DNA from: a virus
Virus record (IMG/VR): IMGVR_UViG_3300009103_000003
Span: 64,001 to 128,000 of that record
Reading direction: 5' to 3' (one strand)
Length of the DNA: 64,000 nt
This document shows positions 1 to 64,000 of the stretch, one piece after another; within the stretch, counting starts at the first letter, position 1; each line of letters opens with the position of its first letter. The position numbers and the translations under genes are program-made. The notes under the pieces were generated by a model. The model did not search any database. It saw only the letters and a list, made by a program, of their open reading frames with translations, and had not been told where the DNA came from.

Positions 1-746
1 CTTAGATACGAACCTATCAAAGCCACCGTGTACGGATACCCGCTTTGGACCACCCAAAGCGCGGCTTTGAAACCCTCGCATACGACAACAGGCATGTCAA
101 TGTCTGTATTTGTATACATTCGAGTTTCGTAAAACTTCTCCAGTCCCCAAAGAACAGACTTCTTATCGAAGCTGTAGTCGGCAACTACATCAGCAAGTTC
201 CTTCTTGTAAATTTTATATCTCGGCCAACCACCAGTCACGGATCTCCCACTCAGAGCAACCAAGTCTCCTAAGTGATTTCTGATTGGGTAGATCACCCGT
301 TTCCTGGTTCGGTCAAAACCAATCTCATATTCTCTAATAATATCCTCATTAAAACCAGATTCTAATAAGGATTTTGGGAGGTACGAGAACATTCCTAAAG
401 TTGCTTCTGGAAGAACCTTCCAAGAGAACTTCGGGGAAAGCGTCTTCTTTTGAGGGAACGCGCTCTCTATATGTGTTTTGACAGTGTCTATTAGGGAGTT
501 GGGGACAGCCAGCTTCTTGAGAAGCCCTGTTAAACTCCACCCCTCATTACACGTATGACAAAAAGAAGCCCCCGGAAACTTATTGTTTGTCGGAGGACCG
601 CAGTATACGTAGAAGGAGGGTTTAGACTCTTTACCGGATTTATGAAACGGACAGTAAGCAGCTATATTTTTCTGTGTTGACTGCTGGTGGTCCGCAAACC
701 TGATATGGCTTTGTAAGATCGAGACGATCTCATCCCGGTACTCCAT
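1..746 (-). CDS. dnaG: DNA primase, DnaG-type (3' end runs off the window; not in ORF track)
   Basis: Manual translation from ATG 746 is open to the window edge. CHC2 zinc finger (YCPFHK...FCHTC), RVIYPIRNHLGDLVALSGR, FDKKSVLWGL, and TOPRIM VVVCEGFK...GYPYTVALIGS. Directly downstream of the helicase. Confidence 0.92.
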   Translation of the reverse strand, partial: MEYRDEIVSILQSHIRFADHQQSTQKNIAAYCPFHKSGKESKPSFYVYCGPPTNNKFPGASFCHTCNEGWSLTGLLKKLAVPNSLIDTVKTHIESAFPQKKTLSPKFSWKVLPEATLGMFSYLPKSLLESGFNEDIIREYEIGFDRTRKRVIYPIRNHLGDLVALSGRSVTGGWPRYKIYKKELADVVADYSFDKKSVLWGLEKFYETRMYTNTDIDMPVVVCEGFKAALWVVQSGYPYTVALIGSYL

Positions 747-749
747 AGA

Positions 750-2165
750 TTATATTCCGAGATCATCGTCAAGTTCATCACGTTCCCTACTGATTTCCAT
801 TAAAGGACTAGCGACCGAGGAGTCCTCACCATTACCAGAGATAGAGTCTGGTATATTTGGAGTGTTCTCGGCCTCATCTTCCCAAACATCGTGCAATTGG
901 TGCAGTGTGTCATGGGCGTAGGAAAAGTTTTCCGCCGCGATTGCGTTGATTGTGAAACCTTCACAGGTTGTTTCTCTTGCAGCCGCTAGGTGAAGGGAAA
1001 GCTCCTCTCGGCGCTTGTGATAAACCAATTTAATTCCTACGTCACAATCCATCCCAGCTTGGCTGTTCATTGATAATGATGCAGTGCCGCGTGACTTTTG
1101 GTACTTCAATCCGGCTCGCTCGTTCTCCTGCAAAATAGACAGGATTGGAATGCCGGTTTGTTTAGCGATTTGCTTGAGCCGCCTATTCACAATGGACAAG
1201 TTCTTCCAGTCCAGCGCGTTAGCGCCTGACCCTGGAAGCTCCAGCATGTACGATGAGTCCAACATGACAAAGTGCGGGCGAAACATTTCAACCTTTCGCC
1301 TAATATCATCTGGACCACCAACAGAGCCGTCTGGTCGGTCTGCTTGAGTGAACCAAACCTCACCTGGGAAGCTTGGGTCGCAAATCTGTTCTAGCTTGTC
1401 TAAGAATTGTGTTGTCTCAGCAGAGGAAAGTTCATTGGCTTTTAATTTTGTGTAATTGACCTTGGCCAAGATGCATGACAATCGTCGTCGCACCACCGGC
1501 CATGTCATCTCTTTCGAGTAGATTAGGACTTTTCTTCCGGTCTCTAGGACATGCGCCGCAACATACAAGCCGAACCATGTTTTCATGCTTTTAGGGATTG
1601 CCCAAACCATGATGTAATCACCGGGTTGTATTCCCTGTGTGGCCATGTTCATTTGTGCCCAGGGCCATGGGATACCGGTCATCCCGGAGGTGTTCGAGAT
1701 CCTATGCAGTTCATCTAGGGTTTCTTGGAAGGCCACCTTGGAAAAACAAACATCGTTCTCCGCAGAGCTTTGCTCAAGAAGTTGCCCAAGCTGATAGTGC
1801 AGATCAGAGACGGTGGTAATACCATTTCCAGGCTCAGTATCCGATAGATACCGTTGGACCGCGTTCTCTGTGTCTCTTCGAAGATGGGAGTCTCTAACTT
1901 TTCCACATAGGTCTAGAAAGTTCTCCACTGGTTTAGGAAGATCCAAAGATGGGAAAGATTCCCGTAAAGATTCTTCGCTTGGTACGTGCCCGAAATTTTT
2001 GGGTCTTTTATAGTGCGCATCAATGGTGGCCCACAGATTCTTGGCCTCCATTCCGCCAAAGGTGCGGAAATCTACGCCTTCTTTTTGTGCTGATTCAAAA
2101 AGATCTGATGGGCTTTCACCGCGCACAATTGACGATATTAGCTGTAATTCCCAATTCGATGCCAT
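750..2165 (-). CDS. dnaB: Replicative helicase, DnaB-like (SF4)
   Basis: Walker A variant WAIPKSMKT, IYSKEM, Walker B VMLDSSY, LKQIAKQTGIPILSILQ; next to the primase. Confidence 0.85.
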   Translation of the reverse strand: MASNWELQLISSIVRGESPSDLFESAQKEGVDFRTFGGMEAKNLWATIDAHYKRPKNFGHVPSEESLRESFPSLDLPKPVENFLDLCGKVRDSHLRRDTENAVQRYLSDTEPGNGITTVSDLHYQLGQLLEQSSAENDVCFSKVAFQETLDELHRISNTSGMTGIPWPWAQMNMATQGIQPGDYIMVWAIPKSMKTWFGLYVAAHVLETGRKVLIYSKEMTWPVVRRRLSCILAKVNYTKLKANELSSAETTQFLDKLEQICDPSFPGEVWFTQADRPDGSVGGPDDIRRKVEMFRPHFVMLDSSYMLELPGSGANALDWKNLSIVNRRLKQIAKQTGIPILSILQENERAGLKYQKSRGTASLSMNSQAGMDCDVGIKLVYHKRREELSLHLAAARETTCEGFTINAIAAENFSYAHDTLHQLHDVWEDEAENTPNIPDSISGNGEDSSVASPLMEISRERDELDDDLGI

Positions 2166-2180
2166 GAGACCCCCTGTGTC

Positions 2181-2477
2181 CTAGAAATCAATAATTCCAG
2201 CAGGGGGCTCCCCACTAGATGGTTTTTCTTTATCTACCACGGTTCCCACCGTAGGGGCATAAGCCTTTTCCACAGCGAGGATTAATGCAACCGCAGCTTC
2301 CGCGACAGCTTCATCATCTTCAAGTCCTTCTACGGAGACTTCTCCCGCAGGTTTCCCTGACACGCCATAACCGATCTTCGCAGAAACAAGCACTGCATCG
2401 CTTTGCATACTTGTGTTTGTGATTTGGATGGTATGGGCGTGCAGGGAATTTATCGAACATGTAATTAAGTCTGCCAT
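2181..2477 (-). CDS. Hypothetical protein (98 aa)
   Basis: ORF tiled within the replication operon; no recognised motif. Confidence 0.6.
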   Translation of the reverse strand: MADLITCSINSLHAHTIQITNTSMQSDAVLVSAKIGYGVSGKPAGEVSVEGLEDDEAVAEAAVALILAVEKAYAPTVGTVVDKEKPSSGEPPAGIIDF

Positions 2478-2480
2478 AGA

Positions 2481-2951
2481 TTACTCCTCTTCTGGGAAGT
2501 ACCCTGCGCAGAGTCTTGTTTTAATATCGACCGCATGTCCAGCGACAGCCTTCATAATGTGCTCTCGGGAGGAATCCCAAGCCAAATCGTAAGCCATGCT
2601 ATGTGCGGTGCGAATGCTTTCCTCATTCTGGTCACACTTAAGCGTGACGCTTGAGAAGATCTCTACACTAAAGGGGATTTTGTCCCATGTACCTTTTGGT
2701 GGATAGTACACGGCGTCGGACATTTTTGTAGCCACGCTTGCGGTTACTGAAGCAACCGTCGCGTCCGTGTCTGTTGACACAAGAGATGTTACTGGGATTT
2801 GTTCTTCCATTCGTTCGTCCTCGCTTTGAAGGTTCTCTTTCGAACCCCAACTTTTTACTGTTGTTCTTCTAAGGGTGGCGAACCCCTCCACCAAACTAGG
2901 TAGAGGGGCTGCACTATCAGGTAGGGACTTCTTTTTCTTGTACCCAGCCAT
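2481..2951 (-). CDS. Hypothetical phage protein (156 aa)
   Basis: Start overlaps the upstream stop; protein-like composition. Confidence 0.7.
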   Translation of the reverse strand: MAGYKKKKSLPDSAAPLPSLVEGFATLRRTTVKSWGSKENLQSEDERMEEQIPVTSLVSTDTDATVASVTASVATKMSDAVYYPPKGTWDKIPFSVEIFSSVTLKCDQNEESIRTAHSMAYDLAWDSSREHIMKAVAGHAVDIKTRLCAGYFPEEE

Positions 2952-3379
2952 CAGACCACTTTCAGTACAATTTCTTTTGGCCCCAGAACTCGCGCTGAGC
3001 CGAATTCCTCTTTTTGCCCGCCCTCTACGTCTGCATGGGCGATCTTACCGGCAACAAGGAGTTGCTCAATAACCTTCGGGTCTATCTTCTTCACCACCCC
3101 TGGCATTGCCAGAACCTCTGGATTTACCTTTGTGGCGTCATAAGTCTTTGTTTTGGGACGAGCCGTTCTGGTGAATGGCCCAATGGATAGCTTGCTGGAC
3201 CCCTCAATATTTCGAACCAGTTGCTTTGCCTCTACAAGATGCGCATTGTACTGATCCATCAATGGGATAAAGATGTCCACGAATTGTGGGTTCTCTTTGA
3301 AAAATTCGTGAACTGCGTCACGGGCTTTTTCAAACTCTGCTACCACCCTACGTACTTCCTTTTGTTCTGTGAAATTCAT
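2951..3379 (-). CDS. Hypothetical protein, possibly Gam/Gp157-like (helical N-terminus, small C-terminal domain)
   Basis: Coupled ORF; the family call is a weak pattern resemblance only. Confidence 0.55.
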   Translation of the reverse strand: MNFTEQKEVRRVVAEFEKARDAVHEFFKENPQFVDIFIPLMDQYNAHLVEAKQLVRNIEGSSKLSIGPFTRTARPKTKTYDATKVNPEVLAMPGVVKKIDPKVIEQLLVAGKIAHADVEGGQKEEFGSARVLGPKEIVLKVV

Positions 3380-4050
3380 TATTCGATGCTCCTTTTTTCT
3401 GCTAAAATTTTAGATATCTTGACGGCCTGTTTTGCGTGACCAACTGTCTTATTCCACATACCCCCGACATTCTGCGCGGGGTTTCGGTACAATTGGTTCA
3501 TTGAGTAAGTCACCATGGCAGGGACTCGATATTCTCTCGTGTCGCCGTGTATGGTTGCCTCAACAACCCTACCCAAAGACTCGTCGTAAGACCCGTCGAT
3601 GCGCAGAGCTTTATGTGCCGCAGACCCGCAGCACAAAATTATTTCTGGTTGTATTTTATGTATTTCCCCGGACAACCTAGGCGAGCAAGCAACCTGCTCT
3701 TTTGCTGTTGGGGCGGGTAACATTTCGACAGCCCTACCACCCAGTCTTTGGGTTGGACAGGCTACAACGGAGGTTACCCATAGATACTTTGTTCTTATTA
3801 TCGGATAATCTTCTGCCACAAAACGCAGCACTTGCTGAAGGACCTTGCCTTCCCCGCCGCTCATAATGTCACCACTGCAAGCTGCGGCAAAACTCACTCT
3901 GTCTAAGAGGATAACCACTGATGCATCTATACTCCCCTTTCCGGTTATTAGATGTTTTCTGTTTTTATGTAGTCTGCACTCTTCGCAGTTATTGAATTTA
4001 TGAAGATACGATTTAAGATCATCCTTCGACGGTTTTGAATGATAGTCCAT
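3379..4050 (-). CDS. Uracil-DNA glycosylase family 4-like protein with substituted catalytic motifs (likely start ATG 4050)
   Basis: CEECRLHKNR, GKGS, VVACP, PTAKEQVACSP, IQPEIILCCGSAA match the family 4 scaffold and Fe-S cysteines. The GEAPG, Asn and HP motifs are altered. Confidence 0.8.
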   Translation of the reverse strand: MDYHSKPSKDDLKSYLHKFNNCEECRLHKNRKHLITGKGSIDASVVILLDRVSFAAACSGDIMSGGEGKVLQQVLRFVAEDYPIIRTKYLWVTSVVACPTQRLGGRAVEMLPAPTAKEQVACSPRLSGEIHKIQPEIILCCGSAAHKALRIDGSYDESLGRVVEATIHGDTREYRVPAMVTYSMNQLYRNPAQNVGGMWNKTVGHAKQAVKISKILAEKRSIE

Positions 4051-5416
4051 GACTAACGATTCCTCGCTTAAGTGCGCGGCACATGTTAGTGGCTGGTCCG
4101 AAATAACGATCATCCACCACGAGAACAATGGGGTCCTTCTTGCCGTTGAACTGGCGCTCCACTCGTCCCTTCCCTTGCTGGAAAGCTCCCCACGCCTTGA
4201 ACGGTGTGGTGAATATGAGGGTATCCAATTCGGCAACATCCAGGCCCTCCTTAGCAATCTGGAACGTGGCGAAAGTTACATCTGACTCTCGAATAACACT
4301 AGTGCGTTCTTCACCGGAGGTGTCCCCAGTTACGACGCCGCACGTATACCTTTTCATACGCGTATTGTCGAGGAATTTTGTTTGTAGAATTTCAGGATGC
4401 GCTTTGCTGTGCGCCAACACTAAAATTTTTCGTCCTTTGCTTAACGCATTTTCGACAAGGGCAATGATTCCTCGATTTCGATCATCGTCTTTTGCCAAAT
4501 AGGTATACATTTTCGGCGCTGAAAATTCGCCTGTTCGATCCCGCACCAAGCCCTCATTTACTGGTTGCCGGGTGTCGAACTGCACAAAGTAGATCTTTGC
4601 CTCTAGGTCTCCCGTTAAATCTGTGTGGAAGATCTTGCCTATATGTGAGTAGTACACGTCCTCTAGCCCGTCCTCCCTGTTAGGGGTGGCGGTGAGTCCG
4701 AACCTATTACCTATGAACAAGTTAGCTGTTTGACTAAATGTGCTGGCACTAAGGTGGTGGACCTCATCAAAGATGACTGTGCCAAATCGCTTACGGACCT
4801 CTATGTCGATAGAGTTACTTCTTGCCGCCAAAGTTTGTATCATCGCTAATACAAGCGGTTTATCCCAATCTTCTTTAGGGCCCTGGACAATGCCAATATC
4901 ATCTTCGTCCATGTCAAGAAATTGACAAGCACGGTCCTTCCACTGCTCCAGAAGACCTTTATTGTTTACGATTACTATCGCAGGGTAGCCCCTCTCTGCT
5001 ATCTTTTTGAGAGCTAGAACGGTCTTCCCTTTACCACAGGCAAGGTTCAAGACCCCGTGCTCCGCTTCGGAAAATGCCGCCCACGCCTCCTTTTGTGCGG
5101 CATCCCTGGGCACGATATCACCCTTAAAGGTGACAGGTTCCCACTCCAACTCAATAGCGGGGACCGACCAGTTACCCAGCCGCTCAACCCACTCCTCCTC
5201 AGAGAAGAGGTGCCTAGCAACGACAACATGGTATTGCTCCTGATGAGCTAAAAAGATAGTTTTGACTTCTCCGGTGCGGGCGTTCTCTGTCTTTACCGTT
5301 GCTGCTCGAATAAAGGCGTCCCGATTACCAATCATGGATTTAGGGACCCACATGCTTGCTGAGCAGAACGCCTCATCTCTGACCAGTCGCCCTCCATCAA
5401 TTTCGGGGAGATACAT
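4019..5416 (-). CDS. Superfamily 2 DExH helicase (UvsW/XPB-like)
   Basis: LACGKGKT, DEVHH, GLTATP, EGLD, QQGKGRVER. Confidence 0.9.
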   Translation of the reverse strand: MYLPEIDGGRLVRDEAFCSASMWVPKSMIGNRDAFIRAATVKTENARTGEVKTIFLAHQEQYHVVVARHLFSEEEWVERLGNWSVPAIELEWEPVTFKGDIVPRDAAQKEAWAAFSEAEHGVLNLACGKGKTVLALKKIAERGYPAIVIVNNKGLLEQWKDRACQFLDMDEDDIGIVQGPKEDWDKPLVLAMIQTLAARSNSIDIEVRKRFGTVIFDEVHHLSASTFSQTANLFIGNRFGLTATPNREDGLEDVYYSHIGKIFHTDLTGDLEAKIYFVQFDTRQPVNEGLVRDRTGEFSAPKMYTYLAKDDDRNRGIIALVENALSKGRKILVLAHSKAHPEILQTKFLDNTRMKRYTCGVVTGDTSGEERTSVIRESDVTFATFQIAKEGLDVAELDTLIFTTPFKAWGAFQQGKGRVERQFNGKKDPIVLVVDDRYFGPATNMCRALKRGIVSHGLSFKTVEG

Positions 5417-5420
5417 ATTA

Positions 5421-5843
5421 CTACTCCAATATCTGCGTTATCCGATTCCTCAGAAAGTGAATAAAACTATCTGACTGTCTATCAGGATTGATATACTCAG
5501 AAAAGAGGGTAATCAATTGTTCTATCTTTTCATCTGATACATCGGAGTCACTAAGGTATTTACTAAGTTCGCTGTTGGCTGCTGCCGAGCCTGAAGATAG
5601 ACTGCGCCTATCTTCATATAACGAGGCAATAACCTCTCTTCCCTCATCTGAATCTAGTGATACCCCTATAACCTTTAATATATGAAACAAGGAGTCATTA
5701 GTCGGTAATACGCTACCGTTCTCTATATTTCTTAAAGTTTCTCGACTTAGGGAGCAATCCCTAGCAAGGGCTCTGCTGGAGCCATAACCAGCAGAAACCC
5801 TCAAGCTTTTGATGACGCTCCCAGTCCTATAAGACTGGTTCAT
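5421..5843 (-). CDS. XRE-family helix-turn-helix regulator
   Basis: IKSLRVSAGYGSSRALARDCSLSRETLRNIENGSVLP. Confidence 0.75.
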   Translation of the reverse strand: MNQSYRTGSVIKSLRVSAGYGSSRALARDCSLSRETLRNIENGSVLPTNDSLFHILKVIGVSLDSDEGREVIASLYEDRRSLSSGSAAANSELSKYLSDSDVSDEKIEQLITLFSEYINPDRQSDSFIHFLRNRITQILE

Positions 5844-6121
5844 GCATTCTCCTCTTTATCTTCTTCATCAGATGCTTCTTGTGATACATCACTTACTGAT
5901 GTATCTGCTTGTTCATCAGATGAGGAACTAACATTGATTTTTGGAACGCTGATTGTCAACGTAGTGCTAGGTCGGTTATCATCATTAGGGGATAAACTGC
6001 GAGCCAGGGCACTGGCCGCTTCTCTAAGGCCATCAATGCCCGCATCAATTAAGACATCTTTGAGTTCTTGGCGCTTACGTGGTACTTCCACTTTGAGTGT
6101 ACATCTTTTATTATTGTCCAT
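5840..6121 (-). CDS. Hypothetical protein with acidic tail (first gene of the leftward operon)
   Basis: GGAGG upstream of the start; stop overlaps the XRE gene start. Confidence 0.6.
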   Translation of the reverse strand: MDNNKRCTLKVEVPRKRQELKDVLIDAGIDGLREAASALARSLSPNDDNRPSTTLTISVPKINVSSSSDEQADTSVSDVSQEASDEEDKEENA

Positions 6122-6180
6122 GTCTACGACCTCCGGGTCAGGGTTATTGTGTTAGAAAAACTTTGGGGCTTCTCGATTTG

Positions 6181-6188
6181 CTTATACC
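6181..6188 (-). promoter_or_regulatory. Putative promoter element GGTATAAG
   Basis: About 60 nt upstream of the leftward operon. The same 8-mer occurs at 10289-10296 and 56446-56453. Confidence 0.5.
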
Positions 6189-6218
6189 AAAAACAGCCGA
6201 GTCCTTGTGGGAGAGAAA

Positions 6219-7217
6219 ATGAAAGAATTACCAGCAGTTCTGGACCATTACGATGATGGAGGCTTGCTTCTTCGGAAAGAATTTAGTGAGCGTGGTGTCC
6301 CGAATATCATAAAAGTTGCCGCCGATATGTCTAACGCGCACTCTCGCCAAGAGAGTGATTACGCCCTTGTTGTAGACACTCCTCGCGGTAAAGCGCATAA
6401 ATTACCGATTATTGATGCTGGAAATGCATTGGCTTCTGCGATGTATTTCTCGGAGCATGGCAACACTTTGCCGCATGACCTTCAAAAGGAGGCCGCCCAA
6501 AAACTAAGCGACGCTTTAGTTTCTTTTGGGTTCACTCCCCCTGAAGATCTGACCAAGACTGCCGCTATGGAGCTTGGTTATAGCGGGGAGGCCGAGGACC
6601 AGAGCCTTGAGTCTCTTTTTGGGGTATCTAAGGACAATCAGTGGGAGGTCGTCAAAGACGCTTTTGACTCCTGCTCTCCTCGCGGGAAGCGCCGACTAAT
6701 GCTTCAGGTCAAAGAGGCCGGGGTGTTCAATGGTCTGTTCTCCGATGAGATGGAAGATTACGGTCGCGCCGAACTGGGTTCTGACTTTAGGGTTGGGATC
6801 GACACTAGGAGACTGGCAGTCATGGAGGGCGATGGTATCGCTGAATTAGAAGCTATTTTGGTGAAGTCTGCTTCCGCAGATCCCGAACAATTGGCTGTAG
6901 ATTTAGCTGACTTCGATATCCGGCATAGTATTACGCATATGTATAACGGGGTAATACTAGACCCCTATCAAACGGTTTACGGTACAACCGTAGAAAAAAC
7001 CGCATCTAGTGTACAACCGCTTGAAATTGGTGGTCGTGAGTATGCACCAAGTGATATTGTCTCTTGGGCAGAAGACGGCGGGTCTGATCGACTGGTCGAT
7101 TCTTTTGGTGAGACATTCGCACAGGAGTTTACTTCTGACCCCGTAGCAGTGTTAGATAGTCTACCTGTTACCCATAAACAAGCGATTGCACGGATGATTG
7201 ATGAGCCTAACCGCTGA
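6219..7217 (+). CDS. Putative virion/prohead protein with K-x-A motifs
   Basis: IIKVAAD, LTKTAAM, LVKSASA, VEKTASS; first gene of the morphogenesis block. ATG 6219 follows GGGAGAG. Confidence 0.65.
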   Translation: MKELPAVLDHYDDGGLLLRKEFSERGVPNIIKVAADMSNAHSRQESDYALVVDTPRGKAHKLPIIDAGNALASAMYFSEHGNTLPHDLQKEAAQKLSDALVSFGFTPPEDLTKTAAMELGYSGEAEDQSLESLFGVSKDNQWEVVKDAFDSCSPRGKRRLMLQVKEAGVFNGLFSDEMEDYGRAELGSDFRVGIDTRRLAVMEGDGIAELEAILVKSASADPEQLAVDLADFDIRHSITHMYNGVILDPYQTVYGTTVEKTASSVQPLEIGGREYAPSDIVSWAEDGGSDRLVDSFGETFAQEFTSDPVAVLDSLPVTHKQAIARMIDEPNR

Positions 7218-7869
7218 ACAGCCGATACCAGATAATGGTCCACAGACACCTAGGCAGGCGTTCACGAATCGTCAAACGCACCCCCTTGTTCTCAATCTTA
7301 TGCTCCTCAAGGAGTTTGGTAGTGACTACCTAGGGTGGGAGCCGGAAACTTGCTGGCTTGAGATTAGTAGGACCTGGGGGACTACGATCTCCGAGATCAA
7401 TAAGAATAAAATCCAGGCCATCCGGACTTGCCATGTCACAGATGACCCATACGAAAGGTGGGAAGTGTTTGAGTTGGTTTCCACGGGGCTCATGGGGCTT
7501 CCTCCCAAGTTTGACTTGGTCCAGCGACCCACCCCTCATAGGGCGGCGTTTGCGTTAGATGTCTTAGGACAGGTTCGAGAGAGTAAGCTACCAAACGCAG
7601 AGGTGTATAAGTATGTTGCCGCAGTGTTAATGGATAATGGGGTTATGTATGGGCCGGGACCACTAGAGCCCTGCAATCAATACCTTACAAAGTTCGTTGA
7701 CTCTGGTAAGCAGGCCAATATTAAGCGGGCGGTATCTTTGCGTAAGAGGCCGACATTTAACGGCAAGAATGAGGATGATACACAAATTATGAAATCAACA
7801 TCTATAAAAGATTTCTTGGAATCAACCTCAAGAACATTATTAGTGCAGCTAAAGAAGCTGTTGCCGTAG
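7198..7869 (+). CDS. Hypothetical protein (223 aa)
   Basis: Coupled ORF just before the portal gene. Confidence 0.7.
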   Translation: MMSLTAEQPIPDNGPQTPRQAFTNRQTHPLVLNLMLLKEFGSDYLGWEPETCWLEISRTWGTTISEINKNKIQAIRTCHVTDDPYERWEVFELVSTGLMGLPPKFDLVQRPTPHRAAFALDVLGQVRESKLPNAEVYKYVAAVLMDNGVMYGPGPLEPCNQYLTKFVDSGKQANIKRAVSLRKRPTFNGKNEDDTQIMKSTSIKDFLESTSRTLLVQLKKLLP

Positions 7870-7879
7870 GGGTGGATAA

Positions 7880-9892
7880 ATGGATTATGGTTCTCAACGA
7901 TACGGTCTAAGTTCTTCAGGCGCACGCGCTAAATCGGTTGGGCGACCTGAGTCATTTTACCCCAGCCCCTTTTTTGATGTTGCCAAAAACTACATCCCCA
8001 AAACCATTAAAGAGTGTTTTGACTGGTGTCATTACTATCAATTAACAAACCCTCTTGTTAATGCAGTAACTCAGAAGTTGGCCACCTATCCAATCACGGA
8101 CTTGGTGTACGAGGATGACAATGAGGGTGTTACCAAGATCTATAAAGACTTGTTTGAGAAGCAGTTTCTCATGCGGTCTTTTCTTATCGAAATCAATTTA
8201 GATAGGTACACATACGGGAACTCGTTTATCTCTGTAGCGTTCCCGTTCACCAAGCTCCTCAAATGCTCTAACTGTGGCCATGAATCCCCAGCAAGAAGTT
8301 CTGGATACAAATGGAAAGGATTCAAGTTCCATTTGGATTGCAAAGAGTGCGCCCATTACGGACCAGCCAAGGCCACTGACGAGCCCCTTAAGTCACCAAG
8401 GCAGATTAGACTTATTCGGTGGAACCCAAAGCATATTACCATAAAATATAATGAGATCACTGGGCGGTATCTCTACTACTACACCATGCCTAGAACGCTC
8501 AGGAATGACATCACCTTGGGTAAGCCGGATGTCTTAGAGACAATCCCGCAGGCGTTCATTGACGCCATTAGGAAAAAGAAGTCCATACTCTTGGACAACG
8601 ATAAAATTTTCCACACCAGAAGACCCTCTATTTCGAGAGAGCCCTCAGATAGTGGGTGGGGCGCACCGCTGATACTTCCCGTCCTGAAGGACATCTTCTT
8701 TCTTCAGGTGCTCAGAAAAGCCCAGGAAGCTGTGGCGATGGAGCACGTTGTTCCTATGCGAGTGATGTTCCCCCAAATCACTACGGATGGGAACAACCCT
8801 TATGCCCAAATTAATATGAAGGACTGGCAGAAAGAGGTGCAGGTCCAAATTAAACGCTGGCGGCAAGACAACAACCATATTCCGGTTATGCCTCTACCAA
8901 TTGGGTACCAGATGATTGGGGGGCAGGGCAGGTCCCTGCTGCTACACCAAGAGTTACGAATTTACTCCGATCAAATCATCGCTGGTATGGGCGTCCCAAC
9001 TGGGTTCTTTTATGGCGAAGCCCAGTACTCTGGGGCCTCGGTAAATCTAAGAGCCTTAGAAAACGAATTTCTCGGTAACCGACAAGACATGCTCAGATGC
9101 GTGGAGTTTGTCCGTGACCGCGTTGCGCATTTCTTAAACCTCCCCCAGATTGAGCTTAAGTTCAAGCCCTTCAAGATGGCGGATGATATTCAGAGGGCCA
9201 GCTTTGATATGAACTTGGCTAACGCTGGGATGATTAGCCGAAGAACCTTCTTACAGTCTCGTGATTTCAATTTTGATAATGAGCAAGAACTCATGTCCAA
9301 AGAAAATGAAATGATGGGACGTTCGCAAAGGGAGCAGCAGATTAGGCAGACCGAATCTCAGGGAGAAGCCATGCTTATTCAGACTCGATACCAAATAGAG
9401 TCTCAGAATATGCAGCAGGAAAATCAGGCGCAAATGCAGCAGCAGTATGGGCCCCCTCCCGGTGAAGAAGGGCAACAGCAGGGGCAGGGACAGCCGCAAC
9501 AGCAGGGGCAACCACAAGAGCAACAGGGTGGTGAGCAACAACCCCAAGGCGCTGAGGCACAGCAACAGGGCGCTGCCCCGGAGCAACAGGGTGAACAACC
9601 GCCACCGGAGCAACAGGGTGCTGGTGAAGTGGTTCAAGGTGCAGCACAAAGCCCTCTACAGGCAAACCAAAGCCCGATGGTGGACTTGTTTGCGCAAGCC
9701 AAGCGCCTCACCTCTGAGTTAAAAAAGATGAATGAGGTAGATAGGTACCGGGCGCTGGCACAGATTCGTGCCAGCAACCCGGATTTGTATATGTTGGTGA
9801 ACAACGCTCTGTCAGGTCAAGGCGTTCAGCCTATGCGACCATTACCAGAGAAATTACCACCAAGATCAGGACCGGGCAGTGCACAGATTTAA
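7880..9892 (+). CDS. Portal protein with Zn-ribbon insertion and Q/G/P-rich C-terminal region
   Basis: Size, NPLVNAVTQKLATYPI, IEINLDRYTYGNSF, IRLIRWNPKHI and GWGAPLILPVL resemble portal segments; CSNC...CKEC insertion. Confidence 0.72.
   Translation: MDYGSQRYGLSSSGARAKSVGRPESFYPSPFFDVAKNYIPKTIKECFDWCHYYQLTNPLVNAVTQKLATYPITDLVYEDDNEGVTKIYKDLFEKQFLMRSFLIEINLDRYTYGNSFISVAFPFTKLLKCSNCGHESPARSSGYKWKGFKFHLDCKECAHYGPAKATDEPLKSPRQIRLIRWNPKHITIKYNEITGRYLYYYTMPRTLRNDITLGKPDVLETIPQAFIDAIRKKKSILLDNDKIFHTRRPSISREPSDSGWGAPLILPVLKDIFFLQVLRKAQEAVAMEHVVPMRVMFPQITTDGNNPYAQINMKDWQKEVQVQIKRWRQDNNHIPVMPLPIGYQMIGGQGRSLLLHQELRIYSDQIIAGMGVPTGFFYGEAQYSGASVNLRALENEFLGNRQDMLRCVEFVRDRVAHFLNLPQIELKFKPFKMADDIQRASFDMNLANAGMISRRTFLQSRDFNFDNEQELMSKENEMMGRSQREQQIRQTESQGEAMLIQTRYQIESQNMQQENQAQMQQQYGPPPGEEGQQQGQGQPQQQGQPQEQQGGEQQPQGAEAQQQGAAPEQQGEQPPPEQQGAGEVVQGAAQSPLQANQSPMVDLFAQAKRLTSELKKMNEVDRYRALAQIRASNPDLYMLVNNALSGQGVQPMRPLPEKLPPRSGPGSAQI
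9421..9640 (+). repeat. Coding low-complexity Gln/Gly/Pro repeat in the portal
   Basis: Recurrent GAGCAACAGGGT (EQQG) units. Confidence 0.85.
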
Positions 9893-10107
9893 CTTACACT
9901 TACCAATACGGCAGATCGCTCATCACATCGGTCGCACCGCCCCTTTTGGAAAAACGAGGAGGTACTATCGTTGTGCTTGAGGCATTTGGAGCATACCCAA
10001 AGATTTGCGTTCTCCCAATCAAGGAAGTAATTGCACGTGCCACAGTTCCGTGGTTCCCGGCAGAACCCTTGCTTGAGAAAGCATTTTATGGGTCGCTTGA
10101 TTTTCAC
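9889..10107 (-). CDS. Small Cys-rich putative Zn-binding protein (72 aa)
   Basis: CFLKQGFC, CGTC, CSKC, CDRC; GTG start 4 nt after the upstream small ORF. Confidence 0.6.
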   Translation of the reverse strand: MKIKRPIKCFLKQGFCREPRNCGTCNYFLDWENANLWVCSKCLKHNDSTSSFFQKGRCDRCDERSAVLVSVS

Positions 10108-10110
10108 AAG

Positions 10111-10248
10111 CTAATCTTTACTACCGGAAAGAGCATCCTCAACCGCGTTAGCGAAGTCCTCACAGGAACTGGCGCTACATGTAGTAATCGGCTCAGGAGA
10201 TTTAATAGAAGAACTATGGTTATACAACGGCTTCCAGAATTGGTTCAT
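10111..10248 (-). CDS. Small protein (45 aa, MNQFWKPLY...SGSKD); not in ORF track
   Basis: Strong SD AAAGGAG before the ATG, TAG at 10111-10113, GGTATAAG motif upstream. Confidence 0.6.
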   Translation of the reverse strand: MNQFWKPLYNHSSSIKSPEPITTCSASSCEDFANAVEDALSGSKD

Positions 10249-10288
10249 AATGAACTCCTTTTGTTATGGGGCCCTATTGCCCAATGTT

Positions 10289-10296
10289 CTTATACC
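10289..10296 (-). promoter_or_regulatory. Putative promoter element GGTATAAG
   Basis: About 40 nt upstream of the 45-aa ORF. Confidence 0.5.
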
Positions 10297-10329
10297 TAAC
10301 TAATACACCGTGTTAGCACGGAGGGACTA

Positions 10330-13300
10330 ATGTCGAATGTTTTAGATCCCCAGAGGGTGATGAAGACCCTCGAAGACGGGACGATAAACGAAATCAAAAA
10401 GTTTTTTCCTTTGGTTGGGAAGAAACATACGCTGATCGCCAAGGATGTCTATATTGGCGACCCAGTAGACATTGATGACGTTTCTAGTCAGAAAAAAGCA
10501 AGGCTTCGTGGGAGAACCTGGGCGCAGGGTGTCTTCGCAGACTTTAGTTTAGTCAACAACGAAACCGGCAAAGTAATTAGCACTGCTAATAAGCTAAAGG
10601 TTCTTAACCTACCAAAAATAACGCGAAGGTACAGCTACATTGTAGATGGTACCGAATACCAAGCAGACAACCAGTGGCGACTCAAGTCGGGCGTATATGC
10701 TCGTCGCAAAGCCAATGGCGATCTAGAATCCCAATTCAACCTAGCCCAAGGGCGCGGATTTAGACTAGGATTTGACCCCAAAAAGCGGCGATTCCTTATG
10801 TCCTACGGGACCTCCAACATCCAGCTTCTTCCGGTATTGCAAGCGCTCGGCGTCAAAGACGAAGACATACAAGCTGCCTGGGGTAACGAGCTATATACCG
10901 CTTCACTGGCCTCAAAAAAGCGGGGAGAGCTTGTGAAGCTTTCCAAGGCATTGGATAAGAAAGCTGGAGCAACGAACGACTCAGAGGCTGTGCCGGTAAT
11001 ACAAGCAGCCCTTAAAGAAACAAAACTTCTACCAGAAACAACTGCGATAACTCTCGGAGCCCCCCATACAACAGTTTCTGGTGATGCTCTGTTGGCGTCC
11101 TCCACAAAACTCCTAAACATAAACAAGGGAACCGAACAAGTCGATAACCGAGACGCGCTCCAGTTTAAGGAGCTTTGGGCCATTAACGACCATATCCCGG
11201 AACGAATCGAGAACTCAAAGCGTCGCATCACTTACAAGATGATGAACAATCTCGACCGTAAGGATAATGTGAGGGGGATTGTTACTGGGGACATTTTCAA
11301 TGTACCTATCAAGGCATTTTTTACCTCCACTTCCCTGTCCCAGCAGTCCTCCCAGGTTAACCCTGTAGATATGGTTGGGGGCTTCCTGAGAACCACAATT
11401 ATGGGGACCGGAGGCATTCAAAGCGACTCTGCTATCTCTGAGGAAGCTAAGCTGATTGATTCCAGCTTTCTCGGGTTTATTGATCCGGTGCACACCCCAG
11501 AAGGAAAGCGCTCCGGGATTAGTGGCCATCTTTCGCTAGGCGTACGTAAAAAGGGTACCGTCCCGCTTATCAAGGTATTCGACGTAAAGGCCGGTAAGTA
11601 CGCAGATAAATCACCATCAGAACTAACTTTGGGTAACGTAGCTTTCCCGGACCAATACGAGTTTACCAAAGGTAAATCTCCGAGGCCTATTGGGGACACC
11701 GCCACCGTTATCCCTTCCGGGGGAGGGGACCCGAGCAGGGTTGCATCATCTGACGTGGACTACATTCTTCAGTCTCCGAAACAGATGTTTTCCATCACAG
11801 CTAACCTTGTTCCCTTCCTCCCTTCGGATCAGGCAAACCGGGCAGGTATGGCAACCCGCCATATCGAACAGGCAATCTCCCTAACCAAAGCCGAAGAACC
11901 GCTGGTACAGGTTATCTCAGGCAACCCCAGTGAAAGATATGCTACCTGGGAAAAGATTGTGGGTGAGTTCTTCTCCCACCCCGCACCAGTAAGTGGTTTT
12001 GTTGACTCTGTCTCCAGTTCAAAGATTGTCGTAAAAAACAAGGACGGCAAGAAGCACGAAGTGCAGCTATATGACAACTTCCCGCTAAACGACAAGAAGG
12101 CGTATATTAGCAGTAATGCCTTAGTTAAGAAGGGGGACAAGGTATCTGAGGGGCAGATCATTGCGGACACGAACTTCACCAAGGGCGGAACGCTATCCCT
12201 AGGAACCAACCTGCTTATTGGCTATCTGCCTTACAAGGGGCTGGTTTTTGAGGACGGTATCGTCATCAGTGAGTCTGCGTCAAAAAAACTAACAAGCTCC
12301 CACTTACATAAAGAACGTTCATATGTAGATAAGAATATGGTGGTTGGGCTCAAGAAGTTTAGGGCTAATTACCCAGGCTCCATCTCCGAAGAAAACGCCA
12401 GCAAGCTTGACGCAGATGGGGTTATCAAAAAGGGGCAGACAGTTGACCCTGGGGACACCATCACCACGGTCCTTCAAAAAACAGAACCCTCAAAAGAACA
12501 GCTTCTTCTGAAGGGAATCCATAAGTCCCTTGTTAGGCCGTATAAAAACAAGTCCCTTGTTTGGGACAAACCTTACAGGGGCGAAGTCACCGACGTGGTT
12601 CGCAACGGGCGTGAGATTGTGGTCTATGTCAAGACCGAGGAGCCCGCAGACATTGGGGATAAGCTATCCGGAAGGCACGGCAATAAAGGGGTTATTACCG
12701 CAGTAATACCGGACGAAGAAATGCCGAAAGACTCGGAGGGTAACGCTCTACAGATAATCGTGAACCCGTCAGGGGTTCCGGGAAGAATCAATCCGGGGCA
12801 GGTCCTTGAGACTGCTTTGGGGAATGTTGCCCATAAAAACGGCGAGCCCTACGCAGTGGAGAACTTCCAATCAGATGACCGTAAGAAGGTTGTTCGCGTA
12901 AAGGCTCACACACGGACTATCCAAACAAAGTCTGGGCCTAAGACCGTAGAGGTTAAGGAACATGAACGAGAACTTGGTTACCGGGATGTTGTTGACGCTG
13001 CCCTAAAAAGCGCGAAGGTATCTGAGACAAGAGAATTGTTCGACCCACAGACAGGGAAAAGCCTCGGCTCCGTGCTCGTGGGACATCAGTATGTCCTCAA
13101 GCTAATGCACCAAGTAGACAAAAAGCTGAGTGCTCGTTCCCACGGATATGGGCATGATTACGACGCCAACCTAGTCCCAAAAAGCGGGGGGAAGTCTGGC
13201 GGTGCCCAAAGATTCGGTGAGCTTGGGCTCTACGCAATGTTGGCACACGGAGCCACGGCAAACATCCGAGACGCGTTAACATATAAAGGGGATAAGCAGC

Positions 13301-16300
13301 AGGACGAGGTTTGGACAGCAGTCCAGACTGGGGCTATTTTACCAACCCCTAAACCATCCTTTGCGTACGAAAAGTTTCTCGCCTACATGAATGCGTTAGG
13401 GCTAAATGTTGAAAAAGACGGCAATGGCCTAATCGTCTCACCACTTACAGACAAACAGATCAAGAGTATGTCTAACGGTGAAATAAAAGACGGAAGCCGA
13501 GTCATTCGTGGGAAGGACCTCAAGCCTGAGAAAGGTGGCCTATTTGATGAAACGATCACGGGCGGTCCCGGAGGCAAGAACTGGGCACATATCGCTCTCG
13601 CAGAGTCGCTCCCAAACCCTGTTTTCGAGAAAGGAATCCGCTCAGTTTTAGGGATAACCGGTAAAGAATATGATGCTGTAATAGCAGGTAAGTCCGGGTT
13701 CAATGCTGAGGGAGAGTTGGTGCCAGCCGGGGACGGCGTACTTACTGGGCCCGCTGCAATGGCCGCTCGACTAAAAAGTATCGACGTAGAGAGCGAACTA
13801 GCCTCAGCAAAAGAGGCGATAAAGACAGTCAGGCGAAATGACCTGGATAAGGTCAACAAGAAGATCAAGTATTGCCTGATGCTTCAAAAGAACAAAATCA
13901 GCCCACAAGAGGCATACGTTATTGATAACGTCCCGCTTCTTCCTCCGCTATTTCGACCCATCACAGCTATGGAGGGGGGAGACCTAAATATTGATGGTGT
14001 GAATATGCTCTATAGAGACATCGCACTGCTCAATAAGAAGCTGAAGGAGGCCCAAGGAGTCTTGCCAGAAGAAGCAATAATGAAACTTCGGGAAGATCTA
14101 TACTCCGCAACAGAAGCACTGATGGGCGTTCAGACCATGACTCAGGGAGGGCTGACGACAGACGGTCAACCCAGACCTCCTGGGATTCTGCATATCCTAG
14201 CTGGTAGATCCTCACCTAAGCAGAGCTACTTTCTACAAAGACTGGTAGACCGGAGACAAGACATAAGTATGCGTTCGGTCATTGTCCCTGACATGAACCT
14301 GCACTTAGATGAACTGGGTCTGCCTAGAAAAGGGGCGATGAAGATCTTCCGACCATTTGTGGTTCGGGAACTTGTTAAGATGGGGTACACACCCCTAAAA
14401 GCCAGGACTGAAGTAGAGAAGAACACAAGCCTAGCAAACAAGGCGCTGGACATTGCGGTTGAGAAGCGGCCCGTTATGTTCAAGCGAGATCCCGTTCTGC
14501 ACAAGTTTGGGATTATGGCGTTCAAGGCACGCCTTCATGACGAGTCAGCAATCCATATTCACCCACTTGTTGTTGGTGGGTTCAATGCTGATTTTGATGG
14601 AGACACGATGGCAGTGTTTGTCCCTGTATCGCAAGAAGCAGTGGATGAGTCATATAAGATGATGCCATCAAAGAACCTGTTTAACCCGGCTACCGGGCAC
14701 GTGATGTACCAACCAACTCTTGAGGGACAGTTGGGACTTTACCTCCTCTCTCGATGGGGGAAGAAGTCATCTAAGGCATTCAAGAACTCGAAAGAGGCCA
14801 TTGCTGACGCCAAAGAAGGAAACATCAGCATGACTGATGTCATCCAGGTAGGTGACATTAAAACAACTGCGGGAAGATTATTATTCAATAATATGCTCCC
14901 AAAGAAAGTCCAATCCGATAAATTCCTCACAGACCCGAAAGCTATCGTTGATAAGAAAACCCTTCAGGGGGTTCTTAGGGATGTGGCCACCAAAACCCCG
15001 CAAGAATTCGCGCAAACAGCGGATAGGGTCAAAGACCTTGGTTTTGGCCACGCATACAACATCGGGTTCTCGTTCGCTCTTTCAGACTTCGCACCTTTGC
15101 GGGACATTCGCGAAAAGCACATGACCCTCGCAAAAAAGAAAGAGGCGGTTATTCGAAAGCAGTTATCGATGAAGATGTTGTCCAAAGAAGCTGCCAACGA
15201 TAAAATTGTAAAACTATATGAATCCGCAGATTCGGCCATGACCGCTGATGCTACTGCTTTACTAGATAAGGGCGGGAACAAGCTTAAGCTTATGGAGGCT
15301 GCGGGGGTTAAGCCCTCATGGTCACAGCTTAAACAAATGATCATGGCACCGATGCTAGTTGAAAACGCGCAGGGAAGGGTCATACCTGTTCCCGTGACTA
15401 GCTCCTATTCAGAGGGGCTGAAGTCCTCGGACTACTGGGTAACTACATCGGGCGCTCGTGCGGGCCTTATCAAAAAGGTCCAGTCCGTTCAGAAGCCTGG
15501 GGCGCTTAATAAGCAGATCGCTAATACAACAATATCATACGTAATAAACAATGATGACTGTGGGACTGGGAAGGGGATATCCTTACCGGTATTTGATTCA
15601 GATTTAGTTGACCGGTTTACCGCGAAATCGATTTCAACCGCAGGATTGAAGGTATCTTCCGGGACTCTTATCACCCCTAATCTTCTCTCTAAAATGAAGG
15701 CGTCCAAGGTGGACAGGGTGGTTGTCAGGTCCCCTCTTAAGTGTGAGCAGTCCAAGGGGCTGTGTTCCAAGTGTTACGGTATTACCGATAATGGGGCTCC
15801 CATAGCTAAGGGAACCAATATCGGATTAATTGCCGGGACGTCAATTGGTGAACGTGGGACACAACTTTCTATGAAGGCTTTCCATACTGGCGGTGTAGCT
15901 GGGGGAGGAAGCTCGGTTGTTGGTGGTATTGACCGGGTCTCACAATTGCTGAAGATGCCTGCACTATTGGCTGGCTCTGCGACACTGTCTCCGGTTTCTG
16001 GAGAGGTGACCTCCGTAACAAAGAGTGAGATTGGTGGCCACGATGTGGTTATCGGCAACCAAGAGGCGTACATCCCCGGCAATCTATCGGTTTCCGTAAA
16101 GAAGGGCGAGAAGGTACGCAGAGGTCAACAAATTTCTAGTGGGGTCATTAACCCGCACGATCTTCTTGAGAAGACAAACATTGAGACAGTTCAGCGGTAT
16201 CTTGCGGATGAGATTCACAAGGTCTACGCGAAAGAGGGCATCAAGAAGAGAAACGTTGAGGTGGTAACAAAGGCTTTAACGAATCTGGGCAGGGTAATGG

Positions 16301-16605
16301 ACCCCGGCGACTCCTCTAAGTTTATTCGGGGTGACTACATTTCGCTTTCTCATGCAAGCGCTGTGAACAAAACTTTGAAAAACCCCATAAAAACATTACC
16401 TGTACTGCGTGGTGTAGAGACCCTGCCGCTAGATCAGACCACAGACTGGTTGGCGAGACTACAATACAGAAAACTAAAAGAGACGTTTATTAGGGCCGCA
16501 AATGAGGGGTGGGAGAGTGATATTCACGGCCTCCACCCAGCGCCTGGACTAGCCTATTCTGCTGAGTTTGGTAGGAAGGGTAAAACTACAGGGGGGCCCT
16601 ACTAA
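10330..16605 (+). CDS. rpoBC: Single-chain fused beta-beta' (double-psi barrel) DNA-directed RNA polymerase
   Basis: Beta motifs HTPEGKRSG, PFLPSDQANRA, GLVFEDGIVISES, GDKLSGRHGNKG, GGAQRFGE. Beta' motifs KPEKGGLF, PLLPPLFRP, FNADFDGD, bridge helix SGARAGL, trigger loop GERGTQLSMKAFHTGG. Confidence 0.97.
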   Translation: MSNVLDPQRVMKTLEDGTINEIKKFFPLVGKKHTLIAKDVYIGDPVDIDDVSSQKKARLRGRTWAQGVFADFSLVNNETGKVISTANKLKVLNLPKITRRYSYIVDGTEYQADNQWRLKSGVYARRKANGDLESQFNLAQGRGFRLGFDPKKRRFLMSYGTSNIQLLPVLQALGVKDEDIQAAWGNELYTASLASKKRGELVKLSKALDKKAGATNDSEAVPVIQAALKETKLLPETTAITLGAPHTTVSGDALLASSTKLLNINKGTEQVDNRDALQFKELWAINDHIPERIENSKRRITYKMMNNLDRKDNVRGIVTGDIFNVPIKAFFTSTSLSQQSSQVNPVDMVGGFLRTTIMGTGGIQSDSAISEEAKLIDSSFLGFIDPVHTPEGKRSGISGHLSLGVRKKGTVPLIKVFDVKAGKYADKSPSELTLGNVAFPDQYEFTKGKSPRPIGDTATVIPSGGGDPSRVASSDVDYILQSPKQMFSITANLVPFLPSDQANRAGMATRHIEQAISLTKAEEPLVQVISGNPSERYATWEKIVGEFFSHPAPVSGFVDSVSSSKIVVKNKDGKKHEVQLYDNFPLNDKKAYISSNALVKKGDKVSEGQIIADTNFTKGGTLSLGTNLLIGYLPYKGLVFEDGIVISESASKKLTSSHLHKERSYVDKNMVVGLKKFRANYPGSISEENASKLDADGVIKKGQTVDPGDTITTVLQKTEPSKEQLLLKGIHKSLVRPYKNKSLVWDKPYRGEVTDVVRNGREIVVYVKTEEPADIGDKLSGRHGNKGVITAVIPDEEMPKDSEGNALQIIVNPSGVPGRINPGQVLETALGNVAHKNGEPYAVENFQSDDRKKVVRVKAHTRTIQTKSGPKTVEVKEHERELGYRDVVDAALKSAKVSETRELFDPQTGKSLGSVLVGHQYVLKLMHQVDKKLSARSHGYGHDYDANLVPKSGGKSGGAQRFGELGLYAMLAHGATANIRDALTYKGDKQQDEVWTAVQTGAILPTPKPSFAYEKFLAYMNALGLNVEKDGNGLIVSPLTDKQIKSMSNGEIKDGSRVIRGKDLKPEKGGLFDETITGGPGGKNWAHIALAESLPNPVFEKGIRSVLGITGKEYDAVIAGKSGFNAEGELVPAGDGVLTGPAAMAARLKSIDVESELASAKEAIKTVRRNDLDKVNKKIKYCLMLQKNKISPQEAYVIDNVPLLPPLFRPITAMEGGDLNIDGVNMLYRDIALLNKKLKEAQGVLPEEAIMKLREDLYSATEALMGVQTMTQGGLTTDGQPRPPGILHILAGRSSPKQSYFLQRLVDRRQDISMRSVIVPDMNLHLDELGLPRKGAMKIFRPFVVRELVKMGYTPLKARTEVEKNTSLANKALDIAVEKRPVMFKRDPVLHKFGIMAFKARLHDESAIHIHPLVVGGFNADFDGDTMAVFVPVSQEAVDESYKMMPSKNLFNPATGHVMYQPTLEGQLGLYLLSRWGKKSSKAFKNSKEAIADAKEGNISMTDVIQVGDIKTTAGRLLFNNMLPKKVQSDKFLTDPKAIVDKKTLQGVLRDVATKTPQEFAQTADRVKDLGFGHAYNIGFSFALSDFAPLRDIREKHMTLAKKKEAVIRKQLSMKMLSKEAANDKIVKLYESADSAMTADATALLDKGGNKLKLMEAAGVKPSWSQLKQMIMAPMLVENAQGRVIPVPVTSSYSEGLKSSDYWVTTSGARAGLIKKVQSVQKPGALNKQIANTTISYVINNDDCGTGKGISLPVFDSDLVDRFTAKSISTAGLKVSSGTLITPNLLSKMKASKVDRVVVRSPLKCEQSKGLCSKCYGITDNGAPIAKGTNIGLIAGTSIGERGTQLSMKAFHTGGVAGGGSSVVGGIDRVSQLLKMPALLAGSATLSPVSGEVTSVTKSEIGGHDVVIGNQEAYIPGNLSVSVKKGEKVRRGQQISSGVINPHDLLEKTNIETVQRYLADEIHKVYAKEGIKKRNVEVVTKALTNLGRVMDPGDSSKFIRGDYISLSHASAVNKTLKNPIKTLPVLRGVETLPLDQTTDWLARLQYRKLKETFIRAANEGWESDIHGLHPAPGLAYSAEFGRKGKTTGGPY

Positions 16606-17963
16606 TGCAGGACGCTTACGGTAAATCAGCAGAAGCCTCACTTGGCCCAGCTAACATATGGCTAGCCAAAGTAACTAATGTCAACATGCGGGAGTGGACC
16701 ATCGATGTGGAGGGGGTGTACACCCTCAAGCCCCTGCCAGGGGTTCCTTTTGCGTCCCCCTACTGTCATCGAGACCATGCCGGGGGTGTTAACTATATCC
16801 CCGAGGTCGATTCACTTTGTTATATAGCCGAGTGCATGGATGGGACCACCTTTGCCTTTGCCTTTGTTCTAAACTCAGTGACAACTGCACCTGCTGAGTT
16901 TGACGAGGAAGAGGAGAAGTATGACGAGACCTCTGCCACTGTAGACCCCAGCTTTCGCGGTAACCGGATGCCATTAGAGCCCGGTGATATTATGTTGGGC
17001 ACTGTAGACGAAAATCAGATCGTTGTTCGGAGAGGGGGCATGATCCAGATTGGATCAACCGGGCTAGCACAAAGACTCTATATCCCTGTAGAGAATACGA
17101 TTCGGGATTACTTTCAGCGCTACCAAGGCATTAGCCCTGTGGGGGAGATTGAGTGGGGACACGCTGTTCTAGTGAACGGGGAAGATCCATCAGGGGGAAC
17201 AGGGAGTATCCCCACATCTAATTATTTTTTAGATGATGGGCAGAAGAACGCCTTGAAGACAGCAGAAGAAACCCCTGTCCTTGTCCGCTATAACATTAAA
17301 GACCTTTGCCAAGAGGATGTCAGCAAAGGGAAGTACACCATTGAGTTGCGGGCAGGGCGACTAACCGACGAGACTTTAGATACCGAGGTGGACGCCGAGC
17401 ACATATTTGCCAACGCAGATCTCCACAAAACCAAAAAAATCTTAGGTACCGGTATCGCACCGGAAGATAAAGGTATTGTAAGTATTACTATTTATAGTCA
17501 CGATGATGGTGATAATAAAGATAAAGTTACTTACGCCTTCCAACTAAACAGAGATGGCGATAATTTTGTATTTACAAAGGGCAGCATTCATTACGAAGTA
17601 GAGAAAGATTTTAATGCTGTTATTCAAGGGGACACCCAGGTTTCTTGGGGTGAGGGCTCCGAAGAAGGCGAGGGAGACTCCTATTTACAGCTTTTGAATT
17701 CGAATGAATTTAAGATGGCCTGTAAGAAGGTTGTTATGGAAGTTGTGAATGGTGTGGAGTTCTCCTGCAAAGACATGAACATAAAAGCCAGTAATAATGT
17801 TGATATTGGGGACGGTGCCGATAATATGGTTTGTCGCACTGAGTCCCTTGAGACTTTTATGAAGTCTGCTTTCCAGTGTGTGACTGCCTGGGGACCTAGC
17901 GGCCCCATGATTCCGTCATTCACCCCGGATGTTGGCTCCAAGAAAGTAAAGGTGAAGCCATAA
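16605..17963 (+). CDS. Baseplate central spike/hub-like protein (gp5/Gp138-like)
   Basis: N-terminal OB-like AKVTNVNMREWTIDV...YIPEVDS; beta-rich C-terminus ending TAWGPSGP. Confidence 0.6.
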   Translation: MQDAYGKSAEASLGPANIWLAKVTNVNMREWTIDVEGVYTLKPLPGVPFASPYCHRDHAGGVNYIPEVDSLCYIAECMDGTTFAFAFVLNSVTTAPAEFDEEEEKYDETSATVDPSFRGNRMPLEPGDIMLGTVDENQIVVRRGGMIQIGSTGLAQRLYIPVENTIRDYFQRYQGISPVGEIEWGHAVLVNGEDPSGGTGSIPTSNYFLDDGQKNALKTAEETPVLVRYNIKDLCQEDVSKGKYTIELRAGRLTDETLDTEVDAEHIFANADLHKTKKILGTGIAPEDKGIVSITIYSHDDGDNKDKVTYAFQLNRDGDNFVFTKGSIHYEVEKDFNAVIQGDTQVSWGEGSEEGEGDSYLQLLNSNEFKMACKKVVMEVVNGVEFSCKDMNIKASNNVDIGDGADNMVCRTESLETFMKSAFQCVTAWGPSGPMIPSFTPDVGSKKVKVKP

Positions 17964-18448
17964 TGCCTTTAGCCACAACAGCCATAACAATGGACTCAAA
18001 GGTCCAAGACATAGTTAATGGGCTTCCCCAATCAGAAGAGGAACTCCAAAGCTGGAATGCCGCAGAGGAATGGGGCGAGGTAGCTGAGGCGTTTTTTGCT
18101 GGTGGGGTGTCCCCTGCGTGGACACCTGCGGGCCTTGCTCTAGGAAAGGCGGCTTGGATCGCCACCGCCTTAGGGGTTATGGCCTCCCCACAAGAAATGT
18201 CTGCGGCGGCGATGGAGGCCGCTTTTCCTGTGTTTGCGGCACTAGCTGCTGTTCCCGGTAATGTGCTTCCACCCATTCCCGCAATACAAGCGCCACCGGC
18301 AGCGCCACTGAGCTTGGCACCTTTGGCAGCATTACCACCATCAGAATCTACACTGCCTTCAACAACTGCTCTTCACGGTATATTATTAGCTTGGGCCATA
18401 ACTGGCACACAAACAATTCCACCGGCATCACCAGTGCCTTGGTCTTAA
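17963..18448 (+). CDS. Ala/Pro-rich hypothetical structural protein
   Basis: Coupled (TAATG) to the spike-like gene. Confidence 0.6.
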   Translation: MPLATTAITMDSKVQDIVNGLPQSEEELQSWNAAEEWGEVAEAFFAGGVSPAWTPAGLALGKAAWIATALGVMASPQEMSAAAMEAAFPVFAALAAVPGNVLPPIPAIQAPPAAPLSLAPLAALPPSESTLPSTTALHGILLAWAITGTQTIPPASPVPWS

Positions 18449-18459
18449 GGGGTAAAAAA

Positions 18460-20463
18460 ATGGAACTCGTAAGAAAATTGCAACGACCGACGTTTGAAAA
18501 AACAGCGTCTAAATTTATTTTGGGTGATAACCCAAACACTCACCCAAGTGAGCTACTCGCCCATTTGTATAAGCAGCACTCATACCTGGGCCAGTATAAG
18601 GTCAATATGTCTATTGAGGGGCAAGATCAGAGCCTCGGATATATGTATGGTGTGTTCACGGTATCACACTCCCCCGAAGTCCCCGCAGGCCCTGGGACAC
18701 AGAGAATGGGTGAGGTGGTCAGGGAAGGTGAGCAAGAACCGACTTCTGAAGAAAAAAAGACCGCCCTCCGCATCCCAATTATTGTGGAAAATAAAAAGGC
18801 GTATTCTTTTGATGTATTCATCTCCCCGGACGGACGCTTCTTGCCTCTGAATGAGCAGCGGGTGTCTGCTGCACTGTTTGATATGAACCCATACTTGCCC
18901 GCACCCAGCCCTTCCGCAGTTGGTGGTGGCGGCAGTGGTGCAAACTTCAGCCCTACTGAGCCTGCGGGCGCATTAGGGGGTTCTGCCTCAGCGGTAAATC
19001 AAACCGTAAAGCAGGCCTCGGTGTTGGATTCAATCCTCCCAAATATTCACTCACAAGAAGTAGCAGCATTTCTGGAGAAGCTGGCTGGTGACCAGTCTTT
19101 ACGGGACGCTGTTCAATTAAACCCCGCGTTTAGCAAGGCTGTTGTTAAACTCGCAGAAAGCGCTGATAAGCCTCAGGTCACCCCTTCTGAGGAAGTCAAA
19201 GAGCTTGATGAGTTTGACGCAACCGTTATCGCGAAAACAGACGGTGGTTACACCATTAAGATGGCCTCTGCTGACGGGTCTGCGCAGGACGTATTTATTT
19301 CAAATGTGGATGGTCAGAGCATCCCAATTGAGGTTCGGCAGAGCGTAATCAATGATGGTTACACGCTTGTGGTGCCTGAAGACAATCGTGAACTGGTCTC
19401 TGTGGAAAAGACCGCAAGCCTCAAAACCGTGGATTCCAACGGTATTTACTCCGTGATGACTAAGACCGGTAAGGCACAAAGAGCCGCAGTGGTTAACGAT
19501 ATCGTTTCTCTTGATGGTCGCAAGATGGACCTGTGTCTGGTGGTTGGTGACTCCGGTGCTGCCTTTCAAGACAAGGTGGCGGGCGTTCATTGTGGCGATT
19601 TAGACCTCGGAGCCCTACGTGGCTCGGAGCCATCGGGCGGGGGCGTCTTCGTTCTCAAAGAAGCAGGTGTCGTAACGGAACCTGTTACCGTACTAAATAA
19701 AGTTGTTACGGATGATGCTACGTCATATCTGTACGAGCACCCACTTCATGGGAAGGGAACGCTCAAGATTGCGAGCGTCTTAAAGCCGCTAAACACAAGC
19801 GGTAACGATTATCTAATCCCCGACACAGCAACTTTTGTCCCGCTCACTTTTGGCGGCAGATACGCTACCGACGCAGTGTCGATGGACAAAATTGCCTCCA
19901 GACAAGACCGGATGATGGAAGTTTGTCTCCGCTCAGACGGGTCTGAGTTCTCATTTAGCGGTAGACCTGTAGACGGCCTGATTAAAAGTGCTGGGCTGAA
20001 TGCTGTTGAGTCTCTTTTGTTGTTAGGCGTCCTTGGTGATACCCCCTCAGGGGCAATGCGGAAGCTTGCGTCTGCGGCTCAAAAATTCGAGACTTCTTTT
20101 GTTGCGGCCCGTGTATTGGGGCCTAACACGAAAGAAAAGGTTGCGGCTGATGGAGAAGCCGAGAGACTTGCAGAGGTTATCAATATTGACCTTATAAAAG
20201 AGTCCTCTGCTTTAACAGGCTCGGAGACCGTTGACTCTGTTTTATCCCTGAACTTCGTTACCCCGGAGAATATCCAGGGGTATGTTGACGCGATCCCGGT
20301 TCTAGAAGAGGCGGGCTCCAAGTTGGCTGAGATGCTTGTTGGGGTTCGGTTGGGGCTGTCAGATGTACCAGAGGCGGCGGTATCGACTTCTTTGCGTGGT
20401 ATCGAGCGGGCAGTGCAGGGTCTGAAGAAACTTCAGATTCGAGCAAGCGTCTCAATGGCGTAA
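18460..20463 (+). CDS. Putative prohead core protein with about 10 K-x-A motifs (likely start ATG 18460)
   Basis: FEKTAS, VKQAS, LEKLAG, VKLAE, IKMAS, VEKTAS, LKIAS, MDKIAS, MRKLAS, KEKVAA. Confidence 0.6.
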   Translation: MELVRKLQRPTFEKTASKFILGDNPNTHPSELLAHLYKQHSYLGQYKVNMSIEGQDQSLGYMYGVFTVSHSPEVPAGPGTQRMGEVVREGEQEPTSEEKKTALRIPIIVENKKAYSFDVFISPDGRFLPLNEQRVSAALFDMNPYLPAPSPSAVGGGGSGANFSPTEPAGALGGSASAVNQTVKQASVLDSILPNIHSQEVAAFLEKLAGDQSLRDAVQLNPAFSKAVVKLAESADKPQVTPSEEVKELDEFDATVIAKTDGGYTIKMASADGSAQDVFISNVDGQSIPIEVRQSVINDGYTLVVPEDNRELVSVEKTASLKTVDSNGIYSVMTKTGKAQRAAVVNDIVSLDGRKMDLCLVVGDSGAAFQDKVAGVHCGDLDLGALRGSEPSGGGVFVLKEAGVVTEPVTVLNKVVTDDATSYLYEHPLHGKGTLKIASVLKPLNTSGNDYLIPDTATFVPLTFGGRYATDAVSMDKIASRQDRMMEVCLRSDGSEFSFSGRPVDGLIKSAGLNAVESLLLLGVLGDTPSGAMRKLASAAQKFETSFVAARVLGPNTKEKVAADGEAERLAEVINIDLIKESSALTGSETVDSVLSLNFVTPENIQGYVDAIPVLEEAGSKLAEMLVGVRLGLSDVPEAAVSTSLRGIERAVQGLKKLQIRASVSMA

Positions 20464-20466
20464 CAC

Positions 20467-21243
20467 ATGAAGCAACCGAATGAATACTGGTTAAAGTACA
20501 TGCTTCTGTTCTCTGGGTTATCCCAAGAACAGATTGCCGAGTCGGCGTGCATGTTCGGGATGCCAGATCCTTCGGTTTCTTACTTGGGCTCGTTAGCTGA
20601 CAAGCTTCAGGAGACGAAGCCTCCTAGGTTCGATATAGCTAACAGCGCAAGTAAGGCCTGGGTAAGACGCCAACGGATTATGTCTATGGCTGTGGGGCAG
20701 AAGTACGCCTTACAGGCTAGGGAGATTCTAGGTGATACGAAAATTAGGCCGATAGTTGAGACCTTAATTATTAGCGACGCCTCCCTAGAGGATATTAGTA
20801 AGTATACTCAGGAGTTAACCGGAACCAAGTTACCAAAGAAGTCGATAGATATGTATCGACACTATTTTTGGAACAGGCAGCTTCTCTCCTCTAAGGAATG
20901 GTTAGATTTTTTAGACACCTACCCTAATGGGGACATCCTTAAGAAATGCTACAAGCAGGGGCTTGAATACGCATTATGGCGCATAGGGTATCGGGTAGAG
21001 TTATCTCAACAGGATGTTCTCCGTGGAGTTTTCCATGAATCGGCTATGCGATTTTTTGAGACATCCTCATCCCCAAATAATCGTGATACGGCAATGACAG
21101 CCAAGATGTGGGCTGAGAATATCTTTAAGGCAACCGAGGAGCTAAACAGAACCGGTGATGAGGTTAGGCAGGTTCTGGATGAATTGAAGAATGTGGCTAT
21201 AAAGCTCGGGAAAAGAGATATTAGCAGTATTGAGGATCTATAA
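20467..21243 (+). CDS. Hypothetical helical protein, possible terminase small subunit
   Basis: Helical, HTH-like start and C-terminal coiled coil; the TerS call is positional and weak. Confidence 0.45.
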   Translation: MKQPNEYWLKYMLLFSGLSQEQIAESACMFGMPDPSVSYLGSLADKLQETKPPRFDIANSASKAWVRRQRIMSMAVGQKYALQAREILGDTKIRPIVETLIISDASLEDISKYTQELTGTKLPKKSIDMYRHYFWNRQLLSSKEWLDFLDTYPNGDILKKCYKQGLEYALWRIGYRVELSQQDVLRGVFHESAMRFFETSSSPNNRDTAMTAKMWAENIFKATEELNRTGDEVRQVLDELKNVAIKLGKRDISSIEDL

Positions 21244-21590
21244 TGACGGGTGGTAATGTTTTTAATGGCGGTATGCCGATATCTGGCTTTGAGCTTGTCA
21301 CGTTCACGGAAGCGAAAACGCCAGTCATGGGTGTTCGTGCCGAATATTACCAATATGAAAATGGGGTCAAGTTCCATTTTTGGGGTGACCCTGAGTTTCC
21401 CGAAACATTTGAGACCAGCCTCATGGAGGCCTTCGCCGCTTTTCCTAAAGAAAACATTATCGTTGAATACGTGCCCGAGGTGGATAGCTGGTATGGCGAA
21501 GTAAAAAATGTAAACACACTAACTTCGTCGCTCATTGAGCGAATTGTTAGCAAAATAGCGACGGCGGTAGAGAACAATGGCAAAGAATGA
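21243..21590 (+). CDS. Hypothetical protein (115 aa)
   Basis: Coupled ORF (TAATG). Confidence 0.65.
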   Translation: MTGGNVFNGGMPISGFELVTFTEAKTPVMGVRAEYYQYENGVKFHFWGDPEFPETFETSLMEAFAAFPKENIIVEYVPEVDSWYGEVKNVNTLTSSLIERIVSKIATAVENNGKE

Positions 21591-23391
21591 AAAACAATCT
21601 TATACGGGCACCCTTGCCAAAGTAGCTCCCGCCTTCGGTCTGAAGGCCATTCTTGGTGATTTACCCAAAGCATCTCTTGAGCACGCTACAGAAGCGAAGC
21701 TTCGCGGAAATAAGGCCAAACTAAAAGACCTCTTGGTTCAGGGCATGAAGGGTCGTGGCGTGGGCAGGGCCACCGGCGCAGCAGTTGGGATTGCAACAGC
21801 CCCTCTTTTCTTGAAGGGCCTGGATTTCGTTAGCTCTAAAGACAAGAAAAAACAGCGACTCGGACTCGCCCTACTGGGCTCTACCGCTGCTGCTTACCAA
21901 GGGCAGAAAGGCTTCATTGAAGGTTACAGGTCTGCCAAGGCAGGCGGAACACCTAGCAAGCTACTGGCAGCAAGACAGGGTGCTATTATTGGGGGGACAC
22001 GCATTGCGTATAAAACCCCCTCAGCGATCCTGCTTGGCCTAAGCATTGCGCAGGGAAGGAAGAAGAGTAAGAGTGGTGGCGGGCCGTTAGCTAAGTATAT
22101 CACCCCAGCCCTATCCGGTGCTGCCATCGGCGCTTTGTCCCGTGGCGCAGAAAACATCGCTGTTCAGAAAGGCATGGGTGGAGCAAAACTCACCTCACAA
22201 GTATTTAAGAAAGCATTACCAGCGGCTGGTGGTGGAGCAGTAGGCGGTCTTGTTGGAGGGGTCGTCTTATCCGCAGCAGTCGATGGTGCTATGAAAGCCT
22301 TGAAAAGCGGGAAAGAGAAGAAGGCCGCAGCGGTTACGGGAACAGCGCTTGGTGTAAAGGGCTTGGCCAGCTTGCTCGGTATTCATGGAGCCACAAAGGG
22401 GGCTATGGGGTACGGCGGCGCTGGGCGTTTGACTGCGAAAATTCCTTGGCTTGGTAAGCGGGTGCAGGGGGGTATGCAAAACCTCAAGACTCGCCAGCTT
22501 GCCATTGGGATCAGAGAAGGACTCGCAGGGAGAACAAACGCAGGGTTCCGCGCAAATGTCGGCCTGGGGATGACTATTCCGGAGCTTAAGTTCAACCGAG
22601 AGGTTGGGATAAAGCTTGGACAACTTCTTCGAGGTGTTCCTCCAGAGTTTAGGCCGAAGGCGTTAGCATTTGTTCAAAAGCAAATTACCCCAATAATGAA
22701 GAAAACCAAGGGCGGGGACCCTGTCCCAGTATTCAACCAATTGGGAAAAGCAATTGAGCAGGCAACGGGTAAGGACCCGCTCTTCAAGAGGACTGGCTTG
22801 GCTGGGGCATGGAATTCCGTGATGCACGGGGGACGTGGGGCGTACACCCAAAAGGGTCACGCAGTCCGCAGATTACCTAAAGCGTTAGCACAAGATCCAA
22901 AAAGCAAGGGTCTCGCTGGAGACTTAGTTCTGAGTGGTGGCGGTGTTGGGGGGATGGCCGCTTTACTGTCTGGCGCTGTTCCAGGGGCAGCGGTTATACC
23001 TGCAACAGTCATGGCGTCTCATGCAGCAATGAGCGGATTAAAAGGGTTGGCTGTCCGCACTAAAGCAATTCAGAACAAGGCTGGCGAGTCTGCTGCCCAA
23101 GGTATTCGAGAAGCATTCTTGCCTGGGATGAGGAAGGGCCTCGGGACGAAAACTATGGAGAAGGTGCTAGATTACGGGGTCTCGCCTGCGTCCCGCGATT
23201 TCGGGAAAATGATTGGTGCCCTCGCCAGAAGAGGCGCGGAGACAGGACGCCAAGCTTTCTACGGCGGTGCGCAAGGAAAACTCAACAGAGTGTTTTCTCC
23301 GAAGAGACTATCATTTTCTGACGCTGCAACTATGCCGATGCTGGCTGGTGCAGGGGCGGCAGGCCTATACAAAGCTAATAGAGAGCGCTAA
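21577..23391 (+). CDS. Basic Gly/Ala/Lys-rich protein with GxxxG segments; putative internal/ejection protein
   Basis: Repeated glycine-zipper-like hydrophobic stretches; KEKKAAA motif mid-protein. Confidence 0.6.
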   Translation: MAKNEKQSYTGTLAKVAPAFGLKAILGDLPKASLEHATEAKLRGNKAKLKDLLVQGMKGRGVGRATGAAVGIATAPLFLKGLDFVSSKDKKKQRLGLALLGSTAAAYQGQKGFIEGYRSAKAGGTPSKLLAARQGAIIGGTRIAYKTPSAILLGLSIAQGRKKSKSGGGPLAKYITPALSGAAIGALSRGAENIAVQKGMGGAKLTSQVFKKALPAAGGGAVGGLVGGVVLSAAVDGAMKALKSGKEKKAAAVTGTALGVKGLASLLGIHGATKGAMGYGGAGRLTAKIPWLGKRVQGGMQNLKTRQLAIGIREGLAGRTNAGFRANVGLGMTIPELKFNREVGIKLGQLLRGVPPEFRPKALAFVQKQITPIMKKTKGGDPVPVFNQLGKAIEQATGKDPLFKRTGLAGAWNSVMHGGRGAYTQKGHAVRRLPKALAQDPKSKGLAGDLVLSGGGVGGMAALLSGAVPGAAVIPATVMASHAAMSGLKGLAVRTKAIQNKAGESAAQGIREAFLPGMRKGLGTKTMEKVLDYGVSPASRDFGKMIGALARRGAETGRQAFYGGAQGKLNRVFSPKRLSFSDAATMPMLAGAGAAGLYKANRER

Positions 23392-23393
23392 TC

Positions 23394-25163
23394 ATGAGTC
23401 TGGGCGATTACTTAACCAAATCTGCGGAAGAAGCTCCCCCCAAGCATGGGACAGGGATTCCTTCGCTCAAAGAATGGTTCAAGCCCTACGATCATCAAGC
23501 AAGCGCAATTGACCGCCTGTTCGCTAACAAAGGGAAGATGATTCTCGCCCATGAGATGGGTACCGGTAAAACCGTTACCAGTATCTATGGGTTTGAGAAA
23601 ATGAAGCATGAAGGTAAGGCGAAAAAAGCTCTTGTCATTGTGCCTTCCGGTCTTCGAGACAACTTCGCCAAAAACGGTATTGAGAAGTTCACCAATAGTA
23701 CTTGGCAGGCGATTGGTTCTTCCTCTGAGAAGTCTAAGAAGGCTGGGTATATCAGGCCTGGGGAAGAGTCCGACAAAGATTACACAGTAATAAGCTATGC
23801 GATGTTTCGGCGTGATCCAATTGGGTACATGAAGCGAACAGGCGCAGATACGATTATCGCGGACGAGTTCCACAAGACTAGGAATGAACGGGCTAGCACA
23901 TACCAAGCCCTGGCCTCTGCTCGTGTGTTGGCTACAAACTTCATGGGGCTGACCGCCTCGATGATTAATAATAATCCTTCGGAGTTGGCGACCCTGCTTA
24001 CCTTATCGGAGGGGAGGCGGGACCTAACACCAAGGCAATTTAAGCGCCGATATACCCAAACGATTGGATTCACCAAAGGATTTAATGACGGTCGTAAAAA
24101 GATCGTTGGGATGAAAAATGTTGATGAGCTACGGGAGCGGACAGGGACAAAAGTAGACTACGTCGAAACCAAGGACTTGAAAGGCAAGACGATGCCTAAA
24201 AAAGATATTGAGACAGTCCCTGTCCCAATGTCTAAGGAACAGTATCGACTGTATCAACTGTCACTAAACAAGCTCGGCCCAGTTAAGAAGTATATAACCA
24301 AGAAAGACCCAAACATCACTGTGCGAGAAGCCAAGATGATTTTTGGGCAGATTTCACAAGCCCGACAAGTCGCTAACTCTCTCCAAACTGGGCGAAGTGA
24401 TGTGACCCTTGCCGAGTCATCCAGAAGAACTCCGAAGGTGAACAGGCTCCTAAACGACACAGAAAAACACTTGGCAGATAAGTCAGACAACAAGGTTGTT
24501 TTATATTCGAACCTTGTTCGTGGTGGGGTGGATGTTCTATCTGCCGGGTTAAAAGAACGAGGAATCCCCCACTCTGTATTCGTTGGTAAAGGCACAGAGG
24601 TGGGTGGTAATAAGGTTACAGCCGTCTCCAGACAGGCTGGAGTTCAGGAGTATAAGGCCGGGAAAAAGCGGGTAATCGTCATCAGTGGTGCTGGGGCTGA
24701 GGGGCTCGATCTTAAGAACTCAACGGCATTTTTCTCTTTAGATGGGCACTTCAATCCACAACGCGTTTTACAAGCAGAGGGTAGGGCTAGAAGACTTGGT
24801 GGGCAAAAACATCGCGCATTAGAGGACCGCATTGTGAATGTAAGGCGCTACCAGAGTGTCGCGCCAGACAGTGCAAAGCCTGGGTTTATTGGTCGAGTGT
24901 TTGGGAAGACCACCCCAAGAACAACAGATCAATGGATGGATAGCGTTGCTAGCCGGAAGTACCAGCAGCAAGAGCAATTCTATAAAGCCTATAAGCAGAA
25001 AAAGCATCTGTATAAATACACAGACCAAAGCGGGAAAACTAGATATGTCTACGCCAAAAAAACCAAACAAAAATCCCCTGGACTCTTTTCTCGGATCTTC
25101 TCTAGAAAGCGAACTCCTGAAGCTAGCCCAATCCAAGCCCCCAAACCTACGACTGTCGGATAG
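23394..25163 (+). CDS. SNF2-family helicase/ATPase
   Basis: LAHEMGTGKT, IIADEFHK, GLTASMINNNPSEL, GAEGLDL, FNPQRVLQAEGRARRLG; N-terminal LTKSA. Confidence 0.92.
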   Translation: MSLGDYLTKSAEEAPPKHGTGIPSLKEWFKPYDHQASAIDRLFANKGKMILAHEMGTGKTVTSIYGFEKMKHEGKAKKALVIVPSGLRDNFAKNGIEKFTNSTWQAIGSSSEKSKKAGYIRPGEESDKDYTVISYAMFRRDPIGYMKRTGADTIIADEFHKTRNERASTYQALASARVLATNFMGLTASMINNNPSELATLLTLSEGRRDLTPRQFKRRYTQTIGFTKGFNDGRKKIVGMKNVDELRERTGTKVDYVETKDLKGKTMPKKDIETVPVPMSKEQYRLYQLSLNKLGPVKKYITKKDPNITVREAKMIFGQISQARQVANSLQTGRSDVTLAESSRRTPKVNRLLNDTEKHLADKSDNKVVLYSNLVRGGVDVLSAGLKERGIPHSVFVGKGTEVGGNKVTAVSRQAGVQEYKAGKKRVIVISGAGAEGLDLKNSTAFFSLDGHFNPQRVLQAEGRARRLGGQKHRALEDRIVNVRRYQSVAPDSAKPGFIGRVFGKTTPRTTDQWMDSVASRKYQQQEQFYKAYKQKKHLYKYTDQSGKTRYVYAKKTKQKSPGLFSRIFSRKRTPEASPIQAPKPTTVG

Positions 25164-25305
25164 CAACGTAAAATGTGACGGGTGCAGTAGCTTTGCTTAC
25201 AAATCTGGGAGAAGCTGGCGGGGTGATGGTGATTGCTCTAAATACGGCGGCTCTCCTGTCCGGGCAGACTTCGTATGCGATGACTTTGAACCGGTGCAGG
25301 AGTAG
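25045..25305 (+). CDS. 86-aa protein with K-x-A motif and HiPIP-like 4-Cys domain; overlaps the SNF2 3' end (likely start ATG 25045)
   Basis: ESELLKLAQ followed by KCDGCSSF...GDCSKYGGSPVRADFVCDDF. Confidence 0.6.
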   Translation: MSTPKKPNKNPLDSFLGSSLESELLKLAQSKPPNLRLSDSNVKCDGCSSFAYKSGRSWRGDGDCSKYGGSPVRADFVCDDFEPVQE

Positions 25306-25307
25306 TT

Positions 25308-26570
25308 ATGGATTTGCCTCTCATATTAACCAACTATAGAGCGGAGCTAGAAAAGACCGCCGCCACAGCAGCCCTCAAAGCTATTCGTGCGCTGGTTAAT
25401 GCGGGGAAGATAGGTAAGGCTGAAGCTTTGGCGACAAACCTCATCTCCAAGGGGGCGCTCAAAACATCGAAACAGGGCTCACAACTTAGATTCCTAGGGT
25501 CTGGTAGCGAGGGACCTGCGCACCTAGTCATTGGCGCTAAAGACGCACCAAGCAAGGTACTTGTACGAAAAATGCTAGACCCGAGAGGGGCCATCTTCAG
25601 TAAAGAACAGGCTGCTACCAAGTTCAACACCCTACGCCGCTTGAGAGCTAATCCGGCTGCTGATGGCGGACATAAACTATCCAAAGGCAGCGACTCCTTT
25701 GCGAAGCTGGTGAGTAATAAGCTCCACAAAACCCCAACAGGGGGGAGGTACTATCATTCAGAGTATGTGCCTGGGAAAGACCTTTACCAGACTGCGATGC
25801 AAGCGCGGGGGCTACCAAAAGCCACAAAGGCTGGGCTTCCAGGGCTTCATGATGCCTCTGTTTTGGCCGGTAAATCTCATCTAGGAAAGCGCCCCGGCTC
25901 TACGATCAAAGACGCGCTTAAAGGAAGAGCGTCTAGAACTAACCGAGCCCTAGAACAATCCAACGCAACAAACATCATGGTGACCCCTTCCGGGAAACCC
26001 AAGATTGTGGATTTTTATGTCTCCCCCAAAGACAGTTTTCATGCCCAATCTGCCGTTAGAGCCTCGACCAGTACTCGCACAGTTAAGGGAGGGGGGAAAG
26101 CGCCCTCCCCAGCCCTGGTTAAAAAACCGAGCCCCGGAATTCTTGCTCGTCACAGAGCAGCGGCGTGGCGTGACCGCGTCCCAGGCGCAAACACGACCGT
26201 GGCAGATGTCCCCGCAGCAGGAGGCCTCCGCAGTGCTGATACAGTCAACACCTTGAGAGGGCTTGGTCCCGGCTCCCCCAGAGCAGGAGCCACAACCAAG
26301 GGCCGGTGGACAGGAAAGCAACCTCAGGGGTCAGGACCACCAAGGTCAGCAGAATATGAAAAGATGATGCTTGACGAGGTTGGTTCTCGCAACCAAAGGA
26401 TGCTTAGGGCCATGCATAACAGGGTCGCAACAGGGGCCACCAACCCTGCGAGCCCTAAAGCCCTGTCTGGAGTCGCCTTCCCCCCGATAAATCCCTTCGG
26501 GGCGACAGTTCCGAAGGGGCTTCCATTTGCCAAGACACAACCCGCACGTACCCCCCTAAGGAGTCGTTAG
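25308..26570 (+). CDS. Protein kinase-like protein with basic low-complexity C-terminus
   Basis: LGSGSEG, VLVRK, EYVPG, LHD...NIMV, KIVDF in kinase order; N-terminal AELEKTAA. Confidence 0.68.
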   Translation: MDLPLILTNYRAELEKTAATAALKAIRALVNAGKIGKAEALATNLISKGALKTSKQGSQLRFLGSGSEGPAHLVIGAKDAPSKVLVRKMLDPRGAIFSKEQAATKFNTLRRLRANPAADGGHKLSKGSDSFAKLVSNKLHKTPTGGRYYHSEYVPGKDLYQTAMQARGLPKATKAGLPGLHDASVLAGKSHLGKRPGSTIKDALKGRASRTNRALEQSNATNIMVTPSGKPKIVDFYVSPKDSFHAQSAVRASTSTRTVKGGGKAPSPALVKKPSPGILARHRAAAWRDRVPGANTTVADVPAAGGLRSADTVNTLRGLGPGSPRAGATTKGRWTGKQPQGSGPPRSAEYEKMMLDEVGSRNQRMLRAMHNRVATGATNPASPKALSGVAFPPINPFGATVPKGLPFAKTQPARTPLRSR

Positions 26571-26617
26571 ATGAAGACACGACTTGTGGCTAAGAAAAAT
26601 GGGAGGCTAAAAGCCTC

Positions 26618-26854
26618 TCACTCTTCCAGGCCCGCAGCTTCACGGACCTTGGCAGGGATTCTGCATGTGACGTCTTTGGGATATCTTTCTATAAAAGCTA
26701 GGGCCTCTGGCTTCGTTGGGGTGCCCATGAAACAGCGAATACTGAGCCATTCATTGAGCTTATCATCTACGGGCAAGCCATCATCGAATAGAGCCAAAAG
26801 CTTCTCAGGTATCGGGGTAATTTCCATCCCTTCTTTTGAGTTTGGAATATACAT
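26618..26854 (-). CDS. Hypothetical protein (78 aa), antisense to the structural block
   Basis: SD GGAGG upstream of the ATG. Confidence 0.65.
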   Translation of the reverse strand: MYIPNSKEGMEITPIPEKLLALFDDGLPVDDKLNEWLSIRCFMGTPTKPEALAFIERYPKDVTCRIPAKVREAAGLEE

Positions 26855-26887
26855 AGTTAGCCTCCTATCATCCTTCTTATGCCAGAT

Positions 26888-27127
26888 TCAGTCCCGTCTC
26901 TTGCCATACCAGATTGTTATTTTCCCGTATTTCGCGTTAATACGTACTCGGCCCTTGGGGCCTAAGGCATCTCTAAGGAAGGCGTCTAGTAATTTTTTAG
27001 CTTGTGGGTCTAGTGGGGCCCACACGGTAAGCGTGTAGGTTTTCCCATGACTCTCGTACGACAACAGATCGTTACCGATAGCTCTGGAAAGTGAGGCAAT
27101 AACTCTTTTGAAGGCTACGTCATCCAT
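26888..27127 (-). CDS. Hypothetical protein (79 aa), head-to-head with terL
   Basis: Protein-like alpha/beta pattern; fills the gap; no clear SD. Confidence 0.5.
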   Translation of the reverse strand: MDDVAFKRVIASLSRAIGNDLLSYESHGKTYTLTVWAPLDPQAKKLLDAFLRDALGPKGRVRINAKYGKITIWYGKRRD

Positions 27128-28763
27128 GATTAAAGTTCACGATAGTGACAACCCAGAATGGACACCGTTATCGATGTTCCCGTCTGAGTTCGTTAGCTCA
27201 TTTGTGAATATTGCCTCAGGCGGGCACCTGAGCAAATTCAGTTTTAAAGGACGGCAGTACCTTCTACCCATTTACGACACTCCTGCTCGTAGGGTTTTGC
27301 TCTTGTGCGGTCGTCAGGTAGAGAAAAGTACGACCCTTGGGAATACTATGCTGACGCACACAATGCTTCAACACCATTTCCGAGCTTTGTTTGTGAGCCC
27401 TACCCAGCAGCAAACTGAAACGTTCTCTAGGGATAGGATTGCAACCCCAATTGAGGTGTCGCCCCACTTGCAAGTTTTCACTAGGGGTGACCACACAAAA
27501 AATAACGTTTTATATAAGAAATTTATTACCGGGTCCGATCTGACCATGCGGTATGCATTTCTGCACGCTGACCGCGTTCGCGGTATTTCCGCTGACATGT
27601 TATTGCTGGATGAGATTCAGGACATCCTCACAGAGGTTATCCCAGTAATCGAAGAAGCCCTGTCTCACTCCCCTATCAAGCTTCTTAGGTATTCTGGGAC
27701 ACCCAAGAGTGTTGATAACACGATTAGTTATTACTGGAACCAGTTCTCTACAATGAATGAGTGGGTCATCCCTTGTGATAGCTGCAATAAGTGGAACGTT
27801 ATAGGGATAGACAACGTCGGCCCAGAGTTCCTTATGTGCTCGAAATGTCACTCAAAAATACATCCGGACCACCCTAAGGCTCAATGGGCTTCGATGCGTT
27901 CTCCCCAGTGGTTGAGCAACCCCCCAATTGCTGAGCCATTCGAGGGATACAGAATCCCGCAAGTTATTACCCCCTGGGTGAGTTGGGATGAAATTTCGGA
28001 TAAGAGAAAGAGGTATTCTAAGGCGCAATTCTACAATGAGTGCCTGGGGTTACCATACGATTCCGGTTCCAAGCCTCTTACGAAAGAGAGCCTTATGGCT
28101 TGCTGTGACCCAGGAAGGTCTATGAAGCAAGTGGAGCAGTTTGCCCTAAGAAATAAAGTGTTCATGGGCATTGACTGGGGAACGGCTGAAAATTCCTACA
28201 CGGTCATGACTGTGGGTGCGTATATAAAAGATCGGTTCCACGTCCTTTTATTCAAACGTTTTGAGGGTGAGGAAGCTGAGCCAGAAAAGATGATGAGCAC
28301 TATTAGTAGTTATATTGATCGTTTTAAGGTAGACACAGTTGGTGTAGACTACGGTGGTGGGTTTGACAGAAATGACAAACTTATTAGAACATTTGGGATT
28401 CGCCGGATAGCAAGGTATCAGTACGTAAACACAAAAAAGATTTATTTTGATAAGAGCCTTCACCGATTTATGGTGAACAGGACAGAGGCCTTAATGGCTA
28501 TTATTAACGCTATAAACAGAGGTGACGAATTTGTCTTCCCCAAGTGGGAAGAGATTGAGTTTCCTTTTGGAAGCGATATGTTATCTGTGTTCACAGAGTA
28601 TAATGAGGCTAGGCGCACAACGGTGATCCAGAGAACGCCGGGAACAACTGATGATACATTGCACTCATTGGCGTATTGTTTTTTGGCATCTATGATAAAG
28701 CACCCAAGACCTGATATTATCACCCCAATAGGGGATCGGGAAGAAGGGGCTAGAAGAGGTTAA
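27126..28763 (+). CDS. terL: Terminase large subunit (likely start ATG 27126)
   Basis: Walker A CGRQVEKST, Walker B LLLDEIQD, CxxC..CxxC ribbon, RNase H-like FMGIDWG and DDTLHS. Confidence 0.9.
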   Translation: MIKVHDSDNPEWTPLSMFPSEFVSSFVNIASGGHLSKFSFKGRQYLLPIYDTPARRVLLLCGRQVEKSTTLGNTMLTHTMLQHHFRALFVSPTQQQTETFSRDRIATPIEVSPHLQVFTRGDHTKNNVLYKKFITGSDLTMRYAFLHADRVRGISADMLLLDEIQDILTEVIPVIEEALSHSPIKLLRYSGTPKSVDNTISYYWNQFSTMNEWVIPCDSCNKWNVIGIDNVGPEFLMCSKCHSKIHPDHPKAQWASMRSPQWLSNPPIAEPFEGYRIPQVITPWVSWDEISDKRKRYSKAQFYNECLGLPYDSGSKPLTKESLMACCDPGRSMKQVEQFALRNKVFMGIDWGTAENSYTVMTVGAYIKDRFHVLLFKRFEGEEAEPEKMMSTISSYIDRFKVDTVGVDYGGGFDRNDKLIRTFGIRRIARYQYVNTKKIYFDKSLHRFMVNRTEALMAIINAINRGDEFVFPKWEEIEFPFGSDMLSVFTEYNEARRTTVIQRTPGTTDDTLHSLAYCFLASMIKHPRPDIITPIGDREEGARRG

Positions 28764-28765
28764 AC

Positions 28766-29851
28766 ATGGAAGACTTAGAATCGTATTTGCTAAACAAGGA
28801 TGATACAGGGGTGACTCGCTCAGAGTTACGTCACTTTGGGAAGCAGGCAGCAGTCCGCTACATTCAGAACGAAACCCCCTTGAATGACTCAATCAGTGAG
28901 TTTGCGAAGGAGGCTGGTCTTAGTCTTGAACAAATTAAGCGCGTGGCGGAATACGCAAATAATGATACCTTCGCGACCATGTTTAAGCTTGGGTTTGCCA
29001 AGAACATCACTTTTCCTATGGCCGATGCAATCGCTGTTTCACAAACAATCAATGCGCCGAAGGTGAAGACCGCGTCTGTGAATAAGCCCCACATCCCCCA
29101 AAGAATGAAGTACGTCCCTGGTCAAGAGGGCGTTGATTTAGAGAATATTTTTGGTTCGGGCGAAGAACTAGAGAAGACCGCCCAGTACGCGGACCCTGAC
29201 ATTAGTGAGGCCACAAGAAATTTTTTGGATGCTCATACAACCAATAAGAATGCTGAGGCCACCAAAGAAGCGCTAGGGGACGTTTTTGAAATCAGAATGT
29301 CTGCGTTAGGCGACTTGTGTAAAGAAGCCTCCCGCGCAGGGAACAGTGCTGGCATTATTGGTTATGCCATTGAGGCGGCGTCTCCGTCTGAGGGGCTACT
29401 ATCAGTAATCTCCGAGTCGCTCGGTGACTTAGTTGAATTTGGTCACGGCCCAGAACTAGAAAAGCTTGGGATGAGCATGATGATGCCAAACCCAATAAGC
29501 GGTCTGACTCAAGAGCTTGAGGGGACTGCACAAAAACTAACAATGACCCAACAAGCTGTTGTGAAAACACAGATGGCCATGCAGGAATTGCTAACAATTC
29601 TTCGGGGCCCGGATATGTCTGGCGGGGCCGCGCAGGTATTCGGAGGCGGAACGCCTTCCCCTGAGCCGCCCATGGGACCACCTCCTATGGGTGCCCCTAG
29701 GCCAGAGATGGCTCCAGTTGGCAGTCCTCAGGCGGCACCCCCACCAATGGGAGCAGCCCCTGAGACCGCTCCACCAACGGGCGGGCCTTCTCCGCAGCCG
29801 GGACCTCCCGGTATGCCTCCGCAAGGACCCCAAGGCCCAGGATTGGTGTAA
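28766..29851 (+). CDS. Putative prohead core/scaffold protein with K-x-A motifs and Pro-rich tail
   Basis: FGKQAA, VKTAS, LEKTAQ, LEKLG; PPMG/PPTGG repeats at the C-terminus. Confidence 0.6.
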   Translation: MEDLESYLLNKDDTGVTRSELRHFGKQAAVRYIQNETPLNDSISEFAKEAGLSLEQIKRVAEYANNDTFATMFKLGFAKNITFPMADAIAVSQTINAPKVKTASVNKPHIPQRMKYVPGQEGVDLENIFGSGEELEKTAQYADPDISEATRNFLDAHTTNKNAEATKEALGDVFEIRMSALGDLCKEASRAGNSAGIIGYAIEAASPSEGLLSVISESLGDLVEFGHGPELEKLGMSMMMPNPISGLTQELEGTAQKLTMTQQAVVKTQMAMQELLTILRGPDMSGGAAQVFGGGTPSPEPPMGPPPMGAPRPEMAPVGSPQAAPPPMGAAPETAPPTGGPSPQPGPPGMPPQGPQGPGLV

Positions 29852-30459
29852 TGAATAGGTTTGAGAAACAAGCTGCCAAAGACCGACTAGGCGCGGCATT
29901 CAACAAACATTTTGTTGAGGGTCACCCGGACAACTTGGTTCTTGGTCGCCAATCCAAACTTAGTCGAGGAGTGGGGAACGTTCTCTATGGGCCCGCGTCT
30001 TTTTTAGCTGCTAGCCCAGGCCGTATGGCGCATAATACTTTGGGTGGGCTTCTCTTTGGGGCAAAAGAGGGGAACCCGTTGAGCCCTATGTATGGGAAAC
30101 GACTAAAGGCTGTTGGTGGGCTCGACGGTCTACAGAATATTTCAAAAGCAGAGTACGATGAAATTAAGCAGGGCCTCCAAAAAGGTAAGGCGTATAAAGG
30201 TCGTATCTCCGGTCATGCCCTACCACAGTTTTACAAGAGGAAATATACTCCTGGTGGACTTGTAGGGTTTGCGCAGAAGCACCCACTTCTTGCTGGTGGT
30301 GGCGCTCTTCTTGCGTATTACTTAGCGAAGAGCCCGGAAAACCGGCAAATGGCCAGTGCAATGATGCCCAAAATGAACTCAGATATTTCACCAGAAACTA
30401 TCCGACAATGGAAAGAGCCTGACGTGGTTAGCCCATTCCAAAGACGGGCATGGGGTTGA
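29851..30459 (+). CDS. Basic Gly-rich putative internal virion protein
   Basis: N-terminal MNRFEKQAA; hydrophobic LLAGGGALLAYY segment. Confidence 0.6.
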   Translation: MNRFEKQAAKDRLGAAFNKHFVEGHPDNLVLGRQSKLSRGVGNVLYGPASFLAASPGRMAHNTLGGLLFGAKEGNPLSPMYGKRLKAVGGLDGLQNISKAEYDEIKQGLQKGKAYKGRISGHALPQFYKRKYTPGGLVGFAQKHPLLAGGGALLAYYLAKSPENRQMASAMMPKMNSDISPETIRQWKEPDVVSPFQRRAWG

Positions 30460-30461
30460 TA

Positions 30462-31124
30462 ATGGAACAAGATAAAAAAGATCGGCTTATTCAAAAACTT
30501 GCTGCACAGCAGTCGCTTCCAGGCATGAAGCCCAAGGCAAAGGACGTCCTCAAGAATTGGGGGAAAAGTGTCGGTAAAGAAGTAGCAGATCCAAAAGCTC
30601 TGGGCTCAGCGTTAAGAAAGGCCCTTTCCCAAGGCGCTGTTTTGGGTGGTGGGGTTCTTGCGGCTAAGTACTTTAAGAAGAAGCCAACCCTGATGAAAAA
30701 GCTTCTTGGTGAAGGCACTCCTGGCCGGAAGGCTCTGGCGTTTGGTGCGGGAGCCGCTGGTATCGCTGGTGGCTTAAAAGCTGTTGAGGGACTTGGGGAT
30801 GCTGTGTCTAATCCATTGAAGAAAAAGAAGTATTTCAATAATATGATGGACGAAAACCCCTCTCTGAAGAAAGAGCCAAAAAGGGACGTAGAGCGCATTT
30901 TTAGAACGCTCTATAAGTTCAATCCGACAATGGCCAGCGACCCACTAGTCGCAGGGTCTTTCATGAGAAGATCCTTACAGTTCAAGGACGAGGGAATCCA
31001 GCCTGTAGATGTTAAGACGTTGGCGGAAATCTCGAAGTCACTGAAGGACTCCAAGCGAGGCGATGGGCTTCTTAGCGGAGCTTTTGCTGGAACCGGTGCG
31101 GAACTTCTGAGCTACGCAGGATAG
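30462..31124 (+). CDS. Basic putative internal virion protein
   Basis: LIQKLAA near the N-terminus; GAGAAGIAGG segment. Confidence 0.6.
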   Translation: MEQDKKDRLIQKLAAQQSLPGMKPKAKDVLKNWGKSVGKEVADPKALGSALRKALSQGAVLGGGVLAAKYFKKKPTLMKKLLGEGTPGRKALAFGAGAAGIAGGLKAVEGLGDAVSNPLKKKKYFNNMMDENPSLKKEPKRDVERIFRTLYKFNPTMASDPLVAGSFMRRSLQFKDEGIQPVDVKTLAEISKSLKDSKRGDGLLSGAFAGTGAELLSYAG

Positions 31125-31130
31125 GTAGAG

Positions 31131-31751
31131 ATGGCGCAAGTTGAAACCTCACAAGATTACCCAGTTTCGAGATTCTTAACGAGTCCCGCTGGGAAAGCTT
31201 TGGGTTCTGCGGCAGCAACCGGTGGCCTCATGCTTGCCCTTAGAAAGGGGATGCGGTCCAAGGCTGCTAAGAAAATTCTTGAGAATAAGACTCTACAAAG
31301 CCTTGGGGTCAGGAACACTGCTGGTCCAAGCAATAAGGCAATCGCAACAACGGCTGCTTTGTCTGGGGGCCTAAGTGGTATCTTCGCCAATATGGAAAGA
31401 GACATCTATGCAAAAGCCCTCAAGAGTAAGCTTGAGTCAGGGCGAGGCGGGTTCACAAGACAAGAAAAAAACCTGCTTGTTGGTAAGGCGGCTGATGAGG
31501 GGAGCCTGGGTGGTCAAAAAGGTTTCTCCGAGTACTACATAACCCCAAAAACTCACGCTGTGGGTCGCGCCGCTATGGGCTTGCTGTTTGGTGGCCCAAC
31601 GGGGGCTGTCACGGAAGGCCTGTCCGGAGGCGTTGGAACAACGGCCAGCAGACATATGTGGGCCAGGGCATTATCAGCCAGAGCCAAGCGCGGAGACAAG
31701 CTAACCAAGGGAGAAGAGAGCCTCCTCAGAACTTTGGGAGGGAGGCAGTAA
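31131..31751 (+). CDS. Gly/Ala-rich glycine-zipper protein
   Basis: Several GxxxG helices; tiled before the protease. Confidence 0.6.
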   Translation: MAQVETSQDYPVSRFLTSPAGKALGSAAATGGLMLALRKGMRSKAAKKILENKTLQSLGVRNTAGPSNKAIATTAALSGGLSGIFANMERDIYAKALKSKLESGRGGFTRQEKNLLVGKAADEGSLGGQKGFSEYYITPKTHAVGRAAMGLLFGGPTGAVTEGLSGGVGTTASRHMWARALSARAKRGDKLTKGEESLLRTLGGRQ

Positions 31752-31752
31752 G

Positions 31753-33438
31753 ATGCTGAAGCTACTTACATTTCCTGGGTCAGATGACGAAGGAAATATC
31801 TTTGTTCAGGCGATTAACCCGTCTGACAGTTTGGTTAAGGTTGCGTCTCATGACGCGCTCCACCCAGAAATTCAATCTTACATAGGTGGGCTTAAGTCCA
31901 TGGACACTCACCTATATGTTTTGGTTAATGCCCTAGGGGCTGGTGAGTATTACGGCAGTAATATTAATGGGGATTTCTTCGAAGAGAAGGAGCTGAACCC
32001 AACAGAGAGCAATACTGGCTTCGGACACCAAACTTTTTTAAATGCTGGGATCTACAGACACCATAAAAACAAGGACATTAACCGGTCTTTAGGGCAAATT
32101 TGTCACGCGGTGTATAACCCTGTGATGCATAGGGTGGAATTGATCTTAAAGATTTGCCGCGAAAAAGCAGAGTTAGAGGGGTCCGGAGATCTCGTAAGAA
32201 GGCTGGACGCCGGTGAGAACCCAGCCGTGAGCATGGGATGTAGAGTCAAGTATGATGTCTGCTCCATTTGTGGTCACAAGTCTAAAACTAGGGCTGACTA
32301 CTGCCACCATACGAAAACAATGATGGGGAAAGTGTTCCCAGATGGCAGAAAGGTTTTCGTGTATAACCCAAACCCCAAGTTCTTTGACTTGAGCTTTGTT
32401 GTTATTGGTGCTGATAGAACTAGTTATGCGATGGCTAAGGTTGCCTCTATCCACGGTTCTTCATCTGCCTTGGCAGCAGAGGAAGCAGGCATTCGGGATG
32501 GGAGCGCGGTCAATTTGCTAAAAGAGAAAATGGCCGCTAAGAATAAAATCTCTAATATGTTAAAAGAGGTTCCGGCCATGTCTGCTAGGGTTATGCCCCG
32601 CGTCACTCAAAGCGAGCCAGACCTTTCTCGAAATGTTTTATCTAGGATGGCATGTTGCCCTGTGGCCAATGCGCTAACAACTTCCGCTTCCGCAGGTATT
32701 GTGCTAAAGCCCCGCGAGTACCAGAGAATTATTCTGATTCGGATAGGGAAAAAACCGTTGGCAGACAGACTGGATAATGCTGGCTGCACATTTTCACCCT
32801 CTAATGATGTAGACAGGAGTGTTAGGATAGGCGCACCTAACCAGTTTTCGTCATCTATTAGAGATATGCTTATGGACATTATTCCCAAGCGTAGTATGTT
32901 CGATCCAGTTATTACGAAGAGGATCACGATTATTAGACGCCCAAGTACTTCCACAGACCAACTAAGTCCTAGTATTCTAGGTCTGCGTAAAGAAGGTAGT
33001 ATTGGAAGTATTGATATTAGTCCTGACGAAATGGAGCTTCTTAATAGAATCTCCGCAGGATACAATGGTTATCGCGAGCAGCTAATGGAGAAAATAGGAA
33101 CCATTGTTGCTCATATTACAAGTAATGATATAGGATTGCTCTCGACCATTAATGGTCAAAGACTGGAAGATGAATTCATGTTGGAACCACAACTAACAAA
33201 AACAGCTAAGCTGCCTTTAGCGTTGGTTGGTGTTCTTCCCATGGCTTATCTTTACGGTGCGCACGTAAAATCTAAAAGACGGCGTACCCATCAGTCCACA
33301 GGCCCACTTGATCGGTTTATCGAGAAACATCCAATCTTAGCCACTTCGGTGTTTGTAGGCCTTACCCGTTTGGGTATGAACCTAAAAACGTCTGGGGCGT
33401 TCAACAAGTCGTTGAACAACCTAGCGGCTAAGTTTTAG
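31753..33438 (+). CDS. Prohead maturation protease (HK97/assemblin-like, clan SH) with C-terminal extension
   Basis: Putative catalytic His (RHHKNKD) and Ser (AVSMGC), followed by DVCSICG..YCHH; position before the scaffold and capsid genes. Confidence 0.8.
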   Translation: MLKLLTFPGSDDEGNIFVQAINPSDSLVKVASHDALHPEIQSYIGGLKSMDTHLYVLVNALGAGEYYGSNINGDFFEEKELNPTESNTGFGHQTFLNAGIYRHHKNKDINRSLGQICHAVYNPVMHRVELILKICREKAELEGSGDLVRRLDAGENPAVSMGCRVKYDVCSICGHKSKTRADYCHHTKTMMGKVFPDGRKVFVYNPNPKFFDLSFVVIGADRTSYAMAKVASIHGSSSALAAEEAGIRDGSAVNLLKEKMAAKNKISNMLKEVPAMSARVMPRVTQSEPDLSRNVLSRMACCPVANALTTSASAGIVLKPREYQRIILIRIGKKPLADRLDNAGCTFSPSNDVDRSVRIGAPNQFSSSIRDMLMDIIPKRSMFDPVITKRITIIRRPSTSTDQLSPSILGLRKEGSIGSIDISPDEMELLNRISAGYNGYREQLMEKIGTIVAHITSNDIGLLSTINGQRLEDEFMLEPQLTKTAKLPLALVGVLPMAYLYGAHVKSKRRRTHQSTGPLDRFIEKHPILATSVFVGLTRLGMNLKTSGAFNKSLNNLAAKF

Positions 33439-33530
33439 TAGTCCGTGGGTATCTAGATGAATACATTTATCAAAGATGATGCTGGGACGCAGTTAAACCA
33501 AGAAACCGTTCTAATTCTAAGGAGAACAAA

Positions 33531-34139
33531 ATGAACGAACTGCTAGCACAAGCGTACGGTACCCAGGGAAACATTGACACCAATTCAGGCGTCGAGAAGA
33601 CCGCTGAGGCCGCTTTAATTGACGAACTCGAAAAGGTTGCACAGGCCGAAGGCATCGACCTTAATGAGTTCAGTGACGATGATATCCTCGAAATCCTTGG
33701 CGAAGCCATGGGTGGTGAGGGTGTCGAGAAAACCGCAGGCGTAGAAGCTGCGGGCGAAGATGAGGACACCCAGGTTAAGCTTGCAGAAGCTGACTTCCTT
33801 GGTCGAACCATGGCGCACGCTTTCTACGACGAACTTACCGGCATTCAGCATGGTGGCACCGAGAAGACCGCAAGTGGTCGTCCCAGTGACGCTTTCCTGA
33901 AGACCGCTTCTGACGAAGAAGCTGGAACCGTTGATCCTGAGTTTGCCCAAGCTTTCGAAGAAACCGCTATTGAGCGTGCCAACGAAATTCTTGAGTTCTT
34001 GGACACCGGCTCCGTTAAGCAGTCTTCGGCAGCAATTGATGACGAGCAGCTTGACGCTGACGTGACTGAGCGTGCGGGACAGCTTCTCGCTGAGGCTGGT
34101 TACGATGTTGATGCAATTGCCCAAGCGTTGCAGGGGTAA
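33531..34139 (+). CDS. Acidic scaffold-like protein with repeated K-x-A motifs
   Basis: VEKTAE, LEKVAQ, VEKTAG, VKLAE, TEKTAS, LKTAS, VKQSS; strong SD AAGGAG. Confidence 0.7.
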   Translation: MNELLAQAYGTQGNIDTNSGVEKTAEAALIDELEKVAQAEGIDLNEFSDDDILEILGEAMGGEGVEKTAGVEAAGEDEDTQVKLAEADFLGRTMAHAFYDELTGIQHGGTEKTASGRPSDAFLKTASDEEAGTVDPEFAQAFEETAIERANEILEFLDTGSVKQSSAAIDDEQLDADVTERAGQLLAEAGYDVDAIAQALQG

Positions 34140-34142
34140 TTA

Positions 34143-34325
34143 ATGCAGGCCGATGCAGTCAAAAAACTAAAGAAGCATTTCCAGCTTAGTAATAAGGTTG
34201 GGAGATCGTCTTTAGAAAAAAGCTGGTCTTTCTTGAAAAAGAGACCTGCGGAGGCTGCACTCTTTACGATATTAGCTGCTAATATTATAAAGAGGCGTAA
34301 CGGTAAGGCCACTAAGCAAGTTTGA
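34143..34325 (+). CDS. Small basic protein (60 aa)
   Basis: Tiled between scaffold-like genes. Confidence 0.5.
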   Translation: MQADAVKKLKKHFQLSNKVGRSSLEKSWSFLKKRPAEAALFTILAANIIKRRNGKATKQV

Positions 34326-34330
34326 GTACA

Positions 34331-34358
34331 GGTCCCGTCCGGGCAACCGGGCGGGGCC
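34331..34358 (+). other. 12-bp RNA hairpin with GCAA (GNRA) loop and no U-tract
   Basis: GGTCCCGTCCGG-GCAA-CCGGGCGGGGCC, two G-U pairs; intergenic. Confidence 0.7.
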
Positions 34359-34380
34359 AGTCTCTCAACAGGAGGATTGG

Positions 34381-35232
34381 ATGTCTTCACTAAATAAACT
34401 GATTGAAAAACTTGCTGGGTCTAACTCATCTACCGTGGCCGAGACCGATGAATCTGCACCTATCGCGCAGAATGCTACTGATCCGGTGTATGTAGAGAAG
34501 TTAGCTTCAGCAGTAGATTTTATTGTTGATAATATTGATACAACTTTTACTGAAGAACTCAGTCAGAAAGACAAAGTATCAATTATTAAAGAGGCTATTG
34601 CCCGTGACCCGGTAACAGGGCGTTTTGTTTCTGATGGAAACCCGACTTTAACTGTTCCCGAGCAGGTGGCCGAAGAGGCCCCGCCAGAGGAGCCCGAAAG
34701 TAATGTCACAGACATTACTGGTAAGCTACGAGATCGACTAAGAGCACGAATTACCGCAAAACAAGAGGCGGTAGCTGAGGAAGATCAAAAAATGGAGGAC
34801 TCTAAGGAGGAGAAACAAGAACTCCTACAGAGTGTTCTAGGAAAACTTAAAGAGCTTAAATCTGATAAGTCCGATCAATCTGATGCGGATACCCCAGAGG
34901 ACAGCGAGAACTTCTATAGCGGTTCTTCTGACGACCCTGTGTCTGAGGAAGAAATTTTTAACGTCGGTTCAACCGCGACTGACGACACGGAGAATTCAAC
35001 GGACGATAATAGTGACGTTGACGGCGAGATGGCGGTAAAGGCAGCTTCGGCTGGCCAAAGTCTTGCTGAGGTGCTGAATGCAGCACTTAGCTCTGATGGA
35101 CAATTTGACGAGAGTGCCTCAACAGGTGCAGAGACCGGCGATGTTCACGGTAGCGAAGGGCCCATGGCTCGTAAACAAGCCACCGACAGCCTGAAAAGGA
35201 AGTTGTTGGCTAAGATTGGTAAGGAGGCATAA
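34381..35232 (+). CDS. Acidic scaffold-like protein
   Basis: IEKLAG, VEKLAS, VKAAS; coiled coil; D/E/S-rich. Confidence 0.65.
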   Translation: MSSLNKLIEKLAGSNSSTVAETDESAPIAQNATDPVYVEKLASAVDFIVDNIDTTFTEELSQKDKVSIIKEAIARDPVTGRFVSDGNPTLTVPEQVAEEAPPEEPESNVTDITGKLRDRLRARITAKQEAVAEEDQKMEDSKEEKQELLQSVLGKLKELKSDKSDQSDADTPEDSENFYSGSSDDPVSEEEIFNVGSTATDDTENSTDDNSDVDGEMAVKAASAGQSLAEVLNAALSSDGQFDESASTGAETGDVHGSEGPMARKQATDSLKRKLLAKIGKEA

Positions 35233-35234
35233 TC

Positions 35235-35585
35235 ATGAGTTCAATTGATAAAAACTCAGCCCAGGAAGTCCTGAAGCAGGTCCCGCAAACTTTGCGGAAG
35301 CTTGTGGAGGAAAATACCAAACTTGCGTCTGCTCTTGAGGAGTACCGTAAGCGGGAAGAGGCGGAAGAAGTTGTGGCCATGATGGATGCTCGTGGTTTCT
35401 CGGATCGCACAGTTCCTTTAAAGACGAAGGTGGCAGCATTGCTGGCTTCTAAGAAGGATTTGAACGTGGTCAAGGAAGCTCTTGCTCTTTCCCCACCCGA
35501 TCTGTCGTTTGCATCTGTTTCCGATTTGCCCGGTGATGGTGCAGTGAGCGCTTTCGAGAACTTTCTTCTCGGAAGTAATGAGTAA
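35235..35585 (+). CDS. Small coiled-coil head assembly protein
   Basis: Position in the capsid operon; helical. Confidence 0.55.
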   Translation: MSSIDKNSAQEVLKQVPQTLRKLVEENTKLASALEEYRKREEAEEVVAMMDARGFSDRTVPLKTKVAALLASKKDLNVVKEALALSPPDLSFASVSDLPGDGAVSAFENFLLGSNE

Positions 35586-35611
35586 ACGTTAACTAACTAA
35601 GGAGAACTAAA

Positions 35612-36196
35612 ATGGCTGCTGGAGCTTTTAGTGCCACCCGACGTAGGAACGTGAGCCCAATTTCGTCTACTTTAAGTGTTCAAACACGTGATGTGGATTG
35701 TTCTGGACTCGCGGCTGCTCCCGAGGATGGTGAATTTGTAACCCAGGACGGTGATAGTCCGACCGGCGTAGCGTTTCATGGCGCTAACAATGCTGCGATT
35801 ACCGCCGCCGATACTCAGGGATCTTCCCTGGCTATGGTGTGGGGTTCCGCACAACGGTCTGATCGTCAGGCCCTGGGTGATACTCGCGTAGCTGTGCTCG
35901 CGCATGGTGGAATCGATATCGATTGTATGCTTTACATCGCACCCGATAACACTCAGGCGTTGAACAACGCTGCTAACTACCCACTTGGCACGTTAGTGTC
36001 TGTCGCAGAAAATACCGCAATGGCTGTCGAAGGCAACGCCTCTCGACTGCTTCTTACCCCGATTGCCGATGGCACGTCTGGGTGGGCGGTAGGTTATGTG
36101 ACTCGTACTTCTGCCCAACTACCCGCTGCTGATCGAGCTATCGGTGTCTATCTTTATGATAAGCCCCGCAAGGTCGATGGCGCTGGTGCACCCTAG
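35612..36196 (+). CDS. Putative head decoration/cement protein
   Basis: Beta-rich, immediately before the MCP gene, strong SD AAGGAG. Confidence 0.55.
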   Translation: MAAGAFSATRRRNVSPISSTLSVQTRDVDCSGLAAAPEDGEFVTQDGDSPTGVAFHGANNAAITAADTQGSSLAMVWGSAQRSDRQALGDTRVAVLAHGGIDIDCMLYIAPDNTQALNNAANYPLGTLVSVAENTAMAVEGNASRLLLTPIADGTSGWAVGYVTRTSAQLPAADRAIGVYLYDKPRKVDGAGAP

Positions 36197-36214
36197 CCTT
36201 AAAGGAGGATAATC

Positions 36215-37420
36215 ATGTCTAGCGTACCTAGCGAAGTCCTCAACGAGCTTTTTGTCTCTAAGCTCGATACTGAGGCCGGAAAAGAAAAGATTGCTGCTCT
36301 TGGCGGTGATTTTATTAGAGACCGTCTGCGTGAGGAGAGCTTTGCTCGCAAGGTCCTCCCCCCGAAGACCGTCAGTCGTTCGGACCTCCAGGTCAGCGTC
36401 AATCACGATACCCTCGTGAAGGTCGTTGAAGTGGAGCCACAAAGCCGAGCCATGAGTATGTCATTCCGGGCACAGCCCACGGTGAGATACTACACTGGTC
36501 CGCGCTTTGAGGTACCGTTTCATACGGTTGGTTCGCAGCGTTATGAGCAAACTGAGCAGGAGCTTATGGCCTACGTGATGCCAATCACGGAGATCATCAA
36601 GCGTAACATTGTTAACGATATCCAAGAGATTGAGGACCGCGTGTTCTTGACTCACATGGAATCGGCCTGCCAGTCGTTACAGCAAGATGCACAGGGCCTC
36701 GCGTTCGGTGCTGCATACAACAACAGTGGTGCAACTGTTTTCTCGGCACGTAATGTGCTCGTGAACGGCATCCCTGAAGTTGGTAAGGTCAAAGGCGTAG
36801 ATGCCGCTGCCCTTACGGTTGCTGCAAACGATGTTGCTGGCGCTGACGAAGCCCTCGTCTTCCCTGTTCAGAAGGATGACTTTATTAAGTTGTTCCAGAC
36901 GTTCACAGGCGGCGGTGCTCGTGGCTCTCGACTGCGGTGTGATCAGTTCCTCATGACTGACACTGACTTCGAGGACCTGAATGCTTGGGCACATGCGGAT
37001 ATGGGAGATAAGATTGTTGGCGAGACTACTGTCGATGGATACAAGTACAAAACGGTTATTGGCCGTAAGTTCATTCGTACCCTGAAGACGGACATTCTTC
37101 GTCCTGGCAATATTTATGCTTTCACCGCACCCGAGTATTTGGGTGGCTTCCTTGTTCTCAACAAGACTAAGTTCTACGCCGATAAGGAACGGAACCGAAT
37201 CTCGTTTGAGGCTTGGGAAGACATTGGTATGTATGTCGGAAACGTGGCTGGTGTTCGTAAGCTTGAGCTTTACACTGGTTCCGTCGAGACTATTGCCGGT
37301 GGTGGTGCAACTAACGCGGTGACGCGTGCTGCACGTCTTCCTGTTGCGGAAGCTGACATGGGCGGGCGTAACCACCTCGTTAACGAGGGGCAAACGTTCC
37401 CTGCTGTAGCGCAGTTCTAG
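36215..37420 (+). CDS. Major capsid protein (HK97 fold)
   Basis: Size and position, strong SD AAAGGAGG, downstream terminator, HK97-like pattern (NDIQEIEDRVFL...FEAWEDIGMYVGN); N-terminal KEKIAA. Confidence 0.85.
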   Translation: MSSVPSEVLNELFVSKLDTEAGKEKIAALGGDFIRDRLREESFARKVLPPKTVSRSDLQVSVNHDTLVKVVEVEPQSRAMSMSFRAQPTVRYYTGPRFEVPFHTVGSQRYEQTEQELMAYVMPITEIIKRNIVNDIQEIEDRVFLTHMESACQSLQQDAQGLAFGAAYNNSGATVFSARNVLVNGIPEVGKVKGVDAAALTVAANDVAGADEALVFPVQKDDFIKLFQTFTGGGARGSRLRCDQFLMTDTDFEDLNAWAHADMGDKIVGETTVDGYKYKTVIGRKFIRTLKTDILRPGNIYAFTAPEYLGGFLVLNKTKFYADKERNRISFEAWEDIGMYVGNVAGVRKLELYTGSVETIAGGGATNAVTRAARLPVAEADMGGRNHLVNEGQTFPAVAQF

Positions 37421-37428
37421 GCTACTTT

Positions 37429-37480
37429 GGTGGGTGCCCCCTGGCTTCGGCTGGGGGGCACTTCACCTCATATTTTTTTA
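37429..37480 (+). terminator. Intrinsic terminator after the MCP gene
   Basis: About 17-bp GC-rich stem with cTTCGg loop, followed by a T-tract. Confidence 0.9.
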
Positions 37481-37496
37481 TTATTGGAGATAGGCG

Positions 37497-38027
37497 ATGC
37501 CATACAAAGTTACAAATCTGGTTAATTCCCGTAGAGACCCCAATAAGCGGAATCGGGGAAGAAGAGGCCCGGATATTAGACGAGCAGCAGTTCGGTTTAA
37601 GATCGGGGGGCGACGCCTACAAATCGGCAAGTCCATTATTATTAATGATAGCTTCTACGCCGCACACAAAAGTGTCATCGACACCTACGCCCTAGAGGGC
37701 CTTATCGCATTGCAGGCAACGGGGGGGACTGCTGAAGTCGAGTCTCAGATTCCTTTACATGCCCCTTCCCCAGAGCCGCCCGTGCCTACATCCCCACCCG
37801 AGGACTCCAAGGACACCGGAGGCCCCATCGTAATTGAGATGGCCCCGGAAAGTGACGAGTCGGATGAAGGCGCGGTTATATTGGAAGCGGCTCCCGAAGA
37901 GGCCCCAGAAGAGGCCCCGGAAAAGCCAGCCAAGAAGAAAGCTAGCTCTAAGAAGACTGAGGAAAAGAAGGAGGAGCCCAAGAAGCGCTCTTCCCGACGA
38001 AGCCGCAGAAAGTCTGAGGATGAATAA
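37497..38027 (+). CDS. Hypothetical virion-associated protein with P/E/K-rich tail
   Basis: APEEAPEEAPEK 12-nt tandem repeat near 37890-37925. Confidence 0.65.
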   Translation: MPYKVTNLVNSRRDPNKRNRGRRGPDIRRAAVRFKIGGRRLQIGKSIIINDSFYAAHKSVIDTYALEGLIALQATGGTAEVESQIPLHAPSPEPPVPTSPPEDSKDTGGPIVIEMAPESDESDEGAVILEAAPEEAPEEAPEKPAKKKASSKKTEEKKEEPKKRSSRRSRRKSEDE

Positions 38028-38446
38028 TGTATATCCGCTGCCTCACTAGATCTTTTAGGCTAGGAGATAAACGTCTTCGCGTTGGGGATTCTTGCGAGGT
38101 TTCAGAAGAAGTACTTGCTTCACTGAAAACCCTTGTGGACTTAGGGATTATCTCTGTCCACACAAAGGACCCTGAAGGAAACCGTAAGCGTCGAAAGGCG
38201 CATAAATCAGCATCAACAGTACCCGAGCCTGTGAGGGCGCGAACCGAAGATGGTCAATTTGTTCCAGATGACCCAGAGACGAAAGATGTTGATGAGGCAT
38301 GGGAAGGCGGAAAAGCTCCGGTCTCCACATCCGGGTTAAAGAAAAGTGAGCTTGTATCATTAGCTGATAATATGGGAATCTCTCTTACAGGTAGCGAGAC
38401 AAAGGCAGTTCTTATCGAGAAAATCGAAGAGGCCGGGGGAGAGTAA
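38027..38446 (+). CDS. Protein with C-terminal Rho-N/HeH-like motif
   Basis: SGLKKSELVSLADNMGISLTGSETKAVLIEKI. Confidence 0.65.
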   Translation: MYIRCLTRSFRLGDKRLRVGDSCEVSEEVLASLKTLVDLGIISVHTKDPEGNRKRRKAHKSASTVPEPVRARTEDGQFVPDDPETKDVDEAWEGGKAPVSTSGLKKSELVSLADNMGISLTGSETKAVLIEKIEEAGGE

Positions 38447-38449
38447 GAA

Positions 38450-38989
38450 GTGGCGAATGACCCAAAAGATCCAAACAGCAATATTACGGGTCCGGAAAAG
38501 ACGGTGTCCGAGGGTCTGCCTAAGGAGCTTCTTAATACTATCTCGCTTATCCGCGCCAAGATGCGCGACTTTCCTGAGCTTAATCGACTAATTGAGGGCC
38601 GAGAGACCTCCGACAGGGAGATCGCATTTGCGATAATGGAGTGCATAGACGACTTCAATATGACTCCCCCTCTTTTAGGTACTTTTACTGTGGCCAATTT
38701 TCCGTCAATATCATTGTTAATAAACGGCTCAATCATTAATATTATTACCTCCGTTGGGCTATTACAGACTAGGAATCATATGTCCTATTCAGACGGCCAA
38801 GGAGTGCAGGTAAGTGTTTCCGATAAGGGGCCCCAATTAATGAACTGGATGAATCTCTTCACACAAACTTATGAGCAAAAGAAGTTTCGTCTGAAGCAGG
38901 CTATTAACCTTGGCGAGGCTTTGAATGGCTCCGCTGTTTCCTCTGAATACGCGCTCGTCAACGGGTACTTTTCTCAGTTGGATTCTTAG
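38450..38989 (+). CDS. Putative head-tail adaptor/neck protein
   Basis: Position and helical pattern typical of adaptor proteins. Confidence 0.5.
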   Translation: MANDPKDPNSNITGPEKTVSEGLPKELLNTISLIRAKMRDFPELNRLIEGRETSDREIAFAIMECIDDFNMTPPLLGTFTVANFPSISLLINGSIINIITSVGLLQTRNHMSYSDGQGVQVSVSDKGPQLMNWMNLFTQTYEQKKFRLKQAINLGEALNGSAVSSEYALVNGYFSQLDS

Positions 38990-38998
38990 GAGATAACG

Positions 38999-39418
38999 AT
39001 GCCAACTATTCCTAACAAACAAAGAGTATCGGTCACTGTTACCGCTCCGGGTAACGACACGACTGATGTTGTAGTCCCCAACTCACAGCATTATACGAAG
39101 TTTGCTATTTCTATCCCGTCTGTAGCCCCCAACTGTACTATCTCAGTTGTTGCAGCAATTCCTGGGACAAACGCAGACATTAACAACGGGGCGGTAGTGG
39201 ACGAAACGGCTCTCCCAATAGTGCGCCAGGGAATTAGCTCCGGGAACGCCTCGGAGATTTTGTTTGATCTTGCGGAATCCCAGACAAACATTTTCGATAC
39301 ACTGGTCCCGTTTCCGGGAGGGATTGCGCTCCGATTTGTAAATCCAAATGGTGGCGCAACCGCATCAATGTCTATTGGCGTCATGATGTATGACTCCGCA
39401 TTTAGTGCGAGACTGTAG
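38999..39418 (+). CDS. Small beta-sandwich structural protein
   Basis: Alternating beta pattern; SD AGGAG. Confidence 0.55.
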   Translation: MPTIPNKQRVSVTVTAPGNDTTDVVVPNSQHYTKFAISIPSVAPNCTISVVAAIPGTNADINNGAVVDETALPIVRQGISSGNASEILFDLAESQTNIFDTLVPFPGGIALRFVNPNGGATASMSIGVMMYDSAFSARL

Positions 39419-39427
39419 GAGGCTTTG

Positions 39428-40630
39428 ATGGACCCGTTTGAAAAGTTACTACAGCAAGAAACAGACACGGATGAAAAGTTCGCTGCTGCCGCAGACTTCT
39501 TCACTGAGTTGAAGACGGCTGGCGTGAAGGTCCGACACAACGCCCAAAACAAGCAGCAGTCGAAGAAGGTTCGCTCGGAGTCCCGAGATAAAATTAGGCA
39601 GCTACTAGCGAGCCAGAAAGCTACTTCGGTAAAACTTCCCGTTCAGAAAGCACCTGCTTCCGCTAAGGCCGTAAAGCCTGTATCCCTCTCTGGTCAGGCA
39701 AGAACACCAGTTCGGGCTCCCTCAAAGAGCAAGGGCTACAAAGAAGTTTCTGTAAAAGACCAAAAGGTTCCGGACAAGAAGATTGCGGTACTCCCCGCTC
39801 TGAAGAAGAAGGTGAAGACCTCCTCCGTAACAAAGTCTGATCAAGCCGCTATTCTCACCAATGCCCTACTAGAAAAACAGGCGTTCTACCCATTCAGCGC
39901 AGCCGCTAGAGCCGCTAAGGGTGCTGTTGGTGCGGGGACCAAGGCACACGCTGTTGGCTCTGCTGCCGCAGAGGGAGCAAAGCTCGGACTCAAGCCCCAG
40001 GCATCTCGGTGGAGTCAAATAGGCGAAGCATTGAAAGGCGCGGGAAGCAAGATTGTCCCACAGCCCGTAAAAGACGTTGGTGGGGCTATTGCTAGGAAAT
40101 ACCGATCTGGCGCTACTAAATGGCAAAACTTTTGGGACCCAGGTTTAGCGGGAGCCCGGAAGCAGGGCCAAGGATATATTGACGATTTTATTGCTCAGCA
40201 GGGTTCTAGGGCCGCAGCAGCCAAGAAAAGTCCTGAAGCGCTCAAGGCTTGGGATGATGCTATGGCGGTGGCTGAGGGCAAACGGAACACTCTTGTTAAG
40301 GCCTTTGAAAAATCAAGAAGTATGAATCGAACTACAGGTCTTGGAAGCACGGCTTCTGAGATCATGACCGCAGTAAAAGGCGCAGACGGAAAGATCTCCC
40401 CCTCTAGCATATATAAGGGTCTGGAGAATCTCGGGCTTACTAGCCCGGAACAACTATTGGGTATGGGCATGGGTGCTGCTGGAGCCATTAAGGCTACACG
40501 CGCTTCTCGTGCCGCAGCAAAAGCACACAATCGGAATATGCTTATCGGTGGTGGTGCCGCTGGCCTTGGTGCATTAGCACTACTTAAGGGAAGAAAAAAC
40601 AGCGGTGACGCACAAGTCGTTATCCGGTAA
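39428..40630 (+). CDS. Basic Ala/Lys/Gly-rich putative internal virion protein
   Basis: DEKFAAA, ELKTAG, VKTSS, LEKQAF; C-terminal LIGGGAAGLGALALL. Confidence 0.6.
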   Translation: MDPFEKLLQQETDTDEKFAAAADFFTELKTAGVKVRHNAQNKQQSKKVRSESRDKIRQLLASQKATSVKLPVQKAPASAKAVKPVSLSGQARTPVRAPSKSKGYKEVSVKDQKVPDKKIAVLPALKKKVKTSSVTKSDQAAILTNALLEKQAFYPFSAAARAAKGAVGAGTKAHAVGSAAAEGAKLGLKPQASRWSQIGEALKGAGSKIVPQPVKDVGGAIARKYRSGATKWQNFWDPGLAGARKQGQGYIDDFIAQQGSRAAAAKKSPEALKAWDDAMAVAEGKRNTLVKAFEKSRSMNRTTGLGSTASEIMTAVKGADGKISPSSIYKGLENLGLTSPEQLLGMGMGAAGAIKATRASRAAAKAHNRNMLIGGGAAGLGALALLKGRKNSGDAQVVIR

Positions 40631-40641
40631 TAGGGGTTATA

Positions 40642-41151
40642 ATGAACGCACTAGAAAAATATGCAGCCAAGAAAAAGCTTACCGAAAAGCTTGTTGAATT
40701 CATCGGAAAGGTTGGACCAAAACATAAGTCCGATGCCGCTGAACGTTTAGCGAAAGCTCAGAAGGCTGCGAAGAATCGACCTAAGGCCAACAAAGGCACT
40801 ACTTCGCAGAAGAAAAGAAAGAAGAAGATTATCGCTGGCCAGAACGAACGCGTAGAAAGCGCCAAGGCTGGTGTGAGTCAAGCAGCCAAAGATTCGTCTC
40901 GCGCACGTAAGCAGGTAGCTGGCGGGTTTGCTGGCTTGGCTGGTTTAGCTGGGCTAGGACTCGGAGCAAAAGCTCTCGGTAAGCGTTCTGCTGGAAAGAC
41001 AGCCATCAAAGGAACTCAGTCCGCTGCTAAGCGACTTGGGGACATGGCGCGTAAACACAAGAAGCCCCTCGCAGTTGGGGGTGGAGTCACAGGCGGTGCT
41101 GTAGCACTTAATCAAATTCTTAAGGATAAGAAGAGCAAGAAGGCGGCTTAA
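40642..41151 (+). CDS. Very basic putative internal virion protein
   Basis: MNALEKYAA; two Gly-rich hydrophobic segments. Confidence 0.6.
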   Translation: MNALEKYAAKKKLTEKLVEFIGKVGPKHKSDAAERLAKAQKAAKNRPKANKGTTSQKKRKKKIIAGQNERVESAKAGVSQAAKDSSRARKQVAGGFAGLAGLAGLGLGAKALGKRSAGKTAIKGTQSAAKRLGDMARKHKKPLAVGGGVTGGAVALNQILKDKKSKKAA

Positions 41152-42057
41152 TTGTTAGAGGTCACAAACATACGTATTCGCAGCTTTGACCTAGGTCATC
41201 TAGATGTCTATTGGGACATCGAGCCTAGTTTCGAAGATATTAGCGATTATGAATTTGTTGTCGAGAGATCCGACAATGAGTTTGGGCCGTACTATGATCT
41301 GACCGTCCCAATTATTGACCGGTACCACGTAAGAGACACATCAGTTCGCGGACACAAAAACTACTATAATAAAGTTTACTACCGTGTCCGGGTTCAAAAG
41401 CGTGGCAGCACAGAGCAGGCCGTCTACCCAGAAGTGGGTGGGGTAAAATTAGCGGCTATGCCGGATCTCGCTGCTTTGGAAATGGCAAGATTAAATAACC
41501 TAAAATTGAAAGAATTTTCAGGAAGAAAAATCTGGGTTTTTCCAAAAAAACAGTCCGGAGGGCGCTGTGCGCTATGTTGGGACCGTGTTGCGCAAAGACG
41601 AACTAGATCAGGTTGCGCTACGTGCTACGACACAAGCTGGGTTGGGGGTTATCATGCTCCTGTACAAACTTATGGAATGATTGTTTCTCCAAATGAACAA
41701 ACAATCCATGCGAACTTTGGAGAGGTCCAAACAGAGAATACAACTCTCATGTTGGGCAACTACCCGGAAATCTCAGAGGGCGATTTGATTATTGAGGCCG
41801 AAAACATTAGATGGAGAGTCGCTTCAACACTTGCAAAGGTGAAGAAGTCTCGCGCACTAATTCGGCAGCAAGTGGCTATCCATCGTGTACCTACCTCAGA
41901 TATAGAATATCGAATTCCGCTAAACTTGACTGACGAAGAAATAAAAGATTTGGTAGCCTCGCCCGAAAGAAATTATACAAACCCACAGACAATGGAGAGC
42001 ACGAAGCTTTCTAATGTTCTTGATAATGTGTTCGGTAAGGGGCAGGTAGCGCTATGA
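41152..42057 (+). CDS. Putative neck/head-closure protein
   Basis: FN3-like N-terminus, CALCWD..SGCATCYDTSWVGGY. Confidence 0.55.
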   Translation: MLEVTNIRIRSFDLGHLDVYWDIEPSFEDISDYEFVVERSDNEFGPYYDLTVPIIDRYHVRDTSVRGHKNYYNKVYYRVRVQKRGSTEQAVYPEVGGVKLAAMPDLAALEMARLNNLKLKEFSGRKIWVFPKKQSGGRCALCWDRVAQRRTRSGCATCYDTSWVGGYHAPVQTYGMIVSPNEQTIHANFGEVQTENTTLMLGNYPEISEGDLIIEAENIRWRVASTLAKVKKSRALIRQQVAIHRVPTSDIEYRIPLNLTDEEIKDLVASPERNYTNPQTMESTKLSNVLDNVFGKGQVAL

Positions 42058-42689
42058 CTTCGTCTGTCACAAAAATAAATACCGATCCGACCCCATTCTC
42101 AGTGCCAGATGATTGTCTTCATGTGGCAACTAGAGCGTGGCTTATTTGGTTGCAGGGACTGTTTCGCACTCGACCTAGTGGTCATTACCGCTGGAGTGCT
42201 AATATGGATGAAACAGAGATTGTTATAACCGACCAAAACCCTGATAAGATCGAGAAGACGAATGTTCGTCCAGTTATTGCCACAGCCCGAGGACCGGCTA
42301 CTTGGGCAGGCACATCAATGGGGCAATCAATCCAACATAGTTTGGACTCCCCAGCGAAGACTTATACAGATATTATTGGTACCTCAATGACACTAAGTAT
42401 TGTAGCCAGAGAGGGTTTAGAGGCCCAAAACCTCGCTTATTTTATTTTTCGTATGATCCCTGTGTTTAAGGCCTCCATTCAGAGGCTTGGAAGAATACAC
42501 GCAATTAGTAACAGCATAACTTTGACACAAGAAAGTCAGCAGGGAGCCCTAGTTCCAGGATCATCGTCCCCAGAATGGAAGATGATTCAAGTAATTATAC
42601 CTTTCTATATTCAGGATGTAGTAACTGCTGATGAGAAGGACTTCTACTCATTAATGAGATCGGTTAATCTACATATGGGTTTGGAATAG
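42054..42689 (+). CDS. Putative tail terminator/completion protein
   Basis: Position just before the sheath gene. Confidence 0.5.
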   Translation: MTSSVTKINTDPTPFSVPDDCLHVATRAWLIWLQGLFRTRPSGHYRWSANMDETEIVITDQNPDKIEKTNVRPVIATARGPATWAGTSMGQSIQHSLDSPAKTYTDIIGTSMTLSIVAREGLEAQNLAYFIFRMIPVFKASIQRLGRIHAISNSITLTQESQQGALVPGSSSPEWKMIQVIIPFYIQDVVTADEKDFYSLMRSVNLHMGLE

Positions 42690-42711
42690 AGCCCCAACAG
42701 GAGTGATAAAT

Positions 42712-45700
42712 ATGGCAACGCTTCCACGACCCGGCGTAGAGATTTCCCAGGAAATCATCGTAGAATCGCCCACCGTCTTGACACCAGCACTGGTGCCTTG
42801 CATCGTTGGGCCCTGCTTTCAGATTGTTGACCCAATCGATGAAGACGGGGCTCTTAACCCACAGGCATCAGTATCAACTGCTGCCCGTGCAGTCAGCACT
42901 GCTGATCTGAACGAACCGCTGAATCTTCGCGGTCGTGAGTTCATTATTTCCGTTAATAATGGCGCAGATCAGATCATTAGCATGCCTGCGGCAGTTAATG
43001 GTGACTTCTCCATGAGCTTTGCCTTGGTCGTCAACACGATCAATAAGCAACTTACTGGTGCTATCGCTGAAATCACTCCCGGCGTAGTAGACGGTGTTGC
43101 TCAACCAAGCAGGCTTGTGTTCAGAACGAACGCTAAGGGACCAACCGCTGCTGTACTGCTAAAGGCGCACCCTGCTGGCGCAGCGTCTTCCGCTTATGGC
43201 GCAGGACCCGATGATATCGTTCAGATGAACGCTCTTGAGGGGATTAATATTACGGGACAGACGAACTACACGAACGTCGCCTACAATATCCCTTACACGA
43301 GCATGCCCTCCCCCATGACTAGCGCTGATGAGTGCGTCTGGGCAGGCGACGATATTACTGTTTATAGATTCTTTGCTAATAGTCTGTCCGAGCTATCGAC
43401 CGATAGTGCAACCAATTGGAATGCATTTACTCTTGGCGAGTCCACGGATGGCGGCGGTAACGCCACCTCCAGTGCTCACCAGCCTGTGATTGCTAATGGT
43501 AAGACTGTCCTTTGGGGCAAGCCTGGAACTGGCTCTAAGACAAACACATTGTGCAACCCAGGAACCCCTGCCAGCATCACTATTCCTTTGGCGCACAGCC
43601 TGAGCGCACAATACCCGTCCAGTCTTGTTGCTTGGCCTGATGTGAGTGGTGAAAACTTCTTGCATGTTGAAGCTCTTGGGCTCCAAACATACCTTGCCAC
43701 CCAAACCCCCGCAGATATCGGGAACTGGGTTGGTGCGGCTGGTAATGCCATTAACGTTGTCTTCGCTGAGAACGCGAATTTGACCGTTGCTTGGAACCCT
43801 GCTGGCACATTGACAATCAATTGTGATGAGACACATACGTTTGCTCAATTGGGCGCTGCGTTAGAGGACCCGGCATTTACGGCCTCGATTGCCTCTGACC
43901 TTATTATCACTTATGCGCCCGGACCAGATGCAGAATCCTTTAGAGGCTTCGCTGCTGGTCAGGCTCCCGCTCCGTGGGTTGGCGGTGCTCACACCTTGAA
44001 CCTTCACGGTGGAGCCGACCCAATCAACTTTGGGGTAGACGGCAACAATGCCGGTGGGCCTGCTAGTGGCGACGACGACCGGATGGCTTGGGTTTGTGGC
44101 GCTGTCGAGGTAGGAAACCTTACCGCAGATGCTTTGGGCCTAGGCGGTGAAATCCTCAATGTATCTATTGATGGTGCAGTCCCCTTGGCAATCACTCTTA
44201 CGGGTGGCGCACAGGTAAACACCACTATCAATAACGCTCTAGCCGGTATCGGTGGATGCACTAATGAAAACGTCGTTAACGCCTTGGGCGAGACGATTAG
44301 TGCTTTGCGGATTAACACTGTGTCTCAAAATGGTCACGACTCCACAATCGAGCTTTCCTCTCCGAATGCAGCAGTCATTGAAAGACTGTGGAGTGGGTTT
44401 GCTAGTGGGTCTGACACCATTGCGCAGGTGGCACTCGCAAATGCGGCTACGCCCCCACAGGCTCACGCCTCTCGTAGATTCTTGGTATCGGGTGGTATCG
44501 GAAACGACTACAACCTTCTTGCCCAATCACTTGGTGAGACAGCCATCCAGAATGGCTCCTTGACCATGATGGTCGATGGGCTTGCATTGGCGTCTCTCCG
44601 CTCTGGCCAAGTTAGTGACGCAGATGTTCTTGCAGCTTCTGCCGGTATGACTTGGGGAGCCGCAGTACCTTGTACGATTACAACCCAAACGGGTAACGAT
44701 GTAATCAACCTAGACCTTGCTGGAAATGTCTCCGGTGGGAGCGCAACCGTTGCTGACTTGATCGTAGAGATTGACACCCAGCTTCAGGCGGCAGGAAACA
44801 CTGGTGGCGAAGTTATTTGTCACGAAGCAAACGGTAGGATCTGTATTACCAGAACCTCTACTACCCACGCTGCTGGAGAAGATTGTTCATTTGAAACAGC
44901 CAACGCTGAATTGTCTGCCCTGTTGGGTGCAGGCATGACCACGGGAACGGCTGTCACGGCAGTGACTGAAGCAACCACCCTTATTATTAAGGATGATGGC
45001 GCAGGCAACTCCTTCCAGGTGAAGTCTTCAACCAGTGACCTAACTGGTCCTTGCCCAGCGAACACTCCTGACACAACTTCCGCTGGAGTCATGTCTGAGT
45101 ACTTCCTTGGTGGTGCACAGCTTGGAACGCCGCTTAACCGTGGTTTTGATCTAAGTCTGGCTGAATACTCTACGGGGGACGTGGCTGTTACGTTTGCTGG
45201 TGAGAACCAAAACGGCGCTCCTGCAAACGCTCTCCCATGCTCTTTTGCTCTTACGCCCGCTTCTGCGCTAACGATTTCTTACACAAGAAGTTGGCCCTGT
45301 GCATTCGGAGAGTCTTCTCCTTCGTATACCTCGCGTCTTTTCCACGGTCGAAGCAATCGGGTTATGACGAGTGATATGCTCTGGAATAAGGGCTCCGTCC
45401 TAGGTCGAGTTGTTCAAGTTAACAACTGGGCAATTGCTGGCGGATTCCCTGGAGCGGAATTGGTCATCTCTGAATTCGCCGCTGAAAAGGGCGTACATCT
45501 TGATGGTTGGTATGTTGTTGCAGAGAACCTTATTGGTGGAACCACCGATGACGCTGGTAACAACATTAGACCTGAACCAGAAGCAGAGTTTAATGATCTA
45601 ACCCAGGTCTACTCAATCAAGCCCGGTGTTAACCGAAATGCTCAAGGCATCGCGGCAGCGGGGTCGAGTGCTCCTGTTTATGCTCAGGTAAAGGCTCTCC

Positions 45701-47166
45701 GTAAGGATGTTACAGCCGATACTGCTAACCCAGGTCTTTTGGTGTTCTCTAGTGCCTCCGAGGTTGAAAGCCTCATTGGTCCTATTGATCCTTCTAACCC
45801 GTTGGCTTTCGGTCTCTACCTCGCATTCTTGAATACCTCTAACATTAACGTTAGCGCGTTCGGTGTTAGTAACGTGACTCCAGACGCTCCAAACGGAACG
45901 CTAGAGGCATACGCGGAGGCCCTTGATTTCTTGGCCCTCAACGAAGTCTATGCTCTTGCTCCGATGACGGACGACATGGAAGTCTTCAAGAAGTTTAGTC
46001 TTCACGTATCGGATTCGTCTGAGCCTCTGGCCAAGCATGAGCGAATGTTCTTATGCTGTCCTTCCCTCCCAACCGAAGAAGGATCTTCCTTGGTTGGTTC
46101 GGCAGACTTCAAGCTCTCTGACATTGGTGGCGGTAAGTTTGAACTCACCATCGCTGACGAGGCTGCTGCGGCTGCATTCAATATCCCGATGGCTATTGAT
46201 GGAAAGACAAATGCTGGCGGTAGTGTCCTTGGTGGCGGGAATGGTTCCTCATACCTCCCCTCGGACGGTATCTACGTAGACCGCGAAGGTGATGCATTTA
46301 GGTACTTGATTACCGGGACGCCCTCAGCGGACACGGTAGTTATTGAAACTGGCGATGTTTACGTTCCTGGCCTCTTTGGTCCAGCTACTTCCGGTAATGA
46401 TGATAGTTATTACCGAACGGGTACTGACGCTCTTGCGAATCTGTCTACTTTTGAATCCGATGGGGAGCTTTGCACCCTTAAGATTCGTCAGGCGGCAATT
46501 GACATGAGCGGAACCGCTGGGAAGCTCAAGGCTTGTGAGACTCTTGCAGAGATTGCTGGTGGACCTACCGGGTTTCAGAATCGAAGAATGGTTATGGTTC
46601 AACCCGAGCAGGTTGGGACCACCGTAAATGGTCTAGAGGTATTGGTTCCGGGGCACTTCTTGTGTGCTGGTATTGCTGGCATGATTGGCCAGCAGAACCC
46701 ATCTCAACCGTTTACCAATTTGCCGATGGTTGGCTTCACAAGACCTGTTGGTTCAAGCGATATTTTCAGCGAGAATCAAATGGCAACTGCTGCGGCTGGC
46801 GGTATCTACTGGGTCATTCAGGATACCCCTGGAGCCCCAATGGCTTCACGCCATCAGCTTACAACGGACGTGTCTTCTCTGAAGTCGCGTGAGTTGTCTA
46901 TTCTTAAAGCGGTTGATTTCGTGGCCAAGCTCATCCGAGCCCAGCTTCGTCGTTACATCGGAAGAAACAACATCACACAACAATTGCTAGAGACTGTTTC
47001 GCTCACAGCGCAAGCGGCTTTGGCTAGTGTGGCAGGCTCCGTGGTGGCGAGAGCTACTCTAGATTCTCTAGAGCAGTCCGCTAATAGCCCGGATGAAATT
47101 TTAGCAACGATTTCTATTACGCCATTTTACCCGGCCAATAGAATCAAGATTACAATCGTCGTATAA
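42712..47166 (+). CDS. Tail sheath protein, very large (about 1484 aa; likely start ATG 42712)
   Basis: N-terminal PRPGVEISQE..CIVGP and sheath-type C-terminus (RHQLTTD..RELSILKAVDF..PFYPANRIKITIVV); tube-like gene nearby. Confidence 0.85.
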   Translation: MATLPRPGVEISQEIIVESPTVLTPALVPCIVGPCFQIVDPIDEDGALNPQASVSTAARAVSTADLNEPLNLRGREFIISVNNGADQIISMPAAVNGDFSMSFALVVNTINKQLTGAIAEITPGVVDGVAQPSRLVFRTNAKGPTAAVLLKAHPAGAASSAYGAGPDDIVQMNALEGINITGQTNYTNVAYNIPYTSMPSPMTSADECVWAGDDITVYRFFANSLSELSTDSATNWNAFTLGESTDGGGNATSSAHQPVIANGKTVLWGKPGTGSKTNTLCNPGTPASITIPLAHSLSAQYPSSLVAWPDVSGENFLHVEALGLQTYLATQTPADIGNWVGAAGNAINVVFAENANLTVAWNPAGTLTINCDETHTFAQLGAALEDPAFTASIASDLIITYAPGPDAESFRGFAAGQAPAPWVGGAHTLNLHGGADPINFGVDGNNAGGPASGDDDRMAWVCGAVEVGNLTADALGLGGEILNVSIDGAVPLAITLTGGAQVNTTINNALAGIGGCTNENVVNALGETISALRINTVSQNGHDSTIELSSPNAAVIERLWSGFASGSDTIAQVALANAATPPQAHASRRFLVSGGIGNDYNLLAQSLGETAIQNGSLTMMVDGLALASLRSGQVSDADVLAASAGMTWGAAVPCTITTQTGNDVINLDLAGNVSGGSATVADLIVEIDTQLQAAGNTGGEVICHEANGRICITRTSTTHAAGEDCSFETANAELSALLGAGMTTGTAVTAVTEATTLIIKDDGAGNSFQVKSSTSDLTGPCPANTPDTTSAGVMSEYFLGGAQLGTPLNRGFDLSLAEYSTGDVAVTFAGENQNGAPANALPCSFALTPASALTISYTRSWPCAFGESSPSYTSRLFHGRSNRVMTSDMLWNKGSVLGRVVQVNNWAIAGGFPGAELVISEFAAEKGVHLDGWYVVAENLIGGTTDDAGNNIRPEPEAEFNDLTQVYSIKPGVNRNAQGIAAAGSSAPVYAQVKALRKDVTADTANPGLLVFSSASEVESLIGPIDPSNPLAFGLYLAFLNTSNINVSAFGVSNVTPDAPNGTLEAYAEALDFLALNEVYALAPMTDDMEVFKKFSLHVSDSSEPLAKHERMFLCCPSLPTEEGSSLVGSADFKLSDIGGGKFELTIADEAAAAAFNIPMAIDGKTNAGGSVLGGGNGSSYLPSDGIYVDREGDAFRYLITGTPSADTVVIETGDVYVPGLFGPATSGNDDSYYRTGTDALANLSTFESDGELCTLKIRQAAIDMSGTAGKLKACETLAEIAGGPTGFQNRRMVMVQPEQVGTTVNGLEVLVPGHFLCAGIAGMIGQQNPSQPFTNLPMVGFTRPVGSSDIFSENQMATAAAGGIYWVIQDTPGAPMASRHQLTTDVSSLKSRELSILKAVDFVAKLIRAQLRRYIGRNNITQQLLETVSLTAQAALASVAGSVVARATLDSLEQSANSPDEILATISITPFYPANRIKITIVV

Positions 47167-47183
47167 GTCGAAGGAGTGTTACA

Positions 47184-48032
47184 ATGGGAAGCAGCAGTTT
47201 TGGGTCAGCAAGAAGACCGTCAGGAAAGAAGTTTCGTGATGGGACTATCGCGGAAGCGTTAGATGACCTTTATAGTGATATTGATGGAGCTTTTTCGGTA
47301 GCGGAAACTACCGGGGCTGCTCTTAGAGCAAACCTCCATATGGACGTGGTTCCTACGGCTGGTGACACTGTAAGCATTGGCGCGGACACCTATGAATTTC
47401 GTGGCGCGGCTGGACAGATGAGCAACGATGCTTTCATCGGTGTTCTTATTGGCGGCGATGCTCAGACAAGCTTGGCCAACCTGGGGAACGCTATTAATGG
47501 CGCTGGAACCGGAGCAACTGATGGCATTTTAGATAATGCTGGAACCGCTCCTTGCGCTCTTGTGAATGGTACTGAGCCCATTGGGGCGCTCGCTCCTGGT
47601 GCTAATGACATGCCCATTACATGTCTCGGCCCAGATGGGACAGAGACCGCTGGGTTTCCCGCTGCCAATATTGTCCTGGCGGACAACCTTAGTGACGGGG
47701 GCGACCAGTTTAATCTCCCTGCTCTTCCCGCAGCCAGTACGACGCAAACAGGTTCAAGATCTTGTGTTGTTGGCCCAGTGACTTATGACGCTGTGACTGT
47801 TGTTGCAGGTTCGCCTAGAACTATTGAGGGGGTCTTACCCTTTCTGCCTAGGACTCATACTATCGCTGTGTCCGGTGCTGCTGGCGTGGATGTTGCCACT
47901 GCGGGCGTCGCCGTTACTTACGCAGGCGGCGGCGGTGGTGCGGCTTATATAATCGATATTGGCGCTGGCGTAGACGCAGGTAGCCTTACCGCTGATGGTA
48001 CAGAATCCGTCACGGTAGTTTTCTTTGAATAG
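47184..48032 (+). CDS. Gly/Ala/Thr-rich structural protein
   Basis: Between sheath and tube; beta-rich. Confidence 0.55.
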   Translation: MGSSSFGSARRPSGKKFRDGTIAEALDDLYSDIDGAFSVAETTGAALRANLHMDVVPTAGDTVSIGADTYEFRGAAGQMSNDAFIGVLIGGDAQTSLANLGNAINGAGTGATDGILDNAGTAPCALVNGTEPIGALAPGANDMPITCLGPDGTETAGFPAANIVLADNLSDGGDQFNLPALPAASTTQTGSRSCVVGPVTYDAVTVVAGSPRTIEGVLPFLPRTHTIAVSGAAGVDVATAGVAVTYAGGGGGAAYIIDIGAGVDAGSLTADGTESVTVVFFE

Positions 48033-48064
48033 TTAGGGAATAAACCCGTTTAGGAGGATTTGAA

Positions 48065-48823
48065 ATGCCCGGATTAAGTGATTGGTCACCGTACAAAACT
48101 CATGTGCAGGGTGGCTTGCGAGAAGGTAACTTCCTAAACGGGCAGTTTATCCTTGTATGTGCAGGACCCCCATTTTTCTCTCAATTGGCGTCTGTAGAAG
48201 ATGCGGCAGTTTTCCCAATCGGGTTAACGCAGAATGTCGCTCTCTCGCAGAACAAGGCCATCAGCCGTATCTTTGAAATTGGTTCTGATCGAAGCTATTT
48301 CATCTCCGGTCGAAGTGTTGGTCAGTTGTCTCTAGGTCGCGTTGTGTACCACGGACCCTCCCTTCTCAGGGCTCTGTACGCTTACTACAACACAGCCGAT
48401 GATAACTCCCCCGGTGGTTATGCTATCGATAGTCTTTCAGGCTCTCCGACTAGCGCGGGTATTGCCCCGTTTACTACCACGGGCTCTGGTGTCAGTAGCT
48501 CCCTTCACTCTGTGAAAGTTCCTCCTGGCTACGGGAACATGTTCCTGAACTTGGCCTCGGACCTATTCAGTCAGCCGCTCGGTCTCATGCTTATCTTTAA
48601 GGATAACGCAGAGAACAACGTTGCTTCTGTGTACCTTGATCAGTGTTATGTGCCTCAGCACTCTATCGCTGTTGACGCGCAGGGTCTCATTGTTCAGGAG
48701 TCCGTAGGCATTCAATACGAAAGAATGCAGCCGATTAAGCAGACTCAAATTTCGTTACTCCATCCTATTCTAGAAGACGCAACAGGTGGGTTCGCGCCTC
48801 CTGCTGGCGGAACACTAGACTAA
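48065..48823 (+). CDS. Tail tube protein
   Basis: IGLTQNVALSQNKAISRIFEIGS..SLGRVVYHG; SD AGGAGG; follows the sheath. Confidence 0.75.
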   Translation: MPGLSDWSPYKTHVQGGLREGNFLNGQFILVCAGPPFFSQLASVEDAAVFPIGLTQNVALSQNKAISRIFEIGSDRSYFISGRSVGQLSLGRVVYHGPSLLRALYAYYNTADDNSPGGYAIDSLSGSPTSAGIAPFTTTGSGVSSSLHSVKVPPGYGNMFLNLASDLFSQPLGLMLIFKDNAENNVASVYLDQCYVPQHSIAVDAQGLIVQESVGIQYERMQPIKQTQISLLHPILEDATGGFAPPAGGTLD

Positions 48824-48835
48824 CTCGGAGTACAT

Positions 48836-49168
48836 ATGGACAAGGCCCTCGAAACAGCAAGCACTATACCGGAGTACTCTACCCTTCTTATTGTGTTGTT
48901 TCTTTGTGGTGTTATTTCCTATGGGATCACACAAGTTGTGAAAATCCCGTGCAGGAAGTACATCGGACCAGATATCAACTCAAAAGACCCGTGGTATTGG
49001 CAACTAATATTCCGGTTGATCCCATTAGCTGTTGGGGCCGGTACGGGGATGTTATTTATTCACTGGCCGTGGGGCGCTTCTGTTGGGTTAGTAGGGGCCA
49101 TTCTAAATGTGGCTCTGTATAAGCAGACATCAACAATCATAAGCAGCTTTAATCCGACTAAGAGGTAA
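48836..49168 (+). CDS. Holin-like membrane protein (2-3 TM segments)
   Basis: Hydrophobic segments separated by short charged loops; end of the late operon. Confidence 0.55.
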   Translation: MDKALETASTIPEYSTLLIVLFLCGVISYGITQVVKIPCRKYIGPDINSKDPWYWQLIFRLIPLAVGAGTGMLFIHWPWGASVGLVGAILNVALYKQTSTIISSFNPTKR

Positions 49169-49171
49169 ATT

Positions 49172-49306
49172 ATGTTTGATACGATTATGTGGACCACCGC
49201 AGCGGTGGCCCCGATTTCTTATTTTCTAGGCAGCACACACGCTATCGGCAAACTCTTTGGTTACGCTAAAGATAAGTTTAGTGGGCTACTAGGGAAGCTG
49301 AAGTAA
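49172..49306 (+). CDS. Small membrane-associated peptide (44 aa); not in ORF track
   Basis: AAGAGG upstream; MFDTIMWTTAAVAPISYFLG...LLGKLK. Confidence 0.55.
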   Translation: MFDTIMWTTAAVAPISYFLGSTHAIGKLFGYAKDKFSGLLGKLK

Positions 49307-49322
49307 ACGCCGAAGAAAGTAG

Positions 49323-49493
49323 ATGACCCGACAGTGCAACCACTGCGAGTCTTACTTCTACCAATCGGACGGAAATATCTATTGTCCGTACTGCTGGTCA
49401 ATTCCTAGGCAGAGAATACGCTATACCAATTGTGGCACCTGCGCCTATAGCAACCCCAACGATGGTCCAAAATACCGGGCTTTCAAATACTGA
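49323..49493 (+). CDS. Small Zn-ribbon protein (56 aa); not in ORF track
   Basis: MTRQCNHCESYFYQSDGNIYCPYC fills the intergenic gap; 3' part overlaps the convergent gene. Confidence 0.45.
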   Translation: MTRQCNHCESYFYQSDGNIYCPYCWSIPRQRIRYTNCGTCAYSNPNDGPKYRAFKY

Positions 49494-49817
49494 TGGTTTT
49501 GGTATCGGCTTAGCCATTAGAACGTCTATCTGATTTGACAAGTCTAGAGACCGCTGCCTCTCGCTTTTTAAGACAAGCTCATAGTAGTTTTTCTGACTTA
49601 AAAAGAGGTCTTGGTTGTATTTAAGCTCTAGCTTGAGTTTCGGAATATCCATGCGCAGACAGCGAAGACCTTCTTCTGCGGCTGACGTTGGGAGAAGTAC
49701 ACCCTTACATGGTGACGTAACAGCGGTAGGGGTTTCACACTCTTGTGCGAATGCCGTTGCAGGCATAGACAAGACGATCAACATTACAGACAAATAAACA
49801 CTAATCAGACTTCTCAT
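49398..49817 (-). CDS. Exported protein with signal peptide and C-terminal TM segment (spanin-like partner)
   Basis: AFA-Q signal peptidase I-like site, coiled coil, FWTIVGVAIGAGATIGIAY. Confidence 0.55.
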   Translation of the reverse strand: MRSLISVYLSVMLIVLSMPATAFAQECETPTAVTSPCKGVLLPTSAAEEGLRCLRMDIPKLKLELKYNQDLFLSQKNYYELVLKSERQRSLDLSNQIDVLMAKPIPKPSVFESPVFWTIVGVAIGAGATIGIAYSLPRN

Positions 49818-50193
49818 TTTTCCTCCCCTTTAGGTATTCTGCCCAAGCATTAGCAATCCCCACGGGGCCCTTCTTGGCAGCTTCATCGATTTCTTTATCG
49901 ACTTGTTCGAGTTTCTTCTTCTCGCTTTCGAAGTCCGCTCGAATCTTGGCTCGCTCAGACTCTCTTTTGTCAGATGCTTCCTCCATCGCTTCTGCAAATT
50001 TTTTCTCAATTTGTACCTGCTCTGTTCGGACTTTCAGCTTTCTCTGACTAGAAGCGTACTTCTGGATTAGCCAATAGGCTACCGCAATTAGGGTAAAAAA
50101 TGCCACCATGGCCCAATGAGGAAGTTTTTTAATCGCCTCCCACGATTTCTTTGCGGCGGACTTAGTACCACTCCACAGGTTCAACCAAAACAT
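49801..50193 (-). CDS. Membrane-anchored coiled-coil protein (i-spanin-like; likely start ATG 50193)
   Basis: N-terminal TM segment followed by a long coiled coil; SD GGAGG. Confidence 0.55.
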   Translation of the reverse strand: MFWLNLWSGTKSAAKKSWEAIKKLPHWAMVAFFTLIAVAYWLIQKYASSQRKLKVRTEQVQIEKKFAEAMEEASDKRESERAKIRADFESEKKKLEQVDKEIDEAAKKGPVGIANAWAEYLKGRKNEKSD

Positions 50194-50208
50194 ACACACC
50201 TCCTAGTT

Positions 50209-50238
50209 AAAAATGTGCGGGAGGAAATCCCCCCGCAC
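50209..50238 (-). terminator. Intrinsic terminator after the DUF1257 gene
   Basis: Minus strand GTGCGGGGGG-ATTT-CCTCCCGCAC followed by ATTTTT. Confidence 0.75.
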
Positions 50239-50254
50239 TGTAGTTATTGCAAGG

Positions 50255-50668
50255 CTACCCTTTTGCAACAACTACGATCTTATTACCGTCTTTCTTTACT
50301 TTAGTCACGAGACCTTGTTTCTTCAAAGCCTTCTGAGCAACAACGGCTGCATACCACTGGTTGACACCGGATGAGAATTTAGTCCCAACCTTAGCGCCTA
50401 ATCGACCACCATCATCTAGATCATCAACGTAGACTTGGTAACTCCCGTTCTCGCCTTTAGCGAACCCAACGTCACCGTAACCACCGTGATATGACTTCTT
50501 AATTAGAATTTCTACTTTTGCGGACTGTCGTCCGTACCCCACAAGATCAAGTAGCTCACCAGGGCTAGCGACCTGAATTTCTTCACGGGGGACACCCAGC
50601 TTTTCAAGGGCTGTGATAACTGCATTCTGATCTTTCATGCAGGTCTCACAAGTAATTAGAGCACTCAT
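50255..50668 (-). CDS. DUF1257 (Ycf35-like) protein
   Basis: ITCETCMKDQNAVITALEKLG...DVGFAKGENGSYQVYVDD pattern; co-occurs with Ycf46 AAA and DUF2997. Confidence 0.75.
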   Translation of the reverse strand: MSALITCETCMKDQNAVITALEKLGVPREEIQVASPGELLDLVGYGRQSAKVEILIKKSYHGGYGDVGFAKGENGSYQVYVDDLDDGGRLGAKVGTKFSSGVNQWYAAVVAQKALKKQGLVTKVKKDGNKIVVVAKG

Positions 50669-51279
50669 TGCACCCTCCTTAATTCGTCCAAGGTACTCTT
50701 GTCTGGGAGCCCTGTTATCTTAACAAGGCCGTCTTCCCCACACGAGACTTCTACTCTTGGCAGATTGGTTAAATCAGTCTGCTCATAAGCAGGATTTATG
50801 TATATAATCTCTTGGTTGGATGAGGAAATTAGAGGCTTGTTGCACGCCAACTTTTCTACGTATGGCCCAGAAATGACCATCGAAACAAGGGTTTCATTCA
50901 TAAAGTACGGCATCCGCATGTCTTCCAGATAGCCAGATTTCTCTAGCCGTTCCTTTGTCCACCCAGTAAATATTACTACTGATAGTTCCTTGAACTCATC
51001 TGAAGGACCCCGGTTTAAAGTCAACATGCTTTTAATCATCAGCTTGATGTCCAACCACTGCTCCATAGGCTCTCCACCAGAGATCGTGACCCCGTCTGGG
51101 TTACCGGCTAGGAGCGCACTGGCGGCGTCTAGACGAGAGATCTCCTCACCCCCGGACTCTGGCCATGTGTGTTTGTTGAAGCACCCAGGACAGCCTATGG
51201 TGCATCCCTGAACGTGTAATACATTACGACGCCCAGGACCGTTGACATAACTGTCTCTAGTTATCCCCGCTATCCTCAT
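50665..51279 (-). CDS. Radical SAM protein, NrdG/activase-like (likely start MRIAG)
   Basis: NGPGRR..VQGCTIGCPGCFN (CxxxCxxC), GVTISGGEP. Confidence 0.88.
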   Translation of the reverse strand: MRIAGITRDSYVNGPGRRNVLHVQGCTIGCPGCFNKHTWPESGGEEISRLDAASALLAGNPDGVTISGGEPMEQWLDIKLMIKSMLTLNRGPSDEFKELSVVIFTGWTKERLEKSGYLEDMRMPYFMNETLVSMVISGPYVEKLACNKPLISSSNQEIIYINPAYEQTDLTNLPRVEVSCGEDGLVKITGLPDKSTLDELRRVQ

Positions 51280-51529
51280 CTTGGGCCTCCTCAACATCAG
51301 ACCACAGCAGCCAAGGGGCTATGATTGGTCCATCATCAGGGCTTGCGCACCCGTCACTATCTGGGGCCCAAACGTCAATAGAGATGCCCTCACTATTCGT
51401 GAGGATTCCTATGTCGGCTGATGTTTCACCGTCAGGACTCGTAACTCTTATCCAGACCCGTGCACCTTCGTGTGCTTTAGTACGTTCATACTCGGTGTCG
51501 CCCGTTTGTATCAGGGCGATGCCTTCCAT
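51257..51529 (-). CDS. Hypothetical acidic protein (90 aa)
   Basis: Coupled ORF. Confidence 0.6.
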   Translation of the reverse strand: MEGIALIQTGDTEYERTKAHEGARVWIRVTSPDGETSADIGILTNSEGISIDVWAPDSDGCASPDDGPIIAPWLLWSDVEEAQDEDSGDN

Positions 51530-51714
51530 TATGACCCCGCCTTAACAGTGTCATCTGCTTGCTCATGGTATTCAGGTTTCTTCGTATCTGAAGTAACCTT
51601 TCCGCCTAGAGCTTTAACAACTGCATCGGTGTATTTGGTACACCCCGCGCCTTTGACCCCATCAACCTCTATCTCGGTTGACCCGTCAGGGTTCACTATC
51701 ACTTTGACTTCCAT
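51529..51714 (-). CDS. DUF2997 protein
   Basis: VIVNPDGSTEIEVDGVKGAGCTKYT...KPEY. Confidence 0.8.
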   Translation of the reverse strand: MEVKVIVNPDGSTEIEVDGVKGAGCTKYTDAVVKALGGKVTSDTKKPEYHEQADDTVKAGS

Positions 51715-52552
51715 AGAGTCTCCTCCAGTAACTGTTAAAATTTTGGCCGACTTGCTCAGCGGCTTCGTAGTACCCTGGACCTAAGTTATTTCCCTCAGGA
51801 TCAACAAAGTAAGCCCCAGATTGACGCAGTGTGTCACTAGCAATCAGAGCCCTCAGAAGCTCAAAGTTCCGGTCAAAACCTTTCTGGTTAAATATGAATC
51901 CATATGCGTTGCTTCCTGGCGGTGCGCTCAACGATCTAAACACAGAAAATTCTATCTTTGCGTAAGCCAATTCCCCATATTCTGTTCTTATCTGGTCCCT
52001 CCGATTACGAACCCTGGTGTCACATATATTATTAAGTACACCCTCAAAGGATGAGACAGGTGTCGGCACCAGAGCACCAATTGGAACCCGAAGCTGGCTT
52101 GTAACAAGCACGAGCGCTTCCTTCGCAATAGCTTCTTCACGTAGGGTGGAGAGGCCATGAAAAACAAGCTTTTTCTGTGCATAAGGCTCTCTTGAGCCTA
52201 CAGCGTAATTCAATTCAGTAAATGTTTCTAGGTTGGAAATGCTGTCGATAACGACAACTTTAGCGCCGTGCACCAAGGCAGAGAAAGCAGCTTCAATAGC
52301 TGCCTCCCCAAACCTTGGTGACACGACTACGCAGTCCGTAGGACCAGCGTCACTAAAATATACTTTGTCGGGCAAGCCTTCTGTGTAGACAAGAGCAGTC
52401 GGGTGACCATCAATTGAAGCTTCACGCATCACACTAAGGCATAGGGAGGTTTTGCCGCAAGCATCACCACCCACAATCTCAGACACACCAATCGGGAACC
52501 CCCCAAACAGTGCCTCATCTAACTGGCATACCCCAGTGCGAAACTTCTTCAA
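51686..52552 (-). CDS. RecA/UvsX-like recombinase-fold ATPase
   Basis: TGVCQLDEALFGGFP, GGDACGKT, VVVIDSIS, VLVTSQLR. Confidence 0.8.
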   Translation of the reverse strand: MKKFRTGVCQLDEALFGGFPIGVSEIVGGDACGKTSLCLSVMREASIDGHPTALVYTEGLPDKVYFSDAGPTDCVVVSPRFGEAAIEAAFSALVHGAKVVVIDSISNLETFTELNYAVGSREPYAQKKLVFHGLSTLREEAIAKEALVLVTSQLRVPIGALVPTPVSSFEGVLNNICDTRVRNRRDQIRTEYGELAYAKIEFSVFRSLSAPPGSNAYGFIFNQKGFDRNFELLRALIASDTLRQSGAYFVDPEGNNLGPGYYEAAEQVGQNFNSYWRRLYGSQSDSEP

Positions 52553-54126
52553 CTCATGATTCTCCTTCTGGTCTTTTTACTCGATGGTTTACGAATCTCC
52601 TTTTGGGAGTTGTCGTTTGCCATTATAGCTCGACCAGCCGCCCATTTACGCAGGCCCTCAATTTGAGTCTCCATAGTGGCGGAAAGTGGAACTGTGTTAA
52701 CAGCGGCTGATAGGTAGTCGTCTGCTGTAGGATCTCTTCCTTCAGGAAAAGCTTTATACATACCATCAATAATAATTTGCTCTAGCTCAGCGCCAGAGAA
52801 ACCATCTGTGGCATCGACTAGTGCGGCCATTCCAGTGTCATGTCCGGGGTAATCCCCAGTTAAAACGGAAGGGTCTCTACCGTATCTACCAAGATGGATA
52901 TTGATAATAGACTCCCGGTCTTCTTCCCCCGGAAGATCTACGAAAAACAGCTCATCAAAGCGACCTTTACGCAACATCTCTGGTGGAAGTGCCGATACAT
53001 CATTTGCTGTTGCAACGACGAACACCGGAGATGTCTTTTCTTGCATCCAACTCAGGAAGGAACCGAAGACCCTTGCGGTCGTCCCACTATCGGAGACTCC
53101 TGTAGAACTTCCTAGGCTTTTCTCAAGCTCGTCAATCCACAAGACACAAGGCGCTAAGGCCTCAGCAGTTTTAAGGGCTTTTCGCATGTTCGCTTCTGAT
53201 TGACCAACTAGCGAGCCAAATAGCGAGCCTACATCCATCCTTAAGACGGGCATACCCCAATCATGTCCGATGCACTTTGAGACAAGGCTTTTACCTGTTC
53301 CTGGGATTCCTACAATAAGAACTCCGCGTGGGTTAGGTAGTCCGTACTCTCGTGCTTCTTCACTGAACGAGCCGCCCCGTTGGTGCAGCCACTTCTTCAG
53401 ATTCTCAAGCCCCCCAACAGAGTTCATGTCTCTGTCAACATCGTAGAACTGGAGCACCCCACTCTTTCGGATGATGTGCTTTTTCTCCTCAATGATTATT
53501 TGGGGGTCGAGCATGCTCGCATGGGCTAGAGACTTCGCAAAGACGTTTTCGGCTTCAGCCAATGTTAGTCCGAGTGCTGCGTTTGACCCAATGTCCACCA
53601 TGTTGTTTCTAGCGTCCTCTTGCAAGGTTGCCGTGGCTGCACAGTCGGCCATCAAAAGATGTGCTGTCCCGTTTAGCTCTTGAATACTTGGTAGATCAAA
53701 ATCAACTACTGCAATAAGCTTCTCTAACCGAGGCGGGATCTCAAGCTCAGAGTCAACAATAACGATGTTGATTCCTGGGCCTAGATTAGAAAGGGTATCT
53801 CTCAGCTTACGCTGAACCAAATACTCTGGTCCGGTGTTAAGAAAATTAGCAAAGTCTCGTAATAGGAATACGCCGGATTCTCTATACCCCTGGATATAAT
53901 CCAGAACATCTAGAGGTCCGTCGAGTTCTGAAAGAACATTTTCACCGCAACGGCAACCTTCAGTGATTGACCAAACATGTAATTTGGAATTCAACCCCTG
54001 CTTGTTGTTCCGTCTCTCGATTATTCCTGATAAGCACTGCTCTACCCGACCTTCTTCGTAGGAAACTACAAAGATGGCCGGGTAGGCAGCACGAATCAGA
54101 AGGTCGAGTTCTTCGACCGACCTCAT
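52549..54126 (-). CDS. Ycf46-like AAA+ ATPase
   Basis: VGGLENLKKWL, GIPGTGKS, LWIDELEK, LRKGRFDELFFVDLP, inactive N-terminal AAA-like domain. Confidence 0.9.
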   Translation of the reverse strand: MRSVEELDLLIRAAYPAIFVVSYEEGRVEQCLSGIIERRNNKQGLNSKLHVWSITEGCRCGENVLSELDGPLDVLDYIQGYRESGVFLLRDFANFLNTGPEYLVQRKLRDTLSNLGPGINIVIVDSELEIPPRLEKLIAVVDFDLPSIQELNGTAHLLMADCAATATLQEDARNNMVDIGSNAALGLTLAEAENVFAKSLAHASMLDPQIIIEEKKHIIRKSGVLQFYDVDRDMNSVGGLENLKKWLHQRGGSFSEEAREYGLPNPRGVLIVGIPGTGKSLVSKCIGHDWGMPVLRMDVGSLFGSLVGQSEANMRKALKTAEALAPCVLWIDELEKSLGSSTGVSDSGTTARVFGSFLSWMQEKTSPVFVVATANDVSALPPEMLRKGRFDELFFVDLPGEEDRESIINIHLGRYGRDPSVLTGDYPGHDTGMAALVDATDGFSGAELEQIIIDGMYKAFPEGRDPTADDYLSAAVNTVPLSATMETQIEGLRKWAAGRAIMANDNSQKEIRKPSSKKTRRRIMS

Positions 54127-55047
54127 TTATTCGCCTACTCGAATCTTCTTTCGACGCTTTTTCTTCACGGGTGCTGGGGCTTCTTCCTCAACGACCACAC
54201 CATCGGCCTCGTCAACTCGATACAACATATCTTCCGTATCTAGCTCACAAAAGTACCAACGGATTACTTGGGCCAAGGAACGACGATGTTCTTCATCAAC
54301 ACCGTCAGCATCAGCGGTCGCCAAGAGAGTACGAAGTTCTTCAACTTCTCGCTTAGACCTGTAGGTCTTTGCTCGCTTCCGCTGCTCGGTTGCAGGGATT
54401 CCCTTGTCTTCCGTAGTCAAGATCTGCTCAAGAATCTCTGTCTGCTTAGCAACATCAGGAGTTCCATCTTCCTTCAATACCCGTGACAGCTTCTTAGCCT
54501 GGGTAAGTCGGATGTTCCCGTGTCGCAGAGCTTCAAAAGCCTCCTTGCACAAACCTCGGTAGGTCGAGGTCATGACACTTACCTGAGGCTGTGAAACAGA
54601 TAGCATAGCTGCCACCTCTTCCTGATGCCCAACTCGATCAACGAGCTTGGCAATCGCCTCACACTGGTCTGCGTGATTCAGCGAACTTCGCTGCATATTT
54701 TCACTCAGGTTTAGCGCGAGAGCCTCTTCCAAGGACCCGGTAAATACCGAGCACTGGATTTGGTCATAGAATTTACTTGTATCCTCGTTCGCCTCCTTTA
54801 GAGCAGCACGCTCCTCAGAAATAGCTTGATAACGACGATAACCTGCGAGCAGAACCAGCCTCTCAGCCCCATCCTCGTCCTTATATACTCGGACGATGGG
54901 CGGGTTCAGAAGGCCGTCCCGCTTAATAGAGTCGCGTAGCTCTGCGACCTCGAATGCATTAGCCTTCCGACAATTCTGGAAGCCGTCTGCGTTTCTCTCA
55001 ATGTCGTCAAAATTAAACTTCTTCAGACGTAGTTGACGCTGCGTCAT
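54127..55047 (-). CDS. parB: ParB/Spo0J-like protein
   Basis: LRDSIKRDGLLNPPIV, LLAGYRRYQA, ENMQRSSL, HTH (QEEVAAMLSVSQPQVS); SD AAGGAG. Confidence 0.85.
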   Translation of the reverse strand: MTQRQLRLKKFNFDDIERNADGFQNCRKANAFEVAELRDSIKRDGLLNPPIVRVYKDEDGAERLVLLAGYRRYQAISEERAALKEANEDTSKFYDQIQCSVFTGSLEEALALNLSENMQRSSLNHADQCEAIAKLVDRVGHQEEVAAMLSVSQPQVSVMTSTYRGLCKEAFEALRHGNIRLTQAKKLSRVLKEDGTPDVAKQTEILEQILTTEDKGIPATEQRKRAKTYRSKREVEELRTLLATADADGVDEEHRRSLAQVIRWYFCELDTEDMLYRVDEADGVVVEEEAPAPVKKKRRKKIRVGE

Positions 55048-55195
55048 TAGTTTCTCCTTACTTCGATCTCAGTGATTGTATTATTAAGTTGATATTACTA
55101 CGGGATAATACCGCAATAGCCGAGCAATAGTAATAATCCTCTAGTTTTACCTTTTGTAGCAATATCCACCCAAAGGTCTCAGCAAACATGCTTTT

Positions 55196-55310
55196 TGACA
55201 ACATACTTATTGTCAATGACAAGTCCTGCCTGTCAACTGAAAACATAGTGTTTACCTATATTTAGAGGATGTTTTCCGCTCGGCGGTAGGTGACAACAGA
55301 GTTATTGTCA
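55196..55310. repeat. Left array of TGACA-N(9-10)-TGTCA palindromic boxes
   Basis: Boxes at 55196-55215 (N10), 55217-55235 (N9) and 55291-55310 (N10). Confidence 0.9.
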
Positions 55311-55317
55311 CCCATCC

Positions 55318-56388
55318 TTACTCATCTCCTTTTGTATAGATTGCTCTTCTCCTCCTACCCTGCGCCTTTACTGATGTAGATCCATCAATGAAAGGTTTTA
55401 ATGCCGCAGGGTCCCCAACAACCGTTACAGAACCATCTGGTAGCAGTTGTATCTTAATCCCTGGTAGCTCTAACCAGATTTGGTCAGAGACTGCCGTCAA
55501 CTTTTGTAGACTGGGATAGTACTGCTTCAGGTTCTGAAGCTCTGTTCCCAGAGCCATTAAGGTTGAGGGTCTGGCAGTAGTAGCAATCTCTCCAGAGTCT
55601 CTTCTATGCTTGTGAATAGCTTCTCTCTCTAACCTGTCAAAGTCTGTCCTTCTTAGGGTGTCCATTTCAGTTGTTAGAGTCGTAAACCACTCATTCGCTT
55701 CTATATAGGCTGTCTTTCTACCAGCCTCTAACTTTAATCTTCCAAGCATCTTCCCTAGGATTACTCTTTCTTCTCCTATGGATACCAGCCTCTCCCTTGA
55801 ATTGGAGAATGCTGTTAGGGCTTCCTGTAGTTTTTCATTTGAGTCAACAGGGTCCCCTGATGCTGAACAATACTTTTCTCTTAGCAGTGCAATACCGTTG
55901 GATGTTTCCTGAACGGTTGCTCTAGCTTCTTGGATACCACCTATGAGTGAAGTTACATCTACTTCATCTTTCTCAAGTAACCCACCAAGACTGGCTATAC
56001 GACTTCTAAAGGTAGTCAGAAACTCTCTAGTAAACTTAAATGTATGTAAGCAGCTTTTAGGGTTTCTGGCTAACTTGTCTAGCGCATATTGTTTACCTGT
56101 TACGAAGGGTGGTGTACTTCGGTATGTTTTACATCCCTTCAGAAGGGTAGCTGTTTCAGCATCCATTATTCTAAAAGGCATATAGATATGTACCCAGGCT
56201 TCGTTGTCCTCTTTCCAAAGGTATACGTGCCCACGTTCAATTGGTGTTAAATCTTGCTCATCCCAGGGAGCACCATCTACAGGGTCTATGAAATCATTTC
56301 TAGACCAGCGACTGGTATTTGAGGTAGGATGGCAAACCACTTGGATGTGAGGTTCAGCCCGGATGTTCAAAAGCTCATGTGCTGCCAT
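55318..56388 (-). CDS. Orphan protein (about 356 aa) with coiled coil; lower GC (likely start ATG 56388)
   Basis: GGAGG 5 nt before the ATG; no recognised domain. Confidence 0.75.
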   Translation of the reverse strand: MAAHELLNIRAEPHIQVVCHPTSNTSRWSRNDFIDPVDGAPWDEQDLTPIERGHVYLWKEDNEAWVHIYMPFRIMDAETATLLKGCKTYRSTPPFVTGKQYALDKLARNPKSCLHTFKFTREFLTTFRSRIASLGGLLEKDEVDVTSLIGGIQEARATVQETSNGIALLREKYCSASGDPVDSNEKLQEALTAFSNSRERLVSIGEERVILGKMLGRLKLEAGRKTAYIEANEWFTTLTTEMDTLRRTDFDRLEREAIHKHRRDSGEIATTARPSTLMALGTELQNLKQYYPSLQKLTAVSDQIWLELPGIKIQLLPDGSVTVVGDPAALKPFIDGSTSVKAQGRRRRAIYTKGDE

Positions 56389-56420
56389 TAAACCTCCTTC
56401 GGGGAATAAGTGTGTTAGGG

Positions 56421-56533
56421 TGACAGACATTTGGTTGTCAACACACTTATACCAGATATCTGCTGTAAGTAGCCGTTAAACCTGGATTTCTGTGACAGCT
56501 TTGGGGTTGTCACTGACAACCACCCACTTGTCA
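56421..56533. repeat. Right array of TGACA-N10-TGTCA palindromic boxes
   Basis: Boxes at 56421-56440, 56493-56512 and 56514-56533. Confidence 0.9.
56446..56453 (-). promoter_or_regulatory. Putative promoter element GGTATAAG between the boxes
   Basis: About 58 nt upstream of ATG 56388. Confidence 0.5.
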
Positions 56534-56541
56534 TTAATGAT

Positions 56542-56587
56542 AAAAAACAGAGTAGGGTGGGGACGCGACAAAAGTCACGCCCCCACC
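56542..56587 (-). terminator. Intrinsic terminator after the 273-aa gene
   Basis: 14-bp stem with two G-U pairs and TTTT loop; T-tract a few nt downstream. Confidence 0.75.
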
Positions 56588-56601
56588 ACTAACATAGAAT
56601 A

Positions 56602-57423
56602 TTACTGACCTTCAACCACATTGTTGCTTGGGGTCTTGGAATGCTTCGGTGCAGCGGCCTTCACGGCATACTGACGAACCTTCTTAAACCTGAACCCATG
56701 CTCCCTCATCAAAGAGGTCTGTGCAGTTGACAGAGCAGATGTAATGGCTACCTGACTACTCTCGCTGTCCCAGGCACCCTCAACGCACTTGGCGTAGGTG
56801 GGCTGAACAAACTGAGCGATGTATTCAGGAACATCAACAACCAATTTCAGGCCCCGCTTTTCCGCGAGGTCGGAAAGATAGAATGGAACACCCATCAGGC
56901 CCAACGCCTTTGTGGTGGTCTCATCCATCACCCCCTCCTCCACAGAGAGGCCGGTGCCGCTTGCAACCAAGTCCTTCAGGGCTTCGAAGTTGTGAGGCTT
57001 CTCTTTGGCGTCTCGGTACTTGATAGCACACGAAAGAAACGCACAGATGAACTCCTCACGGGCTCGGGCCTTTTCAGCCTTGGTAGGCTTCTTGGAACCA
57101 CGCTTCCACCCACCCCTGGTGATGAAGTTCAACGCGGCAGAGCCGTCGAAGTAACCATCGCAGGACAGAGTGAACCCGAACTTGCATTGCCAAGTCCGCT
57201 TCCCATCGCTGTACTCTGGAACACCTGAGTAGTAAACCGCCTTGGTATCGGGGTCCACCACACGGAGCATCCGCGTGACAACGTTATTATAAGTAATAGT
57301 AATAACATCTGGTGCCCGCTCCGGGTCAATCAGATTCAGCATAGCTTGCCCCATACCGGGAAGCTTCCATTTGGACTTGTTTGGGCCAGTCTTCTGACCT
57401 TGGTTGTTATCGTTGGTAGCCAT
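56602..57423 (-). CDS. Hypothetical protein (273 aa)
   Basis: SD AGGAG and its own terminator; no recognised domain. Confidence 0.8.
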   Translation of the reverse strand: MATNDNNQGQKTGPNKSKWKLPGMGQAMLNLIDPERAPDVITITYNNVVTRMLRVVDPDTKAVYYSGVPEYSDGKRTWQCKFGFTLSCDGYFDGSAALNFITRGGWKRGSKKPTKAEKARAREEFICAFLSCAIKYRDAKEKPHNFEALKDLVASGTGLSVEEGVMDETTTKALGLMGVPFYLSDLAEKRGLKLVVDVPEYIAQFVQPTYAKCVEGAWDSESSQVAITSALSTAQTSLMREHGFRFKKVRQYAVKAAAPKHSKTPSNNVVEGQ

Positions 57424-57454
57424 AACACATCTCCTCTTATAAAATTTTTATAAG

Positions 57455-58120
57455 CTAGCTCGCAGAATTGCGATTTAAGTGGAAGTTGAGGAAGTCTACA
57501 TCCACTGAATAATTTATCTCATCACCGATAATACTTTTGGCAACGAGAGCACAAATAATACTTGAAATGCCATATGCGCAGAAAATTGTGCTTTTTTCTG
57601 TGCACGGTAGCTGCACCGCTTCTTCGTCAGGAAACAGACTTTGGTCGTAGTAGGAAACGCTGTTTGCATTTGATTTGTCTACATAGAAGACAGATCCTTC
57701 ACGCGCTCCCATACGACCGTCCAGGAAATACTTTGCTCCGCTGCTTACAAGAAAGCTTGACCAGATATCTGAGCGAGCAGACATATTGTCCACTGCTGAG
57801 ATTACATAGTCTTCTTGGAAGGTTTCACCCCCCTCGAACTTCCTGTCTTCAGCGATGATTTCCGCACCGGTTCCTTCCGATAGCCGTTGCTGCAAGGCTT
57901 CACATTTCTTATACCCAATTTCGGTCACGAAATAGCCTTGATTGGCTACGTTGTGAGACTCGACATCGTCAAAGTCATAGATGCGTATCTTTCGAATACC
58001 CATCTTGCACAAGGCTTCAGCAACATGGGACCCAATAGCCCCTGCGCCAACAATAGCTACAGAGCGGTTCTGTACGATTTCGTCTGGGATAATTCCGGAC
58101 TGGCGTGTGGTATCAATCAT
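57455..58120 (-). CDS. E1-like ThiF/MoeB adenylating enzyme
   Basis: AIVGAGAIGS, YDFDDVESHNVANQ, VDNMSAR, FLDGRMG, putative catalytic Cys in LPCT. Confidence 0.92.
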   Translation of the reverse strand: MIDTTRQSGIIPDEIVQNRSVAIVGAGAIGSHVAEALCKMGIRKIRIYDFDDVESHNVANQGYFVTEIGYKKCEALQQRLSEGTGAEIIAEDRKFEGGETFQEDYVISAVDNMSARSDIWSSFLVSSGAKYFLDGRMGAREGSVFYVDKSNANSVSYYDQSLFPDEEAVQLPCTEKSTIFCAYGISSIICALVAKSIIGDEINYSVDVDFLNFHLNRNSAS

Positions 58121-59136
58121 ACTGCCACCCCAACCGGCTCATCTTCATCCTCGTCGTCTTCTCCAAACTCTGCTGCTAGGATTTTCTGGACTTCATCGTC
58201 CTGTTCTTCGTCGTCCTTTTTGCTTCCGACGTCGTAGTACAGTCCAGACAACTCATCCAAAATTTCCTCTGTGCTCATTTCTTTTGCGTACCACTTAGAG
58301 TGATATTCAATGACCTCTGTAAGATCTACGATGTTTTCTTCGTAGAGTTCTGCCAGAAGCTCTAGTTCATCGGGCAACCGCAGAGACTCTTTTACGTACT
58401 CAACATTCGCGATCAAGTCATCTTCGTCCGAAGCGCTTTCGCTTTTGTCGTCTCCAGCTTCTTTGCTTTGATGACCGCCGTCCCAGCCGATGTAGTCGTC
58501 GTCCCAGTGGCCGAAGAAGCTCTGGTGGCCGTTTACTTTTCCCGTGTATGAACCGGTAGTGTACTTTCTTGTGTGTTTGACAACATTTAGTTGCGTAGGC
58601 GCGGGTCGAGAGACGTGGTCTTCAACCATCTCCTTTGCCCAGCCGTCCTCCAAGATGCTTACCTGATCAACAGACCATCCACACTTTTCAAAGGAAAACC
58701 TGAACGGGTTGTACATATCTACCCGGACATTGAGGTCTCTCTTTTTGTTGGAGATTACGCTAATACAGACCTTATCAAAATTGAATTCTTCAATTTGTTT
58801 CTCGTCTGTTCCGGAATGACCGGTATCCATATTTACATGGGAGTGCCACCATACACAGATTTGGTCTGAACTTATCCCCTGGTCCCTAAGCTCCAAAGAC
58901 ACATCTGCATAAGAGTCCATATCGAAGACAGTACTGCCCCCAGTGCACTCTTGGTCTGGAACATAGAATTCTAGAACATAGAAAGGCTCTTTAATGCCCC
59001 ACTCATTTCGTTGAGCATCTGTGGCAATAATACCAATTGCTGATATCTCAATTGGGCACTCATCAGTCAATGCTGTCATTTGTTGATATGCTTTTTGTGT
59101 AAATCGGACGGTTGGCTTTGTTAGAACTTTAGTCAT
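58117..59136 (-). CDS. JAB/JAMM metallo-isopeptidase with acidic tail (likely start ATG 59136)
   Basis: Glu in PIEIS; HSH-VNMDTGH-S-GT-D fits HxH-x7-S-x2-D. Confidence 0.92.
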   Translation of the reverse strand: MTKVLTKPTVRFTQKAYQQMTALTDECPIEISAIGIIATDAQRNEWGIKEPFYVLEFYVPDQECTGGSTVFDMDSYADVSLELRDQGISSDQICVWWHSHVNMDTGHSGTDEKQIEEFNFDKVCISVISNKKRDLNVRVDMYNPFRFSFEKCGWSVDQVSILEDGWAKEMVEDHVSRPAPTQLNVVKHTRKYTTGSYTGKVNGHQSFFGHWDDDYIGWDGGHQSKEAGDDKSESASDEDDLIANVEYVKESLRLPDELELLAELYEENIVDLTEVIEYHSKWYAKEMSTEEILDELSGLYYDVGSKKDDEEQDDEVQKILAAEFGEDDEDEDEPVGVAV

Positions 59137-60238
59137 TAGTTCCTCCTGGATTGGTTTGTTGTTGAGCGAAACGGGCTGCATACTCGTTTCTTGAGATGCA
59201 GGGTGTTCCGTTTATTCCTCTATATGATGCTGGCGGGTTTATCGGATGAACGTGATGAACCATGCAGCAGCTATGGCAGTGACCACAGCCGCTAAGGTCT
59301 TCTTGTTCTTGGATAGTTCCGCATTCGTTGCATCTAGGACACTCACAATCCGCCATGATGTGGTTCCCTGACTCACATACAGCGTTGTCCCATCTGTTTG
59401 GGCACCACGCAGATAAGTGTACGTACGGGTTCTCTCTATTATAATGTTGTAGAAAGTCCGTGAGCGTTTCGATTACTTTAGCGATATCCTTAACACCCAT
59501 ATCTTGTATTAGGGTGGGTTGGATATTGCCTAGGCATGCTGCACCATGCTCGTTTAGATGTGGGTGCGGATAGTTTCTCCTGTTACCCTCATCCGGGTTA
59601 ACGCTTTTGCAGTATACAGTGACTCGGTTTCCTCGAACGGGGTCACCGTTGTAAGTTACAGAGCAATCAAATTTACCAAAGTTGTGTGGGAGAACAGATC
59701 CGAAACCATCTTTTATGAAGATATCGTTAGTTCTCCAAGTTAGTTTTTGCTCATCTGCACTGATTGTGGAGAACTTGATTGGGACACGCGTATCGATGAG
59801 ACCCTCAATGAAACGAATCATCAACGCTCTTTTTTCGAAACCATCCTCTGTGTAGATTTCTCCGTTCAACTCCAAGCGCCTTTTTATCTGCGCAATAGCT
59901 CGCTCACACCTTTCCGCTCGGTCTCTTGCCTGAGAAGACTTTGAACTTCGGTCCATAAGCTTTTGTCTGGCAGCACGCGTTCTCGCTCTGGCACGGTCGT
60001 ACTCTGCCTCCTTGGCAGCAAGGCGTTGCTGGGCTCGGGTATAGATAGCCGACCTAGCAGAGACCTTATTGTTGTGCATTCGTTCTGCGGCACGCTCTCT
60101 TTCTAGCGCGGCAGACAATTTTATAAGCTCTTTTGAAGCAAGACTTTCTGAGTCGGTGATGATGGTCTGAAGTTGTTTGGCAATCAGAGCGTCGTCACCA
60201 TTAAAAGTTAGTTCGTAGTTTTTTGCTGTTGATGCCAT
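59129..60238 (-). CDS. E2/UBC-like protein with N-terminal coiled coil and C-terminal Cys/His cluster (likely start ATG 60238)
   Basis: YPHPHLNEHGAACLG resembles UBC HPN..G.xCL; lies between Ubl and JAB genes. Confidence 0.78.
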   Translation of the reverse strand: MASTAKNYELTFNGDDALIAKQLQTIITDSESLASKELIKLSAALERERAAERMHNNKVSARSAIYTRAQQRLAAKEAEYDRARARTRAARQKLMDRSSKSSQARDRAERCERAIAQIKRRLELNGEIYTEDGFEKRALMIRFIEGLIDTRVPIKFSTISADEQKLTWRTNDIFIKDGFGSVLPHNFGKFDCSVTYNGDPVRGNRVTVYCKSVNPDEGNRRNYPHPHLNEHGAACLGNIQPTLIQDMGVKDIAKVIETLTDFLQHYNRENPYVHLSAWCPNRWDNAVCESGNHIMADCECPRCNECGTIQEQEDLSGCGHCHSCCMVHHVHPINPPASYRGINGTPCISRNEYAARFAQQQTNPGGTND

Positions 60239-60249
60239 AGTTTCTCCAC

Positions 60250-60286
60250 AAAAAAATAGCGGATGCCCCCCGAAGGGGACACCCGC
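60250..60286 (-). terminator. Intrinsic terminator between the Ubl and E2 genes
   Basis: GCGGGTGTCCCC-TTCG-GGGGGCATCCGC followed by TATTTTTTT on the minus strand. Confidence 0.88.
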
Positions 60287-60296
60287 CACTTTTATT

Positions 60297-60338
60297 ACTC
60301 GTTATATTATTGGTCAGGTATAACGAGTTTGGGTCAGG
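60297..60338. promoter_or_regulatory. 10-bp inverted repeat plus GGTCAGG direct repeats
   Basis: ACTCGTTATA (60297-60306) and TATAACGAGT (60319-60328); GGTCAGG at 60312 and 60332. Confidence 0.5.
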
Positions 60339-60351
60339 AGACTAGTAACGA

Positions 60352-60861
60352 CTACTGTCGTCCACCAGCAACCTTGTTACCAACCCAAATCTCATGCGGC
60401 CCTTCACCGAGAACGGTGCTGTTCGGGTCCGTAATGTCTGCGGTTTGGCCAGGGCCAACTCGTCGCTTGAAGGTGAGGCTGCGAATATCCCAGCCGCCCT
60501 CTTGCGTATTTAGCGTACTCACGATGTCTCCAAGAGTGGAGTCAGTGCGAACTTCAAGGCAACGGTCAGACTTACCATTTCGGATAAGCGTAACAACACA
60601 CATGTCAGCGGCGCTGACTGTGCTTGTGGACGGGGCGGCGAAGGAGATGTTTCCTCCTCCGTTAACACCACCAGAACCATTAGTTCCGTTGCTGTTCGTT
60701 GCTGATTCAAGTCGGCTTTGCGCCTCGTTTACAGCAGACTGGAGCGCCTGCAAGCGGTCGAGGTTGCTTCGACTGTAGTCTGTTCCCATGTTGGCAACGA
60801 AAGAATCTCGTGCTGAGGTTGCTGACCCCAACGTTTCGTTCAAGTAATCAATGTTTTGCAT
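60352..60861 (-). CDS. Ubiquitin-like (beta-grasp) protein with helical N-terminal extension, ending GG-RQ
   Basis: C-terminal 85 aa follow a beta-grasp pattern and end NKVAGGRQ; SD AAGGAG. Confidence 0.82.
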   Translation of the reverse strand: MQNIDYLNETLGSATSARDSFVANMGTDYSRSNLDRLQALQSAVNEAQSRLESATNSNGTNGSGGVNGGGNISFAAPSTSTVSAADMCVVTLIRNGKSDRCLEVRTDSTLGDIVSTLNTQEGGWDIRSLTFKRRVGPGQTADITDPNSTVLGEGPHEIWVGNKVAGGRQ

Positions 60862-60876
60862 AACTAGTTAGTCTCC

Positions 60877-61236
60877 TTAGACTAGATCCCAACGGAAACC
60901 GTTGAAAATCTTTTGTAGCTTACCCGTTATTTCTTCCATGCTTTCTGCATTGAGGGTAACTACTGATGAATCATCAAAATCTACACGAATTGCTCGTGGT
61001 ACATTAGACATGTCTGGCGTTTGGCTTTTGCCGATATCGCCTGCTGTAGCGTAAACGCTATACTCTATAAATGTCACATTATCGTTCTCGAAGGATGGTC
61101 TCCGTCCCACATAGCAGGTCAAATCCCAGCCCTTGTGTGACGCTGTTTTAACCTTCTTTCGGTTCTCCAAAACTTTAGATATTAGCGCATAATAATCTTC
61201 ACGCCCAGTTTCCGGAGTGTCAGTTCTCTCAACCAT
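60877..61236 (-). CDS. Hypothetical protein (119 aa)
   Basis: SD GAGG; tiled. Confidence 0.7.
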   Translation of the reverse strand: MVERTDTPETGREDYYALISKVLENRKKVKTASHKGWDLTCYVGRRPSFENDNVTFIEYSVYATAGDIGKSQTPDMSNVPRAIRVDFDDSSVVTLNAESMEEITGKLQKIFNGFRWDLV

Positions 61237-61257
61237 TGATCCTCTTTTTCTGCTCGG

Positions 61258-61878
61258 CTATCGCTTCTGAGAGGGGTGGTCCTTAAATAAAACCGAATAT
61301 TTTCTTTTTAGGAATCGAATATGTTTTTTGACGCTATTTGAATACCTCGCCGGTCGAGTACATTTCCTACACTGGGAATCGGTACCACACTTGTCGAGGC
61401 ATTTATTTTGGACATACTTCCAGCCTTGCCCGCCGTTGTAGCAGGCAAACACTTTGGTACCACGACACTGCCTATAATTTTTCCGAAATAATGAGATTAA
61501 GAGAAGAGACGCTTTCATATTATTCTCTACGACAAGCATGTCCTTCTCACAGTCATTAAATCCGAAAACCTTTTTTAGTCGTTTTCTGTGGATGCGGCAG
61601 TTAACCTGCATCAGCCCATAATCACCGGTGTGGCTAATAGCCCGATCAGTGAGACCGGACTCAACCATCCCAATACCGATAATTTCGTATGCGTCATACT
61701 CGCCAGGAATAAGCGGGAGAACCCTCTTGATCTGAGAGATATGTCTTTCGCTCAGAGACTTTGGGGGATTCCTTCCGGAACCACTGTACTTGGCCTTTTT
61801 TACTTGGGCCATAGAAATACTTAAACAAGCAGCGCTCATAAAACCGAACGCAAAAAGTGTTAGTAAAGTTCTCCTCAT
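61258..61878 (-). CDS. Lytic transglycosylase (SLT) with N-terminal signal/anchor
   Basis: IGMVES (catalytic Glu), GDYGLMQVN, ACYNGG; hydrophobic N-terminus. Confidence 0.85.
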   Translation of the reverse strand: MRRTLLTLFAFGFMSAACLSISMAQVKKAKYSGSGRNPPKSLSERHISQIKRVLPLIPGEYDAYEIIGIGMVESGLTDRAISHTGDYGLMQVNCRIHRKRLKKVFGFNDCEKDMLVVENNMKASLLLISLFRKNYRQCRGTKVFACYNGGQGWKYVQNKCLDKCGTDSQCRKCTRPARYSNSVKKHIRFLKRKYSVLFKDHPSQKR

Positions 61879-61889
61879 TATACTCTCCT

Positions 61890-62316
61890 GGTTACGTTTC
61901 CGTTGCCCCCAGCAGTCCGCACAGACAAGCTATTGCTTCTTGCTGTATCCCAACAAGAAACTTTCCATTCGGTGCGAAGCTACAGGATTCAAGGCCCTGT
62001 TTTGGCGGGCCAGCCTAGTCAAGCATTTCTCAGAAACAATGGTGAAACCAACTTTGGATTTACACTGAAACCTACTTACTCTTAGAGCGGTCTTTTCCCG
62101 ACTGTCAGCGTATCTTTCCCACGAATGGGACTGGCTACGCGCAGACAATGAAGCTTCTTTAACATCCGATCATAAGATGAACCTAGGGCCTGACAGGTGT
62201 GCCCCTGTTGTTTGAATTGCCACCTACCTAGGATGGCAGCGTAAAAACAACTTTGGTGACAGTGACCTCGGTTTCCGTGTCATCATGAAAGGAACTAACG
62301 TAAATTAGCCTTCATC
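61890..62316 (-). ncRNA. Candidate structured non-coding RNA or long structured leader (about 430 nt)
   Basis: No credible ORF; several hairpins, one with a UUCG loop, one with G-U pairing on the minus strand; promoter-like GGTATAAT immediately upstream. Confidence 0.55.
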
Positions 62317-62322
62317 AGTGTT

Positions 62323-62330
62323 ATTATACC
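62323..62330 (-). promoter_or_regulatory. Putative -10 element GGTATAAT
   Basis: Consensus TATAAT directly upstream of the structured region; -35 weak. Confidence 0.55.
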
Positions 62331-62380
62331 TTAGTAATTCTGTAATTTGCACTACATCCGGCGAACGCACACTCCTTGTG

Positions 62381-62818
62381 TTAGGGCCTCGTAAACCTGA
62401 GTCCGCCGATAAGTATGGACTTTTTTATAGACATAGAGGCTTTCTTAGACATAGCAGCCAACGCCTTTCGGTCCCACTCAGGAGTCACCTCGTCTTTTAC
62501 AGGTGAGAGCGGCTCCCTATAGTCAGCTACCATTTCCTCGCCCGGAGCGATATCTTTAGTGGCATAGGCAATAAGTTTTTTGCCGGATTTCCGTAAACCC
62601 ACATTGGCCACAGGTGAGTGGTTGAAGTAATCCCCCAGAAGGGTTTGGTGATAGTCCTTATAAACATCACCCGTGGGCTTACCGCTCTTTCTTATTAAGG
62701 CAACGCCGAGGACTTCCCCAGCCTTGTGGCCGCGCACACTGAAGCTCCCGGTCCCATCGATGGGGGACCGCTTGTGCTTTATCCGACCGTTTTCAACATG
62801 AGATAACATACTGTCCAC
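62381..62818 (-). CDS. SET-domain protein (putative lysine methyltransferase)
   Basis: SPIDGTGSF, YFNHSPVAN, ATKDIAPGEEMVADY. Confidence 0.88.
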   Translation of the reverse strand: MDSMLSHVENGRIKHKRSPIDGTGSFSVRGHKAGEVLGVALIRKSGKPTGDVYKDYHQTLLGDYFNHSPVANVGLRKSGKKLIAYATKDIAPGEEMVADYREPLSPVKDEVTPEWDRKALAAMSKKASMSIKKSILIGGLRFTRP

Positions 62819-62858
62819 CAGTATAACTGATAATACAAAAAATGGTCCAGCTAAAGAG

Positions 62859-63173
62859 CTAACCTTTCTTGTCAGTCTTCTTACTACGTTTTTCTGTAAA
62901 TATCGAGTTTATCGTTTGGTGGAGCAATAAACCAAAAACTTGGATGGACTTATGTTCCATCTCGGCTTCTGAGAAGAAGTTAATAGCTTCAACTACTTCG
63001 TGCCATAAGGTTTCCCACGCCATGGTGTTGCTTAGGGATGCATCGATGGTGATCGTTAGATCAACCCCATCGAAGATCCCATAAGCATCAAAATCGTCCA
63101 GCAGTCCCTTTTTCCGTAGTACTTTAAGAGTGTGTCCACCAATTGAGATTGCTTTCGGAAGTTGCCTTTTCAC
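62859..63173 (-). CDS. Small zincin-like protein (HExxE variant)
   Basis: ETLWHEVVEAI; common small phage metallopeptidase-like pattern. Confidence 0.55.
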   Translation of the reverse strand: MKRQLPKAISIGGHTLKVLRKKGLLDDFDAYGIFDGVDLTITIDASLSNTMAWETLWHEVVEAINFFSEAEMEHKSIQVFGLLLHQTINSIFTEKRSKKTDKKG

Positions 63174-63182
63174 GGTGGGCTC

Positions 63183-63410
63183 CTATTCGTCAGAGGCAGC
63201 GTCGCCTTCAGTTGCGTCAGACTTACCTACGTCCCCAGCGGTGCTTCCGGCGTCTGGTTGACTCGCAGCGGAGTCATCATCATCTCCGGAAAGCTTAGCA
63301 ATGCTTTCTGGTGTATCGATAACACCGAAGAACATTCCTGCTCCCGCACCGGCCCCGGCAATCAGGCCGAGAAGGGCGGCTACACTCAAAATTTTCAAGA
63401 GCTTTTTCAT
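63183..63410 (-). CDS. Small membrane-anchored acidic protein
   Basis: N-terminal hydrophobic helix; SD GGAGG. Confidence 0.65.
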   Translation of the reverse strand: MKKLLKILSVAALLGLIAGAGAGAGMFFGVIDTPESIAKLSGDDDDSAASQPDAGSTAGDVGKSDATEGDAASDE

Positions 63411-63430
63411 TTTGTTTCCTCCAGATTAAG

Positions 63431-63700
63431 CTACTCAAGCTGGCGCAAGCCGTTATGGCATTCCGCATATGCGTTGGCCAGAGAGATGAGCTTAACCCCC
63501 CTAGCTTCTTTGTAGTAGCCCGTGTCCAGAGTACACAAATGCTTGTGTACCTGTTCCGCTGCGTAGTACAGCTTTTCTAGGTTGGGAATATCATAAGCTC
63601 TCGGGAATAGTCCAGCTTTATCAAGCACTTGCGCGAACTCTGAAAATTTTTTTAATTCTTCTTTAGATTCTTGTGTATCTTTATTTACTTCATTACTCAT
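63431..63700 (-). CDS. Hypothetical protein (89 aa)
   Basis: Coupled ORF. Confidence 0.65.
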   Translation of the reverse strand: MSNEVNKDTQESKEELKKFSEFAQVLDKAGLFPRAYDIPNLEKLYYAAEQVHKHLCTLDTGYYKEARGVKLISLANAYAECHNGLRQLE

Positions 63701-64000
63701 TATCGTCCTCCATTTGCTCTAGGTAATCTACTCGCTCTGCACAGAAGTCAAATTCATCCGGCTTACCCTCTTTGCAGTCGTGCATTCCCCCATCTTTCCA
63801 AGTCATCGCCCCAGCGAACCAGCACCCGTATTCAACAAATTCGAGGCAGAACTCTAGGTCTGGGTTGTCCTCCGAAACTTTGTGGAGCCACGCCACTGGC
63901 GGACTCCACGCGCTCATGAAGCTCACGGTCCACGTTTTATCTTCTGGGGTTAGGTCGCAATAACTGAGGTCTTCGTTCGGGATATCCCACTTGGTTCCCC
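63693..64000 (-). CDS. YubB/DUF1281-like ferredoxin-fold protein (5' end off the window)
   Basis: The frame is open to the edge: GTKWD...FMSAWSPP..SEDNPDLEFCLEFVEYGCWFAG. Confidence 0.75.
   Translation of the reverse strand, partial: GTKWDIPNEDLSYCDLTPEDKTWTVSFMSAWSPPVAWLHKVSEDNPDLEFCLEFVEYGCWFAGAMTWKDGGMHDCKEGKPDEFDFCAERVDYLEQMEDDNE

What the first reader, a model, noticed from the sequence alone, without database searches (positions are those of the whole stretch)
57455..60861. Complete phage-encoded ubiquitin-like conjugation operon (Ubl-E2-JAB-E1)
Seen: four consecutive co-oriented genes. The Ubl ends VAGG-RQ; the E2-like gene has HPH..G.ACLG; the JAB has an intact HxH-x7-S-x2-D; the E1 has GxGxxG and PCT. 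E2/JAB and JAB/E1 overlap at stop/start. Known: GG followed by extra residues needs JAB processing before E1 activation. Bacterial Ubl/E2/JAB/E1 operons (Bil, Bub types) conjugate Ubls to proteins, and Bil acts against phages. Inference: this phage carries its own protein-tagging system, which could modify host proteins, counter host defence, or tag its own virion proteins. Whether close phage homologues are already described cannot be judged here.
Basis: partly seen in the sequence, partly recalled or inferred. Interest (0 to 1): 0.92.

Follow-up and report, generated by a model that had tools for sequence, protein, structure and literature searches.

The report
Phage-encoded ubiquitin-like protein-tagging module
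A complete 181-kb marine phage, and many uncultured phages like it, carry their own ubiquitin-style kit (tag, carrier enzyme E2, trimming protease, activating enzyme E1). Such machinery has so far been characterised in bacteria only as anti-phage defence, and I found no paper describing it in phages.

Summary
Four co-oriented minus-strand genes encode four proteins.

- **Ubl:** a helical hairpin, a linker and a beta-grasp domain, ending KVAGG-RQ.
- **E2-like protein:** a UBC-type core with HPH-x7-Cys, the spacing I recall for classical E2s. It sits between a long coiled coil and a C-terminal domain with 12 invariant Cys/His.
- **JAB protease:** an intact E...HxHx7SxxD motif.
- **E1:** a minimal 221-aa ThiF-type enzyme with an invariant P-C-T cysteine.

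The order Ubl-E2-JAB-E1 is kept at every related place examined where the contig reaches far enough. These include distant groundwater phages, whose Ubl is a 70-aa ThiS-like protein ending PKVAGG plus three residues. The E2 family has 656 clusters at 50% identity; the look-alike clusters that carry taxon labels are mostly viral.

One correction: it is not a simple four-gene operon. A conserved terminator-like hairpin follows the Ubl gene.

The module is not a Bil, Bub, CBASS or PRTRC member by sequence models. It shares gene order with Bil and PRTRC, and its E1 and the nearby ParB score best or second-best against PRTRC models.

The most likely reading is a working Ubl activation, conjugation and trimming system with unknown targets. 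No biochemistry exists. This scan has noted other, different phage Ubl cassettes on other DNA.

The parts
60352..60861 (-). Ubl precursor, 169 aa. It has an N-terminal helical hairpin (res 2-57), a low-complexity linker (59-83) and a beta-grasp domain (87-162). The C-terminus is K-V-A-G166-G167 plus R-Q, which is presumably removed.
   Evidence: AF2 model. Foldseek PDB hits are to SUMO, Ub, UBX and MoaD. KVAGG is invariant and followed by 0-3 variable residues in 24 homologues. Minimal 70-aa versions in distant phages score just under Pfam's ThiS threshold and weakly match SAMP2.
60246..60293 (-). Terminator-like GC hairpin followed by a U-run, in the Ubl-E2 spacer. It probably acts as a partial terminator or attenuator, so that more Ubl is made than enzymes.
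   Evidence: Read from the sequence. Fold dG -47 kcal/mol, z -6.45. Hairpin plus U-run at the same place in L001, L003, L004, L008, L009 and L015, with unrelated sequences; hairpin alone in L012. The consensus scanner did not list it.
59129..60238 (-). E2-like protein, 369 aa. It has a beta-strand (6-10), a coiled-coil hairpin (16-128) and a UBC-like core (about 133-280) with H225-P226-H227 and C235. The C-terminal domain (283-369) has 12 invariant Cys/His: C288, H293, C298, C300, C303, C306, C318, C321, C324, C325, H329 and C347.
   Evidence: Alignments. AF2 pLDDT 92.6. Foldseek PDB top hits are almost all E2 enzymes, best 2yb6 at E 0.02, prob 0.96, target TM 0.41. Atlas rows name UQ_con, Prok-E2_D and E2-CBASS. 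Three of 40 distant members give weak Pfam UQ_con matches; the one printed lies at profile positions 69-121. Marginal profile hits to UBE2L3.
58117..59136 (-). JAB/MPN+ metalloprotease, 339 aa from the MTKV start. The catalytic domain covers about residues 20-190 of the 354-aa ORF numbering. An acidic, poorly conserved C-terminal half ends in PVGVAV.
   Evidence: E45 and H113xH115x7S123xxD126 are invariant. The family profile's best PDB hits are all RPN11/PSMD14, E 0.014, with the motif aligned. Pfam Prok-JAB gives only E 0.073. The complex model with the Ubl tail passed its controls.
57455..58120 (-). Minimal E1-like adenylyltransferase, 221 aa. It has one ThiF/MoeB-type adenylation domain with candidate catalytic C173 (LPCTEK), and no CYS domain, UFD or CxxC zinc pairs.
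   Evidence: Pfam ThiF 1.3e-22, above the cut-off. PDB matches: UBA5, Cap2, MccB, ThiF. NCBIfam: ThiF 1.4e-20 and PRTRC_ThiF 8.9e-19. Invariant residues.
60877..61236 (-). Conserved 119-aa protein of unknown fold directly upstream of the Ubl gene. In relatives its gene overlaps the Ubl start. It may belong to the module.
   Evidence: Co-conserved in all marine-clade loci including L015. No Pfam, PHROG or NCBIfam hit. It carries VKTAS at residue 29.
55318..57423 (-). Two conserved unknown proteins (273 aa and 370 aa) directly downstream of the E1 gene. Whether they belong to the module is open.
   Evidence: Co-conserved in the marine clade including L015, absent from L012/L013. No family or PDB match.
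52549..55047 (-). Context genes: a ParB-like protein (54127-55047) and a Cdc48/PAN-like AAA+ ATPase (52549-54126).
   Evidence: The ParB's best NCBIfam hit is PRTRC_parB, 5.1e-12, below the cut-off. The AAA's best hits are CDC48 and proteasome-activating nucleotidase, also below the cut-off. Pfam ParB_N and AAA. ParB and an AAA gene follow in the same order in L015, and an AAA gene lies upstream in L013.

Best explanation
This is a self-contained, phage-encoded system that activates, conjugates and trims a ubiquitin-like protein.

Proposed steps:
1. The Ubl is made as a precursor. It is probably made in excess of the enzymes, because a terminator-like hairpin follows its gene.
2. The JAB metalloprotease removes the residues after Gly167.
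3. The minimal ThiF-type E1, probably a homodimer like UBA5, MoeB and ThiF, adenylates Gly167. It probably takes the Ubl onto Cys173 in its crossover loop.
4. The Ubl passes to Cys235 of the E2-like protein.
5. The E2's coiled coil and zinc-type C-terminal domain stand in for an E3 or adaptor and choose the acceptor.
6. JAB may also reverse conjugation.

Shown here: the four folds or families, the catalytic motifs and their conservation, the conserved gene order, and a complex model that puts the Ubl tail on the JAB active site.

Inferred: every chemical step, the E1-to-E2 relay, the role of the Cys/His domain and the targets.

The module lies in the leftward block of non-structural genes (SLT, SET domain, ParB, AAA+, RecA-like, radical SAM). 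I therefore lean towards action during infection on host or phage replication and establishment proteins, rather than a structural role.
For: - E1: Pfam ThiF 1.3e-22. Nearest solved relatives are UBA5, Cap2 and MccB. C173 is invariant from marine to groundwater phages and in PRTRC ThiF proteins.
- Ubl: beta-grasp model and Foldseek hits. GG is invariant with variable tails. The same PKVAGG/PKVQGG plus three residues ends the 70-aa ThiS-like Ubls before distant E2 genes.
- E2: high-confidence model. E2 enzymes dominate the Foldseek list. Atlas rows are UQ_con, Prok-E2_D and E2-CBASS. There are weak UQ_con and UBE2L3 sequence matches. HPH and Cys are invariant or nearly so across 100 family members.
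- JAB: full JAMM motif. RPN11 is the best PDB match.
- JAB:Ubl complex model: score 0.85, best of 3 controls 0.01. That mark was reached by 58 of 80 solved complexes and 2 of 110 mismatched pairs. Runs agree in at least 81% of contacts and the partner's pLDDT is at least 79. The interface includes JAB E45, S47, H113, H115, S123, D126 and Ubl 161-169. Like complexes are solved, for example 6fno. The pass therefore shows likeness, not binding.
- Synteny: all four genes are in the same order in the window and 10 of 11 loci; the eleventh, L006, is cut off by the contig end. Three more distant loci add to this: L012 and L015 keep the same layout, and L014 keeps a small Ubl before the E2 gene on a 3-kb contig.
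- Translational coupling of E2/JAB and JAB/E1.
Against:
- The window's own E2, JAB and Ubl match no Pfam, PHROG, PADLOC or NCBIfam model at a significant level.
- Structural support for the UBC fold is consistent but numerically weak: best Foldseek E 0.02 and target TM about 0.4.
- The E1 lacks the Arg of the usual NLxRQ motif (it reads HNVANQ). It also lacks the CxxC zinc site, a CYS domain and a UFD, so how it recruits the E2 is unknown.
- No target, no separate E3 and no proteasome-like protease is encoded.
Confidence: 0.7

Rival explanations
1. Sulfur-carrier pathway. The E1 adenylates the ThiS/MoaD-like Ubl, which becomes a thiocarboxylate and donates sulfur to a cofactor, tRNA or modified DNA base. 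JAB only matures the carrier, and the E2-like protein is a scaffold or sulfur relay.
For: - The minimal Ubls of distant members are ThiS/MoaD/SAMP-like.
- The best NCBIfam hit of the E1 is the ThiS adenylyltransferase ThiF.
- JAB-ThiS/MoaD-E1 sulfur operons exist in bacteria (PMC1779556).
- A radical-SAM gene lies nearby.
Against: - No rhodanese, cysteine desulfurase or sulfur-acceptor enzyme was seen next to the module.
- A UBC-type protein with invariant HPH...Cys is kept in every member. The sulfur operons tabulated in PMC1779556 list no E2-like protein.
- The Ubl carries a conserved N-terminal helical domain that a simple sulfur carrier would not need.
Confidence: 0.08
2. Bil-like defence cargo. 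The phage carries the module to tag virion proteins of competing phages (superinfection exclusion), as bacterial Bil tags a tail protein. It would not act on its own or the host's proteins.
For: - The gene order matches BilABCD: Ubl-E2-DUB-E1.
- CC-Ubl architectures exist in type II Bil.
- All characterised bacterial systems of this kind act against phages.
Against: - The module is a fixed, syntenic part of a whole clade of 148-181-kb phage genomes. It does not look like a variable accessory island.
- The E1 has 221 aa and one domain, against the IAD+AAD+CYS E1 of type II Bil.
- No PADLOC defence model matched the E2, JAB or Ubl.
Confidence: 0.12
3. PRTRC-like establishment module. It is the phage counterpart of the uncharacterised ParB-related/ThiF-related cassette of plasmids and integrative elements. 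It would act with the nearby ParB, and perhaps the AAA+ ATPase, in replication, partition or establishment of the element. Mechanistically this is still a Ubl system, so it overlaps the best explanation.
For: - The second-best NCBIfam hit of the E1 is PRTRC_ThiF (8.9e-19), and the best hit of the ParB is PRTRC_parB (5.1e-12).
- Most plasmid tblastn hits of the E1 are annotated as PRTRC ThiF.
- The PRTRC order C(Ubl)-F-B(E2-like)-A(JAB)-ThiF, with ParB beside it, mirrors the phage order.
- The P-C-[TS] cysteine is shared.
Against: - All scores are far below the NCBIfam cut-offs.
- Profile-profile comparisons of the E2, JAB and Ubl families with PRTRC B, A and C are not significant: E 0.036, 0.01 and 0.27.
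- PRTRC proteins E and F have no counterpart here.
- The aligned PRTRC_B proteins have no His at the position of the phage HPH.
Confidence: 0.1

Closest known systems
BilABCD (bacterial ISG15-like) operons, types I and II (10.1101/2023.09.26.559546; 10.1101/2023.09.04.556158; PMC11601603)
   Same: - Four separate genes in the order Ubl-E2-JAB/DUB-E1.
- The Ubl ends in Gly plus extra residues that the DUB removes.
- Some type II Ubls have an N-terminal coiled coil before one beta-grasp domain.
- There is no separate E3.
   Different: - The type II Bil E1 has an inactive and an active adenylation domain, a mobile CYS domain and a structural zinc (catalytic Cys417). The phage E1 has 221 aa and one domain.
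- The type II Bil E2 belongs to the CEHH family. The phage E2 keeps a classical HPx...Cys loop and adds a coiled coil and a Cys/His-rich domain.
- No defence-system HMM matched.
- The carrier is a phage genome, not a bacterial defence island.
PRTRC cassette (NCBIfam TIGR03734-TIGR03742). I think it corresponds to operon type 6d of Iyer, Burroughs and Aravind 2006 (PMC1779556), but I did not verify that.
   Same: - Order Ubl(C)-E2-like(B)-JAB(A)-ThiF, with a ParB gene beside it.
- Overlapping B/A and A/ThiF genes.
- The Ubl ends in a conserved Gly followed by a variable tail.
- The E1 is a short single-domain ThiF with the same P-C-[ST] cysteine.
- The phage E1 and ParB score best or second-best against the PRTRC models.
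- The cassette sits on a mobile element and its function is unknown.
   Different: - The PRTRC_B proteins aligned here have no His where the phage has HPH.
- PRTRC has proteins E and F, which are absent here.
- The phage E2, JAB and Ubl families are not detectably related to PRTRC B, A and C beyond catalytic-loop motifs.
- The phage Ubl ends in GG, PRTRC_C in G-x-K-G.
Type II CBASS Cap2/Cap3
   Same: - E1 and E2 chemistry with a JAB peptidase that reverses or trims.
- The adenylation domain of the phage E1 matches Cap2 models at about 1e-15, and Cap2 structures 7tsq and 7to3.
   Different: - Cap2 is an E2-E1 fusion.
- The conjugated C-terminus belongs to a CD-NTase, not to a Ubl.
- There is no CD-NTase or effector here.
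Eukaryotic-type Ub/E1/E2/RING/Rpn11 operon of Caldiarchaeum subterraneum (PMC5654768, PMC3082918)
   Same: - A compact gene cluster with a Ubl, E1, a classical-type E2, a zinc-finger ligase function and a JAB/Rpn11-like protease.
- The Caldiarchaeum Ub:Rpn11-homologue complex (6fno) is among the fold matches of the phage Ubl.
   Different: - There the RING E3 is a separate small protein and the Ubl is a close ubiquitin relative.
- Here the zinc-type domain is fused to the E2 and its fold is unassigned.
- The phage Ubl looks ThiS/MoaD-like.
Lambda/T1 tail-assembly TAPI (Ubl) with TAPK (JAB-NlpC) (PMC1779556)
   Same: A phage-encoded Ubl with a C-terminal Gly, next to a JAB peptidase.
   Different: - That system has no E1 or E2.
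- It lies in the tail-assembly cluster.
- The module here lies outside the structural block and has full activation and carrier enzymes.

Membership tests
E1-like ThiF/MoeB adenylyltransferase superfamily | Rossmann-type adenylation domain matching Pfam PF00899 above its cut-off, with GxGxxG and the Mg/ATP-binding Asp | tested here: met
   PF00899 scores 80.6 bits against a cut-off of 28.1. G25, G27, G30, D49, D111 and R116 are invariant.
E1-like ThiF/MoeB adenylyltransferase superfamily | Catalytic or acceptor Cys in the crossover loop, needed for a thioester-forming E1 | tested here: inconclusive
   C173 (P-C-T) is invariant, also in PRTRC ThiF proteins. Its position in the crossover loop is inferred from the alignment only. 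No E1 structure model was made.
UBC/E2 superfamily | UBC fold: helix 1, a four-stranded meander, the active-site loop, then helices 2-3 | tested here: met
   AF2 pLDDT 92.6, with that order of elements in residues 133-264. Foldseek PDB hits are almost all E2s, but weak: best E 0.02, target TM about 0.4. An Atlas UQ_con cluster gives TM 0.54 by its row over 134 residues.
UBC/E2 superfamily | HPN-type motif with the catalytic Cys 8 residues after its third position | tested here: met
   The sequence reads H225-P226-H227-x7-C235. The spacing equals that of HPNINSNGSIC in UBE2D2, which I quote from memory. These residues are invariant or nearly so in 100 family members.
UBC/E2 superfamily | Match to a curated E2 model (Pfam UQ_con, Prok-E2_A to E, E2-CBASS) | tested here: not met
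   The window protein has no Pfam hit at E 0.1 or better. Only 3 of 40 distant relatives touch UQ_con, best E 0.0024, below the cut-off.
JAB/MPN+ (JAMM) metalloproteases | E...HxHx7SxxD zinc and catalytic motif | tested here: met
   E45, H113, H115, S123 and D126 are invariant in 26 sequences. The motif aligns to RPN11.
JAB/MPN+ (JAMM) metalloproteases | Match to Pfam Prok-JAB or JAB above the cut-off | tested here: not met
   PF14464 gives E 0.073 and 13.4 bits against a cut-off of 25. The profile's best PDB E-value is 0.014.
Beta-grasp ubiquitin-like modifiers | Beta-grasp fold ending in a flexible tail with C-terminal Gly(-Gly) | tested here: met
   Model and Foldseek. KVAGG is invariant.
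Bil (BilABCD) systems | Gene order Ubl-E2-DUB-E1 | tested here: met
   compared with the papers.
Bil (BilABCD) systems | E1 (BilD) with inactive and active adenylation domains, a CYS domain and a structural zinc | tested here: not met
   The phage E1 has 221 aa, one domain and no CxxC pairs.
Bil (BilABCD) systems | Components recognised by anti-phage defence HMMs | tested here: not met
   The Ubl and JAB have no PADLOC hit at E 0.1 or better, and the E2 only a chance-level LmuB row (E 0.021). The E1 hits only CBASS E1-E2 models over about 70 residues. I could not confirm which Bil models PADLOC 2.0 holds.
Bub (type I/II) systems | Ubl-E2 or E2-E1 or JAB-E1 fusions plus a DUF6527 (BubE) protease | tested here: not met
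   All four are separate genes. None of the eight proteins around the module that were scanned against Pfam gave any Pfam family beyond ThiF, SLT and two sub-threshold rows, so no DUF6527.
Type II CBASS | Cap2 E2-E1 fusion, Cap3, CD-NTase and effector | tested here: not met
   E2 and E1 are separate genes, and no CD-NTase was seen among the neighbours.
PRTRC cassette | ThiF and ParB members above the NCBIfam cut-offs | tested here: not met
   TIGR03736 scores 67.8 bits against 144.75, and TIGR03734 scores 45.1 against 278.6. They are nevertheless the second-best and best hits.
PRTRC cassette | PRTRC proteins A, B, C, E and F present | tested here: not met
   No NCBIfam hit for the Ubl, E2, JAB or flanking proteins. 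hhalign against alignments of PRTRC B, A and C gives E 0.036, 0.01 and 0.27.
RING/binuclear treble-clef E3 domains (for the E2 C-terminal domain) | Cross-brace coordination of two zinc ions by eight Cys/His | tested here: inconclusive
   Twelve invariant Cys/His in residues 288-347. There are only chance-level sequence matches to GATA and PHD fingers and an Atlas LIM-containing row at TM 0.18/0.40. The structure searches were dominated by the coiled coil, and the domain was not folded alone.

The most novel reading that the evidence does not exclude
The module is a true viral ubiquitin system of a bacteriophage, in which a classical-type (HPx...Cys) E2 carries its own zinc-finger adaptor and recognises a short consensus site directly, as Ubc9 recognises psi-K-x-E. 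It would attach the phage Ubl to the lysine of the [E/V/L/I/T]-K-x-A-[S/A/G] motif. That motif is strongly over-represented in this phage's head and cargo proteins: 34 seen against 9 expected. Under this reading the motif marks tagging sites rather than, or as well as, protease cleavage sites.
Probability: 0.06. Interest if true: 0.95.

Novelty: new variant of a known kind. Interest (0 to 1): 0.78.

Why it matters
Ubiquitin-like conjugation in bacteria has been characterised only as host defence against phages (CBASS type II, Bil), or in Bub operons of unknown biological role.

A phage that keeps its own complete kit as a fixed part of its genome changes the picture. A family of E2-like proteins with hundreds of clusters accompanies it in uncultured phages. 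The virus side of the conflict may also tag proteins. The purpose could be to take over or disarm the host, to regulate its own replication, or to modify its own particles.

The E2 is of interest for evolution. It keeps the classical HPx-x7-Cys loop of eukaryotic E2s and is fused to a zinc-type domain, a possible one-protein E2-E3. It works with the smallest kind of E1.

The system is small: four proteins of 169, 369, 339 and 221 aa. It should be easy to reconstitute. The claim is therefore directly testable and could yield a compact orthogonal tagging tool.

Tried and rejected
- **VIA-align searches of the E2 model** (pdb_via_wide and pdb_via). Both lists were filled by coiled-coil proteins matching residues 15-150. 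They say nothing about the UBC core or the Cys/His domain.
- **Direct sequence searches against the PDB.** The E2 alone and its close-family profile gave nothing significant. The JAB alone gave nothing.
- **GenBank phages.** blastn of the locus and tblastn of the E2 found no match.
- **The search for related loci with the 60-sequence E2 alignment** failed, because no stretch was conserved enough.
- **A phage ubiquitin-proteasome analogue.** I considered this because a Cdc48/PAN-like AAA+ ATPase lies 3.3 kb downstream. No proteasome or ClpP family match exists in the whole 181-kb genome, so I dropped it.
- **PRTRC membership.** One Polaromonas PRTRC_B sequence seemed to share a YN...PY motif (E 8.6e-4). 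This did not survive comparison with an alignment of five PRTRC_B proteins (E 0.036).
- **Flanking proteins** of 119, 273 and 370 aa. I found no family, PDB or Atlas lead.
- **Promoter and terminator consensus scan.** Counts were at background, and it missed the Ubl-E2 hairpin.
- **Complex model.** One of the three runs scored 0.01.

Full report
**Setting.** The window is bases 64001-128000 of a 181,199-bp IMG/VR virus record with direct terminal repeats, rated 100% complete. It encodes a large terminase, a major head protein and a helicase on the plus strand. The finding lies in a leftward block of non-structural genes. That block holds an SLT lytic transglycosylase, a SET-domain protein, a ParB-like protein, an AAA+ ATPase, a RecA-like protein and a radical-SAM protein.

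**Observation.** Four consecutive minus-strand ORFs are present as described. Two starts need refining.
- The E2-like gene starts at the ATG at 60238 and gives 369 aa, as gene callers have it.
- The JAB gene starts at 59136 (MTKV...), as in all its homologues.
- With these starts the JAB ATG overlaps the E2 stop by 8 nt, behind an AGGAGG. JAB and E1 overlap as ATGA.
- Between the Ubl and E2 genes lie 113 nt. They fold into a long GC hairpin followed by a U-run (dG -47 kcal/mol, z -6.45).
- Six related loci carry the same kind of element at the same place, with different sequences. A seventh has the hairpin without the U-run.
- I read this as a conserved partial terminator that keeps the tag in excess over its enzymes. 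'Four-gene operon' is therefore only approximately right.

**E1.** The 221-aa protein matches Pfam ThiF at 1.3e-22.
- Its nearest solved relatives are UBA5, Cap2, MccB and ThiF.
- GxGxxG, D49, K72, D111, R116 and C173 (LPCTEK) are invariant across marine and groundwater phages. The same P-C-[ST] is found in PRTRC ThiF proteins.
- It has one adenylation domain only. There is no CYS domain, no UFD and no CxxC zinc site, and the usual NLxRQ reads HNVANQ.
- It is thus a minimal, UBA5/MoeB-style E1.

**Ubl.** Twenty-four homologues share three parts:
- an N-terminal helical region;
- a variable low-complexity linker;
- a C-terminal domain ending in invariant KVAGG plus 0-3 unconserved residues.

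The AF2 model gives a helical hairpin (2-57), a disordered linker and a beta-beta-alpha-beta-beta-beta domain with pLDDT about 90. Foldseek places that domain among SUMO, ubiquitin, UBX, ISG15, MoaD and the Caldiarchaeum ubiquitin, at E about 1e-4 and target TM up to 0.68. In distant members of the system the gene before the E2 encodes a 70-aa protein ending PKVAGG-IHA or PKVQGG-SIN. These proteins score just under Pfam's ThiS threshold and weakly match SAMP2.

**E2.** The window protein has no Pfam, PHROG, PADLOC or NCBIfam match.
- A profile of its eight near relatives finds 656 clusters (50% identity) at E 0.001 or better.
- Across 100 aligned members, H225, P226, H227, C235 and Y266 are invariant or nearly so.
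- The loop HPHLNEHGAAC has the same spacing as HPNINSNGSIC of UBE2D2, which I quote from memory.
- The AF2 model is confident (pLDDT 92.6). It shows a short strand, a 110-residue coiled-coil hairpin and a helix-meander-loop-helix-helix core. After that comes a C-terminal region with 12 invariant Cys/His.
- Foldseek against the PDB returns almost only E2 enzymes (Rad6, UbcH5, Ubc9, UbcH7). The numbers are weak: best E 0.02, prob 0.96, target TM about 0.4.
- Independent hints agree. Atlas structure rows are UQ_con, Prok-E2_D and E2-CBASS. An Atlas UQ_con cluster gives TM 0.54 over 134 residues. Three of 40 distant relatives touch Pfam UQ_con; the one match printed lies at profile positions 69-121. 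There are marginal profile hits to UBE2L3.
- In BFVD the best structural neighbours are unnamed proteins of uncultured phages.
- I accept the UBC assignment at about 85%. The fold of the Cys/His domain is unassigned.

**JAB.** E45 and H113-x-H115-x7-S123-x2-D126 are invariant in 26 sequences.
- The family profile's best PDB matches are all RPN11/PSMD14, E 0.014, with the motif aligned.
- One source annotates a homologue as 'proteasome lid subunit RPN8/RPN11'.
- A controlled complex prediction of JAB(16-200) with Ubl(84-169) scored 0.85, against a best control of 0.01.
- That mark was reached by 58 of 80 solved complexes and 2 of 110 mismatched pairs. The runs agreed in at least 81% of contacts, and the partner's pLDDT was at least 79.
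- The interface includes E45, S47, H113, H115, S123 and D126 of JAB and residues 161-169 of the Ubl.
- Similar JAMM:ubiquitin complexes are solved, so this shows likeness, not binding.

**Conservation.**
- The same order Ubl-E2-JAB-E1 is found in the window and in 10 of 11 loci from ENA, JGI and IMG/VR contigs of 148-182 kb. The eleventh, L006, is cut off by the end of its contig.
- A more distant Tara contig and a groundwater contig keep the same layout. A third distant E2 gene sits on a 3-kb contig behind a small Ubl gene.
- The groundwater E2 matches the profile at only about 1e-13. Its JAB is a clear homologue (hhalign 99% probability).
- In the marine clade a 119-aa gene upstream and 273-aa and 370-aa genes downstream travel with the module. 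They are absent from the groundwater contigs.

**Comparison with known systems.**
- Bil: the gene order equals BilABCD, and coiled-coil Ubls are known in type II Bil. However, the Bil E1 is a two-domain enzyme with a CYS insertion and a zinc site, and the type II Bil E2 belongs to the CEHH family. No defence HMM matched the phage proteins.
- Bub and CBASS use fusions that are absent here.
  - The second-best NCBIfam hit of the E1 is PRTRC_ThiF, and the best hit of the nearby ParB is PRTRC_parB.
  - Most plasmid matches of the E1 are annotated as PRTRC ThiF.
  - The PRTRC order is ParB-E-C(Ubl)-F-B(E2-like)-A(JAB)-ThiF.
  - All these scores are far below the cut-offs. Profile-profile comparisons of the other three families are not significant.
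- I therefore file the module as a new variant of prokaryotic Ubl-conjugation systems. It is organised like Bil and PRTRC, and a member of none.

**Literature.** Full-text searches gave the bacterial systems, and the 2006 survey that notes only Ubl+JAB in lambdoid tail clusters. They gave no description of a phage E1-E2-JAB-Ubl module. A 2021 comparative review of jumbo phages does not mention E1, JAB or Ubl. Earlier notes of this scan report other, different phage Ubl cassettes on other DNA.

**Mechanism and limits.**
- The most economical reading is: trimming by JAB, adenylation and possibly a thioester on E1 C173, transfer to E2 C235, and target choice by the E2's coiled coil and zinc-type domain. 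JAB may also act as an eraser.
- None of the chemistry is shown. How an E1 without a UFD or CYS domain hands over to the E2 is open.
- The targets are unknown. The genome has no proteasome or ClpP.
- Rivals are a sulfur-carrier role, a Bil-like exclusion role, and a PRTRC-like establishment role.

Noticed in passing
window 60239-60351 (-); L001:6454-6526, L003:6454-6528, L004:6448-6515, L008:6436-6518, L009:6445-6521, L015:4914-5000, L012:4930-5000: A GC-rich hairpin sits between the Ubl and E2 genes in every locus with a clean spacer. A U-run follows it in all of these but L012. The sequences are unrelated but the position is the same, which suggests conserved partial termination after the tag gene.
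   Followed up: partly
window 6207-42057 (+), and 60877-61236 (-): The motif [E/V/L/I/T]-K-x-A-[S/A/G] occurs 34 times in the window's proteins against 9 expected from shuffles. It is concentrated in head-block proteins: 9 against 0.37 in 18391-20463, 5 against 0.11 in 6207-7217, and once at residue 24 of the major head protein. First-stage notes read it as a prohead-protease site. The 119-aa protein just upstream of the Ubl has VKTAS at residue 29, and the Ubl tail itself reads N-K-V-A-G-G.
   Followed up: partly
window 58117-58300 (-) and homologues in alignment A5: After an acidic, poorly conserved linker, many JAB homologues end in a tail such as VVGGSK, VVGGAK, LGGSK or KGGAK. The window's JAB ends in PVGVAV. 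The tail resembles the KVAGG end of the Ubl. It could be a pseudo-substrate that blocks the active site, or a second C-terminus that the E1 can activate, as with CD-NTases in CBASS. This was not tested.
   Followed up: no
window 52549-54126 (-): An AAA+ ATPase whose best NCBIfam matches are CDC48 and proteasome-activating nucleotidase (below the cut-off; phrog_8638 at 9e-130) lies 3.3 kb downstream of the E1. An AAA gene also lies near the module in L015 and L013. No proteasome or ClpP is encoded in the genome.
   Followed up: partly
window 57424-57454 (-): An AT-rich perfect inverted repeat (CTTATAAAA/ATTTTATAAG) sits in the 31-nt gap between the E1 stop and the next gene's ribosome-binding site.
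   Followed up: no
L020-L024 and L018 (PRTRC cassettes on plasmids): PRTRC protein C ends in a conserved R-A-A-G-x-K-G, followed by nothing or by up to about 70 unconserved residues. That is the same design as here: a conserved Gly plus a tail to be trimmed. It suggests that PRTRC protein A (JAB-like, with HSHG...S..D) matures it.
   Followed up: partly
window 62381-62818 (-), 51686-52552 (-), 50665-51297 (-): The same leftward block holds a SET-domain protein, a RecA-like protein whose start overlaps the end of the AAA+ gene, and a Fer4_12 radical-SAM protein. The groundwater relative L012/L013 also has AAA, radical-SAM, DUF2997 and DUF1257 genes near its module.
   Followed up: no

Follow-up and report, generated by a model that had tools for sequence, protein, structure and literature searches.

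What occupies the 502-nt gap (61879–62380) between a SET-domain ORF and the ORF of a lytic transglycosylase in this phage genome, and what might it do there? The DNA analyzed, referred to here as the window, is a stretch of 64,000 nt representing bases 64001–128000 of a virus genome record (IMGVR_UViG_3300009103_000003) that is complete at 181,199 bp and bears direct terminal repeats. A first-pass annotation of this DNA had proposed a structured RNA with its own promoter upstream of the transglycosylase gene and had read it either as a new non-coding RNA or as a cis-regulatory leader. The core common to both readings, namely a structured RNA on the strand of the transglycosylase gene behind a conserved promoter, was borne out by the present analysis.

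Genome setting of the locus

The genes around the gap are all located on the minus strand. The upstream neighbor of the RNA is the SET-domain ORF (62381–62818, 145 aa), and the first gene after it encodes the lytic transglycosylase, a protein of 206 aa (61258–61878) with a Pfam SLT domain match (E = 2e-10), hereafter referred to as SLT. The N-terminus of the SLT protein has a hydrophobic signal-like segment, and at least eight cysteines were found to be conserved among 28 homologs; together these two features suggest a disulfide-bonded periplasmic enzyme. The SLT gene is followed in the operon by genes for a soluble 119-aa protein and a 169-aa protein, a terminator and a fourth gene. The gene next after SLT codes for a soluble acidic protein instead of a holin, so that the locus does not represent a standard lysis cassette. 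Pfam analysis of the genes downstream of SLT gave only a weak Prok-JAB match (E = 0.07).

The terminator within the operon is a strong intrinsic one (60250–60287, minus), lying after the 169-aa gene and directly adjoining the ribosome site that serves the fourth gene. It has a GC-rich stem of 10–16 bp followed by at least seven U, and was present not only in the window but also in each of the ten relatives with the RNA that were examined (among them L002 at 4496–4581, L003 at 4407–4465 and L010 at 3253–3335, the L-numbers being labels of the relatives' contigs). It probably sets the ratio of upstream to downstream products. For the ORF at 59129–60289 (minus), the start called by the program (GTG at 60289) falls within the terminator; the true start is likely to be the ATG at 60238–60236, located 7 nt past a GGAG and giving a protein of 369 aa.

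The phage also encodes a tail-sheath gene and a large terminase, the latter being less than 30% identical to that of any cultured phage. A 2091-aa protein (10330–16605, plus) is matched along its length by several phage 'RNA polymerase beta subunit' families and looks like a fused beta/beta'-like polymerase, so that some promoters of the phage may escape the host enzyme.

Promoter

The −10 box GGTATAAT, which had been reported to lie just upstream of the region, was found at 62323–62330 (minus) and follows the pattern GGTATAA[TG]. An upstream promoter element, GCAAA (62346–62350, minus), is located 17 nt before it. The full layout, with GCAAA, 17 nt, GGTATAA(T/G) and then A-N3-TG, aligns in 10 of 10 copies of the locus that span this stretch, both boxes being conserved in all of them. 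Judging from the position of the −10 box, transcription would start approximately 6–7 nt past it, near 62316.

The motif GCAAA-N16–18-(G)GTATAA[GT] occurs seven times on the minus strand of the genome, with four of these occurrences outside ORFs of at least 70 codons, and on account of this repetition it looks like a promoter class of the phage. The other sites, with the sequence GCAAA-N16–18-(G)GTATAAG, are all outside the window (G000:C1 169146, 159887, 149663, 133988, 132407, and 53847; minus), and three of them precede stretches of 273, 244, and 165 nt that are devoid of ORFs of at least 70 codons. These stretches could hold further structured RNAs. The RNA element described here is single-copy in this genome, and its Pb and Pd motifs (see below) are absent at the other six promoter-motif sites.

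Copies of the RNA and their distribution

Homologs were collected by searching IMG/VR and a collection of 5.8 billion proteins with the SLT protein, after which the encoding contigs were retrieved. This yielded twelve distinct copies of the RNA, namely those of the window, L002, L003, L010, L021, L023, L024, L025, L026, L027, L029, and L033, with L030 being the same copy as L010, L034 the same as L027, and L023 being cut at its 5' end. The element has a length of approximately 440 nt in the window (61879–62316, minus) and of 310–440 nt in the relatives, whose SLT proteins are 42–74% identical to that of the window. Its position between the conserved promoter and the SLT start is fixed in 12 of 12 copies. 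Nucleotide identity is recognizable only between close pairs, such as the window and L002 (81% over 182 nt), and a short set of motifs is common to all copies. Two subtypes were distinguished, the first consisting of the window, L002, L021, L023, and L024, and the second of L003, L010, L025, L026, L027, and L029, along with L033, which was assigned by its motifs.

Pattern scans of IMG/VR for the two subtypes detected no copy away from an SLT gene. A candidate from these scans, L066, was rejected as a chance match in a GC-rich coding region. Exact 16-mer and 20-mer scans of IMG/VR returned only the contig of L002 plus chance matches, and a gapped core pattern applied to metagenomes returned only known contigs plus seven chance matches. 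Neither BLASTN of the region nor TBLASTN of the SLT protein gave a match among the phage records of cultured phages. A profile of the SLT protein run against 185,579 bacterial and archaeal genomes found only three distant matches (32–48% identity), so that by this measure there is no host or prophage copy of the SLT gene or the RNA in the prokaryote genomes searched. The motif pair is also absent at the distant SLT loci of other phages (L037–L059). The RNA occurs only in a clade of uncultured marine phages with genomes of approximately 150–185 kb. One relative, L003, has a tRNA gene (17–90, plus; Rfam 67 bits) approximately 2.5 kb upstream of the RNA.

The earlier impression that the region matches no familiar RNA was upheld by database searches. 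No match was found at gathering thresholds in the whole window with Rfam 15, the 4227 models of which include riboswitches, ribozymes, RNase P, tmRNA, 6S, SRP, ROOL, GOLLD, and OLE. Admitting matches up to E = 10 for 61700–62600 gave only a spurious lncRNA at 12.5 bits, and admitting matches up to E = 1 for nine other copies gave nothing inside the element. ARAGORN predicted no tRNA or tmRNA gene in the window. A literature search found no paper on this RNA, the alignments of approximately 10,000 viral candidate RNAs (PMC10690425) being outside this comparison. By these searches, the RNA family is new and clade-specific.

Folded architecture

From 5' to 3', the RNA is composed of a 5' domain, helix Pa, the motif UGAC, helix Px with Pb and inserts, the motif AGG, helices Pd and Pe, and the ribosome site of the SLT gene (all coordinates that follow are on the minus strand). 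The local features listed in the first-pass annotation were all in place when the minus strand was read, although not all of them turned out to be conserved. The variable 5' domain (62141–62316) starts with a predicted 5'-terminal hairpin, P1 (62285–62316), and folding predictions place the inferred 5' end in a stem for seven of the 11 full-length transcripts (those of the window, L002, L003, L010, L021, L026, and L029). Two further hairpins of this domain, UGCCA/UGGCA (62218–62238) and ACAGG/CCUGU (62193–62208), are not aligned between copies. The former had been noted before and is present in the sequence of the window, but it lies in a stretch that L002 lacks. An H-type pseudoknot had also been suggested; both of its helices can be read at 62182–62208, but the crossing GGGC/GCCC helix is absent from L002 and L021. 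For a supposed complementarity of the two ends of the region, no conserved pairing was found. The palindrome CCUAGG occurs twice in the 5' domain of the window (near 62231 and 62186), and over the 12 copies CTAG is approximately 2-fold and CTAGG approximately 5-fold commoner in the RNA element than in the genome.

Pa (62108–62140) is a GCGUA/UACGC stem around UCCCA-UUCG-UGGGA, with the inner hairpin at 62117–62130 and with its 3' strand adjoining UGAC (62104–62107). The latter is unpaired and near-invariant, being present in 10 of 11 copies and replaced by CGAC in L025. It is followed by AGUC (62100–62103), the 5' strand of Px, whose partner is located at 62017–62020. The 3' strand of Px, GACU, occupies 62012–62020 together with the AGG and the 2-nt linker that come after it; UAGG is found in 11 of 12 copies, with UAAG in L023. 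Enclosed by Px are Pb (62088–62100), a 3-bp CGG/CCG hairpin with the A-rich loop GAAAAGA, and a variable insert (62020–62087) comprising Pb2 (62079–62087) and the domain Pc (62020–62078), which correspond to RNAalifold helices 3 and 4. Pd (61993–62011) is a GGCCC/GGGCC stem; its apex, GCCAAAAC, is conserved, and the consensus for the family is GC-YRAA-AC. Pe (61903–61992) is a long irregular 3' hairpin that is closed by UUG/CAA and has an 11-bp hairpin (61936–61960) as its apex. The ribosome site, as read from the sequence (61876–61889), consists of the Shine-Dalgarno motif AGGAG (61885–61889) and the SLT start codon (61876–61878).

The insert within Px varies from 1 nt in L025 to approximately 140 nt in L026 and L033. 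L025, with no insert and with Px and Pb merged into one hairpin, represents a natural minimal version, and L026 a natural variant without Pe. The common core thus defined consists of Pa, UGAC, Px with the Pb loop, AGG with 2–4 nt, and Pd, and is at least 100 nt distant from the SLT start.

Covariation evidence

A plain MAFFT alignment of subtype 1 was submitted to RNAalifold, which gave 44 pairs in six helices. Of the cells of these pairs, 85.8% were paired, compared to 27–43% with the partners slid by 1–3 columns, and double changes were seen in 25 pairs, compared to 3–5 when slid, with none of 500 shuffles being as good; these values are somewhat favored by the derivation of the structure from the same alignment as tested, with the margin still large. 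Subtype 2 gave 26 pairs, 12 of which have compensatory changes. As MAFFT was unable to align the Pb and Pd loops of both subtypes in one register, rule-based scripts tied to the invariant motifs were used for the helices that are shared across subtypes.

Pa was recovered as RNAalifold helix 1, with double changes in six of its seven pairs. Among the copies it is a helix of 5–8 bp with unrelated sequences, which ends exactly at UGAC in 11 of 11 testable copies (3 of 5000 permutations were as good). Pb is paired in 33 of 33 cells, its middle pair being seen as G-C, C-G, A-U, and U-A across all copies. Its loop has the sequence GAAAGA, GAAAAGA, GAAGAGA, or GAAAAGC, with the pattern GAA(A)(A/G)G(A/C) holding in all copies. 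The 5-bp stem of Pd occurs as GGCCC/GGGCC, GCCUU/AAGGC, GGCGU/ACGUC, and other variants (1 of 5000 permutations was as good). Its apex is GCCGAAAC, with GCUGAAGC in L027 and L033, where the facing C and A become a C-G pair and the UGAA tetraloop remains.

The long-range helix Px pairs the 3–4 nt right after UGAC with the 3–4 nt ending at the U of UAGG. With the register held fixed, all 22 cells of positions 2 and 3 are paired (G-C/U-A/A-U and C-G/U-A, respectively), which was matched by 0 of 20,000 permutations. On the MAFFT alignment A7, Px was 84% paired, compared to 16–50% when slid, and its covariation score was reached by 0 of 500 shuffles. Compensatory changes were also seen in RNAalifold helices 3 and 4 of the Pb2/Pc region in subtype 1, and in Pe (helix 6), where nine of 19 pairs have double changes. 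In subtype 2, a hairpin of different sequence occupies the place of Pe. Sequences that could pair with the Pd loop (GUUUC) or with UGAC (GUCA or GUCG) were found at no fixed place and at approximately chance frequency.

Three of the hairpins picked out earlier therefore belong to helices that recur with compensatory changes: TCCCA-TTCG-TGGGA within GCGTA/TACGC is Pa, GGCCC/GGGCC is Pd, and the long hairpin that had been placed at 61937–61959 is the apex of Pe. The check that had been suggested, a collection of homologs examined for covariation, produced 12 copies with supported helices. The first-pass annotation had also staked its RNA on a folding energy better than that of shuffled sequence, on covariation, and on there being no conserved ORF to explain the region. 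The latter two were found to hold, but the energy is barely beyond that of shuffles: the minimum free energy of the minus strand is −137.5 kcal/mol (z = −1.61), with eight of 100 shuffles folding as well, and z is −0.32 for the plus strand. Folding energy alone is unremarkable. The helices of the minus-strand RNA contain G-U pairs, which places the RNA on the minus strand only. It is close to certain that the structure is real, the element being a conserved structured RNA that is supported by covariation.

A sister lineage without the RNA

In a sister lineage, represented by L028, L060, L061, and L062, the promoter and the SLT gene are present without the large RNA between them. The SLT proteins within this lineage are 75–77% identical to one another. 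Between the same promoter and the SLT ribosome site, the leader here has only a hairpin that resembles a terminator and carries a U-run, with this arrangement located at 2414–2500 in L028, 1849–1936 in L060, 1620–1707 in L061, and 3381–3498 in L062. The upstream gene in this lineage is very large, its product exceeding 1600 aa in L028, and gives a LigD_N match. The internal terminator was found at the same place in L060 and L061, the two contigs that reach that far, with a stem of 6–10 bp and nine U. As the operon is present without the RNA in this lineage, the RNA is dispensable for the operon, and as the internal terminator is kept there, it is independent of the RNA.

Possible function and alternatives

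The element is tentatively interpreted, with somewhat less than an even chance of this being correct, as a leader acting in cis, which would bind a factor and govern how transcription proceeds through the operon. Transcription would begin at the GCAAA-N17-GGTATAAT promoter, and the RNA would form the first part of an operon mRNA that continues into SLT, the 119-aa protein, and further genes. Together, the invariant strands at the junction and the two loops rich in A could dock a protein, RNA polymerase, or a small ligand, and the occupancy of this site would set the reach of transcription through an operon with a strong internal terminator, in the manner of lambda nut sites, HK022 put RNA, or a transcriptional riboswitch. 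Whether the element acts in cis is regarded as about evenly balanced, and control of elongation as the mechanism is a guess to which only a minor probability is given. A more specific version is speculative and on balance doubtful: the core would be a new aptamer or polymerase-docking RNA that senses a signal or loads a factor and thereby sets, co-transcriptionally, the output of the periplasmic muramidase and the downstream genes.

Control of elongation in cis is favored because the RNA is promoter-proximal, a terminator lies within the operon, a translational platform was not found, and the Pb loop resembles boxB. The SLT ribosome site has ordinary predicted accessibility and is not consistently paired across copies, and since it is not consistently sequestered in these folding predictions, a simple translational switch is unlikely. 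No conserved alternative pairing of the core with a terminator or with the ribosome site was detected. The elongation-control reading is weakened by the RNA-less operon, which keeps its terminator; this mildly argues against a dependence of read-through on the RNA. Large variable domains at the periphery, seen more often in large RNAs that stand alone than in switches, would also speak against a cis role, as would the distance of at least 100 nt between the core and the SLT start.

The main rival to the cis-acting leader, considered possible but rather unlikely, is that a stable RNA is cut or terminated from the operon transcript and acts in trans as a scaffold, decoy, ribozyme, or self-assembling particle. 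A multi-domain RNA of 310–440 nt, with its small invariant core and large variable periphery, would suit such a role, as would the existence of the operon without the RNA in one lineage. The inferred 5' end, stem-paired in most predicted folds, would favor stability, and a U-rich run that follows the last hairpin in several subtype-2 copies (L003, L025, L029, L026, and L010) could end the RNA. In the subtype of the window, however, the interval from the RNA to the SLT start holds neither a U-tract terminator nor a conserved second promoter. The invariable placement directly before the SLT gene in all 12 copies and the lack of a ROOL, GOLLD, or OLE match also count against an RNA acting in trans.

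It is improbable that the element is a passive folded 5' UTR, serving without any sensing as a stabilizer or insulator against decay that depends on the 5' end. The paired 5' end predicted for most copies and the ribosome site being left accessible would be expected of such a UTR, but it would have no need of the invariant unpaired UGAC and AGG or of the conserved loops, which have been kept despite fully diverged helices.

There is very little chance that the region codes for a small protein, such as that of the 72-codon TTG frame (61930–62148, minus). This frame is open in the window and free of stops in L002, with 73% identity over 52 residues, but it has no start codon in L002 and a 1-nt indel shifts the frame upstream. 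Translations of the window and L002 are equally alike in one sense and three antisense frames, which indicates conservation of nucleotides and not of protein. There is also no reading frame common to the more distant copies, and Pfam found nothing in the small-protein frame. An element acting as DNA, such as an array of protein sites, a replication origin, or a packaging site, is just as improbable, as despite the 2- to 5-fold enrichment of CTAG and CTAGG the compensatory changes keep pairing rather than sequence, the helices hold G-U pairs that exist on one strand only, and the orientation behind the promoter is fixed.

Relation to known RNAs and significance

The large ornate non-coding RNAs of bacteria and phages include ROOL, GOLLD, and OLE (PMC12286853, PMC5737381). 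The RNA of the SLT leader resembles these in its length of several hundred nt, its many covarying helices, its occurrence in uncultured or phage DNA, and its discovery by comparative analysis. It differs from them in being smaller, in having no Rfam 15 match, in not lying beside tRNA genes, in being always placed between a promoter and a protein gene, and in having no conserved terminator of its own.

The nut sites of phage lambda, composed of boxA and the boxB hairpin, and the put RNA of HK022 are promoter-proximal elements that let the polymerase pass terminators. The RNA described here is likewise promoter-proximal, is predicted to be in cis to a long operon with a strong intrinsic terminator, and has conserved single-stranded motifs beside short hairpins with purine-rich loops. 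The boxB loops of the lambda nut sites are purine-rich, with the sequence GAAAA or GAAGA, and the Pb loops GAAAGA, GAAAAGA, and GAAGAGA recall these, an analogy that may serve as a lead. Unlike the nut and put elements, this RNA is 5 to 10 times larger and has a long-range helix and variable domains, and no N-like protein was identified. Rfam gave no match of this RNA to a known antitermination element.

Transcriptional riboswitches offer another comparison, with the ydaO class, which responds to c-di-AMP, occurring ahead of cell-wall hydrolase genes. The RNA shares with riboswitches approximately 20 invariant nt at junctions and loops, freely covarying helices, and a tolerance of variable inserts, and it shares with the ydaO class a place in the 5' leader of a gene for a cell-wall enzyme. 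A covarying core (Pa, Px, Pb, and Pd) surrounds the invariant UGAC, AGG, and loops, as in riboswitches. It is unlike them in matching no model, and no conserved expression platform was found, whether a shared terminator or a masking of the ribosome site.

The late leader of lambda, with the promoter PR', the 6S RNA, and the terminator tR', lies ahead of the lysis genes, including that of the R transglycosylase. Similar to this arrangement, the locus has a constitutive-looking promoter, a leader, and then a lytic transglycosylase gene, with a terminator-like hairpin and U-run before the gene in the RNA-less lineage and in some subtype-2 copies. It differs in that the subtype of the window is without a leader terminator and that soluble proteins, not a holin or spanin, come after SLT. 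No Q-like factor is known for the SLT leader, and the lambda leader is not known to be a conserved complex fold.

It is rare for a large RNA to combine many covarying helices with a small invariant core, and those whose function has been solved have usually proved to be ribozymes, sensors, or assemblies. New findings are the helix Px and a minimal core, along with deletion variants that occur in nature, a lineage that has a leader hairpin in place of the RNA, and a promoter class seen genome-wide. With a defined core, the minimal version of L025, the variant of L026 without Pe, and the RNA-less lineage, the function of the RNA is directly testable. If the core does act as an aptamer or polymerase-docking RNA, it would represent a new class of riboswitch or RNA antiterminator in phage.
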